Part shown: positions 1 to 64,000 of the stretch, piece after piece | How positions within the stretch are numbered: the first letter of the stretch is position 1 | How the letters are laid out: each line of letters begins with the position of its first letter | Sequence record: NC_054917.1 | From: Escherichia phage vB_EcoM_G50 | DNA length: 64,000 bases | Strand: one strand, 5' to 3' | The notes under the pieces: model-generated | Told to the model about the DNA's origin: nothing | Database searches by the model: none | Seen by the model: only the letters and a program-made list of their open reading frames with translations | Made by a program: the position numbers and the translations under genes

Positions 1-10
1 AGGATTAAAA

Positions 11-1990
11 ATGACTTTATTATCTCCGGGCATTGAGCTCAAAGAAACTACGGTTCAAAGCACCGTGGTTAATAACTCTACTGGTACAGCAGCTTTGGCC
101 GGTAAATTCCAGTGGGGTCCTGCTTTTCAGATTAAACAGGTTACAAATGAAGTAGATTTAGTTAATACTTTTGGTCAACCTACAGCTGAAACTGCTGATT
201 ATTTTATGTCTGCAATGAATTTCTTACAATATGGAAATGATTTACGAGTTGTGCGCGCTGTCGATAGAGATACCGCTAAAAACTCATCTCCGATTGCTGG
301 TAATATTGAATACACTATTTCTACCCCAGGTAGTAACTACGCGGTTGGAGATAAAATCACAGTTAAGTATGTTTCAGAAGACATTGAAACGGAAGGTAAA
401 ATTACCGAAGTAGATGCTGATGGAAAAATTAAGAAAATTAATATTCCTACCGCAAAAATTATCGCTAAAGCGAAAGAAGTCGGTGAATATCCAGCATTAG
501 GTTCTAACTGGACCGCGGAAATTTCTTCGTCTTCCTCTGGTTTAGCTGCAGTAATAACTCTTGGAAAAATTATTACTGATTCTGGTATTTTATTAGCTGA
601 AATTGAAAATGCTGAAGCTGCCATGACAGCGGTTGAATTTCAAACAAATCTTGAAAAATATGGAATTCCAGGAGTAGTAGCTCTTTATCCAGGTGAATTG
701 GGCGATAAAATCGAAATTGAAATCGTATCTAAAGCTGACTACGCAAAAGGTGCTTCTGCATTACTCCCAATTTATCCAGGTGGCGGAACACGCGCATCTA
801 CTGCCAAAGCAGTGTTTGGATATGGACCACAAACTGATTCACAATACGCTATTATAGTTCGTCGCAATGATGCTATTGTTCAAAGCGTTGTTCTTTCAAC
901 AAAGCGTGGTGAAAAAGATATTTACGATAGTAACATCTATATTGATGACTTTTTCGCAAAAGGTGGTTCAGAATATATTTTCGCAACTGCACAAAACTGG
1001 CCAGAAGGCTTCTCTGGAATTTTAACTCTGTCTGGCGGATTATCATCAAATGCTGAAGTAACAGCAGGAGATTTGATGGAAGCTTGGGACTTCTTTGCTG
1101 ACCGTGAATCCGTTGATGTTCAGTTGTTTATTGCTGGCTCTTGTGCCGGTGAATCTTTAGAAACAGCATCTACTGTCCAAAAACATGTTGTTTCAATCGG
1201 GGATGCTCGCCAAGATTGCTTAGTATTGTGCTCACCACCGCGTGAAACTGTAGTTGGAATTCCTGTAACTCGTGCTGTTGATAACTTAGTCAATTGGAGA
1301 ACTGCAGCAGGTTCATACACTGATAATAACTTTAATATCAGTTCAACCTACGCAGCAATTGATGGTAACTACAAATATCAGTATGACAAATATAATGATG
1401 TAAATCGCTGGGTTCCATTAGCAGCTGATATTGCTGGTTTATGTGCAAGAACCGATAACGTTTCTCAGACTTGGATGTCTCCAGCTGGTTATAATCGCGG
1501 CCAGATTCTTAACGTTATTAAACTTGCTATTGAAACTCGCCAGGCGCAGCGCGATCGTTTATACCAAGAAGCTATCAACCCGGTAACCGGTACAGGTGGT
1601 GATGGTTACGTATTGTATGGTGATAAAACAGCTACTTCTGTTCCTTCTCCATTTGATCGTATTAACGTTCGTCGTCTGTTTAATATGTTGAAAACGAATA
1701 TCGGACGTAGTTCAAAATATCGTTTGTTCGAATTAAACAACGCATTTACTCGTTCATCATTCCGCACAGAAACTGCCCAATACTTACAGGGAATTAAAGC
1801 TCTCGGTGGAATTTATGAATATCGTGTAGTTTGCGATACAACAAATAACACTCCGTCAGTAATTGATAGAAATGAGTTTGTTGCAACATTCTACATCCAA
1901 CCGGCGCGCAGTATAAATTATATTACTTTGAATTTCGTCGCAACTGCTACTGGTGCAGATTTCGATGAGTTAACTGGTCTTGCAGGTTAA
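11..1990 (+). CDS. 18: Tail sheath protein gp18
   Basis: 659-aa ORF; N-terminus MTLLSPGIELKETTVQ recognised as T4 gp18; same length as T4; followed by 19-20 synteny. Confidence 0.95.
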   Translation: MTLLSPGIELKETTVQSTVVNNSTGTAALAGKFQWGPAFQIKQVTNEVDLVNTFGQPTAETADYFMSAMNFLQYGNDLRVVRAVDRDTAKNSSPIAGNIEYTISTPGSNYAVGDKITVKYVSEDIETEGKITEVDADGKIKKINIPTAKIIAKAKEVGEYPALGSNWTAEISSSSSGLAAVITLGKIITDSGILLAEIENAEAAMTAVEFQTNLEKYGIPGVVALYPGELGDKIEIEIVSKADYAKGASALLPIYPGGGTRASTAKAVFGYGPQTDSQYAIIVRRNDAIVQSVVLSTKRGEKDIYDSNIYIDDFFAKGGSEYIFATAQNWPEGFSGILTLSGGLSSNAEVTAGDLMEAWDFFADRESVDVQLFIAGSCAGESLETASTVQKHVVSIGDARQDCLVLCSPPRETVVGIPVTRAVDNLVNWRTAAGSYTDNNFNISSTYAAIDGNYKYQYDKYNDVNRWVPLAADIAGLCARTDNVSQTWMSPAGYNRGQILNVIKLAIETRQAQRDRLYQEAINPVTGTGGDGYVLYGDKTATSVPSPFDRINVRRLFNMLKTNIGRSSKYRLFELNNAFTRSSFRTETAQYLQGIKALGGIYEYRVVCDTTNNTPSVIDRNEFVATFYIQPARSINYITLNFVATATGADFDELTGLAG

Positions 1991-2006
1991 TACGGTGCAT
2001 TCTAAA

Positions 2007-2024
2007 GGCCTGTTTCGGCAGGCC
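2007..2024 (+). terminator. Hairpin after gene 18
   Basis: GGCCTG-loop-CAGGCC stem directly after stop; no clean U-tract. Confidence 0.3.
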
Positions 2025-2025
2025 A

Positions 2026-2033
2026 TATAAATA
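2026..2033 (+). promoter_or_regulatory. T4-type late promoter motif TATAAATA (gene 19, distal)
   Basis: exact TATAAATA following post-gene-18 hairpin. Confidence 0.5.
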
Positions 2034-2084
2034 CACTATATCCTTAATTCTTTAATTCTATATGCCCTAGGTTAAACATAGGGA

Positions 2085-2092
2085 TATAAATA
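2085..2092 (+). promoter_or_regulatory. T4-type late promoter motif TATAAATA (gene 19, proximal)
   Basis: exact TATAAATA 15 bp upstream of ATG. Confidence 0.5.
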
Positions 2093-2106
2093 CTACAGAG
2101 GCTAAT

Positions 2107-2598
2107 ATGTTTGTAGATGATGTAACACGAGCGTTTGAATCTGGTGATTTTGCTCGACCTAACTTATTCCAAGTAGAAATTTCTTATCTTGGACAAAATT
2201 TTACGTTTCAATGTAAAGCCACTGCTTTACCAGCTGGTATTGTAGAAAAAATTCCAGTCGGATTTATGAACCGTAAAATTAACGTAGCAGGCGATCGTAC
2301 ATTCGATGACTGGACTGTTACAGTAATGAACGATGAGGCACATGATGCACGCCAGAAGTTTGTTGATTGGCAAAGCATTGCTGCTGGGCAAGGGAACGAA
2401 ATTACTGGTGGAAAACCAGCAGAGTATAAAAAGAGCGCTGTTGTTCGCCAATATGCTCGTGACGCTAAAACTGTAACAAAAGAAGTCGAAATTAAAGGCC
2501 TGTGGCCTACTAACGTGGGTGAACTTCAATTAGATTGGGATTCAAACAATGAAATCCAAACCTTTGAAGTAACTCTCGCTCTCGATTATTGGGAATAA
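2107..2598 (+). CDS. 19: Tail tube protein gp19
   Basis: 163 aa, same length and N-terminus as T4 gp19; two TATAAATA motifs upstream. Confidence 0.95.
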   Translation: MFVDDVTRAFESGDFARPNLFQVEISYLGQNFTFQCKATALPAGIVEKIPVGFMNRKINVAGDRTFDDWTVTVMNDEAHDARQKFVDWQSIAAGQGNEITGGKPAEYKKSAVVRQYARDAKTVTKEVEIKGLWPTNVGELQLDWDSNNEIQTFEVTLALDYWE

Positions 2599-2630
2599 AA
2601 TGAATGGGGAGAAATCCCCATCCTGCTTAA

Positions 2631-4255
<1,625 letters not shown>

Positions 4256-4256
<1 letters not shown>

Positions 4257-4501
4257 TGGAAGGTTTAATTGAAGCTATTAAATCAAACGACCTCGTAGCC
4301 GCTCGTAAATTATTTGCTGAAGCCATGGCTGCAAGAACGATTGATTTAATTAAAGAAGAAAAAATCGCTATCGCTCGTAATTTCTTAATCGAAGGTGAAG
4401 AACCTGAAGACGAGGATGATGAAGACGAAGATGGTGATGATAAAGACGACAAAAAAGACAAAGACTCTGACGAAGATGACGAAGACGAGGATGATGAATA
4501 A
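4256..4501 (+). CDS. 67: Prohead core protein gp67 with poly-acidic C-terminal tail
   Basis: 80-aa ORF abutting gene 20; D/E-rich tail ([12 protein letters not shown]...) typical of T4 gp67. Confidence 0.88.
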
Positions 4502-4926
4502 TGCTTCTGATCCCTGAAACTCATGAATTAGTTCTCGAGAATGTCGAAGCACTTATTCCTGAAGCACAGGGTCGCTTTGACGAATTGTCTTCTGCTTTAA
4601 ATAAAGACGATATAAATACAATTGTCGAGAATATGCTTGATGATGAAACTGATTTAGCAGTTGCATTAGCTTCTATTAATGAAAATATGCCGTTAAATGA
4701 ATTCATTGTTAAGCATGTTTCAGCTCGTGGTGAAATTACACGTACTAAAGACCGCAAAACACGCGAACGTAATGCATTTCAAACCACTGGGCTGTCTAAA
4801 GCAAAACGTAGACAAATTGCTCGCAAAGCTACCAAAACGAAGATTGCCAATCCAGCAGGTCAATCTCGTGCTCAGCGTAAGCGTAAAAAAGCTCTTAAAC
4901 GCCGTAAAGCATTAGGATTAAGCTAA
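4501..4926 (+). CDS. 68: Prohead core protein gp68
   Basis: 141 aa, position between 67 and 21 as in T4; basic K/R-rich C-terminus. Confidence 0.88.
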
Positions 4927-5564
4927 TGAATGAACCCCAATTACTAATTGAAACTTGGGGTCAACCTGGCGAAATTATTGATGGTGTGCCAATGCTTGAA
5001 TCCCACGATGGAAAAGACTTAGGTTTAAAACCGGGTTTATACATCGAAGGAATATTCATGCAAGCAGAAGTCGTCAATAGAAATAAACGTCTTTATCCAA
5101 AACGCATATTAGAAAAAGCGGTAAAAGACTATATTAATGAGCAAGTTTTAACTAAACAAGCTCTCGGAGAATTAAATCATCCTCCACGCGCTAATGTTGA
5201 CCCGATGCAAGCCGCTATCATTATAGAAGATATGTGGTGGAAAGGAAATGACGTATACGGACGAGCTCGTGTTATTGAAGGTGACCACGGTCCTGGAGAT
5301 AAATTAGCAGCTAATATTCGTGCCGGATGGATTCCAGGAGTTTCTTCTCGTGGATTAGGTTCATTGACTGACACAAATAAAGGTTATCGTATCGTAAACG
5401 AAGGATTCAAATTAACTGTAGGTGTTGATGCAGTATGGGGTCCAAGTGCTCCAGATGCATGGGTAACTCCTAAGGAAATTACCGAATCACAGACGGCGGA
5501 AGCCGATACAAGTGCCGATGACGCCTATATGGCTCTCGCAGAGGCCATGAAAAAAGCGTTATAA
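4926..5564 (+). CDS. 21: Prohead core scaffold protein and protease gp21
   Basis: 212 aa; sequence recognised as T4 prohead protease; overlapping start with gene 68 stop. Confidence 0.94.
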   Translation: MNEPQLLIETWGQPGEIIDGVPMLESHDGKDLGLKPGLYIEGIFMQAEVVNRNKRLYPKRILEKAVKDYINEQVLTKQALGELNHPPRANVDPMQAAIIIEDMWWKGNDVYGRARVIEGDHGPGDKLAANIRAGWIPGVSSRGLGSLTDTNKGYRIVNEGFKLTVGVDAVWGPSAPDAWVTPKEITESQTAEADTSADDAYMALAEAMKKAL

Positions 5565-5567
5565 ATA
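5560..5567 (+). promoter_or_regulatory. Late promoter motif TATAAATA (gene 22)
   Basis: exact motif overlapping gene 21 stop. Confidence 0.55.
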
Positions 5568-5594
5568 TTATTATCTAAACAACAGGACTACAAA

Positions 5595-6404
5595 ATGCTT
5601 AAAGAACAACTGATTGCTGAAGCGCAAAAAATTGATGCTTCCGTTGCTCTTGATAGTATTTTCGAATCAGTTAATATTTCTCCGGAAGCAAAAGAAACTT
5701 TCGGCACTGTATTCGAAGCTACCGTCAAGCAGCACGCCGTTAAATTAGCTGAATCTCATATCGCTAAAATTGCTGAAAAAGCAGAAGAAGAAGTAGAAAA
5801 AAATAAAGAAGAAGCCGAAGAAAAAGCTGAGAAGAAAATCGCTGAGCAAGCTTCTAAATTCATCGACCATCTTGCGAAAGAATGGCTCGCTGAAAATAAA
5901 TTAGCAGTTGATAAAGGCATCAAAGCCGAACTGTTTGAATCCATGCTTGGTGGATTAAAAGAGCTCTTTGTTGAACACAACGTTGTTGTTCCAGAAGAAT
6001 CAGTTGATGTTGTGGCTGAAATGGAAGAAGAGCTGCAAGAACATAAAGAAGAATCAGCTCGTCTGTTCGAAGAACTCAATATGCGCGACGCATATATCAA
6101 TTATGTGCAGCGTGAAGTGGCATTGAGCGAAAGTACTAAAGATCTGACTGAGTCTCAAAAAGAAAAAGTCTCTGCTCTGGTCGAAGGTATGGATTATTCA
6201 GATGAATTCTCAAATAAATTGAGTGCCATCGTAGAAATGGTGAAGAAGTCTAATAAAGATGAAAGCACTATTACTGAGGGTATAAATACTCCTGATACTG
6301 AAGCAGCCGGACTGAATTTCGTCACTGAAGCTGTAGAAGATAAAACTGCACCTGGTGCAGAAGATATTGTAAGTGTATATGCGAAAGTCGCATCTCGTTT
6401 CTAA
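5595..6404 (+). CDS. 22: Prohead core scaffold protein gp22
   Basis: 269 aa, E/K-rich coiled-coil-like scaffold; T4 length and position. Confidence 0.9.
   Translation: MLKEQLIAEAQKIDASVALDSIFESVNISPEAKETFGTVFEATVKQHAVKLAESHIAKIAEKAEEEVEKNKEEAEEKAEKKIAEQASKFIDHLAKEWLAENKLAVDKGIKAELFESMLGGLKELFVEHNVVVPEESVDVVAEMEEELQEHKEESARLFEELNMRDAYINYVQREVALSESTKDLTESQKEKVSALVEGMDYSDEFSNKLSAIVEMVKKSNKDESTITEGINTPDTEAAGLNFVTEAVEDKTAPGAEDIVSVYAKVASRF
6281..6288 (+). promoter_or_regulatory. Late promoter motif TATAAATA (gene 23)
   Basis: exact motif within 3' end of gene 22, about 135 bp upstream of gene 23. Confidence 0.55.
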
Positions 6405-6422
6405 TTTTAAAGGTTAACACAA

Positions 6423-7988
6423 ATGACTATCAAAACTAAAGCTGAACTTTTGAACAAATGGAAGCCATTACTGGAAGGTGAAGGTTTACCGGAAATTGCT
6501 AATAGCAAACAAGCGATTATCGCTAAAATCTTTGAAAACCAGGAAAAAGATTTCCAGACAGCTCCAGAGTACAAAGACGAAAAAATTGCTCAGGCATTTG
6601 GTTCTTTCTTAACAGAAGCTGAAATCGGTGGTGACCACGGTTACAATGCTACTAACATCGCTGCCGGTCAGACTTCTGGTGCAGTAACTCAGATTGGCCC
6701 AGCTGTTATGGGTATGGTACGTCGTGCTATTCCTAACCTGATTGCTTTCGATATTTGTGGTGTTCAGCCGATGAACAGCCCGACCGGTCAGGTATTCGCA
6801 CTGCGCGCAGTATATGGTAAAGACCCAATCGCTGCCGGTGCTAAAGAAGCATTCCACCCAATGTATGGTCCAGATGCAATGTTCTCTGGTCAGGGTGCTG
6901 CTAAGAAATTCGCTGCTTTGAAAGCAAGTGATACTCTTGAAGTTGGAACTATTTACACCCACTTCTTCCAGGACACTGGTACTGTGTATCTGCAAGCTAC
7001 AGAAGCTAAGCAAATTGATACTAGTGCAACTGACGCAGCTAAATTAGATGCTGAAATTAAGAAACAAATGGAAGCTGGTGTACTGGTAGAAATCGCTGAA
7101 GGTATGGCTACTTCTATCGCTGAACTCCAGGAAAGTTTCAACGGTTCTACCGATAACCCATGGAATGAAATGGGCTTCCGTATCGATAAACAAGTTATCG
7201 AAGCTAAATCTCGCCAGCTGAAAGCTGCTTACTCTATCGAATTAGCACAAGACCTCCGCGCTGTTCACGGTATGGATGCTGATGCTGAACTGTCTGGTAT
7301 TCTGGCTACCGAAATCATGCTGGAAATCAACCGCGAAGTTGTTGATTGGATTAACTACTCAGCCCAGGTTGGTAAATCTGGTATGACCCTGACTCCGGGT
7401 TCTAAAGCTGGTGTATTTGACTTCCAGGATCCGATTGATATTCGTGGTGCTCGCTGGGCGGGTGAATCCTTTAAAGCTCTGTTGTTCCAGATTGACAAAG
7501 AAGCAGTTGAAATTGCTCGTCAGACCGGTCGTGGTGAAGGTAACTTCATTATCGCTTCCCGTAACGTAGTTAACGTTCTGGCTTCAGTTGATACTGGCAT
7601 TTCTTATGCTGCACAGGGTCTGGCTACCGGCTTTAACACTGATACTACCAAGTCAGTATTTGCTGGTGTTCTGGGTGGTAAATACCGTGTATATATCGAC
7701 CAGTATGCTAAACAGGATTATTTCACCGTAGGTTATAAAGGTCCGAACGAAATGGATGCAGGTATTTACTATGCTCCATATGTAGCTCTGACTCCGCTGC
7801 GTGGTTCCGATCCGAAGAACTTCCAACCAGTAATGGGATTCAAAACTCGTTACGGTATCGGTATCAACCCATTTGCAGAATCCGCTGCTCAGGCTCCGGC
7901 TTCTCGCATCCAGAGCGGTATGCCTTCTATTCTGAATAGCCTTGGTAAAAACGCTTACTTCCGCCGTGTATATGTTAAAGGTATCTAA
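6423..7988 (+). CDS. 23: Major capsid protein gp23
   Basis: 521 aa; recognised T4 gp23 sequence; strong codon usage; TATAAATA about 135 bp upstream inside gene 22. Confidence 0.97.
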   Translation: MTIKTKAELLNKWKPLLEGEGLPEIANSKQAIIAKIFENQEKDFQTAPEYKDEKIAQAFGSFLTEAEIGGDHGYNATNIAAGQTSGAVTQIGPAVMGMVRRAIPNLIAFDICGVQPMNSPTGQVFALRAVYGKDPIAAGAKEAFHPMYGPDAMFSGQGAAKKFAALKASDTLEVGTIYTHFFQDTGTVYLQATEAKQIDTSATDAAKLDAEIKKQMEAGVLVEIAEGMATSIAELQESFNGSTDNPWNEMGFRIDKQVIEAKSRQLKAAYSIELAQDLRAVHGMDADAELSGILATEIMLEINREVVDWINYSAQVGKSGMTLTPGSKAGVFDFQDPIDIRGARWAGESFKALLFQIDKEAVEIARQTGRGEGNFIIASRNVVNVLASVDTGISYAAQGLATGFNTDTTKSVFAGVLGGKYRVYIDQYAKQDYFTVGYKGPNEMDAGIYYAPYVALTPLRGSDPKNFQPVMGFKTRYGIGINPFAESAAQAPASRIQSGMPSILNSLGKNAYFRRVYVKGI

Positions 7989-8002
7989 TCTTTGACGATT
8001 TA

Positions 8003-8033
8003 AGGGACCTTCGGGTCCCTTTAGTTGTTTTTA
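8003..8033 (+). terminator. Intrinsic terminator after gene 23 (UUCG tetraloop)
   Basis: AGGGACC-TTCG-GGTCCCT followed by T-rich run. Confidence 0.6.
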
Positions 8034-8036
8034 TGG

Positions 8037-8044
8037 TATAAATA
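8037..8044 (+). promoter_or_regulatory. Late promoter motif TATAAATA (gene 24)
   Basis: exact motif directly after gene 23 terminator. Confidence 0.55.
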
Positions 8045-8071
8045 AATCATATAAACCAAAAGGAAAGCGCA

Positions 8072-9355
8072 ATGGCTAAAATCAACGAACTTCTGCGCGA
8101 ATCAACCACAACGAATAGCAACTCAATCGGTCGCCCAAATCTCGTTGCTTTGACTCGCGCTACCACTAAATTAATATATTCTGACATTGTAGCAACACAA
8201 AGAACTAATCAACCTGTTGCTGCTTTTTATGGTATCAAATACCTTAACCCAGACAACGAATTTACGTTTAAAACTGGTGCTACTTACGCTGGCGAAGCTG
8301 GGTACGTAGACCGAGAACAAATCACAGAATTAACAGAAGAGTCTAAATTAACTCTCAATAAAGGCGATTTATTCAAATATAATAATATCGTTTATAAAGT
8401 ATTAGAAGATACACCATTTGCTGATATTGAAGAAAGCGATTTAGAATTAGCTCTTCAGATTGCAATTGTTCTTTTAAAGGTTCGTCTATTTTCTGATGCA
8501 GCATCAACAAGCAAATTTGAAAGCTCTGATAGCGAAATTGCGGATGCTAGATTCCAGATTAATAAATGGCAAACCGCAGTTAAATCTCGTAAACTTAAAA
8601 CTGGCATTACAGTTGAATTAGCACAAGATTTAGAAGCAAATGGATTCGATGCTCCTAATTTCTTGGAAGATTTGCTTGCAACTGAAATGGCGGATGAAAT
8701 CAATAAAGATATTCTGCAATCTTTGATTACAGTATCAAAACGCTATAAAGTTACAGGAATTACTGATACTGGATTCATTGATTTGAGTTATGCATCTGCA
8801 CCTGAAGCTGGTCGTTCATTATACCGAATGGTGTGTGAAATGGTTTCGCATATCCAAAAAGAATCAACTTATACTGCAACGTTCTGTGTTGCTTCAGCTC
8901 GTGCCGCTGCGATTCTTGCTGCATCAGGTTGGTTAAAACATAAACCAGAAGATGATAAATATCTTTCACAAAATGCCTATGGGTTCTTAGCTAATGGTTT
9001 ACCGCTTTATTGCGATACTAACAGCCCATTAGATTATGTAATCGTTGGCGTAGTAGAAAATATTGGTGAAAAAGAAATTGTCGGATCAATTTTCTATGCT
9101 CCGTATACAGAAGGTCTTGACTTAGATGACCCTGAACATGTAGGTGCATTTAAAGTTGTAGTTGATCCAGAAAGCTTACAACCATCTATCGGTTTATTGG
9201 TTAGATATGCTTTATCTGCAAATCCTTACACTGTAGCAAAAGATGAAAAAGAAGCAAGAATAATTGATGGTGGAGACATGGATAAAATGGCGGGTCGTTC
9301 AGATTTGTCTGTTTTATTAGGTGTTAAATTACCAAAAATTATCGTTGATGAATAA
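8072..9355 (+). CDS. 24: Head vertex protein gp24
   Basis: 427 aa, gp23 paralog at T4 position; late promoter motif and terminator hairpin flank it. Confidence 0.93.
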   Translation: MAKINELLRESTTTNSNSIGRPNLVALTRATTKLIYSDIVATQRTNQPVAAFYGIKYLNPDNEFTFKTGATYAGEAGYVDREQITELTEESKLTLNKGDLFKYNNIVYKVLEDTPFADIEESDLELALQIAIVLLKVRLFSDAASTSKFESSDSEIADARFQINKWQTAVKSRKLKTGITVELAQDLEANGFDAPNFLEDLLATEMADEINKDILQSLITVSKRYKVTGITDTGFIDLSYASAPEAGRSLYRMVCEMVSHIQKESTYTATFCVASARAAAILAASGWLKHKPEDDKYLSQNAYGFLANGLPLYCDTNSPLDYVIVGVVENIGEKEIVGSIFYAPYTEGLDLDDPEHVGAFKVVVDPESLQPSIGLLVRYALSANPYTVAKDEKEARIIDGGDMDKMAGRSDLSVLLGVKLPKIIVDE

Positions 9356-9360
9356 AACAA

Positions 9361-9383
9361 AGGGACCAAAAGGTCCCTTTTTA
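9361..9383. terminator. Bidirectional terminator between gene 24 and rnlB
   Basis: AGGGACC-AAAA-GGTCCCT with T-run on plus strand and A-run upstream. Confidence 0.6.
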
Positions 9384-9384
9384 T

Positions 9385-10389
9385 TTAACTTACCAATTCA
9401 ATCCAAGCCGGACGAAGTACATCTTGTACCATTTTAACTAATTCCTTTTTAATCAAAGAAGGATTATCTGCTTGAGTTAGAGTAATACCTTCACGAGAAG
9501 TTTCTTCCAAAATATCTTGAACAGTTAGTCCCATCACCTTTCCAAAATCTTTTGGACCAATTTCGCCAATTTTAGAAATAACGTTATTTACCCGGTTCAG
9601 TGTAACGTAGCAAGCTAAAATTCCCAGCAATTTATTATCAGCTTCTGACAGCTCAACTTTAGCTTTAATAGGCTTATCAGACTTTTTCTTTTCGCTAAAT
9701 TTAGAGTTCTTGCATTTAATAGCTACACGATTGCCATTAGGCATCCAAGAAGGATAACAAGGTTTCAATACATAACCTTCAGCGGTAAATACTTCGCCTT
9801 TTGCTTCGGCATTCCAGACGCATTTATTTGCATCAACTAATCCAGCATGGTCTACTGTAAAATTATAATCTTGGACGACAGAATCTAAATCATTTGGCAA
9901 TTTAATAAGCTCTTCAAATTTACCGCGACCTAAAAGTGGAGCCATTTTAAATTTAAATGTATTACAGAATGATTCCATCATATAATCATCGACATAAGTC
10001 ACATCACCACTTTCGGTAGTAACAATAATGTCAAATACATAAAAATCTTTATCACCATAATCGACATTCTTCTGAATGCCAGGTCCAGCAAATTCGCCAA
10101 AGACTTGATAAGATACAACTGCCGAAGTTTCCATAATATCTTGTACTGCTTTAATGGAATCAGCGTAATTCTTTAGAATAATTTCATACCCAAAGAAATC
10201 TTCAGCAGGAAGAATCGGTCCAGTACGTTTAGCACAAGTTGCTTTATCGCGTTCAATAATCAGTGAGAAATTTGTGCCATGAATCTTTTCACGAGCTACC
10301 CATTCGCCGCCAGTCAATCCTAAACTGTAAAGTTTTTCAATGAATTTAGAATTGTAATGATTTTCAAGACTGCTATACTTTTTAAACAT
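9385..10389 (-). CDS. rnlB: RNA ligase 2 (RnlB)
   Basis: 334 aa; nucleotidyltransferase lysine motif KIHGTN; matches T4 Rnl2 length and position (24.1). Confidence 0.9.
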
Positions 10390-10398
10390 AATTAATCC

Positions 10399-10677
10399 TC
10401 AAAATGTAATTTCTAACCAATCACCATCACGCTGATCACTATTGACTTTAAAGCTAAATCCTTCTTTTCTCAGCCAATCACCAATTTCTTCAGTAATCAA
10501 TTTATCGCGAGCAGTACAATAATAACTAAAATATGTTTTACCTTGTTCAGCTGCTTTATTAGCAAGTTCCGAAAAATCTTTAATAAAACACTCTAGCTTG
10601 AACTGCTTACTTTTAAGTGCTTTTTCGCGTAATTGATTAGCAAAAGATTCATTTTCATAAAGATCATACTGTTCCAT
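10399..10677 (-). CDS. Hypothetical protein (T4 24.2 position)
   Basis: 92-aa ORF in operon with rnlB; positional equivalence only. Confidence 0.6.
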   Translation of the reverse strand: MEQYDLYENESFANQLREKALKSKQFKLECFIKDFSELANKAAEQGKTYFSYYCTARDKLITEEIGDWLRKEGFSFKVNSDQRDGDWLEITF

Positions 10678-10879
10678 TTTTCACCTTTTTATTGATATGT
10701 CTTTTTCTATAGACAACTTTTTCTCGAGTCTCAAATTTATTCTTAGCAGTCATAGCTCGAGCCCATAATACAGCCACTTCTTTCGCCTGTAAATTCAATT
10801 CACGAGCAATTTCAATGAATGACTTTCCAGACTCATGGAGTGTAAACACCACAACCTCAGTTCTCATAATCAATCTCAT
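10664..10879 (-). CDS. Hypothetical small basic protein with HTH-like segment (T4 24.3 position)
   Basis: 71-aa ORF; segment SGKSFIEIARELNLQAKEVAVLWARA resembles a helix-turn-helix. Confidence 0.55.
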   Translation of the reverse strand: MRLIMRTEVVVFTLHESGKSFIEIARELNLQAKEVAVLWARAMTAKNKFETREKVVYRKRHINKKVKNGTV

Positions 10880-10947
10880 GTTATCGAGTTGGTGCCATTA
10901 TATACATCGTTTTCTGATTGTGTTTTGTGTGCTTTCAAAATGAAGAA

Positions 10948-10963
10948 AGGGGCCGAAGCCCCT
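10948..10963 (-). terminator. Terminator hairpin after hoc
   Basis: GGGGCTTCGGCCCC on minus strand followed by U-rich tract. Confidence 0.5.
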
Positions 10964-10967
10964 GAGA

Positions 10968-12128
10968 TTATGGATAGGTATAGATGATACCAGTTTCTAA
11001 AGCAGTTTTATGAATGATGTATCCATTACGCGATTCTTGAACATCAACTTCTGGATAGTCTTTCATCATCTTCTGAAGAGTGTAACGATGCAGGTAGTAT
11101 TTACTATCTGGATCTTCAGTTTTCCAATCTTTACCTTCTTCAGTCATTTTTTGGATTTCATCCATAACCCACCAACCGCACCAGATATAAGCTGAAGTAC
11201 GATGTGGAAGAGGATGAACATAAGGCAATTCACCTTCCGGTTCCGGAGCAACTTTATCAGTTACCTGAACTTGACCTTCTGCTGTAATAGTTTTGCTATC
11301 ATAATCAGTGGCAGTAACAGTTGCAGTAACTTCAATGGTTTGACTTCCAATAGATGATGTATCAACGGTGTATACATTAGTTGACCCTTCTACAGGAGAA
11401 GAATCTTTCTTCCATGAATACGTAATTTGTGCTTCTTCTGGAGCATCCGTAACGTTAGCAGTAAATGTAGCCGAAGCATCTTGCTGAACATTAATAGAAG
11501 GAGGAGTCAATGTAACCTGTGGATTCATTGTCTTTTTATTAACCGTTAATGATACTTCATTAGAAGTAACTTCCTTTTCATTATCTTCATTAGAAGTAAC
11601 TTCCTTTTCATTATAATTTTCTGCAGTTACTTGGGCTACACACTTAATTGTTTTAACTCCGCTTGTGGAAGGAGTGTAATTGAATGTAGCAGAAGTTGCT
11701 TCGCCTACAGGAGAACCGTCAACGTACCATTGATACGTAGCAGTTGCGCCAGATGGCTGTGAAGCTAAGGCAGCAGTAAATTCAACGGCTGTTCCGATTA
11801 CTCCTTCTGGAGGACTATTAGGAGTTACAGCTAAGGTAGTTGTTTGTGTCTTATTTTGAACTGTGATAGTTGTAGTAGCTTCTGCTGTTTCAGCATCAGT
11901 ATCTGGGACTGGGTTTGTTGCAACTACTTTAATAGTCTTTTGACCGGCAGGTCCTTTTAATACATAATTAAAAGTTGCTTCAGCTCCATCTTGTGGAAAA
12001 TCATCTACAGTCCAAGCATATGTAATAGGTCCATCTCCAGTTTGACCACTGGGTGTAGCAGTAAACTGCTTAGTTTCATCAATAACCCCTGTCGGTGTTT
12101 TAGGAGTTATATCAACTGTAAAAGCCAT
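10968..12128 (-). CDS. hoc: Highly immunogenic outer capsid protein Hoc (Ig-like domains), variant with 10-aa tandem duplication
   Basis: 386 aa versus 376 in T4 as recalled; Ig-like repeats; C-terminal capsid-binding region YVHPLPHR...IIYTYP recognised. Confidence 0.9.
   Translation of the reverse strand: MAFTVDITPKTPTGVIDETKQFTATPSGQTGDGPITYAWTVDDFPQDGAEATFNYVLKGPAGQKTIKVVATNPVPDTDAETAEATTTITVQNKTQTTTLAVTPNSPPEGVIGTAVEFTAALASQPSGATATYQWYVDGSPVGEATSATFNYTPSTSGVKTIKCVAQVTAENYNEKEVTSNEDNEKEVTSNEVSLTVNKKTMNPQVTLTPPSINVQQDASATFTANVTDAPEEAQITYSWKKDSSPVEGSTNVYTVDTSSIGSQTIEVTATVTATDYDSKTITAEGQVQVTDKVAPEPEGELPYVHPLPHRTSAYIWCGWWVMDEIQKMTEEGKDWKTEDPDSKYYLHRYTLQKMMKDYPEVDVQESRNGYIIHKTALETGIIYTYP
11555..11614. 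repeat. Perfect 30-bp tandem duplication inside hoc
   Basis: cttcattagaagtaacttccttttcattat x2, in frame (10 aa each). Confidence 0.9.
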
Positions 12129-12137
12129 AAGTTATCC

Positions 12138-12818
12138 TTATTTTAATGTTACGAAAGAAGAATTGCGTGTTTCACGAATTAAAACTGATCCGTCGCGGTT
12201 AATGTAATAAATTAAGCTAAATAAAGTTTGGTGTGCTGACGCATGTTCAAAACTAGTTGGGTGAGATTTCCAATCCGGAGTTTCAGCAATCCATTGATAA
12301 ATCCACCAAGGAACAGTGCAGAATCCTGGATTTTTTCCAATCAGCTGAAGATTTGGGCTAAAGTTTTCCGGAAGAGTAAATACAGACAGCTTTTCAGATT
12401 CAATAATCTCAGCTACAGCCTGCTCGAATTTTTCTTCAACAAAAGGAGTATCTTCAATCAAAACATCGGTATTTTCAGGAATTTTATCCGTTTCTACTAC
12501 TTCAATTTTAATGTCAGATTTAACCGGAGAATCAATCAGAAGTGCTGCCTCTGGATTGACTTCTTCATCGTCATATTTTAATCCGTCTGCAGCATCAGCA
12601 GCATCAATTAAGTCTTTAATAGATAACCCATCAGTCTCTGGCATAGGTTCACTAGCGAGCTGCTGGAGGGCTTCTTCAATATCAACAACGATATTATCAA
12701 AAGATTTATTCTTTTTGACTTTTATACCAAACTGTTCAGCATATTCAGCTAATTTAGCCTTAGCTTCTTTATTATCATCAAGAGCCTTCAGCTCTGCAAT
12801 ATAATCTTTATCTATCAT
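12138..12818 (-). CDS. inh: Inhibitor of prohead protease (Inh)
   Basis: 226 aa, T4 length and position immediately upstream of hoc. Confidence 0.82.
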   Translation of the reverse strand: MIDKDYIAELKALDDNKEAKAKLAEYAEQFGIKVKKNKSFDNIVVDIEEALQQLASEPMPETDGLSIKDLIDAADAADGLKYDDEEVNPEAALLIDSPVKSDIKIEVVETDKIPENTDVLIEDTPFVEEKFEQAVAEIIESEKLSVFTLPENFSPNLQLIGKNPGFCTVPWWIYQWIAETPDWKSHPTSFEHASAHQTLFSLIYYINRDGSVLIRETRNSSFVTLK

Positions 12819-12831
12819 AATATTTCCTCAG

Positions 12832-12839
12832 TATAAATA
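12832..12839 (+). promoter_or_regulatory. Late promoter motif TATAAATA (uvsW)
   Basis: exact motif 30 bp upstream of uvsW ATG. Confidence 0.5.
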
Positions 12840-12868
12840 TAGATATATTTATTACATGGTATTTAGAC

Positions 12869-14380
12869 ATGACTGACATTAAAGTACATTTTTATGATTT
12901 TAGTCACGTGAGAATTGATTGTGAAGAAAGTACATTTCATGAACTCCGTGATTTCTTTAGCTTTGAAGCTGATGGATATCGTTTTAATCCGAAATACAAA
13001 TATGGTCACTGGGATGGACGAATCCGTCTTTTAGATTATAATCGCCTTCTTCCGTTTGGCTTAGTCGGGCAAATTAAAAAGTTCTGTGATAACTTTGGCT
13101 ATAAAGCCTGGATTGACCCACAAATTAACGAAAAAGAAGAATTATCAAGAAAAGATTTTGATGAATGGCTTTCTAAATTAGAAATCTATTCAGGAAATAA
13201 AAGAATTGAACCGCATTGGTATCAAAAAGACGCAGTGTTCGAAGGGTTAGTTAATCGTCGTAGAATTCTTAATCTTCCAACATCCGCAGGTAAATCTTTA
13301 ATTCAAGCTTTGCTTGCACGTTATTATTTGGAAAATTATGAAGGTAAAATTCTTATCATTGTTCCAACAACTGCTCTGACAACTCAGATGGCTGATGACT
13401 TTGTTGATTATCGTTTATTCAGTCATGCAATGATAAAGAAAATTGGCGGCGGAGCATCAAAAGATGATAAATATAAAAATGATGCACCGGTAATTGTTGG
13501 TACATGGCAAACTGTAGTAAAACAACCAAAAGAATGGTTCTCACAGTTTGGAATGATGATGAATGATGAATGCCATCTTGCTACAGGAAAAAGTATTTCA
13601 TCTATCATATCAGGTTTAAATAACTGCATGTTCAAATTCGGTTTGTCTGGTTCATTACGTGATGGCAAAGCCAATATCATGCAGTATGTTGGAATGTTTG
13701 GTGAAATATTTAAGCCAGTAACGACTTCTAAATTAATGGAAGATGGACAAGTAACTGAGCTAAAAATTAATAGTATTTTTCTTCGCTATCCCGATGAGTT
13801 CACTACTAAATTAAAGGGAAAAACTTACCAAGAAGAAATAAAAATTATTACTGGGCTCAGTAAAAGAAATAAATGGATCGCTAAATTAGCTATTAAACTT
13901 GCGCAAAAAGATGAAAACGCTTTTGTCATGTTTAAACACGTATCGCACGGTAAAGCTATTTTCGATTTAATTAAAAATGAATACGATAAAGTTTATTACG
14001 TATCAGGGGAAGTTGATACCGAAACTCGAAACATAATGAAAACCTTAGCTGAAAACGGTAAAGGAATAATTATAGTAGCTAGTTATGGTGTATTTTCTAC
14101 TGGTATTTCAGTTAAAAATCTGCATCATGTTGTTTTAGCGCACGGTGTTAAATCTAAAATTATTGTATTGCAAACAATAGGTCGTGTATTACGTAAGCAT
14201 GGTTCTAAAACAATCGCAACGGTCTGGGACCTCATTGATGATTGCGGTGTTAAGCCAAAATCTGCTAATACAAAAAAGAAATATGTTCATTTGAACTATC
14301 TTTTAAAACACGGCATTGATCGTATTCAGCGCTACGCAGATGAAAAATTTAATTACGTAATGAAAACAGTTAATTTATAA
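12869..14380 (+). CDS. uvsW: UvsW RNA-DNA and DNA-DNA helicase
   Basis: 503 aa; SF2 helicase Walker A-like LPTSAGKS and DEAH-like MNDECH motifs; T4 position. Confidence 0.92.
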   Translation: MTDIKVHFYDFSHVRIDCEESTFHELRDFFSFEADGYRFNPKYKYGHWDGRIRLLDYNRLLPFGLVGQIKKFCDNFGYKAWIDPQINEKEELSRKDFDEWLSKLEIYSGNKRIEPHWYQKDAVFEGLVNRRRILNLPTSAGKSLIQALLARYYLENYEGKILIIVPTTALTTQMADDFVDYRLFSHAMIKKIGGGASKDDKYKNDAPVIVGTWQTVVKQPKEWFSQFGMMMNDECHLATGKSISSIISGLNNCMFKFGLSGSLRDGKANIMQYVGMFGEIFKPVTTSKLMEDGQVTELKINSIFLRYPDEFTTKLKGKTYQEEIKIITGLSKRNKWIAKLAIKLAQKDENAFVMFKHVSHGKAIFDLIKNEYDKVYYVSGEVDTETRNIMKTLAENGKGIIIVASYGVFSTGISVKNLHHVVLAHGVKSKIIVLQTIGRVLRKHGSKTIATVWDLIDDCGVKPKSANTKKKYVHLNYLLKHGIDRIQRYADEKFNYVMKTVNL

Positions 14381-14405
14381 GGGCTTCGGCCCTTTGGAGA
14401 AAAAG

Positions 14406-14636
14406 ATGTTACTAGAATTTAAACAATTTCTTTATGAAGCTTCTATTGATGAATTTATGGGTAAAATTGCCTCTTGTCAAACATTAGAAGGTCTAGAAGA
14501 ACTTGAAGCTTATTATAAGAAAAGAGTTAAAGAAACTGAATTAAAAGATACTGATGACATCTCCGTGAGAGATGCTTTGGCAGGAAAAAGAGCTGAATTA
14601 GAAGATTCAGACGATGAAGTAGAAGAAAGCTTTTAA
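14406..14636 (+). CDS. uvsW.1: UvsW.1 small acidic protein
   Basis: 76 aa from ATG 14406 (track ORF starts upstream at 14394); RBS ggaga 5-9 nt upstream; T4 length. Confidence 0.6.
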   Translation: MLLEFKQFLYEASIDEFMGKIASCQTLEGLEELEAYYKKRVKETELKDTDDISVRDALAGKRAELEDSDDEVEESF

Positions 14637-14691
14637 ATTAAAAAAGGCCCAACCAAAAAGGAAGGGCCAAAACTATAGACTAAAGGTCACA

Positions 14692-14859
14692 CTATAGCAA
14701 AAGTTGCGTTTCATTTAATTGTTCTTCCGAACTTTCTGAAACTGGTAGTTCTTTGATGTAATTATAGCAAGGCCCAGGATGTACAGGACCTTTGTCTGTT
14801 TCAACAACCAATGCAGAATCGATTGGAGTTTTACAGACAACACAAATCTTATCTGACAT
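14692..14859 (-). CDS. Small Cys-containing protein (T4 uvsY.-2 position)
   Basis: 55-aa ORF below the track cutoff, found by manual translation (MSDKICVVCKTPIDS...GPCYNY...); fills gap downstream of uvsY.-1. Confidence 0.4.
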   Translation of the reverse strand: MSDKICVVCKTPIDSALVVETDKGPVHPGPCYNYIKELPVSESSEEQLNETQLLL

Positions 14860-14887
14860 GATTGTCTCCTCTAAATTATATATCTAT

Positions 14888-15112
14888 TTATATAACTCTC
14901 ATATGCATATCAATGCCCATATCTTTAGAATAAAAATATTCATCAAGATATCCGGCAAATTTTCCTTTAATATAAAGGACATCTTCACCGCATGGGTGGT
15001 CGGCCAGGATACGAATATCCTGACGCTTGAGATTATACTTTTTCATTAAGAATTGAATTTCCGTTTCGAATTCTTCTTCATAATTAAAAGCATCATCAAT
15101 GCTATATTTCAT
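14888..15112 (-). CDS. uvsY.-1: Hypothetical protein UvsY.-1
   Basis: 74 aa, stop/start overlap with uvsY; T4 position and length. Confidence 0.7.
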   Translation of the reverse strand: MKYSIDDAFNYEEEFETEIQFLMKKYNLKRQDIRILADHPCGEDVLYIKGKFAGYLDEYFYSKDMGIDMHMRVI

Positions 15113-15525
15113 TATTTTCCAGCCTCAAATGCTCGCATGTCTTGAATATGCTTGATAGCAAATCCACGTGATTTAATAGCATCAAGAGCTCCGCTACAGA
15201 AATCCAATAAAATTCCCCAATATTGTAATGAAGTATCAACTTTTAAAACATCCTTATCAGCTGATAGAACTGTCTTCATTTCTGATTTCTCATAACGATC
15301 CATACTAAATTCATCACCATCTCCTCGTCCCGAGTAGTAGTCTAATTTAGCTTTAAGAGCAACTTTTTTCTGTGCGTCAATTCTAAGCATTTCCTTTTTA
15401 ATACTTGAATGCTTATTGAGCCATTTACTATATAACATCACATTATTAGCTGCTTCATACTGTAATTTAGTCGAATCTATAAACACATCTTTCTTCAATT
15501 CTTCTTGAAGATCTTCTAATCTCAT
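15112..15525 (-). CDS. uvsY: UvsY recombination mediator protein
   Basis: 137 aa recognised as T4 UvsY; MotA-box middle promoter upstream. Confidence 0.92.
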   Translation of the reverse strand: MRLEDLQEELKKDVFIDSTKLQYEAANNVMLYSKWLNKHSSIKKEMLRIDAQKKVALKAKLDYYSGRGDGDEFSMDRYEKSEMKTVLSADKDVLKVDTSLQYWGILLDFCSGALDAIKSRGFAIKHIQDMRAFEAGK

Positions 15526-15563
15526 ATTGTTCTCTATTCAATTGTTATTGGATGGACTTAGAT

Positions 15564-15592
15564 TCATTATACCACGTTTACACGTGAAGCAT
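15564..15592 (-). promoter_or_regulatory. Middle promoter (MotA box) for uvsY
   Basis: minus-strand AATGCTTCA, 13-nt spacer, TATAAT. Confidence 0.45.
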
Positions 15593-15990
15593 TATACTCT
15601 ATTACTGGAAGCCAGTTGTAGTTTTATCTGCTCAATATCATCAGGGTTATCGATGACCGAAAAGCGTATTTCTACTATCAGAGTATAATCATCATAAACT
15701 GGTATTACATTAACTGCTAATTTATCAATACGTGGCTCGTAGTTTCTTACTGCGCTTTCAATGTTACGCTCAACAGTATCAGCAGTAAGAGGAGTCATAT
15801 TCTCAAAAAGCTGATCAGATAAATCACATCCAAATTCCGGGTCAAATGGTCTCGACCCTTTTCTAGTTGTAATAATTCCCAAAAGGCTATTTTTAATTGA
15901 CCTTAATCCAAGGGATCTAGAAACATCTTTGTCCCAATCCATTTTCATTTCTGGGTCAATGTCAGAATAAAGCTTATTAATATTTGCCAT
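15592..15990 (-). CDS. 25: Baseplate wedge subunit gp25
   Basis: 132 aa recognised as T4 gp25. Confidence 0.93.
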   Translation of the reverse strand: MANINKLYSDIDPEMKMDWDKDVSRSLGLRSIKNSLLGIITTRKGSRPFDPEFGCDLSDQLFENMTPLTADTVERNIESAVRNYEPRIDKLAVNVIPVYDDYTLIVEIRFSVIDNPDDIEQIKLQLASSNRV

Positions 15991-16616
15991 TACAATAGCT
16001 CAAAGAATTCTTTGAGTCCTCTTATTACATGAGCGTGAGTTTTTCCACACTCTGGACATTTAATTGGAACAGCCAAATAAACAGTAGGCTTTAAAAGCAT
16101 ATCTTTTATAGCTACAATATCTGACTCTGTGATGATAGAATATAAATCTTCCAACTCTTTTTCATTTAAGTCTTCAATTGGAATGCTTTCCCCGTTAGCA
16201 TGAATCGTTTCTATACATGATACTATCATGTGGGCTATATTTTTATCATCAAAAATTTTAGGGTAATGGAACTTAATTTTAATGTCACCCAGTGTATACC
16301 AGAGGTCTTCTGGTGCATCTATTTGTGTATGTAATAGATTTATATGGGTTGGTATTTCAGTTCCACAGGTGCACTTCCAGGAGTTTTCGTGATTAACTTC
16401 TCCAAGAGAATGCGCCCATAAATGAATCAGCAGTAGTTCTGATTCTTGGCGGTTTAAATCTTTTGCATTTGTACAGTCTTTGATTAGCTTTTTAACGATC
16501 TCTTCTACTGAACCGTTCTTTTTAGCAGTAATAAGTTCTAGATATTCTTTAAGAGTAAATGCGCGACAGTTGATTATTTTAGAACCAACTCTCACGTCAA
16601 ATTTGTATTCATACAT
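15990..16616 (-). CDS. 26: Baseplate hub subunit gp26
   Basis: 208 aa; T4 length; divergent from gene 51 with shared late promoter region. Confidence 0.9.
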
Positions 16617-16637
16617 ATTTAGCTCCTTTATTTATCA

Positions 16638-16645
16638 TATTTATA
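16638..16645 (-). promoter_or_regulatory. Late promoter motif (gene 26), overlapping divergent partner
   Basis: TATTTATA on plus strand = TATAAATA on minus. Confidence 0.45.
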
Positions 16646-16649
16646 AATA
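16642..16649 (+). promoter_or_regulatory. Late promoter motif TATAAATA (gene 51)
   Basis: exact motif 18 bp upstream of ATG. Confidence 0.5.
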
Positions 16650-16666
16650 GAATAAAAGGAGCATCT

Positions 16667-17416
16667 ATGGCAAACATTATTCGTTGTAAATTACCAGATG
16701 GTGTTCATCGTTTTAAACCATTTACGGTAGAAGATTATCGAGATTTTTTGTTAGTTCGAAACGATATAGAACATCGGTCACCACAAGAACAAAAAGAAAT
16801 AATTGCTGATTTAATTGCTGATTATTTTGGAGACTATCCGAAGACTTGGCAACCATTTATATTTTTGCAGGTATTTGTAGGGTCAATAGGTAAAACTAAA
16901 GTACCGGTCACATTTGTATGTCCAAAATGTAAAAAAGAAAAGACAGTTCCATTTGAAATATATCAAAAAGAATTAAAGGAACCTGTTTTTGATGTAGCTA
17001 ATGTTAAAATTAAATTAAAGTTTCCTTCTGAGTTTTATGAAAATAAAGCAAAGATGATTACTGAAAATATTCATTCTGTTCAAGTAGATGAAATATGGTA
17101 TGATTGGAAGGAAATTAGTGAATCAAGTCAAATAGAACTTGTTGACGCCATCGAGATAGAAACATTAGAAAAAATTCTCGATGCAATGAATCCTATTAAT
17201 TTAACGCTACACATGTCATGCTGTGATAAGTATGTAAAAAAATACACTGATATAGTAGATGTGTTTAAGCTATTAGTTAACCCAGATGAGATATTTACTT
17301 TTTATCAAATTAATCACACACTCGTAAAAAGTAATTATAGTTTAAATTCAATAATGAAAATGATTCCTGCCGAGCGCGGATTCGTATTAAAACTGATTGA
17401 GAAGGATAAACAATAA
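16667..17416 (+). CDS. 51: Baseplate hub assembly catalyst gp51
   Basis: 249 aa; T4 length and position. Confidence 0.9.
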
Positions 17417-18591
17417 TGAGTATGTTGCAACGCCCAGGATATCCAAATCTCAGCGTTAAATTGTTTGATAGCTACGACGCTTGGAGTAATAATAGATTTG
17501 TTGAATTAGCTGCTACTATTACCACATTAACTATGCGGGATTCTCTTTATGGTCGAAATGAAGGAATGCTGCAGTTTTATGATTCTAAAAACATCCATAC
17601 AAAAATGGATGGAAATGAAATAATTCAGATTTCTGTAGCTAATGCAAACGATATTAATAATGTTAAAACAAGAATTTATGGATGTAAGCATTTTTCCGTG
17701 TCAGTAGATTCAAAGGGTGATAACATCATTGCTATTGAATTGGGAACTATTCATTCTATAGAAAATCTTAAATTTGGCAGACCGTTTTTCCCTGATGCAG
17801 GTGAATCTATAAAGGAAATGCTTGGTGTCATTTATCAAGACCGTACGCTATTGACTCCACCTATAAATGCTATAAATGCTTATGTTCCTGATATTCCGTG
17901 GACTAGTACATTTGAAAACTATTTGTCATATGTCAGAGAAGTTGCTCTAGCTGTAGGAAGTGACAAATTTGTGTTTGTGTGGCAAGACATCATGGGAGTT
18001 AACATGATGGACTATGATATGATGATAAATCAAGAACCGTATCCAATGATTGTCGGTGAGCCATCTTTAATAGGTCAATTCATCCAAGAATTAAAATATC
18101 CATTAGCATATGATTTCGTTTGGTTGACTAAATCGAATCCTCACAAACGCGACCCAATGAAAAACGCTACCATCTACGCGCATTCATTTTTAGATTCTTC
18201 ATTGCCAATGATTACTACAGGAAAAGGCGAAAACTCTATTGTAGTGTCAAGGTCAGGTGCTTATTCTGAAATGACTTATAGGAATGGATATGAAGAAGCT
18301 ATTCGTCTTCAAACTATGGCGCAATACGATGGCTATGCTAAATGTTCTACTGTCGGTAATTTTAACTTGACTCCTGGCGTTAAAATTATTTTTAATGATA
18401 GTAAAAACCAATTTAAAACAGAATTTTACGTTGATGAAGTCATCCATGAATTATCAAATAATAATTCAGTAACTCATCTATATATGTTCACTAATGCAAC
18501 GAAACTGGAAACAATAGACCCAGTTAAGGTTAAAAATGAATTTAAATCTGATACTACCACTGAAGAAAGTAGTTCTTCCAATAAGCAATAA
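17416..18591 (+). CDS. 27: Baseplate hub subunit gp27
   Basis: 391 aa; T4 length; overlaps start of gene 28. Confidence 0.93.
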
Positions 18592-19069
18592 AGAAGTTTC
18601 TATTCCTAAAATGGGTCTTAAACACTATAACATTTTAAAAGATGTTAAAGGTCCTGATGAAAATTTAAAACTTCTTATTGATTCTATTTGTCCGAATTTA
18701 TCACCGGCAGAAGTTGATTTCGTTTCTATTCATTTATTGGAATTTAATGGAAAGATTAAATCTCGCAAAGAAATAGATGGTTATACTTATGACATTAATG
18801 ATGTTTATGTATGCCAAAGATTGGAATTTCAATACCAAGGAAATACATTTTATTTTAGACCTCCTGGAAAATTTGAACAATTTTTAACGGTGAGCGATAT
18901 GTTATCCAAATGCTTGCTTAAGGTCAATGATGAAGTTAAAGAAATTAATTTTCTTGAGATGCCAGCATTCGTTTTAAAATGGGCAAATGATATTTTTACA
19001 ACTTTAGCAATTCCTGGCCCTAATGGTCCAATAACCGGAATTGGCAATATTATTGGATTATTTGAATGA
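18536..19069 (+). CDS. 28: Baseplate hub distal subunit gp28
   Basis: 177 aa, T4 length; out-of-frame overlap with 27 end as in T4. Confidence 0.88.
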
Positions 19070-20838
19070 AAAAGCCACAAGAAATGCAAACGATGCGTAG
19101 AAAAGTTATTTCAGATAATAAACCAACACAGGAAGCGGCTAAATCCGCTTCTAACACTTTATCTGGACTTAACGATATATCTACGAAATTGGATGATGCT
19201 CAAGCTGCTTCTGAATTAATTGCTCAAACTGTCGAAGAAAAATCGAATGAAATAATTGGAGCAATTGACAACGTAGAAAGCGCAGTGAGTGATACTACTG
19301 CCGGTTCTGAGTTAATTGCTGAAACTGTCGAAATTGGCAATAATATTAATAAAGAAATCGGTGAATCACTCGGGAGCAAATTAGATAAATTAACAAGTTT
19401 ACTAGAACAAAAAATTCAGACAGCCGGAATTCAACAAACAGGAACTAGTTTAGCTACGGTTGAAAGCGCTATTCCTGTTAAAGTTGTTGAGGATGATACA
19501 GCTGAATCTGTGGGTCCTTTATTACCGGCTCCTGAAGCAGTTAATAATGATCCTGATGCTGATTTTTTCCCTACCCCTCAGCCAGTTGAACCTAAACAAG
19601 AATCGCCAGAAGAAAAACAGAAAAAAGACGCATTTAACTTAAAATTATCTCAAGCTTTAGATAAATTAACAAAGACTGTTGATTTCGGATTTAAGAAATC
19701 TATTTCAATTACTGATAAAATATCAAGCATGCTATTTAAGTATACCGTCAGTGCTGCTATTGAAGCTGCTAAAATGACTGCAATGATATTGGCTGTTGTT
19801 GTTGGAATAGATCTGCTGATGGTTCACTTTAAATATTGGTCAGATAAATTTTCGCAGGCTTGGGATTTGTTTAGTTCAAACTTTACTAAATTCTCTAGCG
19901 AAACCGGAACATGGGGTCCTTTATTACAGAGCATCTTTAGTTCTATTGATGAAATTAAAAAATTCTGGGAAGAGGGAGATTGGGGCGGTTTGACGGTAGC
20001 TATTGTAGAAGGGCTTGGAAAGGTTCTTTATAATTTAGGTGAACTTATTCAATTAGGTATGGCTAAATTATCTGCGGCAATTCTTCGAGTCATTCCTGGT
20101 ATGAAGGATACTGCTGATGAAGTAGAAGGAAGAGCACTAGAAAATTTCCAAAATTCTACTGGAGCATCTCTCAATAAAGAAGACCAGGAAAAAGTTGCAA
20201 ATTATCAAGATAAACGAATGAACGGAGACCTTGGTCCGATAGCAAAAGGATTAGATAAAATTGCTAATTGGAAAACTCGTGCATCTAACTGGATTCGTGG
20301 CGTTGATAATAAAGAAGCACTAACTACCGACGAAGAACGCGCAGCAGAAGAAGAAAAATTAAAGCAACTTTCACCAGAAGAAAGAAAAAATGCTTTAATG
20401 AAGGCTAATGAAGCTCGGGCCGCGATGATTCGTTTTGAAAAATATGCTGATTCAGCTGATATGAGTAAAGACTCAACGGTTAAATCAGTTGAAGCTGCCT
20501 ATGAAGACCTTAAAAAACGGATGGATGACCCGGATTTAAATAATTCACCGGCAGTTAAAAAAGAACTTGCTGCTAGATTTTCTAAAATTGATGCTACTTA
20601 TCAAGAGCTCAAGAAAAATCAGCCTAATGCCAAACCTGAAACTTCTGCTAAATCGCCAGAAGCAAAACAAGTCCAGGTAATAGAAAAGAACAAAGCACAG
20701 CAAGCTCCTGTTCAACAAGCATCTCCTTCGATCAATAATACTAATAACGTTGTTAAGAAAAATACTGTCGTTCATAATATGACACCCGTAACGAGCACGA
20801 CTGCTCCTGGTGTATTTGATGCGACTGGAGTTAATTAA
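19066..20838 (+). CDS. 29: Baseplate hub subunit and tail length determinator gp29
   Basis: 590 aa; T4 length and position. Confidence 0.93.
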   Translation: MKKPQEMQTMRRKVISDNKPTQEAAKSASNTLSGLNDISTKLDDAQAASELIAQTVEEKSNEIIGAIDNVESAVSDTTAGSELIAETVEIGNNINKEIGESLGSKLDKLTSLLEQKIQTAGIQQTGTSLATVESAIPVKVVEDDTAESVGPLLPAPEAVNNDPDADFFPTPQPVEPKQESPEEKQKKDAFNLKLSQALDKLTKTVDFGFKKSISITDKISSMLFKYTVSAAIEAAKMTAMILAVVVGIDLLMVHFKYWSDKFSQAWDLFSSNFTKFSSETGTWGPLLQSIFSSIDEIKKFWEEGDWGGLTVAIVEGLGKVLYNLGELIQLGMAKLSAAILRVIPGMKDTADEVEGRALENFQNSTGASLNKEDQEKVANYQDKRMNGDLGPIAKGLDKIANWKTRASNWIRGVDNKEALTTDEERAAEEEKLKQLSPEERKNALMKANEARAAMIRFEKYADSADMSKDSTVKSVEAAYEDLKKRMDDPDLNNSPAVKKELAARFSKIDATYQELKKNQPNAKPETSAKSPEAKQVQVIEKNKAQQAPVQQASPSINNTNNVVKKNTVVHNMTPVTSTTAPGVFDATGVN

Positions 20839-20846
20839 GGAATAAT

Positions 20847-21941
20847 ATGGCAATTGTTAAAGAAATAACTGCTGATTTAATTAAAAAGTCCGGTGAGAAA
20901 ATTTCAGCCGGACAGAGTACTAAATCAGAAGTAGCAACTAAAACATACACTGCCCAGTTTCCAACTGGGCGTGCTAGTGGTAATGACACTACAGGGGACT
21001 TCCAGGTAACAGATCTATATAAGAATGGATTATTATTTACTGCATACAATATGTCATCTAGGGATTCTGGAAGTCTTAGATCGATGAGATCTAACTACTC
21101 TTCTTCATCTTCGAGTATTTTAAGTACAGCTAGAAACACTATTAGTAGTACAGTATCAAAACTATCAAATGGATTAATATCAAACAATAATTCAGGAACA
21201 ATAAGTAAAGCTCCTGTGGCAAATATTCTTTTACCGAGATCTAAATCTGATGTTGATACATCATCACATAGATTTAATGATGTTCAAGAAAGTCTTATCA
21301 GCAGAGGCGGAGGTACTGCTACTGGCGTGTTAAGTAATATTGCTTCAACTGCAGTATTTGGTGCGCTAGAAAGTATAACACAAGGTATAATGGCTGATAA
21401 TAATGAACAGATTTATACGACAGCCAGAAGTATGTATGGCGGTGCTGAGAATAGAACTAAAGTGTTTACATGGGATTTGACTCCACGTTCAACAGAAGAT
21501 TTAATGGCTATTATTAATATCTATCAATATTTTAACTATTTTTCTTATGGTGAAACGGGTAAATCTCAATATGCTGCTGAAATAAAGGGGTATTTAGATG
21601 ATTGGTATCGTTCTACGTTAATTGAACCTTTATCTCCGGAAGACGCGGCTAAAAATAAAACACTATTTGAGAAAATGACATCGAGTTTAACTAACGTTCT
21701 AGTAGTTTCAAACCCGACAATTTGGATGGTGAAAAACTTTGGTGCAACATCTAAGTTTGATGGAAAAACGGAAATATTTGGCCCATGCCAAATACAGAGC
21801 ATCAGATTTGATAAAACACCTAATGGTAACTTTAACGGATTAGCTATTGCTCCAAACCTCCCTAGTACATTTACTCTTGAGATTACTATGAGAGAAATTA
21901 TCACGTTAAACCGTGCTTCTTTATATGCGGGGACTTTTTAA
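20847..21941 (+). CDS. 48: Baseplate tail tube cap gp48
   Basis: 364 aa; T4 length and position. Confidence 0.92.
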   Translation: MAIVKEITADLIKKSGEKISAGQSTKSEVATKTYTAQFPTGRASGNDTTGDFQVTDLYKNGLLFTAYNMSSRDSGSLRSMRSNYSSSSSSILSTARNTISSTVSKLSNGLISNNNSGTISKAPVANILLPRSKSDVDTSSHRFNDVQESLISRGGGTATGVLSNIASTAVFGALESITQGIMADNNEQIYTTARSMYGGAENRTKVFTWDLTPRSTEDLMAIINIYQYFNYFSYGETGKSQYAAEIKGYLDDWYRSTLIEPLSPEDAAKNKTLFEKMTSSLTNVLVVSNPTIWMVKNFGATSKFDGKTEIFGPCQIQSIRFDKTPNGNFNGLAIAPNLPSTFTLEITMREIITLNRASLYAGTF

Positions 21942-22906
21942 TGTATTCTTTAGAGGAATTTAATAATCAAGCAATAAACGCAGATTTCCAACGTAATAAT
22001 ATGTTTAGCTGCGTTTTTGCGACAACTCCATCAACTAAAAGCTCTTCGTTGATAAGTTCAATTAGCAACTTTTCTTATAATAACTTGGGCCTAAATTCAG
22101 ATTGGTTAGGATTAACTCAAGGCGATATTAATCAGGGAATTACCACGCTAATTACTGCTGGCACACAAAAACTGATAAGAAAATCAGGGGTTAGTAAATA
22201 TCTTATTGGTGCCATGAGTCAACGCACAGTTCAAAGTTTATTGGGCTCATTTACAGTTGGTACATATTTAATTGATTTCTTTAATATGGCATATAACTCA
22301 TCTGGATTGATGATATACTCTGTAAAAATGCCAGAGAATAGATTATCCTATGAAACTGACTGGAACTATAATTCTCCTAATATTCGTATAACTGGGAGAG
22401 AATTAGACCCTTTGGTTATTTCATTTAGAATGGATTCAGAAGCTTGTAACTATCGTGCAATGCAAGACTGGGTTAACGCTGTTCAAGACCCAGTAACTGG
22501 ATTGCGTGCTTTGCCGCAAGATGTCGAGGCAGATATTCAGGTTAATCTTCATGCTCGTAATGGATTACCTCATACTGCTGTGATGTTCACTGGATGCATT
22601 CCAGTGTCAGTGAGTGCTCCTGAGTTATCATATGATGGAGATAACCAAATAACTACATTTGATGTTACTTTTGCGTATAGAGTCATGCAGGCTGGGTCAG
22701 TTGATAGACAAGCTGCGCTTGAATGGCTTGAATCTGCTGCTATAAATGGCATTCAAAGCGTTCTCGGAAATAGTGGAGGTGTTACTGGACTATCTAATTC
22801 GCTTTCACGACTTAGTAGATTAGGAGGAACTGCGGGAAGCATTTCAAACATTAATACTATGACGGGAATTGTCAACTCGCAAAGTAAAATATTAGGAGCA
22901 ATATAA
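21941..22906 (+). CDS. 54: Baseplate tail tube initiator gp54
   Basis: 321-aa ORF (T4 320); followed by strong hairpin terminator. Confidence 0.92.
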   Translation: MYSLEEFNNQAINADFQRNNMFSCVFATTPSTKSSSLISSISNFSYNNLGLNSDWLGLTQGDINQGITTLITAGTQKLIRKSGVSKYLIGAMSQRTVQSLLGSFTVGTYLIDFFNMAYNSSGLMIYSVKMPENRLSYETDWNYNSPNIRITGRELDPLVISFRMDSEACNYRAMQDWVNAVQDPVTGLRALPQDVEADIQVNLHARNGLPHTAVMFTGCIPVSVSAPELSYDGDNQITTFDVTFAYRVMQAGSVDRQAALEWLESAAINGIQSVLGNSGGVTGLSNSLSRLSRLGGTAGSISNINTMTGIVNSQSKILGAI

Positions 22907-22910
22907 CAAT

Positions 22911-22936
22911 GGGGACCGAAAGGTCCCCATATTTTT
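22911..22936. terminator. Terminator between gene 54 and minus-strand early block
   Basis: GGGGACC-GAAA-GGTCCCC followed by ATATTTTTATTT. Confidence 0.6.
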
Positions 22937-23225
22937 ATTTACGGAATGAAATAAAAGCAGCAACTGAAGCAACTAAACTGTCTTCAATATAAACTTCAAT
23001 TTTTACCGGAGCTTCTGACTCAAATTTACCTGTTACTACACCTTGGAAAATACTTTCAGTCTGCTCTGGCTTTGAAAAATTTTCAGAAGGAAAAATTCCG
23101 AACTTTTTATCTGTTCCAAAAATTTTGATAAATTCATCGTAAACTGCTTCATTAAAAGCATTATCAGCAGGAATAACGCCTTCAACTACAAGTTCTTGAC
23201 CTAAAAAGCGTAAAGAAGATTTCAT
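22935..23225 (-). CDS. Hypothetical early protein downstream of the alt genes
   Basis: 96-aa ORF with consensus sigma70-type early promoter and SD gagga 7 nt upstream of ATG. Confidence 0.6.
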   Translation of the reverse strand: MKSSLRFLGQELVVEGVIPADNAFNEAVYDEFIKIFGTDKKFGIFPSENFSKPEQTESIFQGVVTGKFESEAPVKIEVYIEDSLVASVAAFISFRK

Positions 23226-23254
23226 TTTGTGTTCCTCATGTTATGTAAGTAAAA

Positions 23255-23288
23255 TTATTATAACACAACACGAGGGACTTGTAAACTA
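23255..23288 (-). promoter_or_regulatory. Early promoter (sigma70-type, extended -10)
   Basis: minus-strand GTTTACA, 17 nt, TGTTATAAT. Confidence 0.6.
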
Positions 23289-25343
23289 CATTTTGAACTT
23301 TTTAGACATTCCGTTGATGTTAACCAAAGAAGCCAAGATTTGAGAAACTTCGTTTTCCTCTTCTTTTGATTCTTCTACAAGGAATTGATTAAATCCAGCC
23401 ATTGGACGAACTTCACCAGTTTCCATCAGATGATCGCCATCATATACCGATTCTTCTAATTGTTCAGAAGGAGGAACGATTGTGCCTTCGATTAAATACT
23501 TGTTATAAGCAGTTTCTTTCATCATGTACGTGCTCACTTTATTAATCTTCAGCAAAATTCCACGCGGTAAAATAACTTCAGCTTCTGATGGAAATCCTGA
23601 TAAATGACCTGGAACGATAACTTTGATTCGCTCAGCTCCTTTTATTACCATACCTACGCTAGTTTCAGCATCTTCATTAGCATATGCGGAATGACTACCC
23701 GTATGCATTAAATCTTCAGCATCAACTGAACCTTCTCCTTCACCAGAAAATACTGCACTGGAATCATCTAGGGCCATATAGTTTTTACCATACTCACCGA
23801 AGATATTTGGTTTAAGCGATGTGGATACGAAGTTCTTGAAATAGAACATTTTATTTTCAATATTATGACGTAAAGTTTTAAAGGTAACTTCTTGTCCACG
23901 GTAAAGTGTAGTTCCTGGAGGAAGAACTGATCCTTTGGCAAAGGCAGAATCCATTGTCTCGATGTGTTTAATAGCTCGTTCCATGTATTCTTCACGGGTA
24001 GAATCTGGTTTACCCAAGAGGAACGAGTTCATTTCAACATATGAATCTGCACAATAATCTTCAATTACATCGGACTCAGCCTGAGTTAATCCTTTTGGGG
24101 GTACTTCAGTACTTGCATATTCATACGCTTGAGAAGCAGACTCATTAATCAATTTATAAATGCCATTCATGACAAATTGAATAATAGCTACCTTTTCATC
24201 TGGCGTGGCTTTAGAACCTTTAACTAAATCATTGACAATTTTCTTAATAACATCAAAGCTATTAGAAATATTAATGTCAGCGAGATCGCTTAAAATTTTA
24301 TCAGTTTTATAATCAAAAAATTCTTTATTCTTTAAATATTCCTGAGAACCTTGATATGTTATATCGCTCTGTAACTTGATAGATGGATCACGTAAACGTG
24401 CATGAGCCAATGCAATATGATTTCGGAAGCTTTCTAATTCATAATCGCTAGATTTAAAACGAGAAGCACTTCTCATACCACCGATAGCTCCTTTGCTGAA
24501 GTTTGAACCAACCTGAATAACGCCAGAGTTCATTGGTCCTTCTGCTTTATATACCGGAACTTTAGATTCAAACTCTTGATATTTCTTAGCAGCGAAGCTA
24601 TCACCCTGAAGTGAAGCATCGACAGTAGAATATTGAGCTTGTGCTGCTAATCGACGACTAATTTTAGTTTTCTGAATAACAGCTTGATCCGTACGCTTAT
24701 CATTTTCTAAAGCAATAGAAGCAGCAACAGCAACAGCTTTAGGAACAGCATTACCTGTTTTAACGTCTACATAAACATCACCAACCTTTGATTCAACCTT
24801 TGTGAATAACTCAGTTGAAATAGGAGGTACACCTGGAATGTCTTCTAAATTGGCATTTTTACGGTAAACCATAATATATGTGTACTTTTTATCGTAATCC
24901 CAGATTTCCTTTAAAAGAACATATCGACCTGCTCCTTTAGTACGCACTAAACGATCGGCAATAACTTGCATTTGACGAGCTGCACCGTTTGTTTTACTCT
25001 TTAATACGCGGAATAGGCATGCGTCAATTTTGTACTGTTTCATTGTCTGAAGAGCAGTATCAAAAACCGCATTAATGACACCAATTGGATTTCCACCTAA
25101 GTTTTTAAGTTTAACTAATGATAGTTTCTCATTAACGCCTATCATTACGATATGCATCATTTTATCGCCTGGCTTAACGTTTTTATTTGTATCACCGCCA
25201 GAGGTGTATGTACAAAATCTAAATCCAGGAAGCACACTTTCTTCACCGGCTTGAATAGCAAAAATTTGAGGTATTTTATGCTTAGGATTTAAGTTAACAA
25301 CCGGCGCCGAAGCGCCGTCAAATAATTCTGTAATAAGTTCCAT
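23286..25343 (-). CDS. Alt-like ADP-ribosyltransferase, second tandem paralog
   Basis: 685 aa; N-terminal third clearly homologous to adjacent Alt (MELITELFD...); C-terminal ART-like signature LYRGQ, FVSTSL, EAEVILPRG; starts 4 nt after alt stop. Confidence 0.8.
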   Translation of the reverse strand: MELITELFDGASAPVVNLNPKHKIPQIFAIQAGEESVLPGFRFCTYTSGGDTNKNVKPGDKMMHIVMIGVNEKLSLVKLKNLGGNPIGVINAVFDTALQTMKQYKIDACLFRVLKSKTNGAARQMQVIADRLVRTKGAGRYVLLKEIWDYDKKYTYIMVYRKNANLEDIPGVPPISTELFTKVESKVGDVYVDVKTGNAVPKAVAVAASIALENDKRTDQAVIQKTKISRRLAAQAQYSTVDASLQGDSFAAKKYQEFESKVPVYKAEGPMNSGVIQVGSNFSKGAIGGMRSASRFKSSDYELESFRNHIALAHARLRDPSIKLQSDITYQGSQEYLKNKEFFDYKTDKILSDLADINISNSFDVIKKIVNDLVKGSKATPDEKVAIIQFVMNGIYKLINESASQAYEYASTEVPPKGLTQAESDVIEDYCADSYVEMNSFLLGKPDSTREEYMERAIKHIETMDSAFAKGSVLPPGTTLYRGQEVTFKTLRHNIENKMFYFKNFVSTSLKPNIFGEYGKNYMALDDSSAVFSGEGEGSVDAEDLMHTGSHSAYANEDAETSVGMVIKGAERIKVIVPGHLSGFPSEAEVILPRGILLKINKVSTYMMKETAYNKYLIEGTIVPPSEQLEESVYDGDHLMETGEVRPMAGFNQFLVEESKEEENEVSQILASLVNINGMSKKFKM

Positions 25344-25346
25344 GAT

Positions 25347-27440
25347 TTATCCTTGAACGAACTTGTAAGGCATGTTTGTAATATCTATGCAAGACGCAAT
25401 AATTCCAAGAGATGATTCTACTTTCTGTTTAACATTTGATGAAACAAACGATGCAAAGTCAACTCTGTCTTCTATTTCAATATCATCTGTCATTGCAACT
25501 ACTTCACCGGTTTCCATTAGACGGTCACCGTCATAAATGACTGATTCGGTGAGCTCTTCTGTAGTCATAACTTCAGCTTGAATGAGTTTTGTATTATTAG
25601 ATGTTGTTCCGTCATTATTAGAAGCATCAGTTATTTTATTAACTTTGACCATCAATCCGCGTGGTAGAATAACTTCAGCTTCTGTTGCTATTCCGAGACT
25701 TCCTGGATATACAACATTAACTTTATGAGCTCCATCAATTGCCCATCCTATTTGAACTTTAACGTATTCAGGATTTTCTTTATACGCTCTTATTTCGTTT
25801 GGATTAATAGTTATTCCTTCTTCATTTTTATCAACTGTTAATTCATTACGAGCTTCTGGTTCTAAAAGACCAATACCAGCATGCGTAATTCCAAAACGTC
25901 CAAAAATGATAGGAGTTAAAGAAGTAGATACAAAATTTCTGAAATAGAACACTTTATTTTTAACTAGCGCTTCGTATATAGGAGCAGTCATACTTTGAGC
26001 ACGATAAACTGTAATGCCTTCTGGTATACGGTCACCATTTTCAAAAGCTGAATCTAAATTATTTATCGCAGATTCAATTTCTTTTTCACTCATTACATCA
26101 TATCGTTCTGGATTGTAGCGGCCTAAAAGAAGATTATTGATGTCAGTATATCCTGATCCACAATACTCTCTAATGCCGCGCTTTTGTGATGGAGTATATT
26201 TAGAACCATCACGGGCAATAGTAATATCAATCATTGGACCTGCACCAATTCCAGAAAAGCTATAAATCATTCGTTTGAGGAATTTAGTTTTTGCTGCGTT
26301 CCAGGAATTTTTAGTTATTTCTTCCCAGACTTCATCTGGCTGTCCTTTACGGGTTTTATTATGTTTATCAAGCCAATTATCTTTATATTCTTCAAAGAAT
26401 TGATTAACAGCTGCTGCGTATTTCTCTAAACATTTTATTGAAGTGGTTGGTTCATTTTTAATCGCATTAAGAATTACATCTTTAATTTTTTCAGAAACTT
26501 CATTAACCTCACTTTTTGAAAAGAATTTATAGTCATAGTGAAGTTCATCTGCGGTTCCTTCGGCAATGATTTTTGCTGCCTTAGTTTTAGAAGCTAATGA
26601 ATTAATTCCAAGCTTCATTTCTTCTGCTTCGGGAATTAAAGGAGCTGTAGCAGGTTTATTGAAATTAGCTGCGGTAGATTCATATTTCTGGAATAATTCA
26701 CTTTCAAATCTAGAAGATTCCAATGACTGACTTTGCGCAATTGCTCTACGGGAAATTTTAACTTTAACGATTACAGCTTGGTCAGAACGTTTATCGTTTT
26801 CTTGCGCAATAGATGCCGCAATTGCCTCATTTTTAGTTACTTGAGCTCCAGTATCTTTATTGATATAAACATCGCCGACTTTCGATTCAACTTTAGTAAA
26901 GAGCTCGGTACTAATTTCCGGAACTCCTGGAATGTCTTCTAGTGATACATTTTTGCGATGTATAAGAATATATGCATACTTTTTATCGTAATCCCAGAGT
27001 TCCTTAAGAAGGACGTATCTGCCACCTGAACGACTGCGGATAAGTCTATCAGCAATAACTTGAATTTGTCGAGCTTGACCAGCAGTTTTAGACTTAAGAA
27101 TACGAAGCATACAGGCATCAATTTTATACTGACGCATCGTTTGCATCGCAACAGTAAAAACTGAATTGATGTAATTAATTGGGCTTGGACCGAGACCTTT
27201 CAATTTAGCAATTGAACCTTTAGCAGTTAATGTAAAAGGAACAATGTGCATCATTTTATCGCCCATCTTTAGATCACGGTTAGTATCACCTCCAGATGTA
27301 TAGGTACATAAACGAAAGCCTGGTTGTTCAATTGCGTCATCAACATGAACTGAAAAAATTTGCGGTATTTTCTTCTTTGGATTTAAGTTTGTAATCGGAA
27401 GAGTAGTATCTTCGTCAAATAATTCTGTAATGAGTTCCAT
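25347..27440 (-). CDS. alt: Alt ADP-ribosyltransferase (packaged RNAP-modifying enzyme)
   Basis: 697 aa from second ATG (MELITELFDEDTTLPITNL... recognised as T4 Alt; first ATG at 27443 has too-short SD spacing); ART signature VYRAQ, FVSTSL, EAEVILPRG; TATAAATA late promoter upstream. Confidence 0.87.
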   Translation of the reverse strand: MELITELFDEDTTLPITNLNPKKKIPQIFSVHVDDAIEQPGFRLCTYTSGGDTNRDLKMGDKMMHIVPFTLTAKGSIAKLKGLGPSPINYINSVFTVAMQTMRQYKIDACMLRILKSKTAGQARQIQVIADRLIRSRSGGRYVLLKELWDYDKKYAYILIHRKNVSLEDIPGVPEISTELFTKVESKVGDVYINKDTGAQVTKNEAIAASIAQENDKRSDQAVIVKVKISRRAIAQSQSLESSRFESELFQKYESTAANFNKPATAPLIPEAEEMKLGINSLASKTKAAKIIAEGTADELHYDYKFFSKSEVNEVSEKIKDVILNAIKNEPTTSIKCLEKYAAAVNQFFEEYKDNWLDKHNKTRKGQPDEVWEEITKNSWNAAKTKFLKRMIYSFSGIGAGPMIDITIARDGSKYTPSQKRGIREYCGSGYTDINNLLLGRYNPERYDVMSEKEIESAINNLDSAFENGDRIPEGITVYRAQSMTAPIYEALVKNKVFYFRNFVSTSLTPIIFGRFGITHAGIGLLEPEARNELTVDKNEEGITINPNEIRAYKENPEYVKVQIGWAIDGAHKVNVVYPGSLGIATEAEVILPRGLMVKVNKITDASNNDGTTSNNTKLIQAEVMTTEELTESVIYDGDRLMETGEVVAMTDDIEIEDRVDFASFVSSNVKQKVESSLGIIASCIDITNMPYKFVQG

Positions 27441-27463
27441 CATATCCTCTCTAGTGTTTATTC

Positions 27464-27471
27464 TATTTATA
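27464..27471 (-). promoter_or_regulatory. Late promoter motif (alt)
   Basis: TATAAATA on minus strand about 20 bp upstream of alt start, consistent with Alt being a packaged late protein. Confidence 0.5.
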
Positions 27472-27476
27472 AAATT

Positions 27477-27494
27477 AAAGGCCCGAAGGCCTTT
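27477..27494 (-). terminator. Hairpin between ligase operon and alt
   Basis: AAAGGCC-CGAA-GGCCTTT perfect palindrome; UUCG loop on minus strand. Confidence 0.4.
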
Positions 27495-27681
27495 AATAAT
27501 CTAATGGTAAGAGAGTACGATATATTTCAAACTTTGGACCTTTTTCATAGGCATCAAATGTTTCTGTGAATTTATTATAAGCATATGCATCTATAAATTC
27601 AATCATAATTTGTGATACAGAAGTAGAAACATCTCCACCTTCTTTTTGAGCAACGACAATTGTTTCTAAGTAAGCTTTCAT
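27493..27681 (-). CDS. Hypothetical protein between ligase and alt
   Basis: 62-aa ORF, overlaps gene 30 stop by 4 nt. Confidence 0.5.
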   Translation of the reverse strand: MKAYLETIVVAQKEGGDVSTSVSQIMIEFIDAYAYNKFTETFDAYEKGPKFEIYRTLLPLDY

Positions 27682-29141
27682 AGACCAGTTACCTCATGAA
27701 AATCACCAAATACATCCTCGAATGTATTAGCTTTAGTTTTATCTTCACGTAAACGAATCGCAATCGGAAGAAATAATTTAACGTAATCAGTGCGGCCATC
27801 AGATTTTAACCAACCGTTGCATTCGCACTCTAGAATTTTTCCAATATAATAATTTTGGTTTTCCATAATGCGAGTACGGTCAAGTTCATGCGATTTTACA
27901 CCGGCTTTATCTTTTAAGCCTGAACCTGCATTTACTTTAATTTTTCCACACTCTGATTCAAGAATAAATCCACCAGCTTTAGTAGGGTCTTTACGGTGAG
28001 GATAAATTCCTACAATTTTTAAATCAACATCAATTACTTCTTTAAATTTATAGAGATTTTTTGAACGAGCATTTTCCCACAATCCGTCGGTATTTTTGAG
28101 AATAATACCTTCAAAACCTTGGTCAATATATTTTTTATAAATTACCTTAGCTTCATCTAGGTTATTTACTACTTGGTTTTCAATTAAAATTACTTTATCA
28201 TATCCTGATGTCATTTGTTCTAGTTTAGAAAAACGTACATCATATTTTAAACGAAACGCCGGAAGACCGTATATTTCTACCAACGGGACATAATCCCAGA
28301 CCTGAAACTTCATGCATTTGGCTTCTTTTTCGGAAATGGTTCCTTTTAAGGATTTATTAGCGATTCCATTAGAAGTAGTACGAGATTCCGCTACTTCGGC
28401 GAATTCTTTAGCTTTACTAATTTCAGGATAAGCATCAAAAAGAAAATCTAGGCCTTCTGGTTCCTTTTTAACTTGCTCATGGTATACCAATTCGCCATCA
28501 ATTAACACACCTTCTGGATGAATCTGGCGGGCTTCAGCAGTCATTTTGATTAATTCTTCCTTAAGAAGATCTAATCCTAGATATTCATTACCAGCTCGTG
28601 ATAAAAGACGAACATCATCTAATTCATCACCTCGAACTTCAGCAAAACACCGAGATCCATCTGCTTTTAACTGTGCAAAAGCTGGAAACTTGATATTCTT
28701 ACTAATGCCTTTTTCATCATAAGAACTTGCCAGCATTTGAGGTTGTTCAGGAATTAAACCTGGCCAAACTTTGTTTGCAATAGATACTGAAGCACCGCAT
28801 TCAAGGTCTCGCATCATCACTCGACGCAAAACTTCAACATCATCCTTTTTACCATCGGTGATATATCCAGTCAATTCCTCAATTGCAGCATTTCCAGTCA
28901 ATTTCCGAGTAGCTAACGTGAATTCAATGAAGTCAAGCATATCGGTAATAGTCAGCATTCCAAAACTCTGGGTAGCAATACCAGGTTTAGGCCATTTCTT
29001 TATATAATACTGTAACCCACGAGAATAAGTCAGACGATATACCCGTTTAAGCAATTCATTATCTTTATTCTTTTCAAGAATTGCTTGCTTCTGCTTAGTT
29101 GATCCAATAGATGCTATTTCATTCAGAATTTTAAGAATCAT
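27678..29141 (-). CDS. 30: ATP-dependent DNA ligase gp30
   Basis: 487 aa, T4 length; adenylation lysine motif region (AQLKADGSR) and recognised N-terminus MILKILNEIASIGS. Confidence 0.95.
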   Translation of the reverse strand: MILKILNEIASIGSTKQKQAILEKNKDNELLKRVYRLTYSRGLQYYIKKWPKPGIATQSFGMLTITDMLDFIEFTLATRKLTGNAAIEELTGYITDGKKDDVEVLRRVMMRDLECGASVSIANKVWPGLIPEQPQMLASSYDEKGISKNIKFPAFAQLKADGSRCFAEVRGDELDDVRLLSRAGNEYLGLDLLKEELIKMTAEARQIHPEGVLIDGELVYHEQVKKEPEGLDFLFDAYPEISKAKEFAEVAESRTTSNGIANKSLKGTISEKEAKCMKFQVWDYVPLVEIYGLPAFRLKYDVRFSKLEQMTSGYDKVILIENQVVNNLDEAKVIYKKYIDQGFEGIILKNTDGLWENARSKNLYKFKEVIDVDLKIVGIYPHRKDPTKAGGFILESECGKIKVNAGSGLKDKAGVKSHELDRTRIMENQNYYIGKILECECNGWLKSDGRTDYVKLFLPIAIRLREDKTKANTFEDVFGDFHEVTGL

Positions 29142-29407
29142 TGTTCATCCTTCAGAGTTTGATTTACAGCTCTATTATAAATCAATTCATCATTAAGCTC
29201 AGGCAAAGACTTATGATATGTAGTTCTAACTTTATTTCCTTGCATCCAGTGCTTGACATAAATGAAACCTTGCTCTACACATTTTTTAAAAATTCGTTCG
29301 TCTTTTTGAGCTCGGAATTCTGGATTGCATCTAAAAAATTGATTTACGTGACCGTAATCACGTGTAGTATTACCTTCATTTTCATAAATAGTGTGAACGA
29401 CAAACAT
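29138..29407 (-). CDS. 30.1: Hypothetical protein (T4 30.1 position)
   Basis: 89-aa ORF overlapping ligase start; positional. Confidence 0.55.
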   Translation of the reverse strand: MFVVHTIYENEGNTTRDYGHVNQFFRCNPEFRAQKDERIFKKCVEQGFIYVKHWMQGNKVRTTYHKSLPELNDELIYNRAVNQTLKDEQ

Positions 29408-30270
29408 TAGAATGCTCCTTGGAAAATATTATCACCACTAGTAAATCTATTAAAATACCCTGCATCGCCAGGCTTGGTATAACTCCACGTATGGAATGGA
29501 TTCATATGATATGGGTGTGTATAATATGGATTATATGGATGTGTATAATATGGATTATACGGATTAAATCCAGGAGTTCTCCAGGTAGTGTTCCAACGAA
29601 AAGAATCGTTTTTAACCATCTTCTCAATTACATCTTTTATAGCTTTTTCACTATCAAAACTTTCTTTATTTTCCTTTGGTGAAAAAAGCTTATTTTCTAC
29701 ATCATTCCATGTATAAACTCGCTGAGCGGTTTTTGGAATATTGTCACGCTCTCCTCGCGCCATCCAATAAACAGGAACATTTAATATTTCACTCGCATGA
29801 TCGCAATGGTGAGCGAGATCGTCAATGTAACAAATTACGTTATATTTCTCTTTTGCCTTTTTGAACAACTCTTCTTTTGAAGAATCATGACCACACATCA
29901 TTACTTCTGAGAAGGCACCAGGAAAAAGAGCATTCAAATTAAATTGACGATTCAACAGAGCGTCAATAGAATCACCCAATGCTGTAACAGCTACAAAATT
30001 ATAATCTTCTTTTAATTTGTTAATTACACACAGGGCATCTTTATACGGAGACAAATAACGAATAAAATCTGAACGATTGTATTTTTCAATTAACTTGACG
30101 CCAAGTTCTTCATCACAATTAAAGAGTTTACCTGGAGAAATAAATTTCTCATCTTGGATCATTTTTAAAATATGTTCTAACGGAAGATTATATTTCTGAG
30201 CAAAATAAGGAAGGCCTGATTGCCAGCTTAAACATACTCCATCAATATCAGTTAAAATAGTAGGCTTCAT
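29407..30270 (-). CDS. 30.2: HAD-like hydrolase candidate with Tyr/Pro-rich repeat tail (T4 30.2 position)
   Basis: 287 aa; N-terminal ILTDIDGV resembles HAD motif I (DxDGx), later YIDD; C-terminal NPYYTHPY tandem repeat. Confidence 0.65.
   Translation of the reverse strand: MKPTILTDIDGVCLSWQSGLPYFAQKYNLPLEHILKMIQDEKFISPGKLFNCDEELGVKLIEKYNRSDFIRYLSPYKDALCVINKLKEDYNFVAVTALGDSIDALLNRQFNLNALFPGAFSEVMMCGHDSSKEELFKKAKEKYNVICYIDDLAHHCDHASEILNVPVYWMARGERDNIPKTAQRVYTWNDVENKLFSPKENKESFDSEKAIKDVIEKMVKNDSFRWNTTWRTPGFNPYNPYYTHPYNPYYTHPYHMNPFHTWSYTKPGDAGYFNRFTSGDNIFQGAF
29512..29559. repeat. 24-bp tandem repeat (2 copies, 2 mismatches) at 3' end of 30.2
   Basis: tgg(g/a)tgtgtataatatggattata x2; encodes NPYYTHPY repeat. 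Confidence 0.85.
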
Positions 30271-30731
30271 AGAGAGTCTCTTAATAGATTTAACACATCA
30301 ATAAATTCAGCTTCGGTTAGTATTGTATCATCTTTTGTTAGACCACTAGCCATGCTGTGCTTCAAAACTTTTCCTTTCGAGGCTTGTAATGCATCGCGAA
30401 AGCCCTTGTTTTGGAACGCTGCTTCAAAATATGCATTTGTGTATAATTCTTTCCATGCTTCGGAATATCTTGAAAACGGAGTTCCAAGCCAGAACAACGT
30501 GCCACGGTCCTGAGCTCTTGCATAAGACCTTCCAGCTTGTTGGGCGGCAAGCCCGGATAACCCAAATATACGACGCTGTTGTTCAACATTTTTCACCTTG
30601 CATCCTTGGAGGAATCCTTCGAGACCTCCAAATTGGATACCATCCATAACAAAAGGCCATTGGGCGAAATTACTTAATGCACATGATGGCCATCTAAAAT
30701 TGCTTCTAATCTCTAACTCAGACATTTTCAA
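30267..30731 (-). CDS. 30.3: NADAR (YbiA/DUF1768)-like protein (T4 30.3 position)
   Basis: 154 aa; pattern ALSNF...DGIQFGGLEGFLQGCK matches the conserved core of NADAR/YbiA-family proteins as I recall them. Confidence 0.65.
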   Translation of the reverse strand: MKMSELEIRSNFRWPSCALSNFAQWPFVMDGIQFGGLEGFLQGCKVKNVEQQRRIFGLSGLAAQQAGRSYARAQDRGTLFWLGTPFSRYSEAWKELYTNAYFEAAFQNKGFRDALQASKGKVLKHSMASGLTKDDTILTEAEFIDVLNLLRDSL

Positions 30732-30924
30732 TACTTATAATTTCAACATCAGCCCAATGACCATAGCAAGGAAGACGAAATTCAACTGGCCAGTTAGGGT
30801 CCTTTTCTAATATAATAGACTGAACTTGTGGCTCTTCATGTTCATCGGTATACGGACCTTTATACGTTACTTTATATGTGACCTTAATGTACTGAATTCC
30901 AAAAATCTTATTAATTATATTCAT
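30718..30924 (-). CDS. Hypothetical protein (30.x region)
   Basis: 68-aa ORF in tight operon array. Confidence 0.5.
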   Translation of the reverse strand: MNIINKIFGIQYIKVTYKVTYKGPYTDEHEEPQVQSIILEKDPNWPVEFRLPCYGHWADVEIISIENV

Positions 30925-31118
30925 ATTAATTCCTTTAATCCATAGATAGGAGATAATTCATCACCCATACGAAGGTCTTCATTTCCATCTACCCAGGAAA
31001 CAATATAAGCCTCTTTTATTTGAATACCACTCCATTTAAATGGAGGTAGAACCTTAGAAATTAATCCAGGTATACCAACTCCCTTTAATTCAACAGTTTG
31101 ACCTAAAAAGAATTTCAT
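30921..31118 (-). CDS. Hypothetical protein (30.x region)
   Basis: 65-aa ORF, stop/start overlaps with neighbours. Confidence 0.5.
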   Translation of the reverse strand: MKFFLGQTVELKGVGIPGLISKVLPPFKWSGIQIKEAYIVSWVDGNEDLRMGDELSPIYGLKELI

Positions 31119-31405
31119 TAAAACCTCATCTGAAAACCGTGCGATTTAACATTACCGCCGCCAATATCAGAAATATTAATTTCGCGCGCAATTGAAGGGT
31201 CAATGTCAATTTCACGATTGAGTTTAGTAATAGCTAGAGTATCACGCCCATTTACAGTACGGAACTCTAAAGGGCAGACTACATTAACGTAGTTTTTAAT
31301 TGATTCACTGGTAGGTTGCAAATGAGCAGGAAGGTCTTTAGGTGCCTTAGAGAAAACCACTTCACAGAAATTTTTGCGGGTATCAAAATAAGTAGTCATA
31401 AACAT
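31118..31405 (-). CDS. Hypothetical protein (30.x region)
   Basis: 95-aa ORF preceded by SD gagga. Confidence 0.55.
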   Translation of the reverse strand: MFMTTYFDTRKNFCEVVFSKAPKDLPAHLQPTSESIKNYVNVVCPLEFRTVNGRDTLAITKLNREIDIDPSIAREINISDIGGGNVKSHGFQMRF

Positions 31406-31421
31406 AGTATTTTCCTCAGTA

Positions 31422-31445
31422 AGGGGCCGAAGCCCCTCATTTTAT
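31422..31445 (+). terminator. Plus-strand-oriented hairpin plus T-run inside minus-strand gene block
   Basis: GGGGCC-GAAG-CCCC followed by TCATTTTATTTT on plus strand. Confidence 0.4.
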
Positions 31446-31446
31446 T

Positions 31447-31812
31447 TTAAATATCAAATTCGTTAAGAACTACATCAAAGATCGCTTCAAGATGCTCAGG
31501 TTTAGCTCTGTTACTCAGAATATGACGAATCCAAGTTTTAACCAGAAGCTTACGATTGACGCCATTCCAGCAAGGATGAGTACCTAAATCGCGTTGACGG
31601 AAATCATCATCTAATGCGATTTTAAAAGAAGAACCTTCTTTCGTGATTGAAACCGTGATGCCATTTTCAAATCGCATATAAACGTAGTTAGGAGTCATAT
31701 ACTGTTCAATTTCGCATACTGATCCATTTTGATGTTTCCAAAGGCAGATAGTATCAATAGAACCTGCAATACCATTAGAAACATATTTACGTTCAAAGTT
31801 GATGTAGTTCAT
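31447..31812 (-). CDS. Hypothetical protein (30.x region)
   Basis: 121-aa ORF. Confidence 0.6.
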   Translation of the reverse strand: MNYINFERKYVSNGIAGSIDTICLWKHQNGSVCEIEQYMTPNYVYMRFENGITVSITKEGSSFKIALDDDFRQRDLGTHPCWNGVNRKLLVKTWIRHILSNRAKPEHLEAIFDVVLNEFDI

Positions 31813-31880
31813 TTTTATTCTCCGAGATGTTTAATTGCGGTACAGGTATATAATATCATATCCTGTACCAAAGTAAACAA

Positions 31881-32213
31881 TTATTTTACTACTTTCCAAT
31901 GTTGCATGTCAAGTTTACCAACTTTTTTCATCTTCTCAATTAAGCGTTCGGCACGTTGGCGGGCTGTAACATAATACCATTCACCCAATTCATTTTGTTC
32001 AATTTTTCCAACGATTACTGTATTCAATTCATAAATCCAACCAGTAAAGAAATTATGAACTTGAATTGTAAAGGTGAAATCTGTTCCCATACCTTCTGTT
32101 GTTTCTACTTCAATAATATCACCTTCAACTGCCATTAAGAACCACATAGTTTCATCATATTTACCATTGAAGCATTTAGTTTTAACTGTAGCGTTCAGAT
32201 TAATCGTTTTCAT
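31881..32213 (-). CDS. Hypothetical protein (30.x region)
   Basis: 110-aa ORF with early promoter-like sequence upstream. Confidence 0.6.
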   Translation of the reverse strand: MKTINLNATVKTKCFNGKYDETMWFLMAVEGDIIEVETTEGMGTDFTFTIQVHNFFTGWIYELNTVIVGKIEQNELGEWYYVTARQRAERLIEKMKKVGKLDMQHWKVVK

Positions 32214-32239
32214 TTTATTCTCCTTTGTTTGTGTAAGAT

Positions 32240-32273
32240 AATACTATCACAAAGGAACTATACTGTAAACAAC
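32240..32273 (-). promoter_or_regulatory. Early promoter-like sequence
   Basis: minus-strand GTTTACA, 17 nt, TGATAGTAT. Confidence 0.45.
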
Positions 32274-32323
32274 TTTATGCAATCTTTGGAAAATAAAAAA
32301 GGACTCCCGAAGGAGTCCTCAAC

Positions 32324-32500
32324 TTATGCTTTCTGCTTACCAAAACGAGAAGCATCATCTCGAAGAACCGCACGTGCTCGGCGCATGATCTTCTCAACAG
32401 TTTGATTGATACGAGAGTTCGACCCACGCTTGTAACCAGCGCGTTTAGAATCACCAACTTTCTTTTCAACTGCTTTCTTTGCTTTAGCTTGTTTTGCCAT
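32324..32500 (-). CDS. Small highly basic protein (possible nucleic-acid binding)
   Basis: 58 aa from ATG 32500 (MAKQAKAKKAVEKK...); track ORF extends upstream through a hairpin so the shorter start is preferred; K/R about 30 percent. Confidence 0.5.
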   Translation of the reverse strand: MAKQAKAKKAVEKKVGDSKRAGYKRGSNSRINQTVEKIMRRARAVLRDDASRFGKQKA

Positions 32501-32694
32501 TATAAATTCTCTTTTAAATGAAAATGCAGGACTTATTGGCATTGCCTGCGAAAGCCCTCAAGGGGTACTTAGGTTTTGAATATTTACCGACAGGATAACC
32601 ATAAACCTCGTCAACATTCAAGAGGTACACCGTAAAACAAAGTTCGACGGCTCCTCGTTTTAACTTCACACTAAGGCAGTGACTCTCCAATAAA

Positions 32695-32943
32695 TTACTT
32701 CAGTGTTACCACAAAGTGACGAACTGCTTTTCGTGCAGCAGAAGCCAGAGGCTTAGCATACTTAAGTTCATCTTTTTCCTGAAGCTCAGCGGCTAATGCA
32801 GTTTGAGCAGGATTCAGATGTTTGAAATAACGCAGGATTTCAAGAGCTTCGGCTTCAACATCAATAGATGCGCCATAGTTTTCGTGACCATTATTCCATG
32901 CGTTTCGTTGCAGTTCAAGAGCGTGTTGTAATTGTTTAATCAT
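32695..32943 (-). CDS. rIII: rIII lysis inhibition accessory protein
   Basis: 82 aa, T4 length, position upstream of 30.x and downstream of gene 31. Confidence 0.82.
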   Translation of the reverse strand: MIKQLQHALELQRNAWNNGHENYGASIDVEAEALEILRYFKHLNPAQTALAAELQEKDELKYAKPLASAARKAVRHFVVTLK

Positions 32944-33082
32944 TTAAAAATTCTCGTTAGAGATTAAAACTCGGTAGTCACGTTCTTCTGAATTTCATCT
33001 TCTTTCGACAGATCTCTCAGTTGTAGACTACCACATAGAATTGTTCGGTTAACTTATTATTCCGACACCCAATTCATATTAT

Positions 33083-33090
33083 TATTTATA
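33083..33090 (-). promoter_or_regulatory. Late promoter motif (rIII)
   Basis: TATAAATA on minus strand in 31-rIII intergenic region. Confidence 0.4.
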
Positions 33091-33426
33091 TCACTTATAA
33101 AGACACGGAATAGCTTTATAGTGACAGGTTACGAATTTTTGTTTAATTTCTTTTGGCTGCTTAAGACCCAGAGCTACAAAAGGATGAGGAACGTTTCGAA
33201 TTTGACCAACTGGAAGAGAAGTCAAATCACCAACTTCGCAGAAACCTTCAGGAACATCAGGACCAACAGAGTGAACTACACACAGTTCAGGAACTTCACC
33301 TTGGACACGTTTACCAATAATAAGTCCTGATTCTGTAACTTCTTCATCACCGGCTTGCGCAGGTTCAGAAACTAAAATAACATATTCACCGACAGCACGA
33401 ATTGGTAGCTGTTGTACTTCAGACAT
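33091..33426 (-). CDS. 31: Co-chaperonin gp31 (GroES-like, capsid folding)
   Basis: 111 aa; recognised T4 gp31 sequence and length. Confidence 0.93.
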
Positions 33427-33482
33427 CGTTTTTCCTTTTTGTTAACAGATGAATTAATAATAACAAATAATTCTTAAAGCAT

Positions 33483-33791
33483 TTATTTACCAATAAATTG
33501 AAGCAAATGCTCAACTTTCATACCATTAACGGAAATCAATTTGTCAATAGAAAAACCTCGCCATGCACCAAGCTCAACATCAAATACTGGAATCATATCA
33601 GTAGATTCTTTCCGAGTAGATTCAGTCAATTTACCGGTTTGCATAGTTGGCATAAAGTCAGCATCACGAGTGCCTTTCATAGTACGAATAGTACCATCAG
33701 ACTTTTCAAAAACCACGTTTGAAATACCCATGGACAATTTAGTTTTCAAAATTTCACGAATTGCTACTTTCTGTTCAGTTGTCAGTTTCAT
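33483..33791 (-). CDS. 31.1: Hypothetical protein (T4 31.1 position)
   Basis: 102-aa ORF. Confidence 0.6.
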   Translation of the reverse strand: MKLTTEQKVAIREILKTKLSMGISNVVFEKSDGTIRTMKGTRDADFMPTMQTGKLTESTRKESTDMIPVFDVELGAWRGFSIDKLISVNGMKVEHLLQFIGK

Positions 33792-34028
33792 TTATTTACC
33801 TATTACAGTTTTAATATGAGTTGTTCCACGTTCTTTAAGAGTGGAAAGCAATTTTTGGCATTTTTCTAAATCAGATTTCCAACTATACGGCCTATCAATA
33901 CAAACCCATTCTGACTTATAATACTGTTTCCATTTAGAGAAAAAATATTTCTTATACTCTACAGCAAATGAAATGTTCTCGTTAGAATAAGAACTAATTG
34001 CTGTGAGCTGTACCAAACGAAATTTCAT
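33792..34028 (-). CDS. 31.2: Hypothetical protein (T4 31.2 position)
   Basis: 78-aa ORF abutting cd. Confidence 0.55.
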   Translation of the reverse strand: MKFRLVQLTAISSYSNENISFAVEYKKYFFSKWKQYYKSEWVCIDRPYSWKSDLEKCQKLLSTLKERGTTHIKTVIGK

Positions 34029-34609
34029 TATTCACCACAGAATTCGTTGATATTTTCCCAATTTAACTTATTTAAGTTTTTCTTAGGAACATTAAACACT
34101 TCAATACCCGCATTTCGCAGAATATCATCCCAGCCAGGTTTATTTTTATCGTATGTTTCGCAATAAACCAGCTTTTTAATTCCAGATTGAGCTATCGCTT
34201 TTGCACAATCTGGGCAAGGAGAAAGTGTTACATACATAGTAGCACCTTCAATTGAAGAACCATTTCGCGCAGCAAACAAAATCGCATTTAGTTCAGCATG
34301 AATTTCATTTTTAGACGACCACTCAGAGTGAGCACTACGATATTCTTTCGCCAAGACAAAACGATCAGTTGAACCAAATGATACACATTCAGGCTTATGA
34401 CCTTGAATGATAGTATGTTTAGGCTTATTTAGCAACCAACCTTGCTCAACAGCATAATCGCAGCAATTCACACCCCCGGCAGGTGAACCATTATATCCGG
34501 TAGAAATAATACGTCCATTCTTTTCAATTACCGCTCCTACCTTCCAGGAGCAACATTTTGATTCTTGTGATACTAAATATGCAATTTGAAGTACTGTACT
34601 CGCTTTCAT
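34028..34609 (-). CDS. cd: dCMP deaminase
   Basis: 193 aa; zinc-binding deaminase motifs HAELNA and PCPDCAKAI. Confidence 0.94.
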   Translation of the reverse strand: MKASTVLQIAYLVSQESKCCSWKVGAVIEKNGRIISTGYNGSPAGGVNCCDYAVEQGWLLNKPKHTIIQGHKPECVSFGSTDRFVLAKEYRSAHSEWSSKNEIHAELNAILFAARNGSSIEGATMYVTLSPCPDCAKAIAQSGIKKLVYCETYDKNKPGWDDILRNAGIEVFNVPKKNLNKLNWENINEFCGE

Positions 34610-34944
34610 TTCATAATCACCAGATAAGCAGATTTAGCAGTTTCAACACGATAAATTTCGTGACGAAGTTTAGTTATACTTTTAATAACAGAACTAATTA
34701 TATTCTGCCCATCTTTAAAGCGGTTTTTCTTATCAATAAAAATTGCACCAACCATCTTTTTGTGAAGCTCAACAGGATACTTCGTCACAATAATAGCATC
34801 ATACACAGAAGGATGAATACTGTTCACCAGAGTATCGTTCATTAAAGTTATTCTAATGAACTGTGCTGTTTCAGAATCAAGCGCTCTATGATCGCCAGTA
34901 TCATTTTCAAGACAATTATCAATTATATCAGTTAAATTCATCAT
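34606..34944 (-). CDS. Hypothetical protein (cd.1 position)
   Basis: 112-aa ORF, overlap with cd start. Confidence 0.6.
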   Translation of the reverse strand: MMNLTDIIDNCLENDTGDHRALDSETAQFIRITLMNDTLVNSIHPSVYDAIIVTKYPVELHKKMVGAIFIDKKNRFKDGQNIISSVIKSITKLRHEIYRVETAKSAYLVIMK

Positions 34945-35177
34945 AGTACGCCATACACCCTTTGTGCTTCAACTAATCCATCAAAATCCAGTTTAAGATG
35001 TGTTATTTGGTCACCATCACCTGGATTCACAATTACTAATACTGAACGAGGAGTTTCGGTAATGACACGAACCGATGTTTCAGGAAATCGTTCAGAAACC
35101 TTATTTACCAATTCCTGAGCAAATAGTTTAACTTTTTCTTGGAATTCTTTAGTAGTAATTGGTTTTTCACTTAGCAT
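34941..35177 (-). CDS. Hypothetical protein (cd.2 position)
   Basis: 78-aa ORF. Confidence 0.55.
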   Translation of the reverse strand: MLSEKPITTKEFQEKVKLFAQELVNKVSERFPETSVRVITETPRSVLVIVNPGDGDQITHLKLDFDGLVEAQRVYGVL

Positions 35178-35698
35178 GTTGATCCCAGCTCCTTACTTTC
35201 AACGTTTTTAACTAATTTGACAGAAACTAATTCGGCATCTTGGGTAATCATTACCGGGCCTTCTTCATACTCTTCAAGATATTCTAGAGCTTTCTTTTTA
35301 GCTTCTTCCTTCGTATCAGTTTGAGCATAGATATAAAACATACAACCAGTAATACCTACTACTTTCCACTTAATTTCTTTATCAGTTTTAATTTCAAATT
35401 TACTGATAGAGTCATCTTTTTGAACTTCTTCGAAAAAATAATATTCTGACATATAAGTAATTGAAAATAGCGGGCTTTCTTTATAAGATTCGCCCATTAC
35501 ATCAACAGCTTTATACCAGCAATCGTCAATTTCGCGTTTAATGCTAATAACATTTTTCGCAGGATCTATTTTTACTTTAAATGAATTTTCCCCAATAAAC
35601 TGAGCAATTCGTTTATTAGCCCCACAAGTTTCATTAAAAATATCTTTATATCCAGCTTTAAAGCGATAAACCTTATCTTCTTCAAACCATTCGCTCAT
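35171..35698 (-). CDS. Hypothetical protein (cd.3 position)
   Basis: 175-aa ORF with early promoter-like sequence upstream. Confidence 0.6.
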   Translation of the reverse strand: MSEWFEEDKVYRFKAGYKDIFNETCGANKRIAQFIGENSFKVKIDPAKNVISIKREIDDCWYKAVDVMGESYKESPLFSITYMSEYYFFEEVQKDDSISKFEIKTDKEIKWKVVGITGCMFYIYAQTDTKEEAKKKALEYLEEYEEGPVMITQDAELVSVKLVKNVESKELGSTC

Positions 35699-35726
35699 TT
35701 CAATTTCCTCATTTGTTTTGGTAGAG

Positions 35727-35760
35727 CTATAATATCACAACTCTACCGTAAAGTAAACTA
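35727..35760 (-). promoter_or_regulatory. Early promoter-like sequence
   Basis: minus-strand GTTTAC, 18 nt, TGATATTAT. Confidence 0.4.
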
Positions 35761-36036
35761 TTAAATTGCTTTGAATTCTGATGTCTGTGATTCAAAGCGA
35801 ATATCGCCTTTGATGACTAGCTCAGCATCAAGACCGAATACGACAATAATATGAGCAGAACCTGGATACAGAGTAATTGCAATAGAATCTACCTGGTCTG
35901 GAAGCAAAGTATTCAATACATGAGTCACTTGAGCATGAATTCGAAGCTCAGCTGCATTATCAAGCTTTTCAAACATATTATTAGCAATAATTTGGCTAAA
36001 CACTACTTCTACGATTTTAGAGTAAGTCGGAAACAT
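35761..36036 (-). CDS. Hypothetical protein (cd.4 position)
   Basis: 91-aa ORF. Confidence 0.55.
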   Translation of the reverse strand: MFPTYSKIVEVVFSQIIANNMFEKLDNAAELRIHAQVTHVLNTLLPDQVDSIAITLYPGSAHIIVVFGLDAELVIKGDIRFESQTSEFKAI

Positions 36037-36038
36037 AT

Positions 36039-36239
36039 TTACCTCACATAATTTTCTTCAAGCCAATTAATAACATCCAAAGCGTTATCAAAAATTGAAC
36101 CATCTACTTTGTCTTCTGTTTCATAATCAAGAACATCTAAGCCTACTCTTCCGTCAACAATAGGCCATAAACAAAATAGATATTTCTTTTCTTTTTCAAT
36201 CTTATCGCAAAGACGATAAATCTTTTCTATGTTATTCAT
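36039..36239 (-). CDS. Hypothetical protein (cd.5 position)
   Basis: 66-aa ORF. Confidence 0.5.
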   Translation of the reverse strand: MNNIEKIYRLCDKIEKEKKYLFCLWPIVDGRVGLDVLDYETEDKVDGSIFDNALDVINWLEENYVR

Positions 36240-36428
36240 AAGTTTTCCATGGTAAAGGCAGTTTAGTTTTCTTTACTGTTAGTTCAACATCAGGATTCTT
36301 TTCTCTTAATTTAAGGCATTCCTCCCAAGCTCTGATTTCACTAGTGAATACACAAAATTGTCCATTACTAGTACCAACTAAACCACTATTTACAATAACA
36401 ATAGACCAAGTTTCATGATGCCACGCCA

Positions 36429-36429
<1 letters not shown>
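36232..36429 (-). CDS. Hypothetical protein (extra ORF between pseT and cd.x)
   Basis: 65-aa ORF; W- and C-containing; sixth ORF where I recall five in T4. Confidence 0.45.
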
Positions 36430-37632
<1,203 letters not shown>

Positions 37633-37636
<4 letters not shown>

Positions 37637-37869
37637 TTATTTTTCTCAACTAATGATTGAATATAATCATGCAGGTCTTTAGATGCTTTACCCCACTTAT
37701 TTTGATATTCATTTTTAAGATTAGCACGTGATTGAGCTAATAAAACATCATTGGTTGGAGGTAAAGATTCTAATCGTTGAATCTGGCGTCCATAAATCAT
37801 TGCAGCCATCTCGGATTCATAAATCAATCCTTTGAGATGTTCAAATTGATGCCATGAAATCATTTGCAT
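37633..37869 (-). CDS. Hypothetical protein (pseT.1 region)
   Basis: 78-aa ORF. Confidence 0.5.
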
Positions 37870-38159
37870 TTATCCTCTTTTAACTCTTGGCGATAATAAC
37901 ATATCATAGTTTTTTGGTCATGTACATATCGTTTTACATCATTAAGCCAAATACGAAATTCCTGGGAATCTTCGAATGGCATACCGACCCAAGCTTTACC
38001 ATCAATAACTTTAACTTGCCAGGATAGTTTAGCTTCATCATATGACTTTATCTGCACAGGCCAATTAGGATGAACTGTTTCTTTCTTTACTTCTAGAGGC
38101 TTTGTCGAACAACCAACTAGAAGACCAATAGATAATATTACTGCTGATAGTTTAATCAT
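37860..38159 (-). CDS. pseT.2: Outer-membrane spanin lipoprotein (o-spanin)
   Basis: 99 aa; lipoprotein signal with lipobox LVGC (MIKLSAVILSIGLLVGCS); adjacent to i-spanin candidate. Confidence 0.68.
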   Translation of the reverse strand: MIKLSAVILSIGLLVGCSTKPLEVKKETVHPNWPVQIKSYDEAKLSWQVKVIDGKAWVGMPFEDSQEFRIWLNDVKRYVHDQKTMICYYRQELKEDKCK

Positions 38160-38509
38160 TTAGAAAGGTCCTGGATGTCTTCTGCGAACTTGTTGAAGGA
38201 GTTGTTGATTTGTTTTTCAACCAATCCTGGCTTATGAGCCACCACATCCGCCTTCTTTGCGTCTTTGCGCAGTTTTTCATTTTCACGCTCAATAGCAGCA
38301 ATTGCCTCACGATTTTTATTATTCATCGCATCAATATAATTATACTGAATTCGCAAATTATCTAATGCTAAAGCGTTTTCATTGGCCGTTTTTGTAATTT
38401 CTACAACAGACGTTTCTAATCTTTCAATTTTACTTTTTAAAATTAAAGAAGTTCCGCCCAATGCAATTACAATTAATAGCAAGCCTGCTGTCGTATTACT
38501 TAATTGCAT
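38156..38509 (-). CDS. pseT.3: Inner-membrane spanin (i-spanin)
   Basis: 117 aa; N-terminal TM helix then charged coiled-coil-like periplasmic domain. Confidence 0.68.
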   Translation of the reverse strand: MQLSNTTAGLLLIVIALGGTSLILKSKIERLETSVVEITKTANENALALDNLRIQYNYIDAMNNKNREAIAAIERENEKLRKDAKKADVVAHKPGLVEKQINNSFNKFAEDIQDLSK

Positions 38510-39003
38510 AAAGTTTTAATAACCTCTATAATATCGTCTTGAGAAAGACCGTTAATTAAAATATGATGTTCAGCAGGAGATTTAGAAATTTTAAAGCATG
38601 CCTCAACATCTTCTGCCATATCCGATGCGCTACGATTTGGATTACTAATTCCAAGACGATGTTTTCCCGTTAAAGGATTAACGATGATATAGCATTTACA
38701 GTTGTTAATATGAACATTAGGTTGAGTCTGATTAATGAACACATCACAATCATATTTCGCAAGCTGATTTTCTAAAAAGACTTTCATCTCCTCAACTGCA
38801 TCAGGAAGCATATCACGAGCTTGCTCAAGACGACGATTTCGATATTCTTTAATGGTCGTTTTCCGCTTGACTTGCTTAGCTAAATCTTTCTTAAGATCGG
38901 TGATATATCCAACTCGACGATTTCCTTTAAATACAGAAATACCATCTGTAGTATCACCGTATGCTTCAACGACCATTTCAGTAGTAATAAGCTGTAAATC
39001 CAT
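38500..39003 (-). CDS. alc: Alc, inhibitor of host transcription on cytosine-containing DNA
   Basis: 167 aa from second ATG; T4 length and position next to rnlA; early promoter upstream. Confidence 0.8.
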   Translation of the reverse strand: MDLQLITTEMVVEAYGDTTDGISVFKGNRRVGYITDLKKDLAKQVKRKTTIKEYRNRRLEQARDMLPDAVEEMKVFLENQLAKYDCDVFINQTQPNVHINNCKCYIIVNPLTGKHRLGISNPNRSASDMAEDVEACFKISKSPAEHHILINGLSQDDIIEVIKTLCN

Positions 39004-39032
39004 CATAAAGTCCTCATGTTATGTCAGTAAGA

Positions 39033-39066
39033 CTACTGTAACACAACACGAGGGACTTGTAAACAG
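39033..39066 (-). promoter_or_regulatory. Early promoter upstream of alc, near-identical copy of the 23255-23288 element
   Basis: minus-strand GTTTACA, identical 17-nt spacer AGTCCCTCGTGTTGTGT, then TACAGT. Confidence 0.5.
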
Positions 39067-39067
39067 C

Positions 39068-40655
<1,588 letters not shown>

Positions 40656-40662
40656 AATAAAA

Positions 40663-40676
40663 TGGGCCTTGCGGCC
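40663..40676 (-). terminator. Hairpin after nrdB
   Basis: GGGCC-loop-GGCCC followed on minus strand by AUUUUAUUAU. Confidence 0.45.
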
Positions 40677-40682
40677 CACTCC

Positions 40683-41861
40683 TTAAAAATATTTTTTAAA
40701 ACTCATCATAACTTTATCATCAACATCATTATCAATCTGTGCAACAAGATAAGATGACAGTTCTACTTCTTGTGGCGCGGATTGAACATTATCAGAATTA
40801 AGATATTCACGAATCCAAGGATATGGGTGTTTAACCGGAGCATCGGTAATTGGGCATGGAAGACCACACTGTTTCATACGAGATACAGTTAAGTAATCAA
40901 TAAAGCTCCACATGCTATTTGTATTTAATCCAGGAACATCGCCATCTTTAAATAAATGAACTGCCCAATCTTTTTCTTGGCGGTTAACTTCCATGAAAAT
41001 ATCAACTGCTTCTTGTTCACACTCTTGAGCAATTTTAACCCATTCATCGCCATCAGTGCCAAGTTGAAGTTGACGAATAATATATTGGGTGCCTTTAAGG
41101 TGAAGCTGCTCATCACGTGCAATGAACTTCATAATCTTGGCATTACCTTCCATGATTTCCATGTTCTTATGGAAGTTAAAGGTACACGCGAAAGATACAT
41201 AAAAACGAATAGCTTCTAAGGCATTAATAACGTGCAAACAGAGGTAAAGAGATTTCATTAGCTCACGCTTCCAATATGTCTCATGCTCAATAGCATCTTC
41301 AATAACGTCTTCGTCTGCATTAATTTCTTTTTGGTATTCGATATCAGCTTTAGCGTTTTCCCAATAACGAGTTTTAATCAGAACATCATCATAATAACGT
41401 CCAATGGATTCAGCACGTTTCATAATAGCTTCATCTAATACAATTTCATCAAATACCTTCGATGGATCAGTATAAAGATTTCGCATGATATGTGTATATG
41501 AACGGCTGTGAATAGTTTCACTAAAAGTCCATGTAGCAACCCATGTATCAAGGCTTGGGTCTGAAATTAATGACATAAGTACAGCAGACGGTGCACGACC
41601 CTGAATGCTATCCAAAAGTGATTGATACTTCAGGTTATTAGTAAAAATATTTTGCTGATACTGAGGAAGCTTATTAAACTGTGCAGCATCCATCATTAAG
41701 TTTACTTCTTCAGGACGCCAGAAAAATGATAATTGCTTTTCGGTCAAATCTTCAAAAACTTTATGGCGTTGAATATCATAACGCGCAATACCAAGACCTG
41801 AACCAAAAAACATAGGTTCTTTTAAAACATCAACTGGATTTGTATTAAAAACTGTAGACAT
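40683..41861 (-). CDS. nrdB: Ribonucleotide reductase beta subunit NrdB (uninterrupted, no intron)
   Basis: 392 aa from ATG 41861 (MSTVFNTNPVDVL...); di-iron RNR small subunit; ATG overlaps stop of the upstream HNH gene. Confidence 0.93.
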   Translation of the reverse strand: MSTVFNTNPVDVLKEPMFFGSGLGIARYDIQRHKVFEDLTEKQLSFFWRPEEVNLMMDAAQFNKLPQYQQNIFTNNLKYQSLLDSIQGRAPSAVLMSLISDPSLDTWVATWTFSETIHSRSYTHIMRNLYTDPSKVFDEIVLDEAIMKRAESIGRYYDDVLIKTRYWENAKADIEYQKEINADEDVIEDAIEHETYWKRELMKSLYLCLHVINALEAIRFYVSFACTFNFHKNMEIMEGNAKIMKFIARDEQLHLKGTQYIIRQLQLGTDGDEWVKIAQECEQEAVDIFMEVNRQEKDWAVHLFKDGDVPGLNTNSMWSFIDYLTVSRMKQCGLPCPITDAPVKHPYPWIREYLNSDNVQSAPQEVELSSYLVAQIDNDVDDKVMMSFKKYF

Positions 41862-42592
41862 TAATTTTTCCTCTTTAAAATTCTGCCGTGTTTCCAACCT
41901 GGCGGTATAATATCATCTTTACCTATAAGCGTGCATTCACTTCCATTATTAATCCATTTCTTACCGCGGATTCCTTTATAATCTCTTGGTTTTATTTTGT
42001 CAAACTTTGCATCAAGTTGATATGACCATCTAAATCCATAAGCATATTGAAATTTACCCTCGGCACAATATTTGATATTTGACCCGTTTCCATTAACTGA
42101 CCGGGACGCTGCCGCAATAGAGTGAAAGGTTTCTATGAAATCCCCATCTAATGAGAATTTATGTATTTCTACAGATGGGCACGCATATCTATTCACGTTA
42201 GATACATGCTGTTTAGTTTCGTTTTTATGATGCTTGCCTAGCATCCCTTTAGGATGAGGATTATTTTTCCAATATTTCTTAAAGAACTCAGAATTAGCTT
42301 TAGCAAATAATTTTCTGTGTAAGCTGTACAATCTGTTATTAATTCTATTGCCAGCTTTATCTGTTGCCATTAACGTTAACGCAGAGGCAAGACCAAAATG
42401 GCCTTCATTTATCTTACATAGTAATAGATGAGCTATAAAATGTTCTCTGGCTGTTAATTCAACTAAATTTTCCTTATCATCAGAACCTCCCATACATTTA
42501 GGGATTATATGATGTGTCTCTTTATATTCTAGTAAAGATTCCCGAGCCTGAGCTCGGGAAATTAGGTCGTTATAGATTTTTTGATAATTCAT
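41861..42592 (-). CDS. mobE: HNH homing endonuclease (MobE-like) between nrdA and nrdB
   Basis: 243 aa; HNH motif HHIIPKCMGGSDDKENLVELTAREHFIAH; inserted between the two RNR genes. Confidence 0.8.
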   Translation of the reverse strand: MNYQKIYNDLISRAQARESLLEYKETHHIIPKCMGGSDDKENLVELTAREHFIAHLLLCKINEGHFGLASALTLMATDKAGNRINNRLYSLHRKLFAKANSEFFKKYWKNNPHPKGMLGKHHKNETKQHVSNVNRYACPSVEIHKFSLDGDFIETFHSIAAASRSVNGNGSNIKYCAEGKFQYAYGFRWSYQLDAKFDKIKPRDYKGIRGKKWINNGSECTLIGKDDIIPPGWKHGRILKRKN

Positions 42593-44856
42593 TACAATTT
42601 ACACGCTGCGCAATCATCGGCTTTTGGAGTTTCTATTTCATAATCATCAGTACCGGAACCATCACGAGTATTATGATAATAGAAGTTTTTAATGCCATAA
42701 TACCATCCGTATAGCATGTCATCAATCATTATTGACATTGGAACCTTTCCTTTTGGAAAAATCTGCGGGTCATAGTATGTATTCGCTGAAGCTGATTGAC
42801 ATACCCATTTCAGCATAATAGCTACCTGCGTAAGATAAGGTTTATTACCTTTCTTAGCTAATTTCCATGTATAATCATAGAGGTCTATGTTATGCTCAAT
42901 ATTGGGCACGACTTGATTAAAGGAGCCCTCTTTTGATTCTTTAACAGAGACTGGTCCACGTGGAGGCTCGATACCGTTTGTACTGTTAGAAACTTGGGAA
43001 GATGACTCACATGGCATAAGTGCTGATAATGTGCTATTACGGATGCCAAAGAGCTTAAGGTCTTCCCGCAGCGACGACCAGTCACAAACGTATTTTGGAG
43101 CTGCGATTTGGTCAATCTTTTTATTGTACCAGTCGATAGGTAATTCGCCTCGAGACCAACGAGTGTCTGAATAATATTCGCAAGGTCCTTTTTCTTTGGC
43201 GAGCTTAATGGATGCTTTAATGAGTCCATACTGTAATCTCTCAAATAGTTCATGTGTTAAATCGTTAGCATCTTCATAAGAAGCAAAGTTACTTGCCAGC
43301 CAAGCTGCATAGTTGGTAACACCTACACCGAGGTTACGACGCTTTTTAGCTTTTTCTGCTTCAGGAACTGGATATCCTTGATAATCCAAAAGATTATCAA
43401 GAGCACGAACTTGAACTTCTGCCAATTCATTAATTTTATCTTGGTCTTGCCAGTCAAAATTATCTAGTACGAATGCAGAGAGAGTACACAATCCAATTTC
43501 AGCATCAGGACTGTTCACATCATTTGTTGGAATAGCAATTTCACAGCACAAGTTACTCTGACGAATAGGTGCCTTTTCACGAATAAACGGAGTATAGTTA
43601 TTCGTATTATCAATGAACTGCACATAAATCCTTGCTGTTCCTGAACGTTCAGTCATGAGCAATTCAAATAGTTCACGAGCTTTAATACGCTTTTTGCGAA
43701 TATTAGGGTCTTTTTCTGCTGCTTCGTATAATTCACGGAAACGGTCTTGGTCTTTAAAATAAGAATAATAAAGCTCGCCACCCATTTCATGCGGGCTGAA
43801 CAAAGTAATGTAATCATTCTTTCCGAATCGTTCCATCATCAAATCATTCAGCTGAACACCATAATCCATATGACGAATGCGGTTTTCTTCTACGCCTTTG
43901 TTATTTTTCAAAACGAGAAGATTTTCAACTTCCAAATGCCAAATAGGATAATAAGCAGTAGCAGCGCCGCCACGAATTCCACCCTGTGAACATGATTTAA
44001 CAGCAGTCTGAAAATGTTTCCAAAAAGGAATAACACCGGTATGGCGTACTTCACCCATGCCAATCTTAGAACCTTCGGCACGAATCATACCAACGTTAAT
44101 ACCAATTCCAGCGCGTTTAGAGATATATTCAACAATTGAAGCAGAAGCCTTATTGATAGACTTCAGCGAATCACCTGCCTCAATAACAACACATGAACTA
44201 AACTGTCGAGTCGGAGTACGGCAACCAGCCATAATAGGAGTTGGCAATGAAATCTGTCGAGTAGATACTGCTTCATAAAAACGGATAACATGTTTTAGTC
44301 TATCAACAGGTTCATCTTGATGCAATGCCATTCCAATAGTCATAAATGCAAACTGTGGAGTTTCATAAATTTGACCAGTGGTTTTATCTTTAACTAGATA
44401 TTTTTCTTTTAATTGCATCGCCCCGGAATAAGTAAATTCCATATCCCGCTCATGCTTAATTTTTGATTCTAAAAATGTAATTTCTTCGGCAGAATATTTT
44501 GACAACAATTCAGGGTCGTATTTACCTTCATTTACACAGTAAGAAATATGATCAATAAATGAACGTGGTTCATACTGCCCATAAACATGCTTACGAAGAG
44601 CGAACATTAAACAGCGTGCAGCTACATATTGATAATCAGGCTCTTCAACTGAAATAGAATTCGCAGCAGCCTTAATGACAATGGTTTGAATGTCATCAGT
44701 TGTCATTCCATCACGGAGATATGATTTAATATTTTCATATAATTCATAAGGATCTACAGATGTTCCTTCAGCTGCCCAAGATAAAACTTTAATAATTTTT
44801 TGCGGGTCAAAGCTCTGAGAAACACCACTACTTTTGATAACATTAATTAATTGCAT
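42592..44856 (-). CDS. nrdA: Ribonucleotide reductase alpha subunit NrdA
   Basis: 754 aa, T4 length; class I RNR large subunit. Confidence 0.95.
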   Translation of the reverse strand: MQLINVIKSSGVSQSFDPQKIIKVLSWAAEGTSVDPYELYENIKSYLRDGMTTDDIQTIVIKAAANSISVEEPDYQYVAARCLMFALRKHVYGQYEPRSFIDHISYCVNEGKYDPELLSKYSAEEITFLESKIKHERDMEFTYSGAMQLKEKYLVKDKTTGQIYETPQFAFMTIGMALHQDEPVDRLKHVIRFYEAVSTRQISLPTPIMAGCRTPTRQFSSCVVIEAGDSLKSINKASASIVEYISKRAGIGINVGMIRAEGSKIGMGEVRHTGVIPFWKHFQTAVKSCSQGGIRGGAATAYYPIWHLEVENLLVLKNNKGVEENRIRHMDYGVQLNDLMMERFGKNDYITLFSPHEMGGELYYSYFKDQDRFRELYEAAEKDPNIRKKRIKARELFELLMTERSGTARIYVQFIDNTNNYTPFIREKAPIRQSNLCCEIAIPTNDVNSPDAEIGLCTLSAFVLDNFDWQDQDKINELAEVQVRALDNLLDYQGYPVPEAEKAKKRRNLGVGVTNYAAWLASNFASYEDANDLTHELFERLQYGLIKASIKLAKEKGPCEYYSDTRWSRGELPIDWYNKKIDQIAAPKYVCDWSSLREDLKLFGIRNSTLSALMPCESSSQVSNSTNGIEPPRGPVSVKESKEGSFNQVVPNIEHNIDLYDYTWKLAKKGNKPYLTQVAIMLKWVCQSASANTYYDPQIFPKGKVPMSIMIDDMLYGWYYGIKNFYYHNTRDGSGTDDYEIETPKADDCAACKL

Positions 44857-45173
44857 AAGTCCTCAACTTGAAAATCGTCTTTAAACAATCGGTTAACTAT
44901 ATGAGCTATTATATCACCATGACACGGCTTTGGTTTACATGTGCATCCTAGCCTCATTCCACGTAAAGGCTCTAAATGTGCTTTAGTTATTTCTCCGGAT
45001 TTAATTCGACGTATAAAATCTTTTTTGAATAATTCAATGGCAGCCTCCCGGCTGCCAGCATCTTTACCGACGTAATTTCCCCAAAATGTACCACGGTGAA
45101 TATTAACATCAAAGTCGGATTTATATTTATTCACTACCCGGCATAGACGGCCCGCGCGGTAATAGTTCGTCAT
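44847..45173 (-). CDS. Hypothetical Cys/His-containing protein (nrdA.1 position)
   Basis: 108-aa ORF; [11 protein letters not shown] motif. Confidence 0.6.
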
Positions 45174-45402
45174 ATTGTTTTTCCGTTAAAACAGTAATAT
45201 CATAATAACAATCTGAAGAAGTTTTAACTGTAGAAATTTTATTGTCAAAATACTCACGAGTCATTTTATGAGTATAATATTTTTTGCCATAAATGATAAT
45301 AGGCTGTTCTGGCCCTGGAACTTCTAACTCGCTTGGATTAGGAAGTGTAAAAAGAACAACACCAGAAGTATCCTTAAATCGTAAAATCATATATCCTCTC
45401 AA
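45127..45402 (-). CDS. Hypothetical protein (nrdA.2 position)
   Basis: 91-aa ORF. Confidence 0.55.
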
Positions 45403-45413
45403 TTAAATTAAAA

Positions 45414-46274
45414 TTACACCGCCATCTTTCCTTTCAAGACACCATGGGACTGATAATCTTTGAGAACGAAATCTCGTGCTGTCATATATTCAGTTAACCA
45501 ATACATTTGAGTTTCAGTATCGCATTGACTGAATCCATTAGGCCAATTAATACTAAGTTTGCATAGATCCATAGGAGTTCTATTTAATATCTCTTTGCAT
45601 TGCTCAATATGGTTAGAATAAATGTGTGTATTACCACCCGAGAATACCAAATCGCCCGGAACTAGTTCACACATATCAGCAACAATATGCAAAAGAGCAG
45701 CATAACTCGCGATGTTAAATGGAAGACCGAGGAAAACATCTACCGAACGTTGATACCATTGGAGGTCAAGGTATCCGTTACGCACATTAAACTGATAGAA
45801 CATATGACAAGGAGGTAATGCCATCTGCTTGAGTTCAGCTGGATTCCATGCCGACACAATTTGACGCCTATCGTTGGGAAATGTTTTAATACGATTAACA
45901 ACTTCTACAATTTGATCTACACCACCAAAATCACGCCACTGTTTTCCGTAAATTGGACCAAGTTCACCGCTATGATAACCTAAGTCTTTGGCCTGGTTTT
46001 CGTAGTTTTCATCCCAAATTGTTTTTCCTGCAATTAAAGATCCATGAGTACGTTGACGTAAATCATTTACGTTAGTACTTCCTGATAAGAACCACAATAA
46101 CTCAGAAATACATGCATTCCAGGCGAGCTTCTTAGTCGTTACTGCAGGAAAACCTTTAGTTAAATCCCAGCGTAATTTAGTACCGAACAAAGCAATTGTT
46201 CCTGTGCCTGTTCGGTCATCAGTTTCATAGCCATTTTCAAAAATGTCTTTAATTAAATCTTGGTATTGTTTCAT
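45414..46274 (-). CDS. td: Thymidylate synthase (uninterrupted, no intron)
   Basis: 286 aa continuous ORF; recognised T4 TS sequence; no intron unlike reference T4. Confidence 0.95.
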   Translation of the reverse strand: MKQYQDLIKDIFENGYETDDRTGTGTIALFGTKLRWDLTKGFPAVTTKKLAWNACISELLWFLSGSTNVNDLRQRTHGSLIAGKTIWDENYENQAKDLGYHSGELGPIYGKQWRDFGGVDQIVEVVNRIKTFPNDRRQIVSAWNPAELKQMALPPCHMFYQFNVRNGYLDLQWYQRSVDVFLGLPFNIASYAALLHIVADMCELVPGDLVFSGGNTHIYSNHIEQCKEILNRTPMDLCKLSINWPNGFSQCDTETQMYWLTEYMTARDFVLKDYQSHGVLKGKMAV

Positions 46275-46318
46275 TTAGTACCTTATATAAATTATAATAC
46301 ATTTTATGAAGCTAATAA

Positions 46319-46666
46319 TCAATACGGTTTAGCATCAAATTTTCTTTCAATTTCAGGCGTAAAATACAATTCTTTACCACGCTTGGAAAAGCGACCAATA
46401 ATATGATAATTATTCTCATCAAACGTGATATTGCCGATATCCATAGCTTTCAACCAAATATCGATATTTCTGTCAAGCTTTATATCAAAATTCCAATACG
46501 GAGAACTATTACCGAAAATACTACAAGCGGATTCAGTGAAACAACTGCTATAAATCTTGTCTTTAGGAACTACTAATTGATAGACGCCTTTAATAAACTG
46601 AGGACCCTGCCAATTTGGTTGTTTCGCGTCTTTTTCTAATAGAATAGGGTAATAATTAAAATTCAT
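46319..46666 (-). CDS. Hypothetical protein inserted between frd and td
   Basis: 115-aa ORF; no recognisable domain; not present at this junction in T4 as I recall it. Confidence 0.6.
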   Translation of the reverse strand: MNFNYYPILLEKDAKQPNWQGPQFIKGVYQLVVPKDKIYSSCFTESACSIFGNSSPYWNFDIKLDRNIDIWLKAMDIGNITFDENNYHIIGRFSKRGKELYFTPEIERKFDAKPY

Positions 46667-46685
46667 ATTTTCCGTCAGTGTTATT

Positions 46686-47512
<827 letters not shown>

Positions 47513-47520
47513 ATTATCTC

Positions 47521-47856
47521 CTAATATAAAGGATCGGGAACATATCCACTGGCTTTAATCATTTTGATTAACGTTAGCAGTCCTTTATTAACTGCTTGTG
47601 AGATTTCATTAAAAACTTCATCACTAAAAAGTTCTAGCACACCCTTCTGAACTTTTAATTTACAGCCAACAATTTCGTCATCGCCTATAGTAAATTCGTT
47701 TCCGCCAATTCCACCGAAAAACTTAATTACGCCAGTTAACTGTGTTCCACGAGAATATGGGTCGTGTGATAAAGTAATATGAGTCACCCCAGGTACAGTT
47801 TTAAATTGACAGCGGATGTTTACTTGAGCAATTCCAGTTACATGAATGTCAGACAT
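47521..47856 (-). CDS. Hypothetical protein (frd.2 position)
   Basis: 111-aa ORF. Confidence 0.55.
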   Translation of the reverse strand: MSDIHVTGIAQVNIRCQFKTVPGVTHITLSHDPYSRGTQLTGVIKFFGGIGGNEFTIGDDEIVGCKLKVQKGVLELFSDEVFNEISQAVNKGLLTLIKMIKASGYVPDPLY

Positions 47857-47866
47857 AATATTTTCC

Positions 47867-48109
47867 TCAAACAGACTTTTTCACAATTTTCCAATCAGCT
47901 TTAAACTGATCAACGTCAGAATGGTAAATCCAGAATCCTGCGCTTTCTCCATCCTCATAAAGAGGGCATCCATCGCATTCATCTTCCCATCCCATATCAC
48001 GCAAAAGACGTTCAGCTTTTTCAACAAGTTCAGAATCTTTACCGATGATATTAAAATACCATTTACCTCTAACTTCTGAATCTTTAATGCTCTGACGTTG
48101 TAATCTCAT
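47867..48109 (-). CDS. Hypothetical protein (frd.3 position)
   Basis: 80-aa ORF with early promoter-like sequence upstream. Confidence 0.55.
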   Translation of the reverse strand: MRLQRQSIKDSEVRGKWYFNIIGKDSELVEKAERLLRDMGWEDECDGCPLYEDGESAGFWIYHSDVDQFKADWKIVKKSV

Positions 48110-48132
48110 TTTATTCTCCTTAGTTGATAGGG

Positions 48133-48166
48133 TAATAGTATCACACTACTACCCTTCTGTAAACTA
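48133..48166 (-). promoter_or_regulatory. Early promoter-like sequence
   Basis: minus-strand GTTTACA, 17 nt, TGATACTAT. Confidence 0.45.
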
Positions 48167-48544
48167 CTTTTTGAAAGTTTTTCGCAAAAGTTCAATGATT
48201 TCGTCTACATTATTTTCGTCAACAATGCAGTGAATTTTTGTTACGCCAGAAACCTTGTCTTTGACTTCATCTTCTTCAGAAGTCGGTTCTTTATACTCAC
48301 GAAAACAATGAAATTCATCTTCGCAAATTTCTAAAAGTCTATCTTTGAGGTAAAAATGCTTTCCATTAGCACATTCAATATGTTTTACCGCTTTAAATCC
48401 ATTAGTAAAGAAAACTTCTTTAACTTCAAACCACCCGCCATTTTCTCGAATAATTTTAACTATTGACGCGTTGGATCGTGGGCTATAATTAATAAATGTA
48501 TCAATAAGTCTTGGAACAAGTTCATACTTTTTGCCAATATACAT
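48164..48544 (-). CDS. Hypothetical protein downstream of gene 32
   Basis: 126-aa ORF. Confidence 0.5.
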   Translation of the reverse strand: MYIGKKYELVPRLIDTFINYSPRSNASIVKIIRENGGWFEVKEVFFTNGFKAVKHIECANGKHFYLKDRLLEICEDEFHCFREYKEPTSEEDEVKDKVSGVTKIHCIVDENNVDEIIELLRKTFKK

Positions 48545-48588
48545 TACGTTTTCCTCATTTTAACGGGGCTGTAATAGCCCCTTGATAA

Positions 48589-48840
48589 TTATTGTTCAAT
48601 CAGTCCCATGTAAAATTCTGCATCTTCAGAATCCATGCCGTCACAATACTCATTAGCCATAAAGCGGGTGAGGTCTTCAAGAGGACCTTCAATGACAATA
48701 GAAAAATTGCAATAATTGGGATCATCGTGAATACTTGTGATACTAAGTTCAGGATAACGATTACGAATAATTTCTTCAATATATTCAAAATCAACGATGT
48801 CAATATCAACTTTAGCCATATTATTTTCCTCTTTAATCAT
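48589..48840 (-). CDS. Hypothetical acidic protein downstream of gene 32
   Basis: 83-aa ORF. Confidence 0.5.
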
Positions 48841-48923
48841 CAGCAGTATTGCCGATAGTTGTATAGTACCATAGTCCTTGATGTATGTAAACTGTTTTGT
48901 GAAAAAATTTTTGAAATAAAAAA

Positions 48924-48942
48924 GGGGACCTCTAGGGTCCCC
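48924..48942 (-). terminator. Terminator after gene 32
   Basis: GGGGACC-loop-GGTCCCC followed on minus strand by six-plus U. Confidence 0.6.
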
Positions 48943-48964
48943 AATTAATTAGTAATATAATCTA

Positions 48965-49873
48965 TTAAAGGTCATTCAAAAGGTCATCCAGGTCCGTGTC
49001 ATCAGCACTAGATGAACTGCCAGAGCTTGAGCTCATAAAATCGTCTTCAGTTTTTGTATTGAAGTCATCAACATTGAATGCATCCAAATCATCAGCAACT
49101 TTATCAGCTTTCTTAGCGGCAGTCGCTGCGGCACCACCCATAGCAGCAGTTCCCATAACTTGACTAAACTTAGTGCTCAGTTCTTCAAACGATTTGAATT
49201 TATCTTTAGAAGTCATTTCAGAAAGGTCAACCATTTGTTCGAACAGTTCTTTCTGGAAAGATTCATCATCAATGTTTGGAATCGCAGATTGATTCAGGAA
49301 TTTAGATTCGTCGTAGTTACTAAAACCAGAAACTTGTTTAACTTTCAGTACAAAGTTAGCACCTTCCCACGGACAAGTTACATCAACCGGAGTTTCACCC
49401 ATTTCAACATCAACTGCAATCATTGCATTGATTTTATCCCAGATTTTCTTACCGAAACGGTATTTAAATACTTTACCTTCATTTTCTGGAGCAGCTGGGT
49501 CTTTTACTACAAGAATGTTAGCCCAGTAAGAAGTTTTACGTTTAACAAGACCGTACTCTTTATTGTCAGTGTTATACAAATCATTTTTACTGATGTACTG
49601 GCATACTGGACAAGAATCGTAATCACCGTGGGTAGATGAACAGTTTTCAATATACCATTTACCATTTTTCTTGAAACCGTGATTTACAAGAATTGCGAAT
49701 GGTGCTTGTTCATCATTTTTAGACGGAAGAAAACGAATTACTGCTTGACCGTTACCCGCATTGTCGAGTTTCAGTTTCCACTCGCCTTTATCTTCAGAAG
49801 AAAAACCACCTTTATTTCCAGCCAGTTTAGCCATTTGTGCAGCGAGTTCAGCAGTAGATTTACGTTTAAACAT
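48965..49873 (-). CDS. 32: Single-stranded DNA-binding protein gp32
   Basis: 302-aa ORF; recognised T4 gp32 incl. zinc site and acidic C-terminus; autoregulatory leader upstream. Confidence 0.95.
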
Positions 49874-49905
49874 TTTTATTTCCTTTTTAATTTAATTAAC
49901 AGTTG

Positions 49906-49940
49906 GTGCTATGACGATGTATGACCTCATAGCTGGTCAG
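49906..49940 (-). promoter_or_regulatory. Gene 32 mRNA leader pseudoknot (translational autoregulation site)
   Basis: minus-strand RNA UGACC/GGUCA and GCUAUGA/UCAUAGC interleaved stems (H-type pseudoknot) followed by A/U-rich unstructured leader. Confidence 0.6.
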
Positions 49941-49945
49941 TGAGC

Positions 49946-49975
49946 TAATTATAATCTATTTATAATAAGCAATTA
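49946..49975 (-). promoter_or_regulatory. Gene 32 middle (MotA box) plus late promoter
   Basis: minus-strand ATTGCTTA box, 12-nt spacer, TATAAT; overlapping TATAAATA. Confidence 0.5.
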
Positions 49976-50626
49976 ATACTTGCAAGATTTCACAGTTTCA
50001 ATGAAAACACTTTTGGCTTTCTGTGAATCAATATTTAAAATTTTTCTATAAGCTTTTAACTTTATAGAATAATTATTCCAGACTAAATTATCAGTCTGTT
50101 CATCGTGTTTATCGATTATATTTAAAAACGAATCAAGCAAGATAAACGTCTCAAACGAAATTATATTCGATTGAAGTAGTTTAAAAATATAACTTGATTG
50201 AACTTTTGGATTATATTCAAAGATTTCTTTAAAAGCAGAAACTTCAACTTTTTTACTAAAATAGTAAATATTGCGAATATCTTCTTCAAACTTAAATTTA
50301 ATTTGCTTTAAGCGTCCGATATATTCACGATAAAACACAAGTGCATCAGCGTCAGAGATGTCACCAATCCAAGCATCCTGGTTAGCAACAAGATTGCTTA
50401 TAAAGATTAAAGCAAGTTCCTTTAATTTATATTTTTCTGATAACTTCTGGAAAAAATACTTATCCCTTCGCTTTTGATAAGCGGCATCAGACACCCGCAT
50501 GCACCAATTATACTTAATTACATCATACTTTCCATTCATATGTTGTTTTATCATTAAGTATAATTTATAAACTGATTTACCATCAATATATCTTTCACCA
50601 CCAGCAGGCATGCGGAGTTTAATCAT
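49973..50626 (-). CDS. 59: Helicase loader gp59
   Basis: 217 aa, T4 length. Confidence 0.92.
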   Translation of the reverse strand: MIKLRMPAGGERYIDGKSVYKLYLMIKQHMNGKYDVIKYNWCMRVSDAAYQKRRDKYFFQKLSEKYKLKELALIFISNLVANQDAWIGDISDADALVFYREYIGRLKQIKFKFEEDIRNIYYFSKKVEVSAFKEIFEYNPKVQSSYIFKLLQSNIISFETFILLDSFLNIIDKHDEQTDNLVWNNYSIKLKAYRKILNIDSQKAKSVFIETVKSCKY

Positions 50627-50961
50627 AATAGAAAATCTAATGTATTAGTTTTTTCACAACGAACAACAGAAGGACGTAAAAGATTTTCGTCAATAGCTTC
50701 TGACTGAATTTTTTCAATTATACCCGAAGGAATAAATTTAGCAAATTGAGTTTCAGGAATAGAATTTTCTTCCAAGAATGCTGTTGTAGCTTCAAGATAA
50801 CTCATTCCAAACTCTTCTACCATTTTTTCAATAATAAATCCATTTTCTTGACGATCAAGAAGCTTTGCTATTTCATCCTTTTCTTTCTTAATTGAAAGTT
50901 CTTTTTCTGAAAGACCGGTCTCATCGACCGGACGAATATCATTTAGAGAAAACTGTGTCAT
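50623..50961 (-). CDS. 33: Late transcription co-activator gp33
   Basis: 112 aa from ATG 50961 (MTQFSLNDIRP...). Confidence 0.88.
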   Translation of the reverse strand: MTQFSLNDIRPVDETGLSEKELSIKKEKDEIAKLLDRQENGFIIEKMVEEFGMSYLEATTAFLEENSIPETQFAKFIPSGIIEKIQSEAIDENLLRPSVVRCEKTNTLDFLL

Positions 50962-51208
50962 AAAGTTCAACTACCTCTTCGGTTTCAGCTTCAAACACAT
51001 CACGGTTATCTTTATGATACAAAGCTAATAGACGATTAAACATCTTACCATCAACGCCAAGTTCATCTTTAGCACGAATTCGAATATCTTTAATCAATTC
51101 ATTATAACCAGAAATTTTCAGTTTATGGTCAGATGCTTCTTTGATAAATTTGGCCAAGTCTTCGCCATGGATAGCTTCATCAAATTCAACCATTTCTTTT
51201 TTAGCCAT
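50939..51208 (-). CDS. dsbA: Double-stranded DNA-binding protein DsbA
   Basis: 89 aa, T4 length and position. Confidence 0.82.
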   Translation of the reverse strand: MAKKEMVEFDEAIHGEDLAKFIKEASDHKLKISGYNELIKDIRIRAKDELGVDGKMFNRLLALYHKDNRDVFEAETEEVVELYDTVFSK

Positions 51209-51216
51209 TATTCACC

Positions 51217-52134
51217 TCAAAATTCATTAATGCTATTAGTTAATTTAGAAAGACCCGCTTTTACAAAATATGAATAAATTTTGCCACGCGGTGGTAATTT
51301 ATATGAATTATAGTAATTCACAATGTTTGAAGCAATATTATCAGGAATATAATCAAAATCAATTAAAACTAAATTTTCTTTATAACGATTATATTCAGAT
51401 TCGGTAAGAAGCACCTTAGCTTGCTCACGGTCATTAGCAATAGCTTCAACAATAGAGGTTTTCATTGAAGGAGTTCGTTCACCTTCAACTCTTGTAAACC
51501 AAAAGTCAGATCGTACTTTAACTGAAGCAACGTTATCCTTTTTGTCGCCTTTAAGGATTTTAGTCATACAGTCAATTTCAGCAGAACCGCTTTTAATTTT
51601 AACCCATTTCTTGTGCATCGGTGACCATTGCTTAACATTTGGGTATTTGTGAAGTTGAGTAAAGTCACCATCCGATGAAATGATTAAAATCTTATGTCCT
51701 TCTAAAGAGAACTTTTTAACAAGAACAGCAATATGGTCATCTGCTTCATACTTATCAATATCCATAACAATGTATGGCATATAAGCTTTCAATTCATCTA
51801 TAACTTTATGACTGGATTCAAAATAACCTTCCCAATCCCAAGTAGATTCTTCTCGTGCTTTTCCACGGTTTTTCTTATAATAATAAGCAAAATCACGACG
51901 CCAGTATCCAGATTTCGCGTTATCGATACACAGTACAATTTTAGTGTATCCAAGAGTTTTTGCTTTTTTGACATTAAACTTAATTGAGTTCAATATCAAA
52001 TGACGAACCATTGATAAATTAATTTTTTCTTTATCTGGGAAGTTTACCAGAGCAGTTGAAAGCGCAATTTGACTAAAGTCAATTAAGCAGATTCCTTCTT
52101 TGTAATCTTCATCCAGCATCATTTCTAAATCCAT
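51217..52134 (-). CDS. rnh: RNase H (5'-3' exonuclease, FEN family)
   Basis: 305 aa from ATG 52134 (MDLEMMLDEDYKEG...). Confidence 0.93.
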   Translation of the reverse strand: MDLEMMLDEDYKEGICLIDFSQIALSTALVNFPDKEKINLSMVRHLILNSIKFNVKKAKTLGYTKIVLCIDNAKSGYWRRDFAYYYKKNRGKAREESTWDWEGYFESSHKVIDELKAYMPYIVMDIDKYEADDHIAVLVKKFSLEGHKILIISSDGDFTQLHKYPNVKQWSPMHKKWVKIKSGSAEIDCMTKILKGDKKDNVASVKVRSDFWFTRVEGERTPSMKTSIVEAIANDREQAKVLLTESEYNRYKENLVLIDFDYIPDNIASNIVNYYNSYKLPPRGKIYSYFVKAGLSKLTNSINEF

Positions 52135-52161
52135 ATGAACCTCGTTCAATTAGTGAGATTT

Positions 52162-52195
52162 CTATTATATACCATCCGAATCTTAAAGTAAACAA
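52162..52195 (-). promoter_or_regulatory. Early promoter-like sequence upstream of rnh
   Basis: minus-strand GTTTAC, 18 nt, TATAAT. Confidence 0.35.
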
Positions 52196-52196
52196 G

Positions 52197-52204
52197 TATA
52201 AATA
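52197..52204 (+). promoter_or_regulatory. Late promoter motif TATAAATA (gene 34)
   Basis: exact motif 35 bp upstream of ATG. Confidence 0.55.
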
Positions 52205-52238
52205 CTTATTATTGAAAACACAATAGGAGCCCGGGAGA

Positions 52239-55200
52239 ATGGCCGAGATTAAAAGAAAGTTCAGAGCAGAAGATGGTCTGGACGCAGGTGGCGATAAAAT
52301 AATCAACGTAGCTTTAGCTGATCGTACCGTAGGAACTGACGGTGTTAACGTTGATTACCTAATTCAAGAAAACACAGTTCAACAATACGATCCAACTCGT
52401 GGATATTTAAAAGATTTTGTAATCATTTATGATAACCGCTTTTGGGCTGCTATAAATGATATTCCAAAACCGGCAGGAACTTTTAATAGTGGACGCTGGA
52501 GAGCATTGCGTACTGATGCTAACTGGATCACAGTCTCATCTGGTTCATATCAATTAAAATCCGGTGAAGCTATTTCGGTTAACACTGCAGCTGGTAATGA
52601 TATTACATTTACTTTACCATCTTCCCCAATTGACGGTGATACTATCGTTCTCCAAGATATTGGAGGAAAACCTGGAGTTAACCAAGTTTTAATTGTAGCT
52701 CCAGTGCAAAGTATTGTAAACTTCAGAGGTGAACAAGTACGATCAGTACTAATGACTCATCCAAAATCACAGTTGGTTTTAATTTTTAGTAATCGTCTGT
52801 GGCAAATGTATGTTGCTGATTATAGTAGAGAAGCTGTAATTGCGACACCAGCGAATACTTATCAAGCGCAATCCAATGATTTTATCGTACGTAGATTTAC
52901 TTCTGCCGCACCGATTAATATTAAACTTCCGAGATTTGCTAATCACGGTGATATTATTAATTTCGTCGATTTGGACAAATTAAATCCACTTTATCATACA
53001 ATTGTCACAACATACGATGAAACTACTTCAGTACAAGAAGATGGAACTCATTCTATTGAAGGCCGTACATCAATTGACGGTTTCTTGATGTATGATGATA
53101 ATGAAAAATTGTGGAGATTGTTTGACGGGGACAGTAAAGCACGTTTACGTATTATAACGACTAATTCAAACATTCGTCCAAATGAAGAAGTTATGGTATT
53201 TGGTGCGAATAATGGAATAACTCAAACAATTGAACTCCAGCTTCCAACTAATATTTCTGTTGGTGATACTGTTAAAATTTCCATGAATTACATGAGAAAA
53301 GGACAAACAGTTAAAATCAAAGCTGCCGGTGAAGATAAAATTGCTTCTTCAGTTCAATTGCTGCAATTCCCAAAACGTTCAGAATATCCGCCTGAAGCTG
53401 AATGGGTGACTGTTCAAGAATTAGTTTTTAACGGTGAAACTAATTATGTTCCAGTTTTACAACTTGCTTATATAGAAGATTCTGACGGAAAATACTGGGT
53501 AGTACAGCAAAACGTTCCAACCGTAGAAAGAGTTGATTCTTTAAATGATTCTACTAGAGCGAGATTAGGCGTAATTGCTTTAGCTACACAAGCTCAAGCT
53601 AACGTCGATTTAGAAAATTCTCCGCAAAAAGAATTAGCAATTACACCAGAAACATTAGCTAACCGTACTGCTACAGAAACTCGCAGAGGTATCGCAAGAA
53701 TAGCAACAACTGCTCAAGTGAATCAGAACACCACATTCTCTTTTGCTGACGATATTATCATCACTCCTAAAAAGCTGAATGAAAGAACTGCTACAGAAAC
53801 TCGCAGAGGCGTTGCTGAAATTGCTACGCAACAGGAAACTAATGCAGGTACTGATGATACTACAATCATCACTCCTAAAAAGCTTCAAGCTCGACAAGGT
53901 TCTGAATCATTATCAGGTATTGTAACCTTTGTATCTACTACAGGAGCTACTCCAGCTTCTAGTCGTGAATTAAATGGTACAAACGTTTATAATAAAAACA
54001 CTAATAATTTAGTCGTTTCGCCTAAAGCTTTGGATCAGTATAAAGCTACTCCAACGCAACAAGGTGCAGTAATTTTAGCAGTTGAAAGTGAAGTAATTGC
54101 TGGACAAAGCCAAGAAGGATGGGCAAATGCGGTTGTAACGCCAGAAACGTTACACAAAAAGACATCGACTGATGGAAGAATTGGTTTAATTGAAATTGCT
54201 ACGCAAAGTGAAGTTAATACAGGAACTGATTATACTCGTGCAGTCACTCCTAAAACTTTAAATGACCGTATAGCAACTGAAAGTTTAAGTGGTATAGCTG
54301 AAATTGCTACGCAAGTTGAATTCGACGCAGGCGTCGACGATACTCGTATCTCTACACCATTAAAAATTAAAACCAGATTTAATAGTACTGATCGTACTTC
54401 TGTTGTTGCTCTATCTGGATTAGTTGAATCAGGAACTCTCTGGGACCATTATACCCTTAATATTCTTGAAGCAAATGAGACACAGCGTGGTACACTTCGT
54501 GTAGCTACACAAGTTGAAGCTGCTGCAGGAACATTAGATAATGTTTTAATAACTCCTAAAAAGCTTTTAGGTACTAAATCTACCGAATCGCAGGAAGGTG
54601 TTATTAAAGTTGCAACTCAGTCTGAAACTGTAACTGGAACGTCAGCAAATACTGCTGTATCTCCAAAAAATTTAAAATGGATTGTGCAGAGTGAACCTAC
54701 TTGGGCAGCTACTACTGCGATAAGAGGTTTTGTTAAAACTTCATCCGGTTCAATTACATTCGTTGGTAATGATACAGTTGGTTCTACACAGAGCTTAGAG
54801 CTATACGAGAAAAATAGCTATGCAGTATCACCGTACGAATTAAACCGTGTATTAGCAAATTATTTGCCGTTAAAAGCAAAAGCCGCTGACGCGAATTTAT
54901 TAGATGGTCTAGATTCATCCCAGTTCATTCGTAGGGATATTGCACAGACGGTTAATGGTTCACTAACCTTAACCCAACAAACGAATCTAAGTGCCCCTCT
55001 TGTATCATCTAGTACTGCTACGTTTGGTGGATCAGTTTCGGCAAATAGTACATTAACTATTTCTAATACTGGAACGGCAACTCGTCTGATTTTTGAGAAA
55101 GGACCTCAAACTGGAACTAACCCAGTACAGACGATGACTATCAGAGTTTGGGGAAATCAGTTTGGTGGCGGTTCAGATACAACACGTTCTACTGTATTTG

Positions 55201-56108
55201 AAGTTGGTGATGAAACGTCTAATCACTTTTATTCTCAACGTAATAAAGCTGGGAATATAACGTTTAGTATCAATGGTACTGTAATGCCGATAAATGTTAA
55301 CGCTTCAGGTTCTTTGAATGCGAATGGCGTTGCAACATTTGGTAGTTCAGTTACTGCTAATGGTGAATTCATCAGCAAGTCTGCAAATGCTTTTAGAGCA
55401 ATAAGTGGTAATTATGGATTCTTTATTCGCAATGATGCTGCTAACACCTATTTTATGCTCACTGCATCGGGTGATCAGACTGGCGGATTTAATGGATTAC
55501 GTCCTTTAGCTATTAATAATGCATCTGGTCAAGTAACGATTGGTGAAAGCTTAATCATTGCCAAAGGTGCTACTATAAATTCAGGTGGTTTAACTGTTAA
55601 CTCGAGAATTCGTTCTCAGGGCACTAAAACATCTGACTTATATACCCGTGCGCCAACATCTGATACCGTAGGATTCTGGTCAATTGACATTAATGATTCA
55701 GCTACTTATAATCAGTTCCCAGGTTATTTTAAAATGGTTGAAAAAACTAATGAAGTGACTGGACTTCCATACTTAGAACGTGGTGAAGAAGTTAAATCTC
55801 CTGGTACATTGACTCAGTTTGGTAACACACTTGATTCGCTTTACCAAGATTGGATTACTTATCCAACGACTCCAGAAGCGCGTACCACTCGCTGGACACG
55901 CACATGGCAGAAAACCAAAAACTCCTGGTCAAGTTTTGTTCAGGTATTTGATGGAGGTAACCCTCCTCAACCGTCTGATATCGGTGCTTTACCATCTGAT
56001 AATGCTACAATGGGGAATCTTACTATTCGTGATTTCTTACGAATTGGTAATGTTCGCATTATTCCTGACCCAGTGAATAAAACGGTTAAATTTGAATGGG
56101 TTGAATAA
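52239..56108 (+). CDS. 34: Long tail fiber proximal subunit gp34
   Basis: 1289 aa, T4 length; internal TPKKL/TATETRRG repeats; TATAAATA upstream. Confidence 0.95.
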   Translation: MAEIKRKFRAEDGLDAGGDKIINVALADRTVGTDGVNVDYLIQENTVQQYDPTRGYLKDFVIIYDNRFWAAINDIPKPAGTFNSGRWRALRTDANWITVSSGSYQLKSGEAISVNTAAGNDITFTLPSSPIDGDTIVLQDIGGKPGVNQVLIVAPVQSIVNFRGEQVRSVLMTHPKSQLVLIFSNRLWQMYVADYSREAVIATPANTYQAQSNDFIVRRFTSAAPINIKLPRFANHGDIINFVDLDKLNPLYHTIVTTYDETTSVQEDGTHSIEGRTSIDGFLMYDDNEKLWRLFDGDSKARLRIITTNSNIRPNEEVMVFGANNGITQTIELQLPTNISVGDTVKISMNYMRKGQTVKIKAAGEDKIASSVQLLQFPKRSEYPPEAEWVTVQELVFNGETNYVPVLQLAYIEDSDGKYWVVQQNVPTVERVDSLNDSTRARLGVIALATQAQANVDLENSPQKELAITPETLANRTATETRRGIARIATTAQVNQNTTFSFADDIIITPKKLNERTATETRRGVAEIATQQETNAGTDDTTIITPKKLQARQGSESLSGIVTFVSTTGATPASSRELNGTNVYNKNTNNLVVSPKALDQYKATPTQQGAVILAVESEVIAGQSQEGWANAVVTPETLHKKTSTDGRIGLIEIATQSEVNTGTDYTRAVTPKTLNDRIATESLSGIAEIATQVEFDAGVDDTRISTPLKIKTRFNSTDRTSVVALSGLVESGTLWDHYTLNILEANETQRGTLRVATQVEAAAGTLDNVLITPKKLLGTKSTESQEGVIKVATQSETVTGTSANTAVSPKNLKWIVQSEPTWAATTAIRGFVKTSSGSITFVGNDTVGSTQSLELYEKNSYAVSPYELNRVLANYLPLKAKAADANLLDGLDSSQFIRRDIAQTVNGSLTLTQQTNLSAPLVSSSTATFGGSVSANSTLTISNTGTATRLIFEKGPQTGTNPVQTMTIRVWGNQFGGGSDTTRSTVFEVGDETSNHFYSQRNKAGNITFSINGTVMPINVNASGSLNANGVATFGSSVTANGEFISKSANAFRAISGNYGFFIRNDAANTYFMLTASGDQTGGFNGLRPLAINNASGQVTIGESLIIAKGATINSGGLTVNSRIRSQGTKTSDLYTRAPTSDTVGFWSIDINDSATYNQFPGYFKMVEKTNEVTGLPYLERGEEVKSPGTLTQFGNTLDSLYQDWITYPTTPEARTTRWTRTWQKTKNSWSSFVQVFDGGNPPQPSDIGALPSDNATMGNLTIRDFLRIGNVRIIPDPVNKTVKFEWVE
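53667..53809. repeat. Intragenic direct repeats in gene 34
   Basis: 23-bp perfect repeat actgctacagaaactcgcagagg at 53667 and 53787, plus repeated atcatcactcctaaaaagct; encode repeated fibre motifs. Confidence 0.8.
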
Positions 56109-56116
56109 GAGGTATT

Positions 56117-57232
56117 ATGGAAAAATTTATGGCAGAGTTTGGACAAGGATACGTCCAAACGCCATTTTTATCGGAAAGTAATTCAGTAAGATATAAAATA
56201 AGTATAGCGGGTTCTTGCCCGCTTTCTACTGCAGGACCATACGTTAAATTTCAGGATAATCCTGTCGGAAATCAAACATTTAACGCAGGTCTTCATTTAA
56301 GAGTTTTTGACCCTTCCACAGGAGCATTAGTTGATAGTAAGTCATATGCTTTTTCGACTTCAAATGATACTACATCAGCTGCTTTTGTTAGTTTCATGAA
56401 TTCTTTGGCGAATAATAGACTTGTTGCTATATTAACTAGCGGAAAGGTTAATTTTCCTCCTGAAGTAGTATCTTGGCTAAGAGCCGCAGGAACGTCTGCT
56501 TTTCCATCTGATTCTATATTGTCAAGATTCGACGTATCATATGCTGCTTTTTACACTTCTTCTAAAAGAGCTATTGCATTAGAGCATGTTAAATTAAGTA
56601 ATAGAAAAAGCACAGATGATTATCAAACTATTTTAGATGTTGTATTTGACAGTTTAGAAGATGTTGGAGCTACCGGCTTTCCAAGAAGAACATATGAAAG
56701 CATCGAGCAATTTATGTCAGCAGTCGGTGGAACTAATAACGAAATTGCGCGATTGCCAACTTCAGCTGCCATAAGTAAATTATCTGACTATAATTTAATC
56801 CCTGGTGATGTTCTTTATCTTAAAGCACAGTTATATGCTGATGCCGATTTACTTGCGCTTGGAACCACAAATATATCTATCCGTTTTTATAACGCATCAA
56901 ATGGATATATTTCTTCAACACAAGCTGAGTTTACCGGACAAGCTGGGTCTTGGGAATTAAAGGAAGATTATGTAGTTGTTCCAGAAAACGCTGTGGGATT
57001 TACGATATATGCACAAAGAACTGCACAAGCTGGTCAAGGTGGCATGAGAAATTTAAGCTTTTCTGAAGTGTCAAGAAATGGAGGTATTTCGAAACCTGCT
57101 GAATTTGGCGTCAACGGCATTCGCGTTAATTATATCTGTGAATCTGCTTCACCTCCGGATATAATGGTACTTCCTACACAAGCATCGTCTAAAACTGGTA
57201 AAGTGTTTGGGCAAGAATTTAGAGAAGTATAA
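56117..57232 (+). CDS. 35: Long tail fiber hinge connector gp35
   Basis: 371 aa; position. Confidence 0.9.
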   Translation: MEKFMAEFGQGYVQTPFLSESNSVRYKISIAGSCPLSTAGPYVKFQDNPVGNQTFNAGLHLRVFDPSTGALVDSKSYAFSTSNDTTSAAFVSFMNSLANNRLVAILTSGKVNFPPEVVSWLRAAGTSAFPSDSILSRFDVSYAAFYTSSKRAIALEHVKLSNRKSTDDYQTILDVVFDSLEDVGATGFPRRTYESIEQFMSAVGGTNNEIARLPTSAAISKLSDYNLIPGDVLYLKAQLYADADLLALGTTNISIRFYNASNGYISSTQAEFTGQAGSWELKEDYVVVPENAVGFTIYAQRTAQAGQGGMRNLSFSEVSRNGGISKPAEFGVNGIRVNYICESASPPDIMVLPTQASSKTGKVFGQEFREV

Positions 57233-57237
57233 ATTGA

Positions 57238-57262
57238 GGGAGCCTTCGGGTTCCCTTTTTCT
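57238..57262 (+). terminator. Terminator after gene 35 (UUCG tetraloop)
   Basis: GGGAGCC-TTCG-GGTTCCC then TTTTTCTTT. Confidence 0.55.
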
Positions 57263-57263
57263 T

Positions 57264-57271
57264 TATAAATA
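57264..57271 (+). promoter_or_regulatory. Late promoter motif TATAAATA (gene 36)
   Basis: exact motif after gene 35 terminator. Confidence 0.55.
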
Positions 57272-57294
57272 CTATTAAAATAAAGGGGCATACA

Positions 57295-57960
57295 ATGGCT
57301 GATTTAAAAGTAGGTTCAACAACCGGAGGCTCTGTCATTTGGCATCAAGGAAATTTTCCATTGAATCCAGCCGGTGACGATGTACTCTATAAATCATTTA
57401 AAATATATTCAGAATACAATAAACCACAAGCTGCTGATAACGATTTCGTTTCTAAAGCTAATGGTGGTACTTATGCGTCAAAGGTAACATTTAACAGTGG
57501 CGTGCAAATACCATATGCTATAAACAACACAAACCAAAGCGGTATTTATCCTGGCAATGGTGATGCTGCTACTTTTGATACAGCAAATATTGATATTGTT
57601 TCATGGTATGGCATTGGTTTTAAATCATCGCAAGGATCTGCAGGTAGAACTGTTGTTGTTAACACTCGTACTGGTGATATCAGCACTAAGGGTGGTATTT
57701 ATGCAATCGGACCCGTCCGTTCTAACGTTACCGCTCCAGTTGCAGCAAATGATCTTACTAGAAAAGACTATGTTGATGGAGCAATAAATACTGTTACGGC
57801 AAATGCGAACTCTAGAGTGTTACGATCTGGTGACACTATGACGGGAAACTTAACCGCACCAAACTTTTTCTCGCAGAATCCTGCATCTCAACCTTCACAT
57901 GTTCCACGATTTGACCAAATCGTAATTAAGGATTCTGTTCAAGATTTCGGCTATTATTAA
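57295..57960 (+). CDS. 36: Long tail fiber distal connector gp36
   Basis: 221 aa, T4 length; late promoter upstream. Confidence 0.9.
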   Translation: MADLKVGSTTGGSVIWHQGNFPLNPAGDDVLYKSFKIYSEYNKPQAADNDFVSKANGGTYASKVTFNSGVQIPYAINNTNQSGIYPGNGDAATFDTANIDIVSWYGIGFKSSQGSAGRTVVVNTRTGDISTKGGIYAIGPVRSNVTAPVAANDLTRKDYVDGAINTVTANANSRVLRSGDTMTGNLTAPNFFSQNPASQPSHVPRFDQIVIKDSVQDFGYY

Positions 57961-57968
57961 GAGGACTT

Positions 57969-60900
57969 ATGGCTACTTTAAAACAAATACAATTTAAAAG
58001 AAGCAAAACCGCAGGTGCACGTCCTGCTGCTTCAGTATTAGCCGAAGGTGAATTGGCTATAAACTTAAAAGATAGAACAATTTTTACTAAAGATGATTCA
58101 GGAAATATCATTGACTTAAGCATTTCCGCTGGCGGTAATATCAGTGGTAATATCACTCAAACTGGTGATTATACACAGACTGGAAAATTTAATTTAATTG
58201 GTCCGCAAATTGTAGCAAGCGGTGGATATATTGAGTTTAATTATCGTACTACTGGAAGTGGGGTTTGGTCCGGTCAACACACTGCAAAAGCTCCAATTTT
58301 TGTAGATTTAAGCTCAGCTACTTCCACATCTGAATATAATCCTATAATTAAACAGCGCTTTAAAGACGGAACTTTTTCATTAGGTACTTTAGTTTCTGAA
58401 GGTTCGTTGAAGATTCATTATATTGATGAAACTGGTCAATCTAAATATTGGACATTTGCGCGCTCAGGTAATTTTCAAGTTGATTCTGGTAATTTATTAG
58501 TATCTGGTGGGTATTTAGTCGCTCAGAGTAATATTGAAACAAGAACAGGTTCTTTGATTGGTCCATCTGTTGTAACTAAAAATATTTCATTTGATACGAA
58601 AGCGTTTGGACAATACGATTCGCAGTCATTAGTTCAATATGTTTATCCTGGAACAGGCGAAGAAAATGGTATAAACTATCTTCGTAAAGTTCGAGCTAAA
58701 TCAGGTGGAACTATTTACCATGAAATTGCTTCTGCGCAGACTGGTAAGAATGATGAAATTTCTTGGTGGACCGGAAACTCGCTTACCACTAAATTAATGG
58801 GTCTTCGTAATGATGGCGCAATGGTATTACGTCGTTCACTTGCTATTGGCACAATTACCGCTGATGAAAATACTAACAACTATGGTTCTCCTACTCCAAT
58901 GGGAGAAAGATATATTGCTTTGGGTGATGCTGCAACCGGTTTAAAATATATTAAGCAAGGTGTTTATGATTTAGTAGGTAATTGGAATTCTGTTGCTTCT
59001 ATTACTCCTGATAGTTTCCGTAGTACTCGTAAAGCATTATTTGGACGTTCAGAAGATCAAGGCGGAACCTGGACAATGCCTGGAACGAACGCTGCTCTCT
59101 TGTCTGTTCAAACCCAGGCAGATGTGAATAACGCAGGCGATGGTCAAACCCACATTGGATATAATTCTGGCGGTAAATTTTCCCATTATTTCCGCGGTAA
59201 AGGCCAAACCAACATTAATACACAGGAAGGTATGGAAATTAACCCTGGTATTTTGAAATTGGTAACTGGCTCTAATAACGTACAGTTTTATGCTAATGGA
59301 ACAGTATCTTCAATACAAAGAATTAAATTTGATAACGGATTAGTTCTTACTGGTGCTAGACCTGACGGTATTCAACTTGACGCTCCTACATCAGCAGATG
59401 GCACTAAAACTATACTGTGGGCTGGTGGTACTCGCGCAGGTCAGAATAAAAGTTATGTATCTATTAAAGCGTGGGGTAATTCATTTAACGCATCTGGCGA
59501 TCGTGCTCGTGAAACAGTTTTTGAAGTGGCTGACGGGCAGGGATATTATTTTTATGCACAACGCACTACTCCTGCATCAGGTCAAACAGTAGGTCCGGTT
59601 AACTTTAAATTTAACGGAACTGTCGAAACAGGCCATATCATAGGCCTTGGAAATATAAGTGCCTCCGGTACAGGTTCTTTTGGTGGCAATGTTACCATGT
59701 CTAACGGTTTGTTTGTCCAAGGTGGTTCTTCTATTACTGGACAAGTTAAAATCGGCGGAACATCAGATGCATTAAGAATTTGGAATGCTGAATATGGTGC
59801 TATTTTCCGTCGTTCTGAAGATAAGTTTTATATTATTCCAACCCCACAGAATGCGGGTGAATCAGGCGGCATTTCTAATTTACGTCCGTTCTATATTGCA
59901 TTAAGTAATGGTAAAGTTTCCATGGATCATGATGTAGATATCGGCGGCGGTAGATTTAAAGTAGAAGTGGCTGGAACTACTTCTAATCAACGTATAACAC
60001 TAAATATGGCATCAGATGCTATTAGAATAAATGCTCCAACGCAAGAGTCTTCTAACTTCATCCAAGGACGTAAAGCAGATGTCCCAAAATGGTATTTGGG
60101 TATTGGCGATGGCGGAAACGTCGTTCGTATGCATAGTTACACTTACTCCCATGGTATTGCATTAAACTCTGATACTGTCGATATTACTAAGCCCCTTAAA
60201 ATTAATAATATTCGAATTGGTACAGATGGCAACATCACAGGTGGTACTGATAATTTTGCCAACTTAAATACAACGTTAAATCGTAAAGTTAATTCTGGAT
60301 TTATTACTTATGGAGCAACTGCTGGATGGTATAAGTTTGCAACAGTAACAATGCCACAATCCACTTCTACAGTCTTCTTTAAAATAGCCGGTGGTTCTGG
60401 ATTTAATAGCGGATTATTCACACAGTGCAATATTGCTGAAATTGTTTTACGTACTAGTAATGAAAGACCTGCTGACTTAAATGCTGTATTATACACAAGA
60501 ACAATTGCAGCTGCATTTAAAAATATTGCAGTTAATAACGTCTCTGGAGATACATATGACATTTATGTTTATGCCGGAACATATTGCAATCAATTAACTT
60601 GTGAATGGTCATGTACCGAAAATGCTGCTGTTAGCGTTATTGGTATTAACTCATCGACCCAATCACCTGTGGATGCTCTTCCAGATACAGCAGTTGATGG
60701 GCAAGTTGCTAATGTTCTTAATAACTTGGTTGATCGCGGCAAAGGTAAGCGTTATGAAGCCGATTCTGAAATAGCTATTAATAGCCAAACTGGTATTCGT
60801 ATTAGAAGCAACAGCGATAAAACTGGTTCTGTTGCTACAATGCTACGAAATGATGGCGGTAGTTTTTATATTCTGTTTACAGATAAAAATGCCACCGATG

Positions 60901-61724
60901 GCGAAGCGACTGTTAACGGTGAATGGAATAGTAAGCGTCCTTTCGCTATTAACTTAACAACCGGTGAAGTGATGATGAATAATGGCATAGCTGTTCGCAG
61001 CGCTGCTTTATTCTATAATAGCATAAACGTCAAAGATAATGGTTCTATTAACTTTGATAAATCAGGTGCTAACCCGAGAAATATGAGAATATTTCATGCT
61101 GGCGATGCTTCTCGCGGTAACCGTATTGAAATTGCCGATGAAACTAACTATATTGCTTACTTTGAAAAAGCTCCAGGTGGAGCTAACCGCTTTGTAGTAA
61201 ATAATGCTACTGTAGCTGGTGTTAACCAAATGAATTCATTTGGTATTAATATCAATAACGCACTTGGTGGAAATAGTATAGCATTTGGTGATAGCGATAC
61301 TGGTATTAAGCAAAATGGCGATGGATTATTAGACATATATGCGAACAGCGTACAAGTATTCCGTTTCCAAAACGGTGATTTGTACTCATACAAAAATATA
61401 AATGCTCCAAACGTTTATATTCGTTCTGATATTCGTTTAAAATCCAACTTTAAACCTATCGAAAATGCACTTGATAAAGTTGAAAAACTTAACGGTGTCA
61501 TTTACGATAAAGCTGAATACATTGGTGGAGAGGCAATTGAAACTGAAGCGGGTATTGTGGCTCAAACGCTACAAGACGTTTTACCAGAAGCTGTCCGTGA
61601 AACAGAAGACAGTAAGGGTAATAAAATACTCACTGTTTCTTCTCAAGCCCAGATTGCTCTTCTGGTTGAAGCTGTGAAAACACTTTCTGCTCGTGTAAAA
61701 GAACTTGAATCTAAACTTATGTAA
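57969..61724 (+). CDS. 37: Long tail fiber distal subunit gp37, T2-type with C-terminal intramolecular chaperone domain
   Basis: 1251 aa (T4 is 1026 as recalled); conserved N-terminus; C-terminal SDIRLKSN...LDKVEKLNGVIY resembles the autoproteolytic S74-type chaperone domain. Confidence 0.9.
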   Translation: MATLKQIQFKRSKTAGARPAASVLAEGELAINLKDRTIFTKDDSGNIIDLSISAGGNISGNITQTGDYTQTGKFNLIGPQIVASGGYIEFNYRTTGSGVWSGQHTAKAPIFVDLSSATSTSEYNPIIKQRFKDGTFSLGTLVSEGSLKIHYIDETGQSKYWTFARSGNFQVDSGNLLVSGGYLVAQSNIETRTGSLIGPSVVTKNISFDTKAFGQYDSQSLVQYVYPGTGEENGINYLRKVRAKSGGTIYHEIASAQTGKNDEISWWTGNSLTTKLMGLRNDGAMVLRRSLAIGTITADENTNNYGSPTPMGERYIALGDAATGLKYIKQGVYDLVGNWNSVASITPDSFRSTRKALFGRSEDQGGTWTMPGTNAALLSVQTQADVNNAGDGQTHIGYNSGGKFSHYFRGKGQTNINTQEGMEINPGILKLVTGSNNVQFYANGTVSSIQRIKFDNGLVLTGARPDGIQLDAPTSADGTKTILWAGGTRAGQNKSYVSIKAWGNSFNASGDRARETVFEVADGQGYYFYAQRTTPASGQTVGPVNFKFNGTVETGHIIGLGNISASGTGSFGGNVTMSNGLFVQGGSSITGQVKIGGTSDALRIWNAEYGAIFRRSEDKFYIIPTPQNAGESGGISNLRPFYIALSNGKVSMDHDVDIGGGRFKVEVAGTTSNQRITLNMASDAIRINAPTQESSNFIQGRKADVPKWYLGIGDGGNVVRMHSYTYSHGIALNSDTVDITKPLKINNIRIGTDGNITGGTDNFANLNTTLNRKVNSGFITYGATAGWYKFATVTMPQSTSTVFFKIAGGSGFNSGLFTQCNIAEIVLRTSNERPADLNAVLYTRTIAAAFKNIAVNNVSGDTYDIYVYAGTYCNQLTCEWSCTENAAVSVIGINSSTQSPVDALPDTAVDGQVANVLNNLVDRGKGKRYEADSEIAINSQTGIRIRSNSDKTGSVATMLRNDGGSFYILFTDKNATDGEATVNGEWNSKRPFAINLTTGEVMMNNGIAVRSAALFYNSINVKDNGSINFDKSGANPRNMRIFHAGDASRGNRIEIADETNYIAYFEKAPGGANRFVVNNATVAGVNQMNSFGININNALGGNSIAFGDSDTGIKQNGDGLLDIYANSVQVFRFQNGDLYSYKNINAPNVYIRSDIRLKSNFKPIENALDKVEKLNGVIYDKAEYIGGEAIETEAGIVAQTLQDVLPEAVRETEDSKGNKILTVSSQAQIALLVEAVKTLSARVKELESKLM

Positions 61725-61725
61725 A

Positions 61726-61753
61726 AGAGGGCTTCGGCCCTCTAAGGATTTTT
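61726..61753 (+). terminator. Hairpin/attenuator between genes 37 and 38 (UUCG tetraloop)
   Basis: AGAGGGC-TTCG-GCCCTCT then short T-run overlapping gene 38 RBS. Confidence 0.4.
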
Positions 61754-61754
61754 A

Positions 61755-62546
61755 ATGGCAATTGTAGGTGTTCCTGGCTGGATTGGCGAATCTGCCGTGA
61801 ATGAAACTGGACAACGTTGGATGGATGCTGCAATGAAAGCAGTTCGCGTTTCAGTTCCTGGTTGGATGAGCTCAATGGCTGGACAATCTAAAGAAGTATA
61901 TTACAGTATTGGTGCTAGCAATTCTTATAATAAAGACACGCTAATAAATTGGATAAAAGCCCAAGGAAGCACTCCTGTTGTTATTACAATTACAGGCAAT
62001 ATCGTTTCTTCATCGACAGGTCAACCATGCTTAGATTTTCCTAGCTCATTAACTAATGCATACGTTACCTTAAACATTAATAGTGGGGTTCATGTATTAG
62101 GTCGGGGAGGAAATGGCGGAAGTAACTCTGCTGGTAGAGCAGGCGGAACTGCAATAAATAACGGAATTGGAACTCGTTTAAGAATAAACAATAATGGTAT
62201 TATTGGCGGTGGCGGCGGTGGCGGCGCAGGCGCTAGATACAATCCTTTCCCTCAAATGGATATGATATTTGGCGGTGGCGGAGGTCGTCCATTTGGTGCA
62301 GCCGGTGCAGCTGGAGGCGGTGCCGCGGCAGCATCGGCTGGTACAATTTCTGCTCCTGGTAAAGGCACTGTTTCTGGGGTTCACCACGGAGGAGATGGTG
62401 GAGATTTGGGAGCTGCTGGCAAATCTTCATATATTCAAGGCGGTACTGGAGGAACTATTTACTCGGGTGGCGCTGCTGGTAAAGCTGTTACTGGAAACGC
62501 TCCAACTTGGACTAAAGTTGGTACAATATATGGTGCAAGGGTATAA
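61755..62546 (+). CDS. 38: Receptor-recognising adhesin gp38 (T2-type, glycine-rich motifs)
   Basis: 263 aa; poly-Gly blocks (GGGGGGAGAR, GGGGGRPFGAAGAAGGG) separating variable segments. Confidence 0.85.
   Translation: MAIVGVPGWIGESAVNETGQRWMDAAMKAVRVSVPGWMSSMAGQSKEVYYSIGASNSYNKDTLINWIKAQGSTPVVITITGNIVSSSTGQPCLDFPSSLTNAYVTLNINSGVHVLGRGGNGGSNSAGRAGGTAINNGIGTRLRINNNGIIGGGGGGGAGARYNPFPQMDMIFGGGGGRPFGAAGAAGGGAAAASAGTISAPGKGTVSGVHHGGDGGDLGAAGKSSYIQGGTGGTIYSGGAAGKAVTGNAPTWTKVGTIYGARV
62200..62345. repeat. GGY-codon simple repeats encoding glycine-rich motifs of gp38
   Basis: runs of ggcggtggcggcggtggcggc and related. Confidence 0.8.
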
Positions 62547-62577
62547 TTTTGAATAAATATCCTTAAAAGGAGGGTCT

Positions 62578-63234
62578 ATGGCAGCACCTAGAATATCATT
62601 TTCGCCCTCTGATATTCTGTTGGGTGTTCTAGATCGCTTGTTCAAAGATAACGCTACCGGGAAAGTTCTTGCTTCCCGGGTAGCTGTCGTAATTCTTTTG
62701 TTTATAATGGCGATTGTTTGGTATAGGGGAGATAGTTTCTTTGAGTACTATAAGCAATCAAAGTATGAAACATACAGTGAAATTATTGAAAAGGAAAGAA
62801 ATGCACGCTTTGAATCTGTCGCCCTGGAACAACTCCAGATAGTTCACATATCATCTGAGGCAGACTTTAGTGCGGTGTATTCTTTCCGCCCTAAAAACTT
62901 AAACTATTTTGTTGATATTATAGCATATGAAGGAAAATTACCTTCAACAATAAGTGAAAAATCACTTGGAGGATATCCTGTTGATAAAACTATGGATGAA
63001 TACACAGTTCATTTAAATGGACGTCATTATTATTCCAACTCAAAATTTGCTTTTTTACCAACTAAAAAGCCTACTCCCGAAATAAATTACATGTACAGTT
63101 GTCCATATTTTAATTTGGATAACATCTATGCTGGAACAATAACCATGTACTGGTATAGAAATGATCATATAAGTAATGACCGCCTTGAATCAATATGTTC
63201 TCAGGCGGCCAGAATATTAGGAAGGGCTAAATAA
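62578..63234 (+). CDS. t: Holin T
   Basis: 218 aa; single N-proximal TM (VAVVILLFIMAIVWY) and large periplasmic domain. Confidence 0.93.
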   Translation: MAAPRISFSPSDILLGVLDRLFKDNATGKVLASRVAVVILLFIMAIVWYRGDSFFEYYKQSKYETYSEIIEKERNARFESVALEQLQIVHISSEADFSAVYSFRPKNLNYFVDIIAYEGKLPSTISEKSLGGYPVDKTMDEYTVHLNGRHYYSNSKFAFLPTKKPTPEINYMYSCPYFNLDNIYAGTITMYWYRNDHISNDRLESICSQAARILGRAK

Positions 63235-63507
63235 TTATTTGTTTGTATACATCTCTAGATATCGATATACACCCTCAAAACCCTCGTTGAATTCGTCGAT
63301 GAGGGTTTTCTTATCTTCTTGAGTTAATTCAGAAACAATTTTACGGAATGAATTCTGATTTAACTTTCTACCTTCATGCGTTACTCCAATCTCATTCAGA
63401 AATGCAATAAAATTAGCACGATTCTCAACAATATCTTCTCTGGAAAATTTAATCAAAATAGACGCAACAGTAATAATTTCACGAACTGTATCAATGTTTT
63501 TATTCAT
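63235..63507 (-). CDS. asiA: Anti-sigma70 protein AsiA
   Basis: 90 aa; recognised T4 AsiA sequence. Confidence 0.93.
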   Translation of the reverse strand: MNKNIDTVREIITVASILIKFSREDIVENRANFIAFLNEIGVTHEGRKLNQNSFRKIVSELTQEDKKTLIDEFNEGFEGVYRYLEMYTNK

Positions 63508-63519
63508 TAACTATACCAC

Positions 63520-63672
63520 TCAATTAGTTGACTTTATTATAATATCATCAGACACTTGATTTGTAAACTGGTCTGTGTTATTTTCTTCAAAAATTTTTTC
63601 TACGAATTCTTTGAACGACTCACGTTCCTGAGCTACATTATGCTCGATTACCTTTTCAAGATTATGACTCAT
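63520..63672 (-). CDS. Small ORF between arn and asiA
   Basis: 50-aa ORF found by manual translation; ATGA overlap with arn stop; contains the asiA early promoter; not verified. Confidence 0.3.
   Translation of the reverse strand: MSHNLEKVIEHNVAQERESFKEFVEKIFEENNTDQFTNQVSDDIIIKSTN
63537..63568 (-). promoter_or_regulatory. Early promoter for asiA
   Basis: minus-strand GTTTACA, 17 nt, TGATATTAT. Confidence 0.5.
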
Positions 63673-63947
63673 TCGAAATAATCTTCAATTTCGTAATCAT
63701 GGACGTAAATCATTATAGTTTTTAATACATCATCAATACTTTTTCCTGGAGCTGGAATTACGTAAAAATATCCCGCCTTTGAGTTATCTTTATAAGTTCC
63801 AACCAAGAAATCATTATTCTCAAGATGTAGTTCTTCAACTAATTCATCGACAATTGAGTGGTATAAATTTGGTAGAAACTTATATAGCTTTTCTAGAATA
63901 TCAATTTTGATTGTATATTGAACCACAGATTGAGAATCAATAATCAT
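63669..63947 (-). CDS. arn: Probable Arn (anti-restriction nuclease, McrBC inhibitor)
   Basis: 92-aa acidic protein at the T4 arn position upstream of asiA; length matches. Confidence 0.5.
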   Translation of the reverse strand: MIIDSQSVVQYTIKIDILEKLYKFLPNLYHSIVDELVEELHLENNDFLVGTYKDNSKAGYFYVIPAPGKSIDDVLKTIMIYVHDYEIEDYFE

Positions 63948-64000
63948 AGACCTTCCCCTTATGTTTCTGTTTGCGATTAGATTCTTTAAACGCTTTCTTC

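Follow-up and report, generated by a model that had tools for sequence, protein, structure and literature searches.

Why should a T4-like phage carry almost the same early promoter and leader twice, in front of two different genes, and do the two copies serve the expression of these genes or the rearrangement of the DNA between them? The question arises in Escherichia phage vB_EcoM_G50 (NC_054917.1), of which a stretch of 64,000 nucleotides, hereafter the window, was analyzed. The window is that of a Tequatrovirus: the two segments and their flanks are 95-99% identical to about 500 genomes of this genus, from T4-like phages that infect Escherichia, Shigella and Yersinia. All genes at both copies lie on the minus strand. 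Copy A precedes alt.-3, a non-essential gene without known function (PMC11618068), and copy B precedes alc. The copies are repeated in direct orientation, at a distance of 15.7 kb here and of 13.2 kb in T4, and the interval between them includes gene 30 (DNA ligase), gene 31 (GroES-like co-chaperonin), rIII, cd and pseT. The explanation favored here, with a probability of roughly 60%, is that the early promoter lies inside an RNA hairpin that would gate translation, and that this arrangement is ancestral at alc and was copied as a patch to alt.-3.

The initial annotation had reported a near-identical cassette at 23233-23288 and 39010-39066, with a shared -35 element GTTTACA, an identical 17-nt spacer, and a near-identical leader and Shine-Dalgarno (SD) sequence. 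Exact alignment agrees, with these positions right to within 2 bases: on the minus strand, 49 of 54 bases are identical between 23233-23286 and 39011-39064, from the -35 box to the SD, including an exact run of 26 bases. This run, GTTTACAAGTCCCTCGTGTTGTGTTA, has two exact minus-strand sites in the window (23261-23286 and 39039-39064) and no further site in the 64 kb at up to three mismatches, with 0 expected from shuffles. Identity ends on the 5' side at the G preceding TTTACA and on the 3' side after GAGGA; of the five differences, two fall in the -10 box (TATAAT in copy A, TACAGT in copy B) and the other three within the first 10 bases of the leader. By promoter scoring, copy A (TTTACA-17-TATAAT) reaches 11/12 and copy B (TTTACA-17-TACAGT) 9/12, both with TG present, and in both the SD GAGGA lies 7 nt before the ATG. 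Upstream of copy A, the A+T content is 79% over 24 nt, as counted from the sequence; upstream of copy B, it is 62% proximally and 95% in the 19 nt beyond. As a side observation, the T4 annotation starts alc at the second ATG (window position 39003).

Such similarity could reflect the promoter consensus, an ancient gene duplication or the copying of a cassette. When the window's eight early-promoter cassettes that have a proximal ORF are compared pairwise, hexamers excluded, copies A and B share 37 of 40 compared positions, whereas the other pairs share 14.7 +/- 3.8 on average and 24 at most. Together with the unique 26-base run, this rules out similarity by chance or consensus, and the earlier proposal of a copied cassette stands. 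The accompanying claim that other early promoters have unrelated spacers therefore holds as well, save for the terminal TG of the spacer, which is generic: other early promoters also have this TG ahead of the -10 box, as well as a CTTAC-like motif right behind it. Partial gene duplication extending into the N-termini (ELVVEG vs EMVVEA) was likewise ruled out, since neither BLASTP nor profile-profile comparison finds any similarity between the Alt.-3 and Alc proteins. The features of both loci are collected in Table 1.

Table 1. Features of the two cassettes and their surroundings, in window coordinates
Feature	Position	Strand	Remark
Copy A, -35 element GTTTACA	23280..23286	-	its G ends the TAG stop codon of the alt paralog upstream
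Copy A, 17-nt spacer AGTCCCTCGTGTTGTGT	23263..23279	-	5' arm of hairpin; carries anti-SD CCCTC
Copy A, -10 box TATAAT	23257..23262	-	in hairpin loop
Copy A, 3' arm ACATAACATGAGGAAC	23231..23246	-	includes SD GAGGA (23233-23237)
alt.-3 (96 aa)	22935..23225	-	gene downstream of copy A
Copy B, -35 element GTTTACA	39058..39064	-	
Copy B, 17-nt spacer	39041..39057	-	identical to that of copy A; 5' arm of hairpin
Copy B, -10 box TACAGT	39035..39040	-	TATAGT in T4
Copy B, 3' arm ACATAACATGAGGACTT	39008..39024	-	includes SD GAGGA (39011-39015)
alc (inhibitor of host transcription)	38500..39006	-	gene downstream of copy B
rnlA	39068..40228	-	directly upstream of copy B; its read-through RNA would hold the complete copy B hairpin
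Second alt paralog, full length	23286..25343	-	directly upstream of copy A
Late-promoter consensus TATAAATA	27464..27471	-	about 20 nt upstream of first alt gene
Terminator-like hairpin, bidirectional	22909..22930	both	closes the alt/alt.-3 transcription unit
Third cassette, early promoter of gene 30.8	32220..32269	-	same architecture, not a sequence copy
Indel relative to T4: body of second alt paralog	23306-24995		absent from T4
Indel relative to T4: 175-aa ORF	35171-35698		directly behind hairpin-bearing early promoter 35757
Indel relative to T4: 100-aa ORF	37334-37636		

The cassette was initially read as a copied unit of the promoter early stem-loop (PeSL) type, an interpretation that is upheld here but that overlooked a complementarity between the spacer and the leader with its SD. 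The spacer forms the 5' arm and the SD-bearing leader the 3' arm of a predicted hairpin, in which 23278-23263 pairs with 23231-23246 in copy A and 39058-39041 with 39008-39024 in copy B. The stem comprises 15-17 pairs, two of them G-U in each copy, and spans the -10 box; its folding energy is about -19 to -29 kcal/mol, and comparison with shuffled sequences gives z-scores between -3.0 and -5.8. Both the -10 box and the start site, predicted from promoter geometry alone at about 7 nt downstream of the -10 box, fall in the loop. Because the 5' arm is the promoter's own spacer, it lies upstream of the start site and is absent from the RNA that the promoter itself makes. Rfam covariance models give no match at either cassette (E <= 1, window positions 22000-40500). 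A RegB site in the leader was also considered and rejected on reading the sequence, as the T4-type SD GAGGA lacks the GGAG motif that RegB requires.

Whether the hairpin matters to the phage can be judged from more distant relatives. The alt.-3-to-alc regions of RB69 (Mosigvirus), VR5 and QL01 (Dhakavirus), Melville (Gelderlandvirus), Marfa (Marfavirus) and EnC15 (Karamvirus) were compared, with 40 alc loci and 24 alt.-3 loci added from IMG/VR. At alc, the spacer folds onto the SD region in 22-23 of 30 distinct upstream sequences, by means of at least nine different stem sequences, and in three further sequences it pairs with the leader just upstream of the SD. Examples from different lineages are TCTCCATTTGGTT/AACCAAATGGAGA, TCTCCGTTT/AAACGGAGA, CCTCGTTTGTT/AACAAACGAGG, TCCTCATCAG/CTGATGAGGA, ACCTCTCATTTT/AAAATGAGAGGT and TCCTCATTTCGTT/AACGAAATGAGGA. 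Alignment of 17 alc leaders with MAFFT followed by RNAalifold recovers only 7 pairs, all proximal to the SD, because the stem shifts register between lineages; duplex energies within and across lineages and an anchored pair count were used in its place. A spacer forms a duplex of -17.7 kcal/mol on average with its own leader vs -9.3 kcal/mol with the leaders of other lineages, and the own leader pairs better than any foreign one in 21 of the 30 sequences. When an anchor of just 5 nt sets the register, pairing over the eight positions that follow is 6.0/8 with the own leader and 3.5/8 across lineages, over 17 distinct arm sequences. This pairing with the own leader while the stems change amounts to covariation and therefore to selection on the structure at alc, where the hairpin is kept by compensatory changes in most of the T4-like lineages sampled. 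The alc genes of RB69-like phages and of two other lineages have no anti-SD hairpin, carrying instead a spacer of a mini-hairpin type; a gate at this position would therefore be dispensable for alc.

An inverted repeat can also act as DNA, and sense and antisense strands fold with nearly equal energy (-18.2 vs -17.6 kcal/mol), so that these values do not distinguish an RNA-level structure from a DNA-level one. The repeat would then be a cruciform, or the site of a dimeric factor, around the -10 box, and would modulate or shut off early promoters. The stems are indeed mostly Watson-Crick, inverted repeats around the -10 box are common among the early promoters of the window, and the mechanism by which T4 early promoters are shut off has been described as incompletely understood (PMC3014915). 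However, the arm sequences are wholly different between promoters and genera while their complementarity is kept, which argues against a sequence-specific protein site. Moreover, the two G-U pairs of the T4-type stem correspond to A-C mismatches on the opposite strand, and a role in DNA does not account for the constant inclusion of the SD. A purely DNA-level function is, in view of this, very improbable.

The preferred reading is that the hairpin acts on translation. A strong sigma70-type early promoter would be embedded in a hairpin whose 5' arm, the spacer, carries an anti-SD. RNA started upstream would contain both arms and have its ribosome-binding site locked in the helix, whereas RNA from the embedded promoter would lack the 5' arm and be translatable. 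At alc, the blocked RNA would be middle-mode transcripts running through nrdB, denA and rnlA; at alt.-3, it would be middle or late transcripts running through the alt genes, and read-through RNA of the second alt paralog (in T4 reduced by decay to alt.-1/alt.-2) would hold the complete hairpin of copy A. The synthesis of Alc and Alt.-3 would be confined to the time at which the early promoter fires, insulated from the upstream genes that are expressed later. Folding models are consistent with such a gate: with 160 nt of upstream RNA included, the SD has a predicted probability of 0.00 of being unpaired at both copies and at alc in five other genera, whereas in short RNAs the value is 0.45-0.70 for six of seven alc leaders. 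Exceptions among the short RNAs are Marfa alc (0.02) and T4-type alt.-3 (0.12).

Sources for the read-through RNA are at hand on both sides. The middle promoters PI-TevIII, PnrdB, PnrdA and Ptd, which have been mapped (PMC2988021, Table 1), lie upstream of alc on the same strand, and the terminator scan of the window finds no terminator-like sites between nrdB and alc. For alt.-3, late read-through probably comes from the late motif TATAAATA that precedes the first alt gene; Alt is annotated as a virion-packaged protein. In published time-resolved omics data for T4 (PMC9697503, supplement), alt and denA are classed as middle RNA and late protein and rnlA as early RNA and late protein, while alc, alt.-3 and 30.8 are early in both RNA and protein. 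This change of class at both cassettes fits an early promoter combined with a translational block, although it is no proof of the block and is also accounted for by a strong early promoter alone.

Masking of the SD is unlikely to be all that such hairpins do. Six of the eight early promoters in the window have a significant hairpin around the -10 box, and at three of them (promoters 48163, 35757 and 31877) the hairpin, equally significant, does not cover the SD, so that hairpins built into promoters must serve some purpose other than masking it. The obvious candidate is the attenuation or 3'-end protection put forward for PeSLs, which may coexist with gating. Taken as the whole explanation, the hairpin would be a PeSL terminator or attenuator: transcription arriving from rnlA or alt would be stopped or thinned there, or the mRNAs of these upstream genes would be shielded at their 3' ends, and the inclusion of the SD would be incidental. 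In phages RB49 and phi1, PeSL stem-loops lie in the stretch that separates the -35 from the -10 box or overlap the latter, and one PeSL stem-loop lowered the expression of a downstream lacZ to the same degree as the rrnB T1 terminator did (PMC2839356). The RNA temporal class also changes at both cassettes, as such a role would have it. Nevertheless, no U-run follows the hairpin at either copy (tails ACACAAAA and UAUGAUGG), the terminator scan of the window picks up neither cassette, and in 22-23 of 30 lineages the SD of alc is contained in the 3' arm despite the changing stem, for which a pure terminator gives no reason. Incidental overlap is thus a rather unlikely account, and a terminator or attenuator role can coexist with a translational gate.

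If the cassette gates translation at both genes, one of them must have had it first. In the Mosigvirus, Dhakavirus, Gelderlandvirus, Marfavirus and Karamvirus representatives, alt.-3 has a different spacer without an anti-SD, which forms a mini-hairpin such as CCACA-AGGA-TGTGG. Since the anti-SD hairpin at alt.-3 occurs in the T4 genus only, it is derived there, with alc as the donor. In agreement with this direction, the outermost pairs AAGUCC/GGACUU are found only in the alc context, and one alt.-3 variant has been re-optimized, with GTTCC pairing to its own GGAAC. By these comparisons, the alc arrangement is the ancestral one and the transfer ran from alc to alt.-3.

The extent of the transferred patch can be delimited as well. 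The ancestral end of the alt.-3 leader, AACATGAGGAAC, is already present in Melville, RB69 and VR5, and the patch is therefore bounded by prior identity of about 7 nt (GTTTACA) on one side and about 10 nt (AACATGAGGA) on the other. We infer that, in the Tequatrovirus ancestor, a single ectopic patch conversion placed the alc cassette onto the alt.-3 promoter, with ends in motifs that both loci would have had in common beforehand (GTTTACA on the left, AACATGAGGA on the right), and that the two copies subsequently diverged slowly and independently. A comparable event took place at least once more: VR5 has an identical 32-nt leader at alc and alt.-3, which the other Dhakavirus alc genes lack and which shows a second, independent exchange between these loci. 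The cassettes behave as swappable regulatory modules, which is the core of the PeSL idea.

In line with a single copying event, the cassette is widespread in the genus and stationary. A blastn search of 50,697 phage records with a 68-nt cassette finds it in 498 records at 995 places, or about two per genome, which rules out an actively mobile element. Among the matches listed, the best place per genome is the rnlA|alc junction, and the second copy is upstream of alt.-3 in every case examined by sequence; no third genomic context was seen among the listed matches and the inspected sequences. Non-T4 matches to the 16-mer core in IMG/VR are unrelated sequences. The two copies of T4 itself differ at 1 of 54 bases, and in some genomes they are identical (54/54). 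Where copies within one genome differ, they carry different private variants, and derived variants are never shared; the copies have therefore evolved independently since a single copying event, and ongoing concerted evolution finds no support. Substitutions in the 5' arm within the genus are pair-preserving transitions, except for one C-to-A change beside a bulged C; the metagenome scan (8 loci) used a search pattern with a fixed 3' arm and so reports on 5'-arm variation only.

The same distribution bears on the role for which the cassettes had initially been proposed, namely as PeSL-type recombination substrates for the exchange, deletion or excision of the alt-to-pseT block between them. 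Their near identity extends, in direct orientation, over 54 bp, roughly the length on which recombination in T4 can act (Singer et al., 1982, cited in PMC2839356), and the duplication itself is evidence of ectopic recombination between cassettes, the VR5 leader being a second event. Furthermore, a T4-lineage deletion ends 12-20 nt upstream of the copy A -35 box, in the AT-rich region. Yet the roughly 498 genomes have about two copies each, at the same two loci wherever inspected, and the absence of derived variants common to both copies gives no sign of continuing exchange. Gene order within the block, a comparison that the initial annotation had suggested, is unchanged in six non-Tequatrovirus phages, whether or not their cassettes resemble each other. 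Loss of the block would kill the phage, since genes 30 and 31 within it are known from established T4 genetics to be essential. The reciprocal product, a duplication of 13-16 kb, would probably exceed what can be packaged with a complete genome, given headful packaging and the short terminal redundancy of T4.

Observed rearrangements point the same way. The window differs from T4 by three indels (Table 1), none with both endpoints at the cassettes: near them lies one T4-lineage deletion by copy A, with none at copy B and none from A to B. That deletion removed the second alt paralog's body from T4, and its junction there falls inside alt sequence, at a TAAAGAGT/TAAAAAGT microhomology. Such data lend mild support to a general clustering of indels at promoters of this kind and no support to this pair of copies as endpoints. 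A role as recombination sites for the alt-to-pseT block is accordingly improbable, and this part of the initial interpretation finds no support.

The favored explanation may extend beyond the duplicated pair. At gene 30.8, the spacer UUCCUUUGU pairs with ACAAAGGAG, the SD, and this anti-SD is also found in RB69 and Dhakavirus genomes. Together, alc, gene 30.8 and the T4-genus alt.-3 could represent a conserved, apparently undescribed class of early-promoter gates with the anti-SD in the spacer, right behind the -35 box, of which the cassette would be a portable promoter-plus-gate unit; we hold this extension tentatively, at slightly less than even odds. No prior description of the alc/alt.-3 hairpin or repeat was found in the literature searched, which takes in little of the older T4 literature, and the cases given in a 2010 review of post-transcriptional control in T4 are confined to e, soc, 49, I-TevI and homing endonucleases (PMC3014915).

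If the gate is real, it would add a layer of temporal control to T4 early genes, including alc, the gene for host transcription shutoff, and would account for Alc and Alt.-3 being made early only, downstream of genes whose products accumulate late. It would also provide a purpose for some PeSL-type stem-loops, so far read only as terminators or recombination linkers, and would serve as a warning for annotation, in that RNA coverage over such genes need not mean translation. No new recombination system is indicated: the interest lies in a conserved early-promoter gate and in the transplantation of a cassette, of which this is a dated and direction-resolved case between phage genes, and not in genome rearrangement.

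Comparison with known systems places the cassette between several of them. PeSLs consist of a sigma70-type early promoter, an AT-rich upstream region, a stem-loop at the -10 box, and a 3' SD and ATG (PMC2839356), and the initially noted resemblance to them is borne out, since each of these components is present here. As in PeSLs, composite intergenic cassettes exchange sequence within common promoter and SD motifs (PMC2839356; PMC4122927). The PST/T4 consensus TTTACW-N17-TAYWAT fits copy A and the T4 box TATAGT, with TACAGT of copy B off at one position. Unlike the present cassette, whose 3' arm is the SD itself, conserved by covariation, PeSL stem-loops have been taken to terminate or attenuate transcription, and PMC2839356 makes no mention of SD sequestration. 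In addition, PeSLs flank small variable ORFs in hyperplastic regions, from which mini-circles of 0.4-1.4 kb are excised, whereas 13-16 kb separate the copies described here, which enclose a conserved, partly essential block and show no module exchange. The transfer itself resembles ectopic gene conversion between dispersed short repeats in its patch of about 44-54 nt, its non-allelic sites and its microhomology endpoints; it differs in that a regulatory cassette alone was moved, with no coding sequence, and in that later evolution was independent and not concerted.

The closest functional parallel is the set of T4 genes e, soc, 49 and I-TevI, which have hairpins that sequester the ribosome-binding site and contain an internal promoter (McPheeters et al., 1986, reviewed in PMC3014915). 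As predicted for the cassette, the SD is paired in the long RNA, and the RNA from the internal promoter lacks the 5' arm and is translated, so that translation is gated in time whatever transcription reads through. Those hairpins, however, embed the late promoter TATAAATA, a motif that defines their type and is absent from both cassettes, and they block read-through RNA of the early and middle periods. Here the embedded promoter is an early sigma70 promoter, the 5' arm is its own spacer, and the RNA that would be blocked is middle and late read-through; the direction of gating would therefore be reversed. Were a class of early-promoter gates to exist, promoter choice would decide the translation of certain immediate-early genes, in mirror image of the late-gene hairpins.

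Gene 30.8 has an early promoter built on the plan of the alc and alt.-3 cassettes, the third such case, although its sequence is unrelated to that of the alc cassette. The predicted probability that the gene 30.8 SD is unpaired is 0.04 in read-through RNA versus 0.93 in RNA beginning at the predicted start site, and RB69, VR5 and QL01 also carry the anti-SD of this promoter. More generally, stems flanking the -10 box enclose six of the eight early promoters of the window. The three strong hairpins listed in the table, at 48163, 35757 and 31877, have z-scores of -3.9 to -5.3, with arms such as GGTAGAG...CTCTACC or GGTACAGG...CCTGTACC, and leave the SD unpaired.

Outside the T4 genus, the spacer of the alt.-3 promoter contains a small covarying hairpin, and in RB69-like lineages such a hairpin is found in the spacer of the alc promoter too (loci L047, L060 and L061). 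The stems of these small hairpins differ (CCACA/TGTGG, GCAC/GTGC, TCCAC/GTGGA and CATCC/GGATG), and the loop A(A/T)GGA(A/T) is kept despite these changes. Its ACAAGGAUGU presumably resembles the CsrA SELEX consensus. As an alternative to a CsrA-like site, the GGA may be a consensus element at the level of the promoter, since a central GGA recurs in several T4 early-promoter spacers of the window (52192, 48891 and 31877).

VR5 has one and the same 32-nt sequence, ACCTTACACAAACATGAGGAGAACATTATGAA, in its alc and alt.-3 leaders (L019:17330-17400 versus L019:760-830), and the alc leaders of other Dhakavirus differ from this sequence; the two loci underwent an independent and more recent conversion here, with endpoints unlike those of the T4 event. 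In three IMG/VR loci (L034, L035 and L062), a GC-rich terminator-like hairpin, AAAGGGGTGTACAAGCCCCTT, replaces the early promoter, and the leader that follows has no -35/-10 pair; in this lineage, whose Alc is only ~56% identical to that of the window, the early promoter belonging to alc has been lost.

Terminator-like hairpins also occur in the window itself. A perfect palindrome between gene 54 and alt.-3 forms one that is bidirectional. Another, at 32299-32320, is overlapped by a weak Rfam match to the Rhizobiales sRNA Atu_C8 (32285-32368, minus strand; E = 0.007, with 31.4 bits where the gathering score is 50), which is probably a chance similarity to a stem-loop.

Features of the window and of related loci
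Feature	Position	Strand	Remarks
Gene 30.8 early promoter	32220-32269	minus	spacer anti-SD pairs with AAGGAG
Early promoters with strong hairpin	48163, 35757, 31877 (-35 starts)	minus	arms flank -10 box
Small spacer hairpin at alt.-3	L019:760-830, L018:751-820, L020:813-880, L021:802-870, L022:766-835	minus	locus sequences
Second alt paralog	23286-25343		intact, 685 aa
175-aa ORF	35171-35698		absent from T4; between cd.2 and cd.3
100-aa ORF	37334-37636		no T4 counterpart; between pseT and pseT.1
Perfect 9-bp GC-rich palindrome, ATGGGGACC-GAAA-GGTCCCCAT	22909-22930		T-runs on both strands

The number of alt paralogs varies (one in RB69, two in VR5 and three in QL01). Of the second paralog, T4 has only the remnants alt.-1 and alt.-2; the segment absent from T4 corresponds to 23306-24995 of the window, and its junction is an imperfect 8-nt direct repeat, TAAAGAGT/TAAAAAGT. 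At the site of the 100-aa ORF, T4 coordinates 134901-134907 abut. The 175-aa ORF follows directly on the early promoter at 35757, one of the three with a strong hairpin, and an ORF of ~184 aa occupies the corresponding site in VR5 and QL01. Indels of promoter-adjacent ORFs have been described for the promoter-early stem-loop (PeSL) cassettes of T4-type phages, and the insertion of the 175-aa ORF behind this promoter is of a like kind.

Follow-up and report, generated by a model that had tools for sequence, protein, structure and literature searches.

A well-described counterpart of the locus analyzed here is the alt region of bacteriophage T4, in which the alt product (gpAlt, NP_049811, 682 aa) is a head protein present in about 40 copies and ejected with the DNA, the gene itself being non-essential (PMC9026906). 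T4 Alt is cut by the prohead protease gp21 at ITE-6 and LTE-619, as mapped by mass spectrometry (PMC5694885), and ADP-ribosylates Arg265 of the RNA polymerase alpha subunit, where ModA and Alt overlap (PMC2988021). T4 ModA and ModB, which are paralogous to the catalytic domain of Alt, belong with it to the R-S-E clade of ADP-ribosyltransferases (ARTs) (PMC5512222). In the T4 annotation, a single 682-aa alt is followed by the short open reading frames (ORFs) alt.-1, alt.-2, and alt.-3, as an earlier note on the present DNA had correctly stated, and according to the GenBank entry alt.-1/alt.-2 go back to an old duplication of the beginning of alt.

Adjacent to alt, 44RR (ORF187c/188c), RB49 (ORF183c), JS10/QL01, and ECD7 also carry Alt-like genes in tandem or in multiple copies (PMC1524935), and Dhakavirus and Krischvirus examples contain two to three ART places per record. 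The Alt duplications of these other T4-like genera represent separate lineages with their own center domains; JS10-type proteins share 47-50% identity with the center of the downstream copy discussed below, and others share none. For the kind of gene pair discussed here, a 2026 paper reported the two paralogs at 43% identity and proposed their functional divergence (PMC13600099). Outside phages, the bacterial toxins C3 exoenzyme, VIP2, iota Ia, CDTa, Vis, and Certhrax have the same catalytic fold and R / STS / ExE active site, although they share only 12-22% sequence identity with the present proteins, carry unrelated noncatalytic domains, and are delivered by secretion or a binary toxin pore, whereas Alt travels via the phage head.

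In this article, a 64,000-nucleotide stretch of DNA from Escherichia phage vB_EcoM_G50 (NC_054917.1), referred to as the window, is discussed with respect to a tandem pair of alt-type genes whose novelty had been implied in the earlier note. That implication did not hold, as the pair is the standard annotated state in T2, T6, and about 400 phage records; the duplication is already known from the T4 GenBank note, Nolan 2006, and the 2026 paper, and the tandem Alt arrangement has been discussed in print (PMC1524935; PMC13600099). What is new here is the retention of both gp21 site motifs in each copy, dN/dS values of 0.02-0.05 relative to T6, a four-part AlphaFold architecture common to the two proteins, and a deeply divergent cassette in the upstream gene.

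Organization of the Two-Gene alt Locus

Two intact minus-strand ORFs are arranged in tandem: the upstream copy at 25347-27440 (697 aa plus stop), an ortholog of T4 alt, and the downstream copy at 23286-25343 (685 aa plus stop). The upstream ORF was listed as 25347..27443 (698 aa) with an ATG-ATG start, and its second ATG at 27440, which is the annotated start in T4, yields the 697-aa product. The pair is flanked by gene 30/alt.1 on one side and alt.-3/gene 54 on the other and follows a T4-type late promoter, TATAAATA, found as a perfect match at 27464..27471 on the minus strand, 24 nt 5' of the alt start codon, and conserved in T4. No other perfect match occurs on this strand from 22900 to 27700, in agreement with the initial observation that only the upstream copy is preceded by a late promoter of its own. 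The spacing first described for the junction is likewise correct, with a 3-nt spacer between the genes (...GGA TAA atc ATG...) and the downstream ATG starting at the fourth base past the upstream stop. A Shine-Dalgarno-like AAGGA, read within the final codons of the upstream copy (25350..25354, minus strand), ends 6 nt 5' of the downstream ATG, and the upstream TAA (25347-25349) falls inside that interval. The layout of AAGGA, stop, and ATG is identical in T4, and the overlap of AAGGA with the end of the upstream gene would suit coupled translation.

The same gene pair is found in T6 ('alt.-2', AXN58232), T2 (EcT2_00208), PP01 (YP_010073571), and 6phi13/SHFML-11. In the T2/T6/PP01-type pair, coding sequences of 2094 nt and 2058 nt are separated by a 3-nt spacer as in the window, nothing of substance differs, and the closest records are 97-98% identical to the window at the nucleotide level. 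Both genes bear the RefSeq name 'Alt-like RNA polymerase ADP-ribosyltransferase'. The locus is probably the usual alt operon of T-even phages, with two genes that both encode Alt-type arginine mono-ADP-ribosyltransferases, and the pair represents the normal state of T2, T6, most T4 relatives, and hundreds of annotated Tequatrovirus genomes.

Catalytic Residues and Predicted Architecture

The assignment of both genes to the Alt-type ARTs, as originally proposed, is borne out by end-to-end matches to PHROG 802 (upstream residues 1-696, E=3e-272; downstream residues 1-685, E=3e-255) and by matches to Pfam PF03496 (ADPrib_exo_Tox) of 129 bits upstream and 73 bits downstream, both far exceeding the gathering cutoff of 23.4 bits; precomputed assignments of database homologs are to PF03496 and PF26846. 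The C-terminal signatures pointed out earlier, namely VYRAQ in the upstream and LYRGQ in the downstream copy, with FVSTSL and EAEVILPRG in both, were confirmed, and the R, S-T-S, and E-x-E motifs occur in this order in each protein. They correspond to R480 (26001-26003), S505-T-S507 (25920-25928), and E587-A-E589 (25674-25682) in the upstream copy, whose R and ExE align with their counterparts in CDTa, and to R482 (23898-23900), S507-T-S509 (23817-23825), and E587-A-E589 (23577-23585) in the downstream copy, all on the minus strand. The second copy, in which a loss of the catalytic R/S/E residues would have counted against the earlier reading, keeps R / STS / ExE intact; in the family alignment of 20 diverse homologs there is no variation at R482, S507, S509, E587, or E589 (numbered as in the downstream copy), and the motif string is retained in 112 of 117 full-length database homologs. 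Within the ART clade, an E-x-E rather than a Q-x-E motif predicts arginine specificity, and arginine-type ADP-ribosyl transfer is predicted for both copies from this motif.

The AF2 models, which are of moderate confidence (mean pLDDT 70.7 and 74.2) and were built on a shallow 20-sequence alignment, place the secondary-structure elements of the two proteins in one common order and predict a C3/VIP2/iota-like ART fold for both. In the modeled order of parts, each protein would begin with a short N-propeptide (upstream aa 1-6, 27423-27440; downstream aa 1-6, 25326-25343), followed by a conserved alpha/beta N-terminal domain (upstream aa 7-238, 26727-27422; downstream aa 7-239, 24627-25325), an all-helical center (upstream aa 239-410, 26211-26726; downstream aa 240-414, 24102-24626), the ART domain (upstream aa 411-632, 25545-26210; downstream aa 415-631, 23451-24101), and a disordered C-terminal tail corresponding to the C-propeptide (upstream aa 633-697, 25350-25544; downstream aa 632-685, 23289-23450), with all coordinates on the minus strand.

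Putative Prohead-Protease Sites and Proposed Packaging

Putative gp21 sites occur at aligned positions in the two copies, at ITE-6 and LTE-632 in the upstream and at ITE-6 and LEE-631 in the downstream protein. Both cleavage motifs are retained in 113-114 of 117 homologs, a conservation at aligned positions that is suggestive rather than proof of cleavage, given that [L/I]-x-E is a very short motif. It lends indirect support to the co-packaging that the earlier note considered probable. In the explanation proposed here, both proteins would be made late from one transcript and drawn to the prohead core via their shared N-terminal part and termini, where gp21 would trim both ends of both proteins to mature forms of about residues 7-632 and 7-631. 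Both trimmed enzymes would then be ejected with the DNA and, once injected, would modify arginines of host proteins by ADP-ribosylation, with target sets that differ in part and with specificity set by the unalignable helical center together with a divergent, low-confidence loop of ~25 residues between STS and ExE.

An unlikely alternative to packaging is that the downstream copy is a functional ART that stays out of the head and acts in the infected cell as a late equivalent of ModA/ModB. The other Alt paralogs of T4, ModA and ModB, are indeed not packaged (PMC5512222), and virion association of the downstream copy was not found in the proteomic literature, the searchable literature having yielded no virion proteomics, enzymology, genetics, or targets for this paralog and apparently no biochemical tests of the second enzyme. 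However, the downstream copy has the Alt-specific N-terminal domain in full, 67% identical to that of its paralog and under purifying selection, it keeps the MELITE-L N-propeptide and the C-terminal LxE-S..YDGD..ETGE where T4 Alt is processed, and it would share its late promoter with the known head protein. ModA and ModB, in contrast, are early-expressed proteins of about 200 aa that are without the N-terminal domain, the helical center, and the processed termini of Alt.

Paralog Divergence and Selection

The two copies share 40% identity over their full length (BLASTP, E=6e-157). The homologous N-terminal third recognized at the outset is evident from 55-75% identity per 40-column block over residues 1-238, and the strongly diverged center was also correctly identified, with 5-20% identity over residues 239-410, which are effectively unalignable. 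The divergence is not confined to the center, however, as the ART domain and tail are also only about 30-40% identical, with ranges of about 25-48% in the ART domain and about 25-35% in the C-terminal tail. The dS between the paralogs is 1.3-2.5 in all domains and the dN/dS of the N-terminal domain is 0.17; the copies are old paralogs with saturated synonymous sites, and their N-terminal likeness therefore reflects constraint and not recent gene conversion. In the comparison of the window with T6, dN/dS is 0.05 for the downstream copy (dS 0.23) and 0.02 for the upstream copy and is low in every domain, and both copies are under strong purifying selection.

These values also bear on the reading that both enzymes are redundant, sharing one target set (chiefly RNA polymerase alpha Arg265), with the pair maintained for reasons of dosage or robustness rather than to broaden the range of targets. 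Both copies have the E-x-E arginine-type motif and overall architecture in common, and alpha Arg265 is already a joint target of ModA and Alt in T4 (PMC2988021), yet such redundancy is improbable, because following a duplication so old that synonymous sites are saturated the center is 5-20% identical and the ART domain only about 35-40%, the loop separating the STS and ExE motifs differs between the copies in both length and sequence, and each lineage is tightly conserved by itself, a pattern typical of sub- or neo-functionalized paralogs. As for two injected enzymes with partly different targets, a more specific and tentative possibility is that the 685-aa protein, 'Alt2', serves as a second injected effector with a target set unlike that of Alt, for example neutralizing a host defense or toxin left untouched by Alt. 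If true, then owing to the loss of this gene from laboratory T4, 50 years of T4-based work would have missed a T-even host-takeover enzyme acting in the first minute.

The upstream copy, in turn, is 70% identical overall to T4 Alt and shares with it the genomic position 30 - alt.1 - alt, the late promoter, the upstream hairpin, the R/STS/ExE motif, and the ITE-6 and LTE cleavage motifs. The N-terminal 246 residues contain only one difference (~99.6% identity) and the C-terminal tail is 85-92% identical, whereas the center shows 17-28% amino acid identity and the ART domain 58-75% in conserved blocks and 25% in a variable loop, with dS >1.3. Both copies in the window differ from T4 Alt in the center and ART domain. 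The divergence of the upstream copy is concentrated in a cassette at 25680..26715 (minus strand) covering the helical center and most of the ART domain, delimited by nucleotide identity and dS. Within it, nucleotide identity to T4 alt in 60-nt windows drops from 95-100% to 27-72%, and dS exceeds 1.3, compared with 0.15-0.27 in the flanks; the 5' boundary near 26715 is sharp, and the 3' boundary is gradual, between 25470 and 25680. The window's T2/T6/RB14-type allele occurs in ~323 phage records and the T4-type allele in ~175. The center-plus-catalytic cassette belongs to an allele that differs from that of T4 and diverged from it anciently. Should the second injected effector prove real, the alt locus, with its dimorphic upstream cassette, would resemble the internal-protein (Ip) loci in being a modular effector locus subject to fast swapping.

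The Downstream Gene and Its Remnant in T4

The counterpart of the downstream copy in T4 is alt.-1/alt.-2 (NP_049810, NP_049809), which begins 3 nt past the alt stop; the gene is broken there, whereas the window carries an intact 685-aa ORF. Pairwise alignment of T4 with the window revealed a 1,699-bp stretch of the downstream copy (23306..25004, minus strand) that is missing in T4, with deletion breakpoints at an imperfect microhomology, YTAAARAGT, and the A-run at 25184 is also one A shorter in T4, causing a frameshift. In the 338 nt that T4 retains, alt.-1/alt.-2 and the downstream copy are 95-97.5% identical, and these T4 ORFs are pseudogene fragments of the downstream gene, broken by the 1-nt and 1,699-bp deletions. 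Laboratory T4 thrives without the downstream copy and T4 alt is non-essential; therefore, any benefit of the downstream copy must be conditional.

The remaining reading, that the downstream copy is, like its T4 counterpart, a duplicate in decay and without function, still open by chance in G50, could draw on its loss from T4 by frameshift and 1.7-kb deletion without obvious laboratory cost and on the about one quarter of ~540 records with the locus that are without most of it (400 have it), but it is very improbable and already strongly disfavored by the selection signature, namely the dN/dS of 0.05 at dS 0.23 given above, the 685-aa ORF intact in the window, T2, T6, and PP01, the invariant catalytic and processing motifs, and the 90-98% nucleotide identity of the T4-missing stretch across 400 records. 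The 90%-identity protein cluster comprises 772 member sequences. With the second enzyme lost, and with an Alt center and catalytic allele unlike those of most relatives, T4 is an atypical reference, and Alt targets derived from T4 may therefore not describe T2, T6, or therapeutic T4-like phages.

Neighboring Elements

The upstream neighbor of the pair is an alt.1 homolog of 62 aa (27493..27681, minus strand; Pfam PF24647, 'Phage blade protein'). Directly after it, a G+C-rich hairpin with a T-rich tail, AAAGGCC-TTCG-GGCCTTT, was read at 27477..27494 (minus strand); it is also present in T4, is absent from the listing of the consensus scanner, and is a terminator-like element that sets the late unit of alt apart from the early/middle unit upstream. 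At the other end, a bidirectional terminator hairpin between alt.-3 and gene 54 (22909..22930) is where the alt late transcript probably ends. Immediately 3' of the downstream-copy stop codon and 5' of alt.-3 lies a promoter-like site of the sigma-70 / T4-early type, TTTACA-17-TATAAT with a TG upstream (23257..23285, minus strand), which matches 11 of 12 consensus positions. The alt.-3 homolog itself (22935..23225, minus strand; 96 aa; DUF5498, Pfam E=1.4e-64 and T4 annotation) adjoins the duplicated alt genes and is not part of the pair; T4 alt.-3 mutants with a C-terminal extension evade the CmdTAC defense system (PMC11618068).

Identity, junction and transcription of the gene pair

The two adjacent alt genes of the window belong to a known family at its usual genomic place, already annotated and described. 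The window comes from a Tequatrovirus genome; its segment 22900-27700 is 97-98% identical at the nucleotide level to many T4-like phages of Escherichia, Shigella and Yersinia, and the minus-strand gene order is that of T4, namely 30 (DNA ligase), alt.1, alt and then alt.-3, facing gene 54. The two minus-strand ORFs described in the earlier note were recovered by ORF listing at 25347..27443 (upstream copy, 698 aa, opening with ATG-ATG, or 697 aa from the second ATG at 27440) and at 23286..25343 (downstream copy, 685 aa), and all of the motifs quoted there were found in the two proteins, which are 40% identical over their full length (BLASTP, E=6e-157). The PHROG 802 profile, 'Alt-like RNA polymerase ADP-ribosyltransferase', covers each protein over its entire length (E=3e-272 for the upstream copy and 3e-255 for the downstream copy), the Pfam PF03496 matches of both far exceed the cut-off, and both genes bear the RefSeq name 'Alt-like RNA polymerase ADP-ribosyltransferase'. 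NCBIfam contained no family matching either protein. In a PDB sequence search, the downstream copy had no match and the upstream copy had weak CDTa/iota-type matches alone (E ~4e-4), no solved Alt structure being found by sequence.

A late promoter had been proposed for the upstream copy only, and the sole perfect T4-type late promoter motif, TATAAATA, on the minus strand of 22900-27700 indeed lies before that copy at 27464-27471, just past a G+C-rich hairpin (27477-27494) located 3' of the preceding gene. The idea that the downstream gene has a late promoter inside the pair was rejected, as no perfect TATAAATA is present there; the nearest site with one mismatch, TATAAAGA at 25777-25784, is 434 nt upstream of the downstream ATG. 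This ATG stands close behind the upstream stop, as had been noted, in the junction GGA-TAA-atc-ATG with a spacer of 3 nt, and an AAGGA Shine-Dalgarno-like site lies within the final codons of the upstream gene. The upstream gene itself carries two consecutive ATG codons at 27440-27443, of which the second is favoured because the GAGG Shine-Dalgarno leaves a gap of ~5-6 nt before it and of only 2-3 nt before the first. The second ATG is the start annotated in T4, and it also agrees with the ITE-6 numbering obtained by mass spectrometry (PMC5694885).

A broken second copy in T4

The upstream copy is the ortholog of T4 Alt: the two proteins are 70% identical overall, differ at a single position in residues 1-246 (~99.6%) and are 85-92% identical in the C-tail. 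The downstream copy corresponds to T4 alt.-1 and alt.-2. T4 carries a pseudogene of this second copy. An ORF opening MELITELFDGASAPVV starts 3 nt past the T4 alt stop, exactly as in the window; it lacks one A of an A-run (window position 25184), which interrupts it, and a 1,699-bp deletion (window 23306-25004; T4 side of the comparison, sequence L001 5066-5451) then cuts it short. The deletion joins two imperfect microhomologies, TTAAAGAGT and CTAAAAAGT (YTAAARAGT), and the second-copy segments kept in T4 are 95-97.5% identical to the window at the nucleotide level. The C-terminal residues of T4 alt.-2 (…SSKCSLQVPRVVL) are an out-of-frame reading of the 3' terminal codons of the second gene in its ancestral form and of the intergenic promoter region. 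According to the T4 GenBank record, alt.-1 and alt.-2 go back to an old duplication of the initial part of alt. The description of T4 as having one full-length alt followed by short ORFs was therefore right.

Distribution of the tandem pair

The novelty implied for the tandem arrangement did not hold, since the same layout occurs in T2 and T6 and in hundreds of records and is already in print; the tandem alt pair is already known. T6 (MH550421) and T2 (AP018813) have an identical layout, a 2094-nt and a 2058-nt CDS lying 3 nt apart, and in the T6 record the second gene bears the annotation 'apparent insertion in alt.-2; also similar to alt'. Counted as records, with GenBank/RefSeq duplicates of one phage included, and not as independent isolates, the second-copy stretch missing from T4 is present in 400 phage records (90-98% nucleotide identity, coverage of at least 80%), the alt locus in ~540, and the downstream ADP-ribosyltransferase (ART) domain in 401 (at least 95% amino acid identity, tblastn). 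Two ART places were found by tblastn in each of these last records, among the matches listed, and one in T4 and its closest kin. Alt paralogs were listed for T4, RB49 and 44RR by Nolan et al. in 2006 (PMC1524935), and a 2026 genome paper on a Tequatrovirus reported 'two paralogous Alt-like proteins' at 43% identity and proposed functional divergence (PMC13600099). Searches of the literature for functional studies of the second paralog yielded genome-description statements alone, with no experimental characterisation.

A mosaic cassette in the upstream gene

Relative to T4 alt, the upstream gene is mosaic when nucleotide identity is followed per 60-nt window: identity is 95-100% up to ~26715, falls abruptly to 27-72% across the helical centre and the greater part of the ART domain, and climbs back gradually from 25680 to 25470. 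The dS against T4 alt exceeds 1.3 inside this cassette (25680-26715) and is 0.15-0.27 in the flanks; the centre-plus-ART region is an anciently diverged allele. The cassette type of the window is common to T6 and RB14; for T2 the comparison covers gene length, which is the same. The population is dimorphic, with ~323 records of the window type (at least 80% coverage) and ~175 of the T4 type. A T4-type upstream gene occurs together with an intact downstream copy in fPS-65, G9062 and SHFML-11, among others, so cassette type and presence of the downstream copy assort at least partly independently. Laboratory T4 is an atypical genome, lacking the second enzyme and carrying the minority allele of the first.

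Conservation and divergence between the paralogs

A three-way alignment of both window proteins with T4 Alt bore out the reported pattern of a homologous N-terminal part (residues 1-238, 55-75% identical per 40-column block) and a strongly diverged centre (residues 239-410, 5-20% identical and effectively unalignable), with identities of ~25-48% in the catalytic region and 25-35% in the C-terminal tail. Synonymous sites between the paralogs are saturated in every domain (dS 1.3-2.5), which indicates that the duplication is old. Recent gene conversion as the source of the N-terminal similarity was rejected because the N-domain is itself saturated (dS 1.67); with a dN/dS of 0.17, this similarity reflects constraint.

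The centre is the most variable module across the wider family, in which several mutually unalignable centres ride on N-domains 41-66% identical to those of the window. The isolated N-domains matched nothing in Pfam at E up to 10, and the isolated centres gave sub-threshold noise alone at the same limit (YtxC, CesA, Noc2, GHL6). The N-domain (residues 7-238) may bear a GNAT-like resemblance. The downstream centre (175 aa) had no detectable relatives among 1.84 billion cluster representatives searched with phmmer; a single marginal match (E=5.6e-4), a 31-residue stretch of a 1147-aa protein matched in 6 stretches, was regarded as noise.

Catalytic residues and maintenance

When both window proteins were aligned with 18 diverse homologs from the database, the catalytic Arg R482, S507 and S509 of S-T-S, and E587 and E589 of E-x-E (downstream numbering) proved invariant, and the catalytic motif string is present in 112/117 full-length homologs. 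Both copies look catalytically competent, as had been suggested, judging by these retained residues. AlphaFold2 models built from a shallow 20-sequence alignment (mean pLDDT 70.7 and 74.2) gave one shared architecture for both proteins: an alpha/beta N-domain (~residues 12-215) followed by a low-confidence linker, an all-helical centre (~248-410), an ART domain (~417-625) whose STS-to-ExE loop is of low confidence, and a mostly low-confidence C-tail. Compared with the T6 orthologs, the downstream copy has a dN/dS of 0.05 and the upstream copy one of 0.02; the ratio is low in every domain, centre included, so both genes are maintained by selection.

Within the R-S-E clade, E-x-E predicts arginine specificity, which would apply to both copies. 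As determinants of substrate choice, the obvious candidates would be the helical centres, which cannot be aligned, and the divergent loop from STS to ExE.

Probable packaging and processing

T4 Alt is a prohead-core and head protein, present in ~40 copies and ejected with the DNA (PMC9026906). Cleavage by the prohead protease gp21 behind ITE-6 and LTE-619 takes 6 residues off its N-terminus and 63 off its C-terminus (PMC5694885). The [L/I]-x-E motifs are kept at the aligned positions in the upstream copy (ITE-6 and LTE-632) and the downstream copy (ITE-6 and LEE-631), a conserved block S-x-x-YDGD-x-L-M-E-T-G-E follows right after the C-terminal site, and both processing motifs are retained in 113-114/117 homologs. 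Given the cleavage motifs and the N-domain and late promoter that the two copies have in common, both proteins are likely to be packaged, trimmed and injected, with predicted mature forms of about residues 7-632 (upstream copy) and 7-631 (downstream copy).

Neighbouring genes

The alt.1 homolog (27493-27681, 62 aa), whose coding sequence shares 4 nt with the end of gene 30, is a full-length match to Pfam PF24647, 'Phage blade protein' (E=6.9e-29). The region of the alt.-3 homolog (DUF5498, 22935-23285) has a strong promoter-like site of the early type to itself, TTTACA-17-TATAAT preceded by a TG, directly downstream of the stop codon of the second alt copy; C-terminal extension mutants of T4 Alt.-3 escape the CmdTAC defence system (PMC11618068). 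A 30.2-like ORF (29407-30270, 287 aa) carries a direct peptide repeat, NPYNPYYTHPY-NPYYTHPY, near its end, followed by an aromatic/proline-rich tail.

Follow-up and report, generated by a model that had tools for sequence, protein, structure and literature searches.

Genes 30.3 and 30.2 of a T4-like Escherichia phage: a probable ortholog of the NADAR protein AdfN and an adjacent HAD phosphatase-like protein

This study concerns genes 30.3 and 30.2 of Escherichia phage vB_EcoM_G50, which lie in the window, the whole stretch of 64,000 nucleotides that was analysed (sequence record NC_054917.1). Taking the two genes together, we are highly confident that gp30.3 is an ortholog of T4 AdfN, an eraser of guanine-linked ADP-ribose, and that gp30.2 is a phosphomonoesterase of the HAD superfamily close to the nucleotidases. 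For gp30.3, the homology, the NADAR fold, the intact catalytic triad and the intact C-terminal helix are directly observed, whereas its activity as an enzyme and its phenotype against DarTG1 would be carried over from the T4 protein. The AdfN role of gp30.3 has already been published: the protein was predicted to be a NADAR years ago, its activity in vitro was reported in 2024 and its defeat of DarTG1 in 2025. gp30.2 is a HAD phosphatase-like protein, which is uncharacterised but is not a new kind of protein.

The early operon around genes 30.3 and 30.2

The region 27400-31500 matched 703 phage records, almost all of which are T4-like phages of Escherichia, Shigella or Yersinia, with Shigella phage vb_GEC_SH_GT as the top match (98.8% identity). 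The gene order on the minus strand is that of T4: cd, 31.2, 31.1, 31, rIII, 30.9 through 30.4, 30.3, 30.2, 30.1, 30 (DNA ligase), alt.1 and alt. The window is therefore a Tequatrovirus (T4-like) genome. Genes 30.3 and 30.2 are located in an early operon, upstream of the DNA ligase gene and about 2 kb from two paralogs of the Alt ADP-ribosyltransferase, and the two minus-strand reading frames (154 and 287 aa), the ligase gene and the two Alt-type genes on which the original prediction was built are all found where it had placed them (Table 1). The real start of 30.3 is the ATG at 30725, two codons downstream of the TTG, because this start fits both the annotation of T4 and the residue numbers E36 and K43 given in the literature. 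The ATGA in which the stop codon of 30.3 overlaps the start codon of 30.2 suggests translational coupling of the two genes. A scan for promoters and terminators across the operon gave no excess over the shuffled expectation. The two Alt paralogs are full-length and 40% identical to each other, and both contain the ART domain PF03496 (Pfam, E = 2.7e-20 and 1.8e-37), whereas T4 contains one alt gene and the remnants alt.-1 and alt.-2.

Table 1. Coordinates of the features discussed in the text (positions in the window).
Feature	Position	Strand	Assignment or basis
Gene 30.3 (adfN), phage-type NADAR, 152 aa	30267-30725	-	Predicted DNA guanine-ADP-ribose glycohydrolase
30.3, mechanical ORF, 154 aa, TTG start	30267-30731	-	
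Gene 30.2, whole ORF, 287 aa	29407-30270	-	
Gene 30.2, HAD-fold phosphatase core, residues 1 to ~196, with C1-type helical cap	29683-30270	-	
Gene 30.2, C-terminal tail, ~90 aa, with one short helix followed by a hypervariable, predicted-disordered segment rich in Tyr, Pro, Trp and Phe	29407-29682	-	
24-bp tandem repeat, 2.3 copies, coding the duplicated NPYYTHPY unit of the gp30.2 tail	29509-29564	.	Tandem Repeats Finder
ATGA, 30.3 stop overlapping 30.2 start	30267-30270	-	Direct sequence reading
Gene 30.1 (DUF3045), between 30.2 and ligase	29138-29407	-	Pfam PF11243, E=5.6e-63
Gene 30, ATP-dependent DNA ligase	27678-29141	-	Synteny with T4
Tandem Alt-type ADP-ribosyltransferase paralogs, 685 and 698 aa	23286-27443 (23286-25343; 25347-27443)	-	PF03496

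Across viral loci, the gp30.2-type HAD gene is accompanied most constantly by ligase and less constantly by the NADAR gene. Of 80 loci built around a gp30.2 homolog, 58 contain ligase and most also contain alt, whereas a gp30.3-type NADAR gene was found within 4 kb in only 27. When 80 loci were centred on the gp30.3-type NADAR gene instead, the HAD gene was found in only 24, all of which are T4-like and contain ligase too. The primary association of gp30.2 according to these counts is therefore with ligase. Furthermore, at least seven other T4-like genomes (for example contig 2974666281) have a distance of 55-60 kb between the NADAR gene and the HAD-ligase-alt block. The NADAR gene is surrounded there by small genes without known function, and the neighbours compared with PHROGs all belong to families of unknown function. 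The proximity of 30.3 to alt is taken as a genomic neighbourhood rather than as a writer/eraser circuit or a conserved module, and these distant genes argue against the dedicated cluster of ADP-ribose writers and eraser that had been envisaged.

gp30.3 and the NADAR superfamily

The string ALSNF...DG...EGFLQ..K, from which a resemblance to NADAR proteins had originally been noticed, is found in gp30.3 as CALSNFAQWPFVMDGIQFGGLEGFLQGCK. It is not a chance match, since the protein belongs to the Pfam family Phage_30_3 (PF08010) with an E-value of 7.8e-69 (230 bits against a cutoff of 36). Searches with gp30.3 itself gave no match to Pfam NADAR (PF08719), even at E<=1, no NADAR match in a direct NCBIfam scan and nothing in a single-sequence search of the PDB. 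The absence of a significant match to Pfam NADAR/DUF1768, which had been named in advance as refuting the assignment, is literally what was found for gp30.3; it does not refute homology, because the phage NADARs have their own Pfam family. Linking gp30.3 to NADAR takes profile-profile or structural methods. A family profile searched against the PDB placed YbiA first, although weakly (E=0.046), and the comparison of a 42-sequence gp30.3 profile with E. coli YbiA by hhalign gave a probability of 95% and an E-value of 3.9e-8 over 108 columns, with the SNF and E-x-x-F/L-Q-x-x-K motifs in register and with E36 and K43 of gp30.3 aligned to the SEHYFQAQK motif of YbiA. As a sequence bridge between the two families, five of 41 sampled gp30.3 family members also match PF08719. 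The family is large, as an exhaustive profile search returned 1,458 clusters at 50% identity.

The structural comparison leads to the same superfamily. The fold search places gp30.3 among NADAR proteins, with the α+β fold of YbiA/NADAR in which a helical core is flanked by small β-hairpins. In the AlphaFold2 model (pLDDT 82), H123 is located in the last strand (residues 120-124) and the C-terminal helix (residues 138-151) is present. The catalytic residues sought by alignment are in place, with E36 and H123 invariant and K43 nearly invariant among 42 diverse family members. Judged from alignment and model, gp30.3 is thus a member of the NADAR superfamily with the predicted catalytic Glu and Lys conserved in E-x-x-[FL]-Q-x-x-K. 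The suggested NADAR-like nature of the protein is borne out by the fold search, by the profile-profile match to YbiA and by these residues, and for the T4 protein it has been shown experimentally (PMC11125620, PMC11825919).

NADAR structures have been solved and the hydrolysis of guanine-linked ADP-ribose has been demonstrated (Schuller et al. 2023, PMC11543638). The catalytic Glu/Lys pair is E43/K50 in PnNADAR and E36/K43 in T4 (PMC11543638, PMC11825919), and the residue in the last strand is Glu in YbiA-type, Asp in DarT-linked and His in phage NADARs (PMC11543638); gp30.3 has His at this position, in contrast to the Asp of DarG1 and the Glu of YbiA. DarG1-type and stand-alone NADARs (8bat, 8bau; PMC11543638) contain an N-terminal extension, whereas gp30.3 is a bare core domain without it. 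Unlike DarG1, the phage NADAR is encoded without a partner toxin gene and is no antitoxin in uninfected cells. E. coli YbiA (2b3w), an N-glycosidase of the NADAR superfamily, belongs to a subfamily other than that of gp30.3, is found in a housekeeping or SOS-operon context and does not rescue DarT1 toxicity (PMC11125620).

The closest known relative is T4 AdfN, which gp30.3 resembles in gene position, in E36/K43/H123 and in the intact C-terminal helix. The two proteins are identical at 148 of 152 residues (97%), with all 152 aa aligned and no truncation, and the four substitutions of this phage are T82, E89, F104 and M125 (V, P, I and I, respectively, in T4). Phage NADARs were named 'gp30.3 proteins' in a study in which T4 gp30.3 reversed the ADP-ribosylation of guanine in vitro and left that of thymidine in place (Toxins 2024, PMC11125620), and 'phage NADAR' has since been listed as one of four NADAR families, with the T4 enzyme used again (2026, PMC12945103). 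The resistance of T-even phages to DarTG1 was mapped to gene 30.3, which was renamed adfN (Johannesman et al., Nat Commun 2025, PMC11825919). In the same study, purified AdfN stripped ADP-ribose from DarT1-modified DNA and both E36A and K43A impaired the protein. The adfN allele of RB69 was reported to be frameshifted, without the last helix and inactive, the C-terminal helix being required (PMC11825919); we also found the RB69 30.3 allele to be shortened (414 nt), whereas gp30.3 here keeps helix 138-151. The protection of phage DNA from DarT-type toxins, one of the two roles originally predicted for 30.3, is exactly the published role of AdfN (PMC11825919), and the experiments that were proposed with it have already been carried out on the T4 ortholog (PMC11125620, PMC11825919).

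By analogy with these results, gp30.3 would act as a single-domain phage-type NADAR, made early in infection, that cleaves the N-glycosidic linkage of ADP-ribose to guanine by hydrolysis. The ADP-ribose put on the phage DNA by host DarT1 in the course of DarTG1 defence would be removed, replication would resume and gp30.3 would behave as an orphan copy of the DarG1 antitoxin. The T4 protein was unable to neutralise DarT1 in uninfected cells, and it fully rescued RB69 but only slightly rescued T5 or Bas25 (PMC11825919); the in vivo mechanism is therefore incomplete, and the authors suggest that AdfN perhaps needs an additional T-even protein (PMC11825919).

The HAD core and variable tail of gp30.2

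The N-terminus of gp30.2 is MKPTILTDIDGV, which contains the DxDG motif, and the four HAD motifs are D8-x-D10 (motif I, DxD), T96 (motif II, S/T), K132 (motif III, K) and D150-D151 (motif IV, DD). Among 24-38 homologs, D8, D10 and K132 are invariant, and conservation is complete or at least 90% at T96, D150 and D151. The further invariant residues W16, S18, Y64, S67, R108, N111 and R172 suggest a defined substrate pocket. In the AlphaFold2 model, residues 1 to ~195 (pLDDT >90) form a Rossmannoid HAD core fold, and four helices inserted between motifs I and II make up a C1 cap. The HAD-like character that had been read from the DxDGx start is thus supported by the conserved motifs, by the modelled core and by the structural matches, and the Tyr/Pro-rich repeat tail noticed at the same time is also present.

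No Pfam or NCBIfam model was matched by gp30.2, the threshold of PF06941 (NT5C) not being reached, and single-sequence PDB searches returned either nothing or chance-level matches only. The best match of the family profile in the PDB was the 5'(3')-deoxyribonucleotidase 2jao (E=0.008). In a viral structure library, the named matches, which follow uncharacterised orthologs, are mostly '5' nucleotidase' or HAD-type proteins, and in PHROGs the protein belongs to phrog_420 (unknown function), with a weak match to polynucleotide kinase. Compared with the 5'(3')-deoxyribonucleotidases (Pfam NT5C; 3bwv, 2jao, 6g2n), gp30.2 is about 21% identical to the closest structure and, unlike them, ends in an additional disordered tail, about 90 aa long and rich in aromatic residues and proline. 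It is a widespread protein of the Straboviridae (1,438 phage records), which is named 'hypothetical protein' in almost all database entries and occasionally '5' nucleotidase' or 'HAD'; a literature search for the name gp30.2 returned no paper, and a broader search for 30.2 and HAD returned only noise. T5 Dmp, a phage 5'-dNMPase according to the annotation of the T5 record, has a DLDGT motif and no Pfam match. It was rejected as a functional anchor for gp30.2, because no relationship between the two was found outside motif I (hhalign probability 1.6%).

In the HAD classification, C1-capped enzymes act on small-molecule substrates, and DNA-end phosphatases are capless. A small phosphomonoester is favoured over a DNA end for gp30.2 because the model is C1-capped, and a nucleotide-type substrate is likely because the closest structures are 5'(3')-deoxyribonucleotidases. 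The downstream gene 30.2, probably coupled to 30.3 in translation, thus encodes a Mg-dependent phosphomonoesterase of the HAD superfamily with a C1 cap. Its fold and motifs are directly observed; its substrate, as inferred from the model and from these relatives, would most probably be a small phosphorylated compound, for example a nucleotide.

Model confidence is low from about residue 228, with a pLDDT below 50 at residues 250-287. The tail contains NPYNPYYTHPYNPYYTHPYHMNPF, which derives from the 24-bp tandem repeat (score 98, 93% matches), and it differs from the T4 tail by a 30-nt gain through repeat expansion and a 3-nt loss, both in frame. About 60% of 101 gp30.2 homologs have a tail of 40-130 aa that consists of 20-30% Trp/Tyr/Phe/Pro and is essentially unalignable, and the remaining homologs end right after the core. 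The aromatic/proline-rich disordered tail thus appears to evolve quickly by repeat slippage, and one may speculate that it serves as a docking segment. A motif near the C-terminus resembling G-I-E-Y-L-x-R-Q-P-T is common to 17 of the 101 homologs; it reads GIEYLYNRPT in T4 and has diverged to AGYFNRFT in this window. The idea of GIEYL-x-RQPT as a clamp- or partner-binding peptide found no support and, as the motif has diverged here, was set aside.

Alternative roles and the meaning of the gene pair

The second role originally offered for 30.3 was the trimming of Alt-made modifications. The proximity of the gene to two alt paralogs would fit an enzyme that erases the modifications made by the phage's own Alt, ModA and ModB on host proteins or RNA, but we regard this as very improbable. 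Alt modifies host proteins such as the α-subunit of RNA polymerase (PMC9503650), whereas all activities described for NADARs in the papers cited here are on base-linked ADP-ribose of nucleic acids and not on protein side chains, the substrates being guanine-linked ADP-ribose and, for some families, cytidine (PMC11125620, PMC11543638, PMC12945103). Moreover, the DarTG1 phenotype is a full explanation for adfN in T4 (PMC11825919), and the at least seven other T4-like genomes mentioned above carry the NADAR gene far from alt. A different proposal, made by Iyer et al. for phage NADAR and Macro domains (PMC9503650), is that the main substrates of gp30.3 are small-molecule derivatives of ADP-ribose (immune signals or by-products of RNA repair, for example) rather than DNA adducts. 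The genes around one gp30.3-type NADAR-NT5C fusion (P0134, contig L164), which include ARH, RtcB, phosphatase genes and a further NADAR, are in keeping with this idea, which nevertheless seems quite unlikely in view of the published removal of ADP-ribose from DNA by the T4 protein in vitro and of its DarTG1 phenotype (PMC11125620, PMC11825919). The removal of guanine-linked ADP-ribose from phage DNA is therefore preferred for gp30.3.

For gp30.2, another reading is that of a ligase-associated, DNA-end-healing 3'-phosphatase, similar to the HAD domain of polynucleotide kinase/phosphatase (Pnkp), that prepares nicks for gp30. This seems unlikely, as the model contains the four-helix C1 cap, which DNA-end phosphatases do not have, and as nucleotidases, not Pnkp, come out best in the structural and profile comparisons. 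There is also little likelihood, in our estimate, that gp30.2 and gp30.3 form a two-enzyme module in which the HAD protein is the T-even-specific helper of AdfN or processes the released ADP-ribose or nucleotide product. Besides the ATGA overlap and the adjacency of 30.2 and 30.3 in Tequatrovirus and relatives, such a module would be consistent with three rare bacterial proteins (P0134, P0140 and P0247) in which a gp30.3-type NADAR is fused to a C-terminal NT5C-type HAD. On Pfam NT5C, P0134 reaches 61 bits (cutoff 24.8) and P0140 lies at the borderline, and P0247 falls into one cluster with these two. The contig of P0134 is the one mentioned above, in which the ARH is an ADP-ribosylglycohydrolase and the phosphatase-like genes are two in number. 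The fused HAD shares with gp30.2 the unusual motif DxDxVLVx[FW]QSGL (hhalign E=8.5e-5), although the hhalign probability is only 60%, and when the gp30.2 HMM was compared with the regions outside NADAR in multidomain members of the gp30.3 family, only P0134 was matched, marginally. In addition, RB69, which is rescued by ectopic AdfN, has an intact 30.2, and an extra T-even factor is possibly needed by AdfN (PMC11825919). Against the module, the fusions amount to only three of the 150 listed gp30.3-family representatives, NADAR is fused to many unrelated domains as well, and two of the three fusion contigs (those of P0140 and P0247) have no ADP-ribose context. The locus counts given above (NADAR in 27 of 80 HAD loci, HAD in 24 of 80 NADAR loci) also weigh against it, the HAD gene being far more constantly linked to ligase (58 of 80). 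Because of the NADAR-HAD fusions, the shared motif, the ATGA overlap, the intact 30.2 of RB69 and the suggested T-even factor, gp30.2 can be named as a candidate partner of AdfN, while the preferred description is that of a HAD phosphomonoesterase near the nucleotidases.

In conclusion, the window contains an intact 30.3 allele that is probably functional, judging from its T4 counterpart, and this phage is therefore predicted to resist DarTG1. The substrate of gp30.2, once found, would fill a gap in the map of T4 early genes, and might be relevant to the question of why AdfN is fully effective only in T-even infections.

Domain architectures in the gp30.3 family

Many members of the gp30.3 family, at around 290 aa, are composed of two tandem NADAR domains, as found in the representatives P0123, P0125, P0126, P0138 and P0210, and the matching PHROGs profile, phrog_652, extends over 296 positions, with the T4-type gp30.3 aligning to its C-terminal half only. 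In other members of the family, the fusion partners are LRR_5, GDSL lipase, ASCH, DUF6939 and further domains. A NADAR–NT5C fusion, P0134, is encoded on the metagenomic contig L164, on which ADP-ribose and RNA-repair genes are densely packed (see the table). T4 gp30.3 consists of 152 aa, whereas the construct of it described in the published methods comprises 'residues 1-208' (PMC11125620); this mismatch may reflect a tag or a discrepancy in numbering. Gene 30.3 also encloses a second ORF; its T4 equivalent carries the annotation gp30.3', as the product of translation within the gene in another frame.

Positions of the features in the window and on contig L164
Feature	Position	Strand	Remarks
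Tandem full-length Alt ADP-ribosyltransferase paralogs (two)	23286-25343, 25347-27443	-	PF03496 in both; 40% identity
alt.1, 62 aa	27493-27681	-	Between alt and ligase; overlaps ligase stop
75-aa ORF	30362-30589	-	Wholly within gene 30.3, different frame
Sigma-70-like promoter match, 11/12	31883-31912	-	Just upstream of 30.7
Strong terminator-like hairpin	32299-32320	-	Just inside 3' end of 30.9-position ORF (32324-32542)
L164, ADP-ribose and RNA-repair gene set	1-8851		DUF1810, ADP-ribosylglycohydrolase, 344-aa NADAR, Phage_30_3 fragment
L164, same gene set (continued)	1-8851		PTP-NADK-like gene, low-molecular-weight phosphatase
L164, same gene set (remainder)	1-8851		Metallopeptidase-like gene, RtcB, NADAR–NT5C fusion P0134

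A recurring motif in the gp30.2 tail

Within the last 20 residues of gp30.2, the motif G-[IVLT]-E-Y-L-x-[RNY]-Q-P-T is present in 17 of the 101 homologs, from several genera and including P0048, P0058, P0061 and the T4 protein; in the gp30.2 of the window it has diverged. Despite this recurring C-terminal motif, the remainder of the tail could not be aligned across the homologs.

Organization of the operon and its flanks

The promoter match and the hairpin may bound a transcription unit from 30.7 to 30, in a scan of the operon in which the overall counts of promoters and terminators were no higher than the shuffled expectation. Downstream, the window carries two full-length Alt paralogs, whereas T4 has one alt together with the decayed duplicates alt.-1 and alt.-2. 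The adjacent alt.1 matched the Pfam family PF24647, 'Phage blade protein' (E = 6.9e-29 in the Pfam scan), a surprising label for an early-region gene. In the T4-like Escherichia phage Ge15 (PP359696.1), the match to the 30.x/ligase operon spans approximately 6.5 kb, rather than 4.1 kb, and the transposase features InsC and InsD are annotated under this span; the longer span and these features suggest that an IS element has been inserted in the ligase/30.x region of this phage.

Follow-up and report, generated by a model that had tools for sequence, protein, structure and literature searches.

An RB3-type mobE allele at the nrdA-nrdB junction of Escherichia phage vB_EcoM_G50

The junction between nrdA and nrdB in the genome of Escherichia phage vB_EcoM_G50 very probably contains a real and intact gene for a free-standing HNH homing endonuclease, which belongs to the T-even 'mob' family and represents its RB3-type allele. 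The gene was identified in a window of 64,000 nucleotides (sequence record NC_054917.1; all coordinates given here are those of the window), where an ORF of 243 amino acids with an ATG start is located at 41861-42592 on the minus strand. The allele is already known, since RB3-type mobE is annotated in GenBank/RefSeq and has about 50 sequenced T4-like carriers. The main use of the present analysis is the correct annotation of a mobE allele that had already been described, at a recognised homing endonuclease hotspot. In addition, the nrdA-nrdB locus presents a clean natural example of homing endonuclease module swapping.

Position of the gene and occupancy of the nrdA-nrdB junction

In this Tequatrovirus (T4-like) genome, the gap between nrdA and nrdB is wholly occupied by the 243-amino-acid ORF, with an overlap of 1 nt at each end. 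The ATG of the endonuclease gene (42592-42590) has one base in common with the TAA stop codon of nrdA (42594-42592), giving the sequence TAATG at 42590-42594 on the minus strand. At the other end, the TAA stop codon (41863-41861) has one base in common with the ATG of nrdB (41861-41859). The 3' end of the endonuclease gene, with the nrdB ribosome-binding site (AAAGAGGAAAAATTAATG) and the TAATG stop/start overlap, lies at 41859-41876 on the minus strand, and the nrdB Shine-Dalgarno sequence GAGG (41873-41870) is placed within the final codons of the endonuclease gene; for comparison, the nrdB leader in phages with an empty site is TAAGTGGAAAATTTATG. An earlier note on this DNA had described a 243-amino-acid HNH ORF at the nrdA-nrdB junction with a stop codon overlapping the nrdB ATG, and both the ORF list and the sequence bear this out.

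The adjacent genes are likewise encoded on the minus strand. nrdA (42592-44856) codes for a protein of 754 amino acids, and its last 28 nt or so belong to an endonuclease-linked haplotype; nrdB (40683-41861) is continuous and codes for 392 amino acids from the real ATG. Further upstream, nrdA.1 (DUF4326), nrdA.2 (DUF5496), td and frd were identified, and downstream denA, rnlA, alc and pseT. The 4.4-kb region around the ORF was matched by 996 phage records, the best of which, PYps55T and UPWr_E2, are 98.3% identical.

The occupancy of the junction was surveyed with a query of 400 nt from the 3' end of nrdA fused to 400 nt from the 5' end of nrdB. A spread sample was taken from the 487 records covering at least 80% of this query in one place, and the 43 rows with full coverage were counted. 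About 33 of these junctions are empty (800 + 53 nt), six contain the same 732-nt insert as the window, two are of the slur04 type with a 639-nt insert and one has the T4 arrangement. Close relatives were shown to differ in whether they carry the endonuclease gene at precisely the nrdA-nrdB site, a locus which is described in the literature as a hotspot for endonuclease insertion. Alignment of the junction with phages lacking the insert, a comparison which the earlier note had proposed, revealed that the 732 nt stand where the relatives have a spacer of about 51-53 nt. In these empty-site phages, the nrdA product ends in DCSSCKL, whereas it ends in DCAACKL in all examined endonuclease-bearing Tequatroviruses of both allele types. 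The endonuclease-linked haplotype therefore begins about 28 nt inside nrdA.

In other genera, a gene of the same NUMOD1 type was identified in the same slot and with the same overlaps, namely in Gaprivervirus RZ (73% amino acid identity) and in Gelderlandvirus Melville (61%). NUMOD1-type genes at 58-66% are also carried by three IMG/VR loci (L017, L018 and L022). The slot is occupied by Hef in phage U5 and in two IMG/VR loci.

The closest described relative is RB3 MobE (KM606994 RB3_226; GenBank AY262130.2; RefSeq NC_025419), which is 97% identical to the window protein over 243/243 residues, with 96% identity at the nucleotide level. The two genes differ at 30 nt, mostly synonymous (21 synonymous and 9 non-synonymous), and the junctions in RB3 are the same as in the window, the start overlapping the nrdA stop and the stop overlapping the nrdB ATG. 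RB3 mobE and U5 hef were reportedly first sequenced by Sandegren et al. in 2005. At the DNA level, the full-length gene was found in 53 phage records. Among these are 16 in which the identity to the window gene is 99.7-100%; they comprise the RefSeq entries NC_054920 (G9062) and NC_054921 (IME537) as well, both of which annotate the gene as 'homing endonuclease'. In a further 59 records, the match is confined to about nt 1-165/170 of the gene.

The earlier note had also claimed that nrdB (392 amino acids) and td (286 amino acids) are continuous, with the T4 group I introns absent, and this was confirmed by BLASTN against T4 and RB3. The nrdB intron, which comprises 598 bp in T4 and 1091 bp in RB3, is cleanly absent between positions 41185 and 41186, and the td intron (1017 bp in T4, 1016 bp in RB3) is cleanly absent between 45725 and 45726 in td (45414-46274, minus strand). 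A scan for Rfam group I introns gave no match in the window, but also none on the T4 locus with both introns, which was used as a positive control. The Rfam result therefore carries no weight, and the absence of the introns rests on the BLASTN gaps. The empty nrdB intron site differs by one base from the exon junction of RB3 and T4, and the td intron site shows many synonymous differences from T4. The td gene of the window is a divergent allele, with 79% amino acid identity to T4 Td and about 85% nucleotide identity to most Tequatroviruses. An intronless td was found in about 296 of the 532 td-matching records (about 56%).

The earlier note had concluded from the absence of introns that the phage has a distinct mobile-element complement. 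The combination of the endonuclease gene with intronless nrdB and td stands; it is, however, not unusual and has already been sequenced. G9062 (RefSeq) contains the identical endonuclease gene with both nrdB and td intronless, and at least 24 records combine the RB3-type gene with an intronless nrdB. In RB3 and G2540-3, the RB3-type allele occurs together with the nrdB intron. RB3 has an intact I-TevIII in this intron and additionally a td intron with I-TevI, whereas the window contains neither intron. Carriage of the endonuclease gene without the introns is one of the usual outcomes of a combinatorial polymorphism that is already well known. When T4 I-TevI, I-TevIII from T4 and RB3, Hef and the slur04 endonuclease were compared to the window by tblastn, only the mobE ORF was matched, and a regular-expression search for GIY-YIG and HHxxP over all window ORFs also gave a match only in the 243-amino-acid ORF. 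By colinearity with the annotated G9062 genome, no additional seg or mob insertion was identified in the 64-kb window.

The HNH core and the C-terminal region of the protein

The ORF contains the motif HHIIPKCMGG, followed by N42, H51 and H55. Both features on which the earlier note had let the HNH assignment depend were found: the protein matched PHROG 655 ('homing endonuclease') with E = 4.6e-57 in a profile search, and the metal-binding residues are unvarying in 32/32 aligned homologues. In this alignment, E25, H27, H28, P31, G36, N42, E50, H51 and H55 are all unvarying. The catalytic core is encoded by a 5' module of nt 1-165 (42428-42592, minus strand; aa 1-55), which according to the alignments is common to the T4-type mobE alleles.

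The Pfam HNH model matched aa 22-44 with 19.7 bits, slightly below its cut-off of 21.4 bits. Since T4 MobE itself reaches a score of only 21.5 bits, the subfamily lies at the margin of this model. In the allele-specific C-terminal region (aa ~58-243), the DNA-binding motif NUMOD1 was identified at aa 147-177 (42062-42154, minus strand; Pfam, E = 1.1e-5), with a score of 25.9 bits, above the cut-off of 22.8 bits. TIGR01453 (group I intron endonuclease, C-terminal part) matched aa 99-191 below its cut-off.

An AlphaFold model built on the alignment of 32 homologues has a mean pLDDT of 90 and a pTM of 0.52, a value which is expected because the protein is a string of modules. In the model, a beta-beta-alpha element at aa 25-61 is followed by three helices and then by a beta-beta-alpha-alpha-beta unit at aa 143-190 (pLDDT ~95), with a beta-hairpin at the C-terminus. 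From the N-terminus onwards, the protein was shown to contain an HNH core of the beta-beta-alpha-metal type, in which no catalytic or metal-binding residue is missing, then helices and a NUMOD1 unit resembling a helix-turn-helix, and finally a beta-hairpin motif.

Among solved structures, the top match of the model is I-HmuI of Bacillus phage SPO1 (PDB 1u3e; probability 0.97, E = 4e-3), an HNH nicking homing endonuclease with a similar extended modular architecture of HNH and DNA-binding parts. The global TM-score of this match is only 0.22-0.29, which is weak in itself, but is expected for a flexible multi-module protein. I-HmuI differs from the window protein in being intron-encoded and in its module order, and is 12% identical in sequence. 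A sequence search of the PDB with the 243-amino-acid protein gave no significant match, the best being the HNH motif of a group II intron maturase (E = 0.09).

Relation to T4 MobE and the putative target site

T4 MobE has been studied experimentally and is a nicking HNH homing endonuclease (Wilson & Edgell 2009, PMC2790892). The earlier note had likened the ORF of the window to T4 mobE. The same slot and the free-standing HNH type are indeed shared, but a full-length orthology is not, since only the first ~57 amino acids are common. In the BLASTP comparison to T4 MobE which the note had recommended, aa 1-105 could be aligned, but near-identity is limited to aa 1-57. At the DNA level, the first ~165-190 nt are about 95% identical to T4 mobE, and the sequences are unrelated directly past the His55 codon; the C-terminal ~185 amino acids of the window protein are unrelated to the T4 MobE tail. 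Two genes share the slot in T4, mobE (141 aa, NP_049844) and, behind it, nrdB.1 (83 aa), whose product contains NUMOD3 and shows no similarity to the protein of the window. T4 MobE and NrdB.1 are jointly colinear on PHROG 655 and on an intact gene of the slur04 type, which codes for 213 amino acids. In T4, a NUMOD3/zinc-finger-type tail is split off as NrdB.1, whereas the window gene has a NUMOD1-type tail.

The intact T4-type allele was identified in slur04 (YP_009625445), HY03 and KAW1E185, in the same slot and with the same 5' HNH module. It has a tail with NUMOD3 and a zinc finger of the form CPHCG...H, and its identity to the window protein is 65% over the first ~100 amino acids only; at the DNA level, this homology also stops just past the His55 codon. 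Across nt 1-165, the identity between the window and the T4-type phage G2540 is 100%. At least three alleles, the T4, slur04-type and RB3-type alleles, are built on one 5' cassette. The part in which the alleles differ is taken as the DNA-binding domain in the literature (PMC2790892; PMC2988022). An alternative homing endonuclease in the same slot is Hef of phage U5 (AY262133), which is an unrelated protein of 544 amino acids with no HNH or NUMOD1 match. Hef also cleaves nrdB (PMC2988022).

We tentatively propose that the nrdA-nrdB slot of Tevenvirinae hosts competing alleles, in which a shared HNH cassette (nt 1-165) is combined with swappable, unrelated tails. The RB3-type enzyme would then have a target different from the one of T4 MobE, possibly at or beside the empty junction, and the cassette would be the homology arm for the swapping of specificity modules.

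For T4 MobE, the MobE-dependent nicks were mapped at nrdB nt 122-126 of phage T2, and polymorphisms at nrdB nt 114-131, including codon 42, were proposed to shield the carriers (Wilson and Edgell, PMC2790892). By comparison with that work, the equivalent of nt 122-126 is located at 41736-41740 on the minus strand of the window. In the window, codon 42 reads AAG, which is also the codon of phages without mobE, and nt 90-165 of nrdB differ by 1 nt from those of the empty-site phage VIPECOOM02. T4 nrdB has a strongly diverged patch at nt 114-135, which the window does not have, and the RB3-type carriers are not distinguishable from empty-site phages around nt 114-131. Use of the T4 MobE site would therefore leave the carrier without protection by polymorphism at this position. 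The C-terminal region is unrelated to the one of T4 MobE, and the target therefore need not be nrdB nt 122-126. The RB3-type enzyme may have a different target, may tolerate self-cutting, or the tracts may have been erased by later recombination. In this subgroup, polymorphisms at nrdB nt 7-95 are too sparse for the ends of the conversion tracts to distinguish among these three.

Alternatively, the gene might simply be an orthologue of T4 mobE, whose product would share the target of T4 MobE at nrdB nt 122-126 and likewise rely for immunity on polymorphisms in the region of codon 42. This is rather unlikely, even though the slot, the 5' 165 nt, the terminator hairpin and the start overlap are all as in T4 mobE and the RB3 gene is annotated as 'mobE'. 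For several members of the clade with near-identical endonuclease genes, identity to the window stops at nrdB nt 96-117, shortly before the nick site of T4 MobE, which would fit such an orthologue. On the other hand, the ~185 amino acids presumed to bind DNA are related neither to T4 MobE nor to NrdB.1, NUMOD1 is found in place of the NUMOD3 of the T4 type, and nrdB around codon 42 is as in phages without mobE. In addition, G9062 and G2540-3 contain an identical endonuclease gene, yet their nrdB deviates from that of the window at nt 4-6, 96 and 117; these differences count against a break at nt 122, because they fall inside the expected co-conversion tract. A different target of the RB3-type enzyme, if true, would account both for carriers lacking a protecting polymorphism where T4 MobE nicks and for the difference at nrdB nt 4-6 between the window and two carriers of the identical gene. 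Only the catalytic cassette is common to T4 MobE and the more widespread RB3-type enzyme, and conclusions on the T4 target and on self-immunity are therefore not transferable untried.

Selection, spread and expression of the gene

As judged from the comparison of alleles, the endonuclease gene was shown to be under purifying selection, with a dN/dS of 0.10 to the RB3 allele and likewise of 0.10 to the RZ allele. Synonymous sites are free to vary, with dS = 0.16 to RB3. In nine phages, the endonuclease gene nevertheless departs from the window at only 0-2 of 729 nt, whereas the 300 nt on either side diverge by 0.7-6%; in total, 5 differences were counted over 6561 nt of the gene versus 136 over 5400 nt of the flanks. 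A near-identical gene in diverged flanks, with synonymous sites free to vary, points to a recent spread with short flanking tracts, as expected of homing. This pattern suggests homing, the alternative being the general mosaic recombination of T4-like genomes. Together with the dN/dS of about 0.10, these sequence comparisons indicate a functional and recently spreading element.

It is improbable that the gene is a domesticated, fixed passenger, kept for cis-regulation by the nrdB ribosome-binding site and by a terminator tuning the nrdA:nrdB ratio, with a dispensable or inactive protein. The nrdB Shine-Dalgarno sequence in the last codons and the conserved terminator hairpin would be consistent with such a role. 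For T4, it was argued that embedded nrdB expression signals select against the deletion of mobE (PMC2790892). However, the dN/dS of about 0.10 implies that the protein sequence is selected and not the DNA signals alone, and the catalytic residues are unvarying. Furthermore, most relatives have a 53-bp spacer, hence the gene is unnecessary for nrd expression, and the near-identical gene in diverged flanks indicates a recent spread.

Homing endonuclease genes often decay once fixed, and the T4 equivalent is split into mobE and nrdB.1, but it is extremely unlikely that the window gene is such a decaying remnant without function, or an ORF that arose by chance; it has a full-length frame colinear with 61-77% identical homologues of other genera, is under purifying selection and gives a confident structure model (mean pLDDT 90); chance was ruled out because a large protein search retrieved 854 homologues at E <= 1e-5 and the same slot is used in other genera.

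Within the gene, a hairpin with a 9-bp stem and a 4-nt loop, followed by UCUUUAC, was identified at 42539-42560 on the minus strand by a terminator scan and RNA folding (-17.9 kcal/mol, z = -4.2). An identical stem-loop has been mapped as an intrinsic terminator inside T4 mobE (PMC2790892). The TAATG at the nrdA end is a further likeness to T4 mobE, whose start overlap on nrdA (UAAUGA) was proposed to mediate translational coupling (PMC2988022). A sigma-70 scan revealed no convincing promoter directly upstream of the endonuclease gene, and the 20 sites found versus 16 expected do not represent an enrichment.

By analogy to T4 MobE (PMC2790892), the endonuclease gene, having no promoter of its own, would be transcribed from the nrdA promoters, and its translation would be coupled to nrdA termination via TAATG, while the internal hairpin terminator would keep the level of the endonuclease low. 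In a mixed infection, the enzyme would nick or cut the nrd region of a co-infecting phage without the gene in a strand-specific manner. Recombination-dependent repair from the carrier genome would then copy the gene with short flanks into the recipient. Translation of nrdB depends on the ribosome-binding site in the last codons of the endonuclease gene, which also puts a cost on deletion of the gene.

As a separate observation, made by eye, the 3' end of the endonuclease gene contains a candidate MotA-type middle promoter for nrdB, consisting of CGCTTAT and TATTAT separated by 12 nt.

Modular organization of the endonuclease alleles between nrdA and nrdB

The first ~165 nt of the endonuclease gene (42428-42592 in the window) were found to be common to every allele type occupying the nrdA-nrdB slot, with up to 100% identity over this segment between the RB3-type allele of the window and the T4-type allele of phage vB_EcoM_G2540. 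The divergence of the alleles begins directly after the codon for the last catalytic His. This abrupt transition from a shared to a divergent sequence suggests that recombination has repeatedly had its breakpoint where the nuclease part meets the DNA-binding part.

In the T4 reference, two genes are present in this slot (NC_000866; 6717-7417 of the T4 locus L002), with mobE coding for 141 amino acids and nrdB.1 coding for 83 amino acids including NUMOD3. In phage slur04, and also in many other phages, an intact endonuclease gene of 213 amino acids was identified instead (701-1342 of the slur04 locus L004). Nucleotides 1-165 and the final ~250 nt are common to the T4 and slur04 genes, while the middle segment differs, and it is within this segment that the stop codon in T4 is located. 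mobE and nrdB.1 of T4 look like a split, mosaic form of the intact 213-amino-acid gene.

The intron insertion sites in nrdB and td

The unoccupied insertion site of the I-TevIII intron in nrdB (41185|41186; region 41141-41230) differs by one base from the RB3/T4 exon junction. With a site this similar, the phage may be able to receive the nrdB intron of RB3. At the T4 locus, Rfam at gathering thresholds missed the group I introns of both td and nrdB, which contain large ORF insertions; Rfam negatives are thus unusable for excluding introns of this kind.

The td gene of the window (45414-46274) is unusually divergent, sharing 79% of its amino acids with T4 Td. At the nucleotide level it is about 85% identical to the td of most Tequatroviruses, but 100% identical to that of phage bov9_1. 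The 5' part (45726-46277) is just 86% identical to T4, compared to ~94% for the adjoining DNA, and in the region of the I-TevI homing site many synonymous positions differ from T4.

Further differences from related phages

Three segments are absent from T4 and present in RB3 and/or G9062, namely a 100-amino-acid ORF adjoining pseT (37334-37636), a 115-amino-acid ORF without a Pfam match between frd and td (46319-46666), and a stretch of about 500 nt that separates frd from frd.1 (47288-47799). The sole sizeable stretches without a megablast match to G9062, a close relative, are 25677-26625 and 58103-62499. They lie where hypervariability is expected, in the alt-like ADP-ribosyltransferase region and in the genes for the distal tail fibre/adhesin. 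According to the annotation of phage IME537 (MT179807; 1-1501 of locus L046), which has a mobE-type gene identical to the one of the window, an additional 'putative homing endonuclease' gene interrupts nrdA.

What the first reader, a model, noticed from the sequence alone, without database searches (positions are those of the whole stretch)
46319..46666. Extra 115-aa ORF inserted between frd and td
In T4 as I recall it, frd and td are directly adjacent and overlap. Here a 115-aa ORF with no recognisable motif sits between them, with 44-bp and 19-bp gaps on either side. Lineage-specific inserts in T-even nucleotide-metabolism operons are often anti-defence or host-takeover genes.
Basis: partly seen in the sequence, partly recalled or inferred. 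Interest (0 to 1): 0.45.

Follow-up and report, generated by a model that had tools for sequence, protein, structure and literature searches.

The report
Conserved small gene T4 has lost
The 115-codon gene between the phage's dihydrofolate reductase and thymidylate synthase genes is real and strongly conserved but of unknown function; most T4-like phages carry it, so laboratory phage T4 is the exception for having deleted it.

Summary
A 115-aa ORF lies at 46319..46666 (-), 19 bp after frd and 44 bp before an intron-less td. In T4 the two genes overlap by 4 bp with nothing between them.

The interpretation as a lineage-specific insert does not hold. The same protein (>=90% identity) is in 361 phage records, including T2, T6 and RB3. 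Family members lie between frd and td in ten other T4-like genera examined, mostly as two tandem paralogues. The T4 junction equals an exact 415-bp deletion between two copies of TAAATGAAA. About a fifth of Tequatroviruses carry an unrelated 68-aa ORF at the same junction.

My best guess, at low confidence, is a non-enzymatic OB-like binding protein co-expressed with DHFR and TS. An anti-defence role is not excluded. The GenBank label "putative homing endonuclease" has no support. This is an ordinary, already catalogued hypothetical gene of moderate-to-low interest.

The parts
46319..46666 (-). 115-aa protein-coding gene. It belongs to PHROG 1928 and is of the 'X1' (short) type within the family of frd-td intergenic small beta-barrel proteins.
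   Evidence: ORF. phrog_1928 at E 9.3e-36. It is 100% identical to an annotated hypothetical protein of phage SA20RB and 99% identical to those of T2 and RB3. dN/dS is 0-0.015. The AF2 model has pLDDT 79 and pTM 0.75, with strand/helix order b1-b2-b3-helix-b4-b5.
46667..46685 (-). 19-nt spacer between the frd stop and the ORF start. It contains a weak Shine-Dalgarno-like GGAA 5 nt upstream of the ATG (ACGGAAAATATG).
   Evidence: Sequence read directly. The same CGGAAAATATG is present in T2. That it acts as a ribosome-binding site is inferred.
46684..46692 (-). Upstream copy of the 9-bp direct repeat TAAATGAAA. It spans the frd stop codon (AAA TGA).
   Evidence: The T4 junction sequence equals the window's left flank, one repeat copy and the window's right flank.
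46269..46277 (-). Downstream copy of the 9-bp direct repeat TAAATGAAA, 415 bp from the first. It spans the td start codon (ATG AAA).
   Evidence: The repeat is also present at both positions in T2. T4, FL18 and ECO07P3 have a single copy, at the fused junction.
46275..46318 (-). 44-nt spacer between the ORF stop and the td start. It carries the td Shine-Dalgarno (AAGG) and an AT-rich promoter-like stretch (TTGATT-17-TATTAT, 9 of 12).
   Evidence: The spacer is identical in T2 and RB3. Promoter function was not tested.
46686..47267 (-). frd (dihydrofolate reductase), the upstream neighbour. It is context, not part of the finding.
45414..46274 (-). td (thymidylate synthase), intron-less, the downstream neighbour. 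It is context, not part of the finding.

Best explanation
WHAT IT IS (shown, confidence about 0.9). This is a genuine, expressed-type protein-coding gene of a phage-only family (PHROG 1928). The family is an old resident of the frd-td segment of T4-like phages of Enterobacterales. The commonest arrangement seen is frd-X1-X2-td, with two tandem paralogues that are often translationally coupled through overlapping stop and start codons. Tequatroviruses such as this one, T2, T6 and RB3 keep only X1. T4 has none, and its junction is what a 415-bp deletion between two TAAATGAAA repeats would produce. HOW IT WORKS (inferred, confidence about 0.3). The protein is a small, non-enzymatic, OB-fold-like beta-barrel, and the family is near-neutral to mildly basic and fairly rich in aromatic residues. 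Its invariant residues are Q16 and W19 in the b1-b2 loop, G27 and Y29 at the start of strand b2, and the G91-R92-F93-x-K95-x-G97 hairpin between b4 and b5. In canonical OB folds these elements border the ligand-binding face. I therefore propose that it is a binding module for single-stranded nucleic acid, a nucleotide-like ligand or a partner protein. It would be made together with DHFR and thymidylate synthase and would act as a dispensable accessory factor of the phage thymidylate/dNTP-supply module. One possible role is tethering or tuning DHFR-TS, acting as a homo-oligomer where only X1 exists and as an X1-X2 hetero-oligomer elsewhere. The binding partner and the phenotype are not known.
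For: Reality and constraint:
- 548 phage records carry a homologue, 361 of them at >=90% identity.
- dN/dS is 0-0.015, against 0.13-0.25 for frd and 0.05-0.09 for td exon 1 in the same genomes.

Fixed position:
- The gene lies directly after frd and before td in Tequatro-, Kanagawa-, Jiaoda-, Marfa-, Moon-, Karam-, Gelderland-, Winkler-, Roskilde- and Bragavirus, in Serratia phage Muldoon, and in T4-like metagenomic contigs.
- It sits next to annotated dihydrofolate reductase in Providencia and Morganella phages.
- The family HMM finds two adjacent members in 11 loci and one member in JD18, L014 and the Tequatroviruses.
- The NM4.3 paralogue pair aligns at E 2e-12.

Coupling:
- In S16, frd, X1, X2 and td each overlap the next gene by 4 nt. 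Overlaps of 1-20 nt occur in CC31, CBH8, PEi20 and JD18.

Phage-only, stand-alone family:
- Only 51 clusters were found among 1.84 billion representatives, nearly all 95-148 aa.
- No relative was found in 185,579 bacterial and archaeal species genomes with the X2-type patterns.
- IMG/VR hits lie only on 170-178 kb T4-like contigs.

Fold:
- The two independent AF2 models (X1 pLDDT 79, X2 pLDDT 87) share the b1-b2-b3-helix-b4-b5 order.

Charge:
- The median pI of the family is 8.6. This protein has pI 7.7 and 17% aromatic residues.

Deletion origin of the T4 state:
-.
Against: - No coordinates were available, so I could not check that the invariant residues really cluster on one face.
- T4 and RB69 lack the gene and have frd directly overlapping td, so DHFR/TS function cannot depend on it.
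- About a fifth of Tequatroviruses carry an unrelated 68-aa ORF in the same slot. That looks more like an accessory-gene cassette site than a subunit gene.
- Tight gene packing and ATGA overlaps are common throughout T4-like genomes, so coupling is weak evidence for a physical complex.
- No interaction, expression or phenotype data were found in the literature.
Confidence: 0.3

Rival explanations
1. Anti-defence or host-takeover accessory protein. A small dispensable binder neutralises a host factor such as a defence sensor or effector, or a host nucleotide-metabolism enzyme. It would sit in the frd-td operon only because that gives early or middle expression.
For: - The gene is dispensable: T4, RB69 and RB49 lack it in this region.
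- The frd/td junction is a polymorphic cassette site with three alleles in one genus: X, an unrelated 68-aa basic ORF (phrog_9550), or nothing.
- The protein is small and stand-alone, has no enzymatic motif and is confined to phages.
- It is nearly invariant within a genus but only 29-46% identical between named genera (62% to one unclassified T4-like contig). That pattern would fit adaptation to a host-clade-specific target.
Against: - Its position is fixed across ten other genera, and an old tandem duplication has been retained. That is unusual for fast-turnover counter-defence genes.
- dN/dS of about 0.01 shows no sign of an arms race within Tequatrovirus.
- It is not an acidic DNA mimic: pI is 7.7 and the family median is 8.6.
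- No anti-defence library was available, and no paper links this family to a defence system.
Confidence: 0.25
2. Nucleic-acid-binding regulator. An OB-like RNA- or ssDNA-binding protein controls translation or stability of the frd/td/nrd messages, or marks replication intermediates. It would not contact the enzymes themselves.
For: - The topology is OB-like, and the structural neighbours are dominated by ssDNA- and RNA-binding OB domains.
- Aromatic and basic residues are invariant: W19, Y29, R92, F93, K95.
- The family is mildly basic.
Against: - Net charge is only about +1, and several members are acidic.
- I looked for no conserved RNA or DNA target, and none is known.
Confidence: 0.12
3. 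Free-standing homing endonuclease or mobile-element ORF. Two BASEL GenBank records label it this way.
For: - It is variably present between T4 and T2-type phages.
- It sits in a region rich in homing endonucleases: I-TevI in the td intron of T4, RB3 and T6, and mobE next to nrdA.
- It is annotated 'putative homing endonuclease' in Bas38 and in FriedrichZschokke.
- The BASEL paper says such calls came from comparative genomics.
Against: - There is no match to any Pfam family at E<=10, which includes the GIY-YIG, HNH, LAGLIDADG and PD-(D/E)xK nuclease families.
- At 115 aa with a beta-barrel model it has no nuclease-like core.
- The position is the same across ten other genera, rather than the sporadic distribution expected of a homing element.
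- Purifying selection is stronger than on the neighbouring enzymes.
Confidence: 0.02
4. Spurious ORF in a non-coding spacer.
For: An ORF of this length arises about once per shuffled 64-kb window. Its third-position GC skew is weaker than in frd or td.
Against: - There are 15 synonymous against 0-1 non-synonymous differences between genomes.
- Homologues are recognisable down to about 27% identity, with invariant motifs.
- AF2 models are confident.
- The PHROG match has E 9e-36.
Confidence: 0.01

Closest known systems
PHROG 1928 (phage protein family of unknown function). GenBank hypothetical proteins such as T2 EcT2_00240 (BBF63391), RB3_232 (AIT72968), RB32ORF229c, and S16 gp155/gp154.
   Same: It is a direct sequence member. 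The match is E 9.3e-36 over residues 4-111, and it is 97-100% identical to the Tequatrovirus entries. It has the same position between frd and td.
   Different: Nothing differs; this is the same gene. The family has no assigned function, fold or name.
OB-fold ssDNA/RNA-binding and adaptor domains (Teb1 OB-B, bacterial SSB and PriB, RPA14/RPA32, Stn1/Ten1)
   Same: The predicted five-strand barrel has one helix between strands 3 and 4. These domains are similar in size, about 100 aa. The conserved aromatic and basic residues lie in the loops that form the OB binding face. The family occurs as tandem paralogues, reminiscent of heterodimeric small OB subunits such as RPA14/32 and Stn1/Ten1.
T4 gp32 as proposed organiser of the dNTP-synthetase complex. 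This comes from established knowledge of the Mathews-lab literature, recalled and not retrieved here.
   Same: It is an OB-fold protein encoded in the same gene neighbourhood (gene 32 is at 48965..49873 in the window). It is proposed to link nucleotide-synthesis enzymes to replication.
   Different: gp32 is essential, 301 aa, zinc-binding and well characterised. X is dispensable, and nothing shows that it contacts the complex.
Alternative small-ORF cassettes in the variable regions of T4-like genomes, for example the 68-aa phrog_9550 ORF at the same junction
   Same: It occupies exactly the same slot between the frd stop and the td start, and shows presence/absence polymorphism within one genus.
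   Different: The sequence is unrelated. The 68-aa ORF was seen here only in Tequatrovirus records and was not searched for elsewhere, whereas X is conserved across many genera.

Membership tests
PHROG 1928 (frd-td intergenic small protein family) | Significant match to the family profile over most of its length | tested here: met
   E 9.3e-36 and 123 bits, covering residues 4-111 against profile positions 2-125 of 126. The X2 paralogue of phage Q7622 hits the same PHROG at E 8e-36.
PHROG 1928 (frd-td intergenic small protein family) | Family signature residues: Q-x2-W, G-x-Y, and G-R-F-x-K-x-G-x4-F | tested here: met
   Q16, W19, G27, Y29, G91, R92, F93, K95, G97 and F102 are invariant or nearly so in alignments A1-A3 and A6.
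PHROG 1928 (frd-td intergenic small protein family) | Location between dihydrofolate reductase and thymidylate synthase genes of a T4-like phage | tested here: met
   Shown by the window and by 20 or more related loci.
OB fold | Five-stranded closed beta-barrel with topology b1-b2-b3-alpha-b4-b5 | tested here: inconclusive
   The secondary-structure order of both AF2 models fits this topology. Barrel closure and strand pairing could not be inspected, because no coordinates were returned.
OB fold | Significant structural superposition on solved OB domains | tested here: inconclusive
OB fold | Binding of ssDNA, RNA, oligosaccharide or a partner on the b2-b3/L12/L45 face | not testable with these tools
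   This needs EMSA, pull-down or a complex structure.
Homing endonucleases (GIY-YIG, HNH, LAGLIDADG, PD-(D/E)xK) | Presence of a recognised nuclease catalytic domain or motif | tested here: not met
   No Pfam hit at E<=10 for the protein. None of the 22 family members hits a nuclease family at E<=1.
Homing endonucleases (GIY-YIG, HNH, LAGLIDADG, PD-(D/E)xK) | Sporadic distribution among close relatives, with signs of relaxed selection | tested here: not met
   The position is fixed in many genera, and dN/dS is 0-0.015.
Known anti-defence proteins (DNA mimics such as Ocr/Arn; nucleotide sponges such as Tad/Acb2) | Sequence or structural similarity to a characterised anti-defence family | not tested
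   No anti-defence library was available. PADLOC holds defence systems only and gave no hit. BFVD structural neighbours are all uncharacterised T4-like phage proteins.
Known anti-defence proteins (DNA mimics such as Ocr/Arn; nucleotide sponges such as Tad/Acb2) | Strongly acidic surface (DNA-mimic subclass) | tested here: not met
   pI is 7.7 with net charge +0.6. The family median pI is 8.6.
T4 dNTP-synthetase complex components | Physical association with DHFR, TS, RNR, gp42 or gp32 in infected cells | not testable with these tools
   The only evidence is genomic: co-location and stop/start overlaps. Multimer modelling was not available.

The most novel reading that the evidence does not exclude
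X1 and X2 are previously unrecognised, near-universal small OB-fold subunits of the T-even thymidylate-cycle module. They would physically bridge DHFR and thymidylate synthase, or link them to gp32 and ssDNA at the fork. Decades of T4 genetics missed them only because the T4 lineage deleted the gene through a 9-bp-repeat recombination. That deletion allele may now be hitch-hiking on I-TevI-driven co-conversion of td exon 1.
Probability: 0.15. Interest if true: 0.55.

Novelty: already known. Interest (0 to 1): 0.27.

Why it matters
In itself it matters little. The ORF is already annotated as a hypothetical protein in hundreds of T-even genomes and grouped in PHROG 1928.

The useful correction is one of perspective. 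T4, the reference, is atypical at this locus, so 'extra relative to T4' does not mean 'newly acquired'. The family is strongly constrained, confined to T4-like phages, sits at a fixed position between DHFR and TS, and is often duplicated in tandem. It is still completely uncharacterised.

That makes it a reasonable, cheap target for a knock-out or pull-down experiment in T2 or T6. Such an experiment could reveal either an accessory factor of phage dTMP synthesis or a host-directed binder. The three-allele polymorphism at one junction, and its possible linkage to td-intron homing, is also a tidy small case study of how homing endonucleases may drag neighbouring gene-content differences through phage populations.

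Tried and rejected
- **Profile libraries.** Pfam at E<=10, NCBIfam at E<=10 and PADLOC gave no hits. Scanning all 22 family members against Pfam gave only scattered single-member noise at E >=0.04.
- **PDB sequence profile search.** The only result was a chance hit at E 0.9, to formin.
- **Structure searches.** Foldseek against PDB found nothing significant. BFVD returned only uncharacterised T4-like phage proteins. afdb50 was unavailable.
- **Full HMMER scan.** Four large proteins (P0027, P0062, P0063, P0068) matched in many stretches. Three are PKD or carboxypeptidase-regulatory-like repeat proteins and the fourth is an internally repeated sequence. I rejected them as additive weak repeat matches, not relatives.
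- **Bacterial genomes.** A scan with X2-type patterns matched 42 stretches, and none was confirmed. The mixed X1+X2 alignment was too diverse to derive patterns.
- **Literature.** Eight searches (phrog id, locus tags, frd/td phrases, anti-defence terms, the BASEL collection) found nothing on this gene.
- **Homing-endonuclease label.** I checked it and rejected it.
- **Link to td-intron status.** X occurs both with the intron (RB3, T6) and without it (T2, this window), so there is no strict link.
- **Second copy.** No other member of the family is in the window.

Full report
**1. The observation**

On the minus strand the window carries, in order:
- frd at 46686..47267
- a 115-aa ORF at 46319..46666
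- an uninterrupted 286-aa td at 45414..46274

In reference T4 (NC_000866) frd and td overlap by 4 bp (ATGA) with nothing between them. An ORF of this length turns up about once per shuffled 64-kb window, so length alone proves little. The evidence that it codes for a protein comes from comparison with other phages, below.

**2. It is not lineage-specific**

The 1.9-kb frd-ORF-td segment is 99.9% identical to Escherichia phages bov9_1 and bov10K1 (Tequatrovirus). It matches 562 phage records, 354 of them over at least 80% of its length.

A tblastn search with the protein finds 548 records, all covering at least 80% of it:
- 361 records are at >=90% identity. These include T2, RB3, Shfl2 and ime09. 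The same insert is in T6 and RB51.
- 187 records are at about 30-45% identity, in phages of Klebsiella, Enterobacter, Edwardsiella, Citrobacter and others.

I inspected 20 or more loci, and in every one the homologue lies between the dihydrofolate reductase and thymidylate synthase genes:

| Genus or source | Phage or locus |
|---|---|
| Kanagawavirus | Q7622, PEi20 |
| Jiaodavirus | JD18 |
| Marfavirus | P545 |
| Moonvirus | NM4.3 |
| Karamvirus | CC31 |
| Gelderlandvirus | S16 |
| Winklervirus | CBH8 |
| Roskildevirus | Cronus |
| Bragavirus | PM2 |
| Metagenomic T4-like contigs | L014, L016, L023 |

Serratia phage Muldoon shows the same arrangement, and in Providencia and Morganella phages the match abuts the annotated dihydrofolate reductase gene.

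**3. A tandem pair is the common state**

A family HMM run over all ORFs of the fetched loci hits two adjacent ORFs between frd and td in 11 loci. It hits one ORF in Tequatrovirus, JD18 and L014. It hits none in T4, FL18, ECO07P3, fPS-65, RB69 or RB49.

The two copies are paralogues:
- The NM4.3 pair aligns at E 2e-12, and the Q7622 pair at E 8e-5 over the C-terminal motif.
- Both types fall in phrog_1928.
- 'X1' is the short type, and the window's ORF belongs to it.
- 'X2' carries an insertion of about 17 or more residues with a P-T-I-x2-(Y/F/W)-K motif.

A metagenomic T4-like phage (L023) has an X1 that is 62% identical to the window's, followed by an X2. So Tequatroviruses most simply descend from a pair-bearing ancestor and lost X2. 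Identity of X1 to the window's copy falls from 62% to 29% across genera. Over the same genomes frd stays at 47-53% and td at 70-79%. This is compatible with vertical descent at a faster between-genus rate.

**4. T4 is a deletion**

The window has TAAATGAAA across the frd stop (46692..46684) and again across the td start (46277..46269), 415 bp apart. The T4 junction reads exactly as the window's left flank, one repeat copy and the window's right flank. FL18 and ECO07P3 have the same junction, and T2 has both repeat copies.

Given the phylogenetic distribution, deletion by recombination or slippage between the repeats is far more parsimonious than insertion.

Evenly spaced samples of about 50-57 Tequatrovirus records show three alleles at this junction:

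| Allele | Extra DNA | Share of sampled records |
|---|---|---|
| X (the 115-aa ORF) | +415 bp | about 65-75% |
| Unrelated basic 68-aa ORF (phrog_9550) | +206 bp | about 18-26% |
| T4-type overlap | none | about 6-9% |

The 68-aa ORF was characterised. RB69 (Mosigvirus) also has a direct frd/td overlap.

**5. It is a functional gene**

Among the window, T2, RB3 and Bas38 the ORF shows 7-15 synonymous but only 0-1 non-synonymous differences. That gives dN/dS of 0-0.015. In the same genomes frd gives 0.13-0.25 and td exon 1 gives 0.05-0.09.

The invariant residues across X1 and X2 from all genera are Q16, W19, G27, Y29, G91, R92, F93, K95 and G97, with F102 nearly so.

**6. What kind of protein it is**

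There is no Pfam, NCBIfam, PADLOC or PDB-sequence match.

An exhaustive HMMER scan of 1.84 billion cluster representatives finds only 51 clusters, nearly all stand-alone proteins of 95-148 aa. The few large hits are PKD-type repeat proteins or an internally repeated sequence and are spurious. No relative was found in 185,579 bacterial and archaeal species genomes. IMG/VR hits lie only on 170-178 kb T4-like contigs.

The AlphaFold2 models share one layout:
- X1: pLDDT 79.3, pTM 0.75
- X2 of PEi20: pLDDT 87.2, pTM 0.77
- Both run b1, b2, b3, one helix, then a long b4-b5 hairpin. This is the OB-fold order.

The family is near-neutral to mildly basic, with a median pI of 8.6. This member has pI 7.7 and 17% aromatic residues. 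It is therefore not an acidic DNA mimic.

**7. Mechanism**

*Shown:* this is a conserved, strongly constrained, phage-only small protein. It is encoded between frd and td and co-directional with them, often with overlapping stop and start codons. In S16 all four genes overlap by 4 nt.

*Inferred, about 0.3:* it is a non-enzymatic OB-like binding module. The invariant aromatic and basic residues lie in the b1-b2 loop, strand b2 and the b4-b5 hairpin, which border the ligand face in canonical OB folds. It would be made with DHFR and TS and would serve as a dispensable accessory factor of the thymidylate/dNTP-supply module. It might work as a homo-oligomer, or as an X1-X2 hetero-oligomer where both genes exist.

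*Against this view:* T4 and RB69 do without it. An unrelated cassette can occupy the same slot. Gene overlaps are common in these genomes. The fold assignment is weak.

*Rivals:*
- An anti-defence or host-directed binder, about 0.25. It fits the dispensability and the cassette polymorphism. It fits poorly with deep synteny, the retained duplication and the absence of arms-race signal.
- A nucleic-acid-binding regulator, about 0.12.
- A homing endonuclease, as labelled in two BASEL records, about 0.02. There is no nuclease motif, the position is fixed and selection is strong. The BASEL paper indicates that such labels came from comparative genomics.
- A spurious ORF, below 0.01.

**8. Comparison with what is known, and novelty**

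The gene is a plain member of PHROG 1928. It is already annotated as a hypothetical protein in T2 (EcT2_00240), RB3 (RB3_232), RB51 (RB32ORF229c), S16 (gp155/gp154) and elsewhere. I found no paper on it. It resembles small OB-fold domains in topology only, so membership of that fold class is inconclusive.

The finding is therefore an already catalogued but uncharacterised gene. What this analysis adds:
- T4 is the derived, deleted state.
- The family is old, positionally fixed and usually present as a tandem pair.
- It is under unusually strong constraint.
- It probably has an OB-like fold.

**9. Verdict**

Function remains unknown, with a low-confidence proposal. Interest is about 0.27.

Noticed in passing
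window 45414..46274 (-): td is intron-less here (286 aa, uninterrupted). T4, RB3, T6 and many other Tequatroviruses carry the group I td intron with I-TevI. X occurs with and without the intron.
   Followed up: partly
window 47267..47512 (-) and 47521..47856 (-): Two more ORFs lie between frd and frd.1 and have no counterpart in T4. One is 81 aa (phrog_3183, no Pfam) and overlaps the frd start by 1 nt. The other is 111 aa (Pfam DUF7247, E 5e-44). DUF7247 is also present at this position in other genera (L016, L023).
   Followed up: partly
L011 1698..1904 (Yersinia phage fPS-65); the same allele is in about 1/5 of sampled Tequatroviruses: An unrelated, basic 68-aa ORF (phrog_9550, unknown function) occupies exactly the same frd/td junction, overlapping both neighbours by stop/start codons. 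The junction therefore has three alleles.
   Followed up: partly
L002 (T4), L012 (FL18), L013 (ECO07P3); rows H93 and H227: All five distinct Tequatrovirus-like phages seen with the T4-type direct frd/td overlap (T4, G2133, FL18, ECO07P3, FN) carry the td intron. No intron-less phage in the sample has that junction. The junction lies about 525 bp from the I-TevI cleavage site, so the deletion allele may spread by co-conversion during intron homing. The sample is small and not independent.
   Followed up: partly
GenBank records MZ501052 (Bas38), MZ501067, PQ571308, NC_054937, OQ466432, PV390659: The annotations of this slot are inconsistent or wrong. X is called 'putative homing endonuclease', 'putative glucose-1-phosphate adenylyltransferase' or 'dihydrofolate reductase'. 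The 68-aa allele is called 'flagellar biosynthesis protein' in phage P8.
   Followed up: yes
L007 2480..2809 (+) (Citrobacter phage NM4.3): The X1 homologue (109 aa) is not annotated in the record. A 41-aa ORF on the opposite strand is annotated there instead.
   Followed up: yes
L009 1897..2511 (RB3): RB3 frd has lost its TGA stop (…ESVYKN…). It is annotated 11 codons longer and overlaps the start of X.
   Followed up: no
window 46915..46888 (-) and 46322..46294 (-): A near-consensus sigma-70-like promoter (TTGACC-16-TATAAT, 11 of 12) lies inside frd. A weaker one (TTGATT-17-TATTAT) lies in and just upstream of the 44-nt spacer before td. In X-bearing phages td might therefore have its own promoter, which the T4 arrangement lacks. 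These are consensus matches only.
   Followed up: no
L030 8384..8387 (RB69); L031 8075..8436 (RB49): RB69 (Mosigvirus) also has frd and td overlapping by 4 nt, with no family member. RB49 (Krischvirus) has two other small ORFs (30 and 89 aa) between frd and an unusually long td (410 aa). Neither ORF matches the family HMM.
   Followed up: partly
window 44847..45173 (-) and 45127..45402 (-): The nrdA.1 homologue is a DUF4326 protein and the nrdA.2 homologue a DUF5496 protein. Both are conserved small ORFs of unknown function between td and nrdA, as in T4.
   Followed up: no
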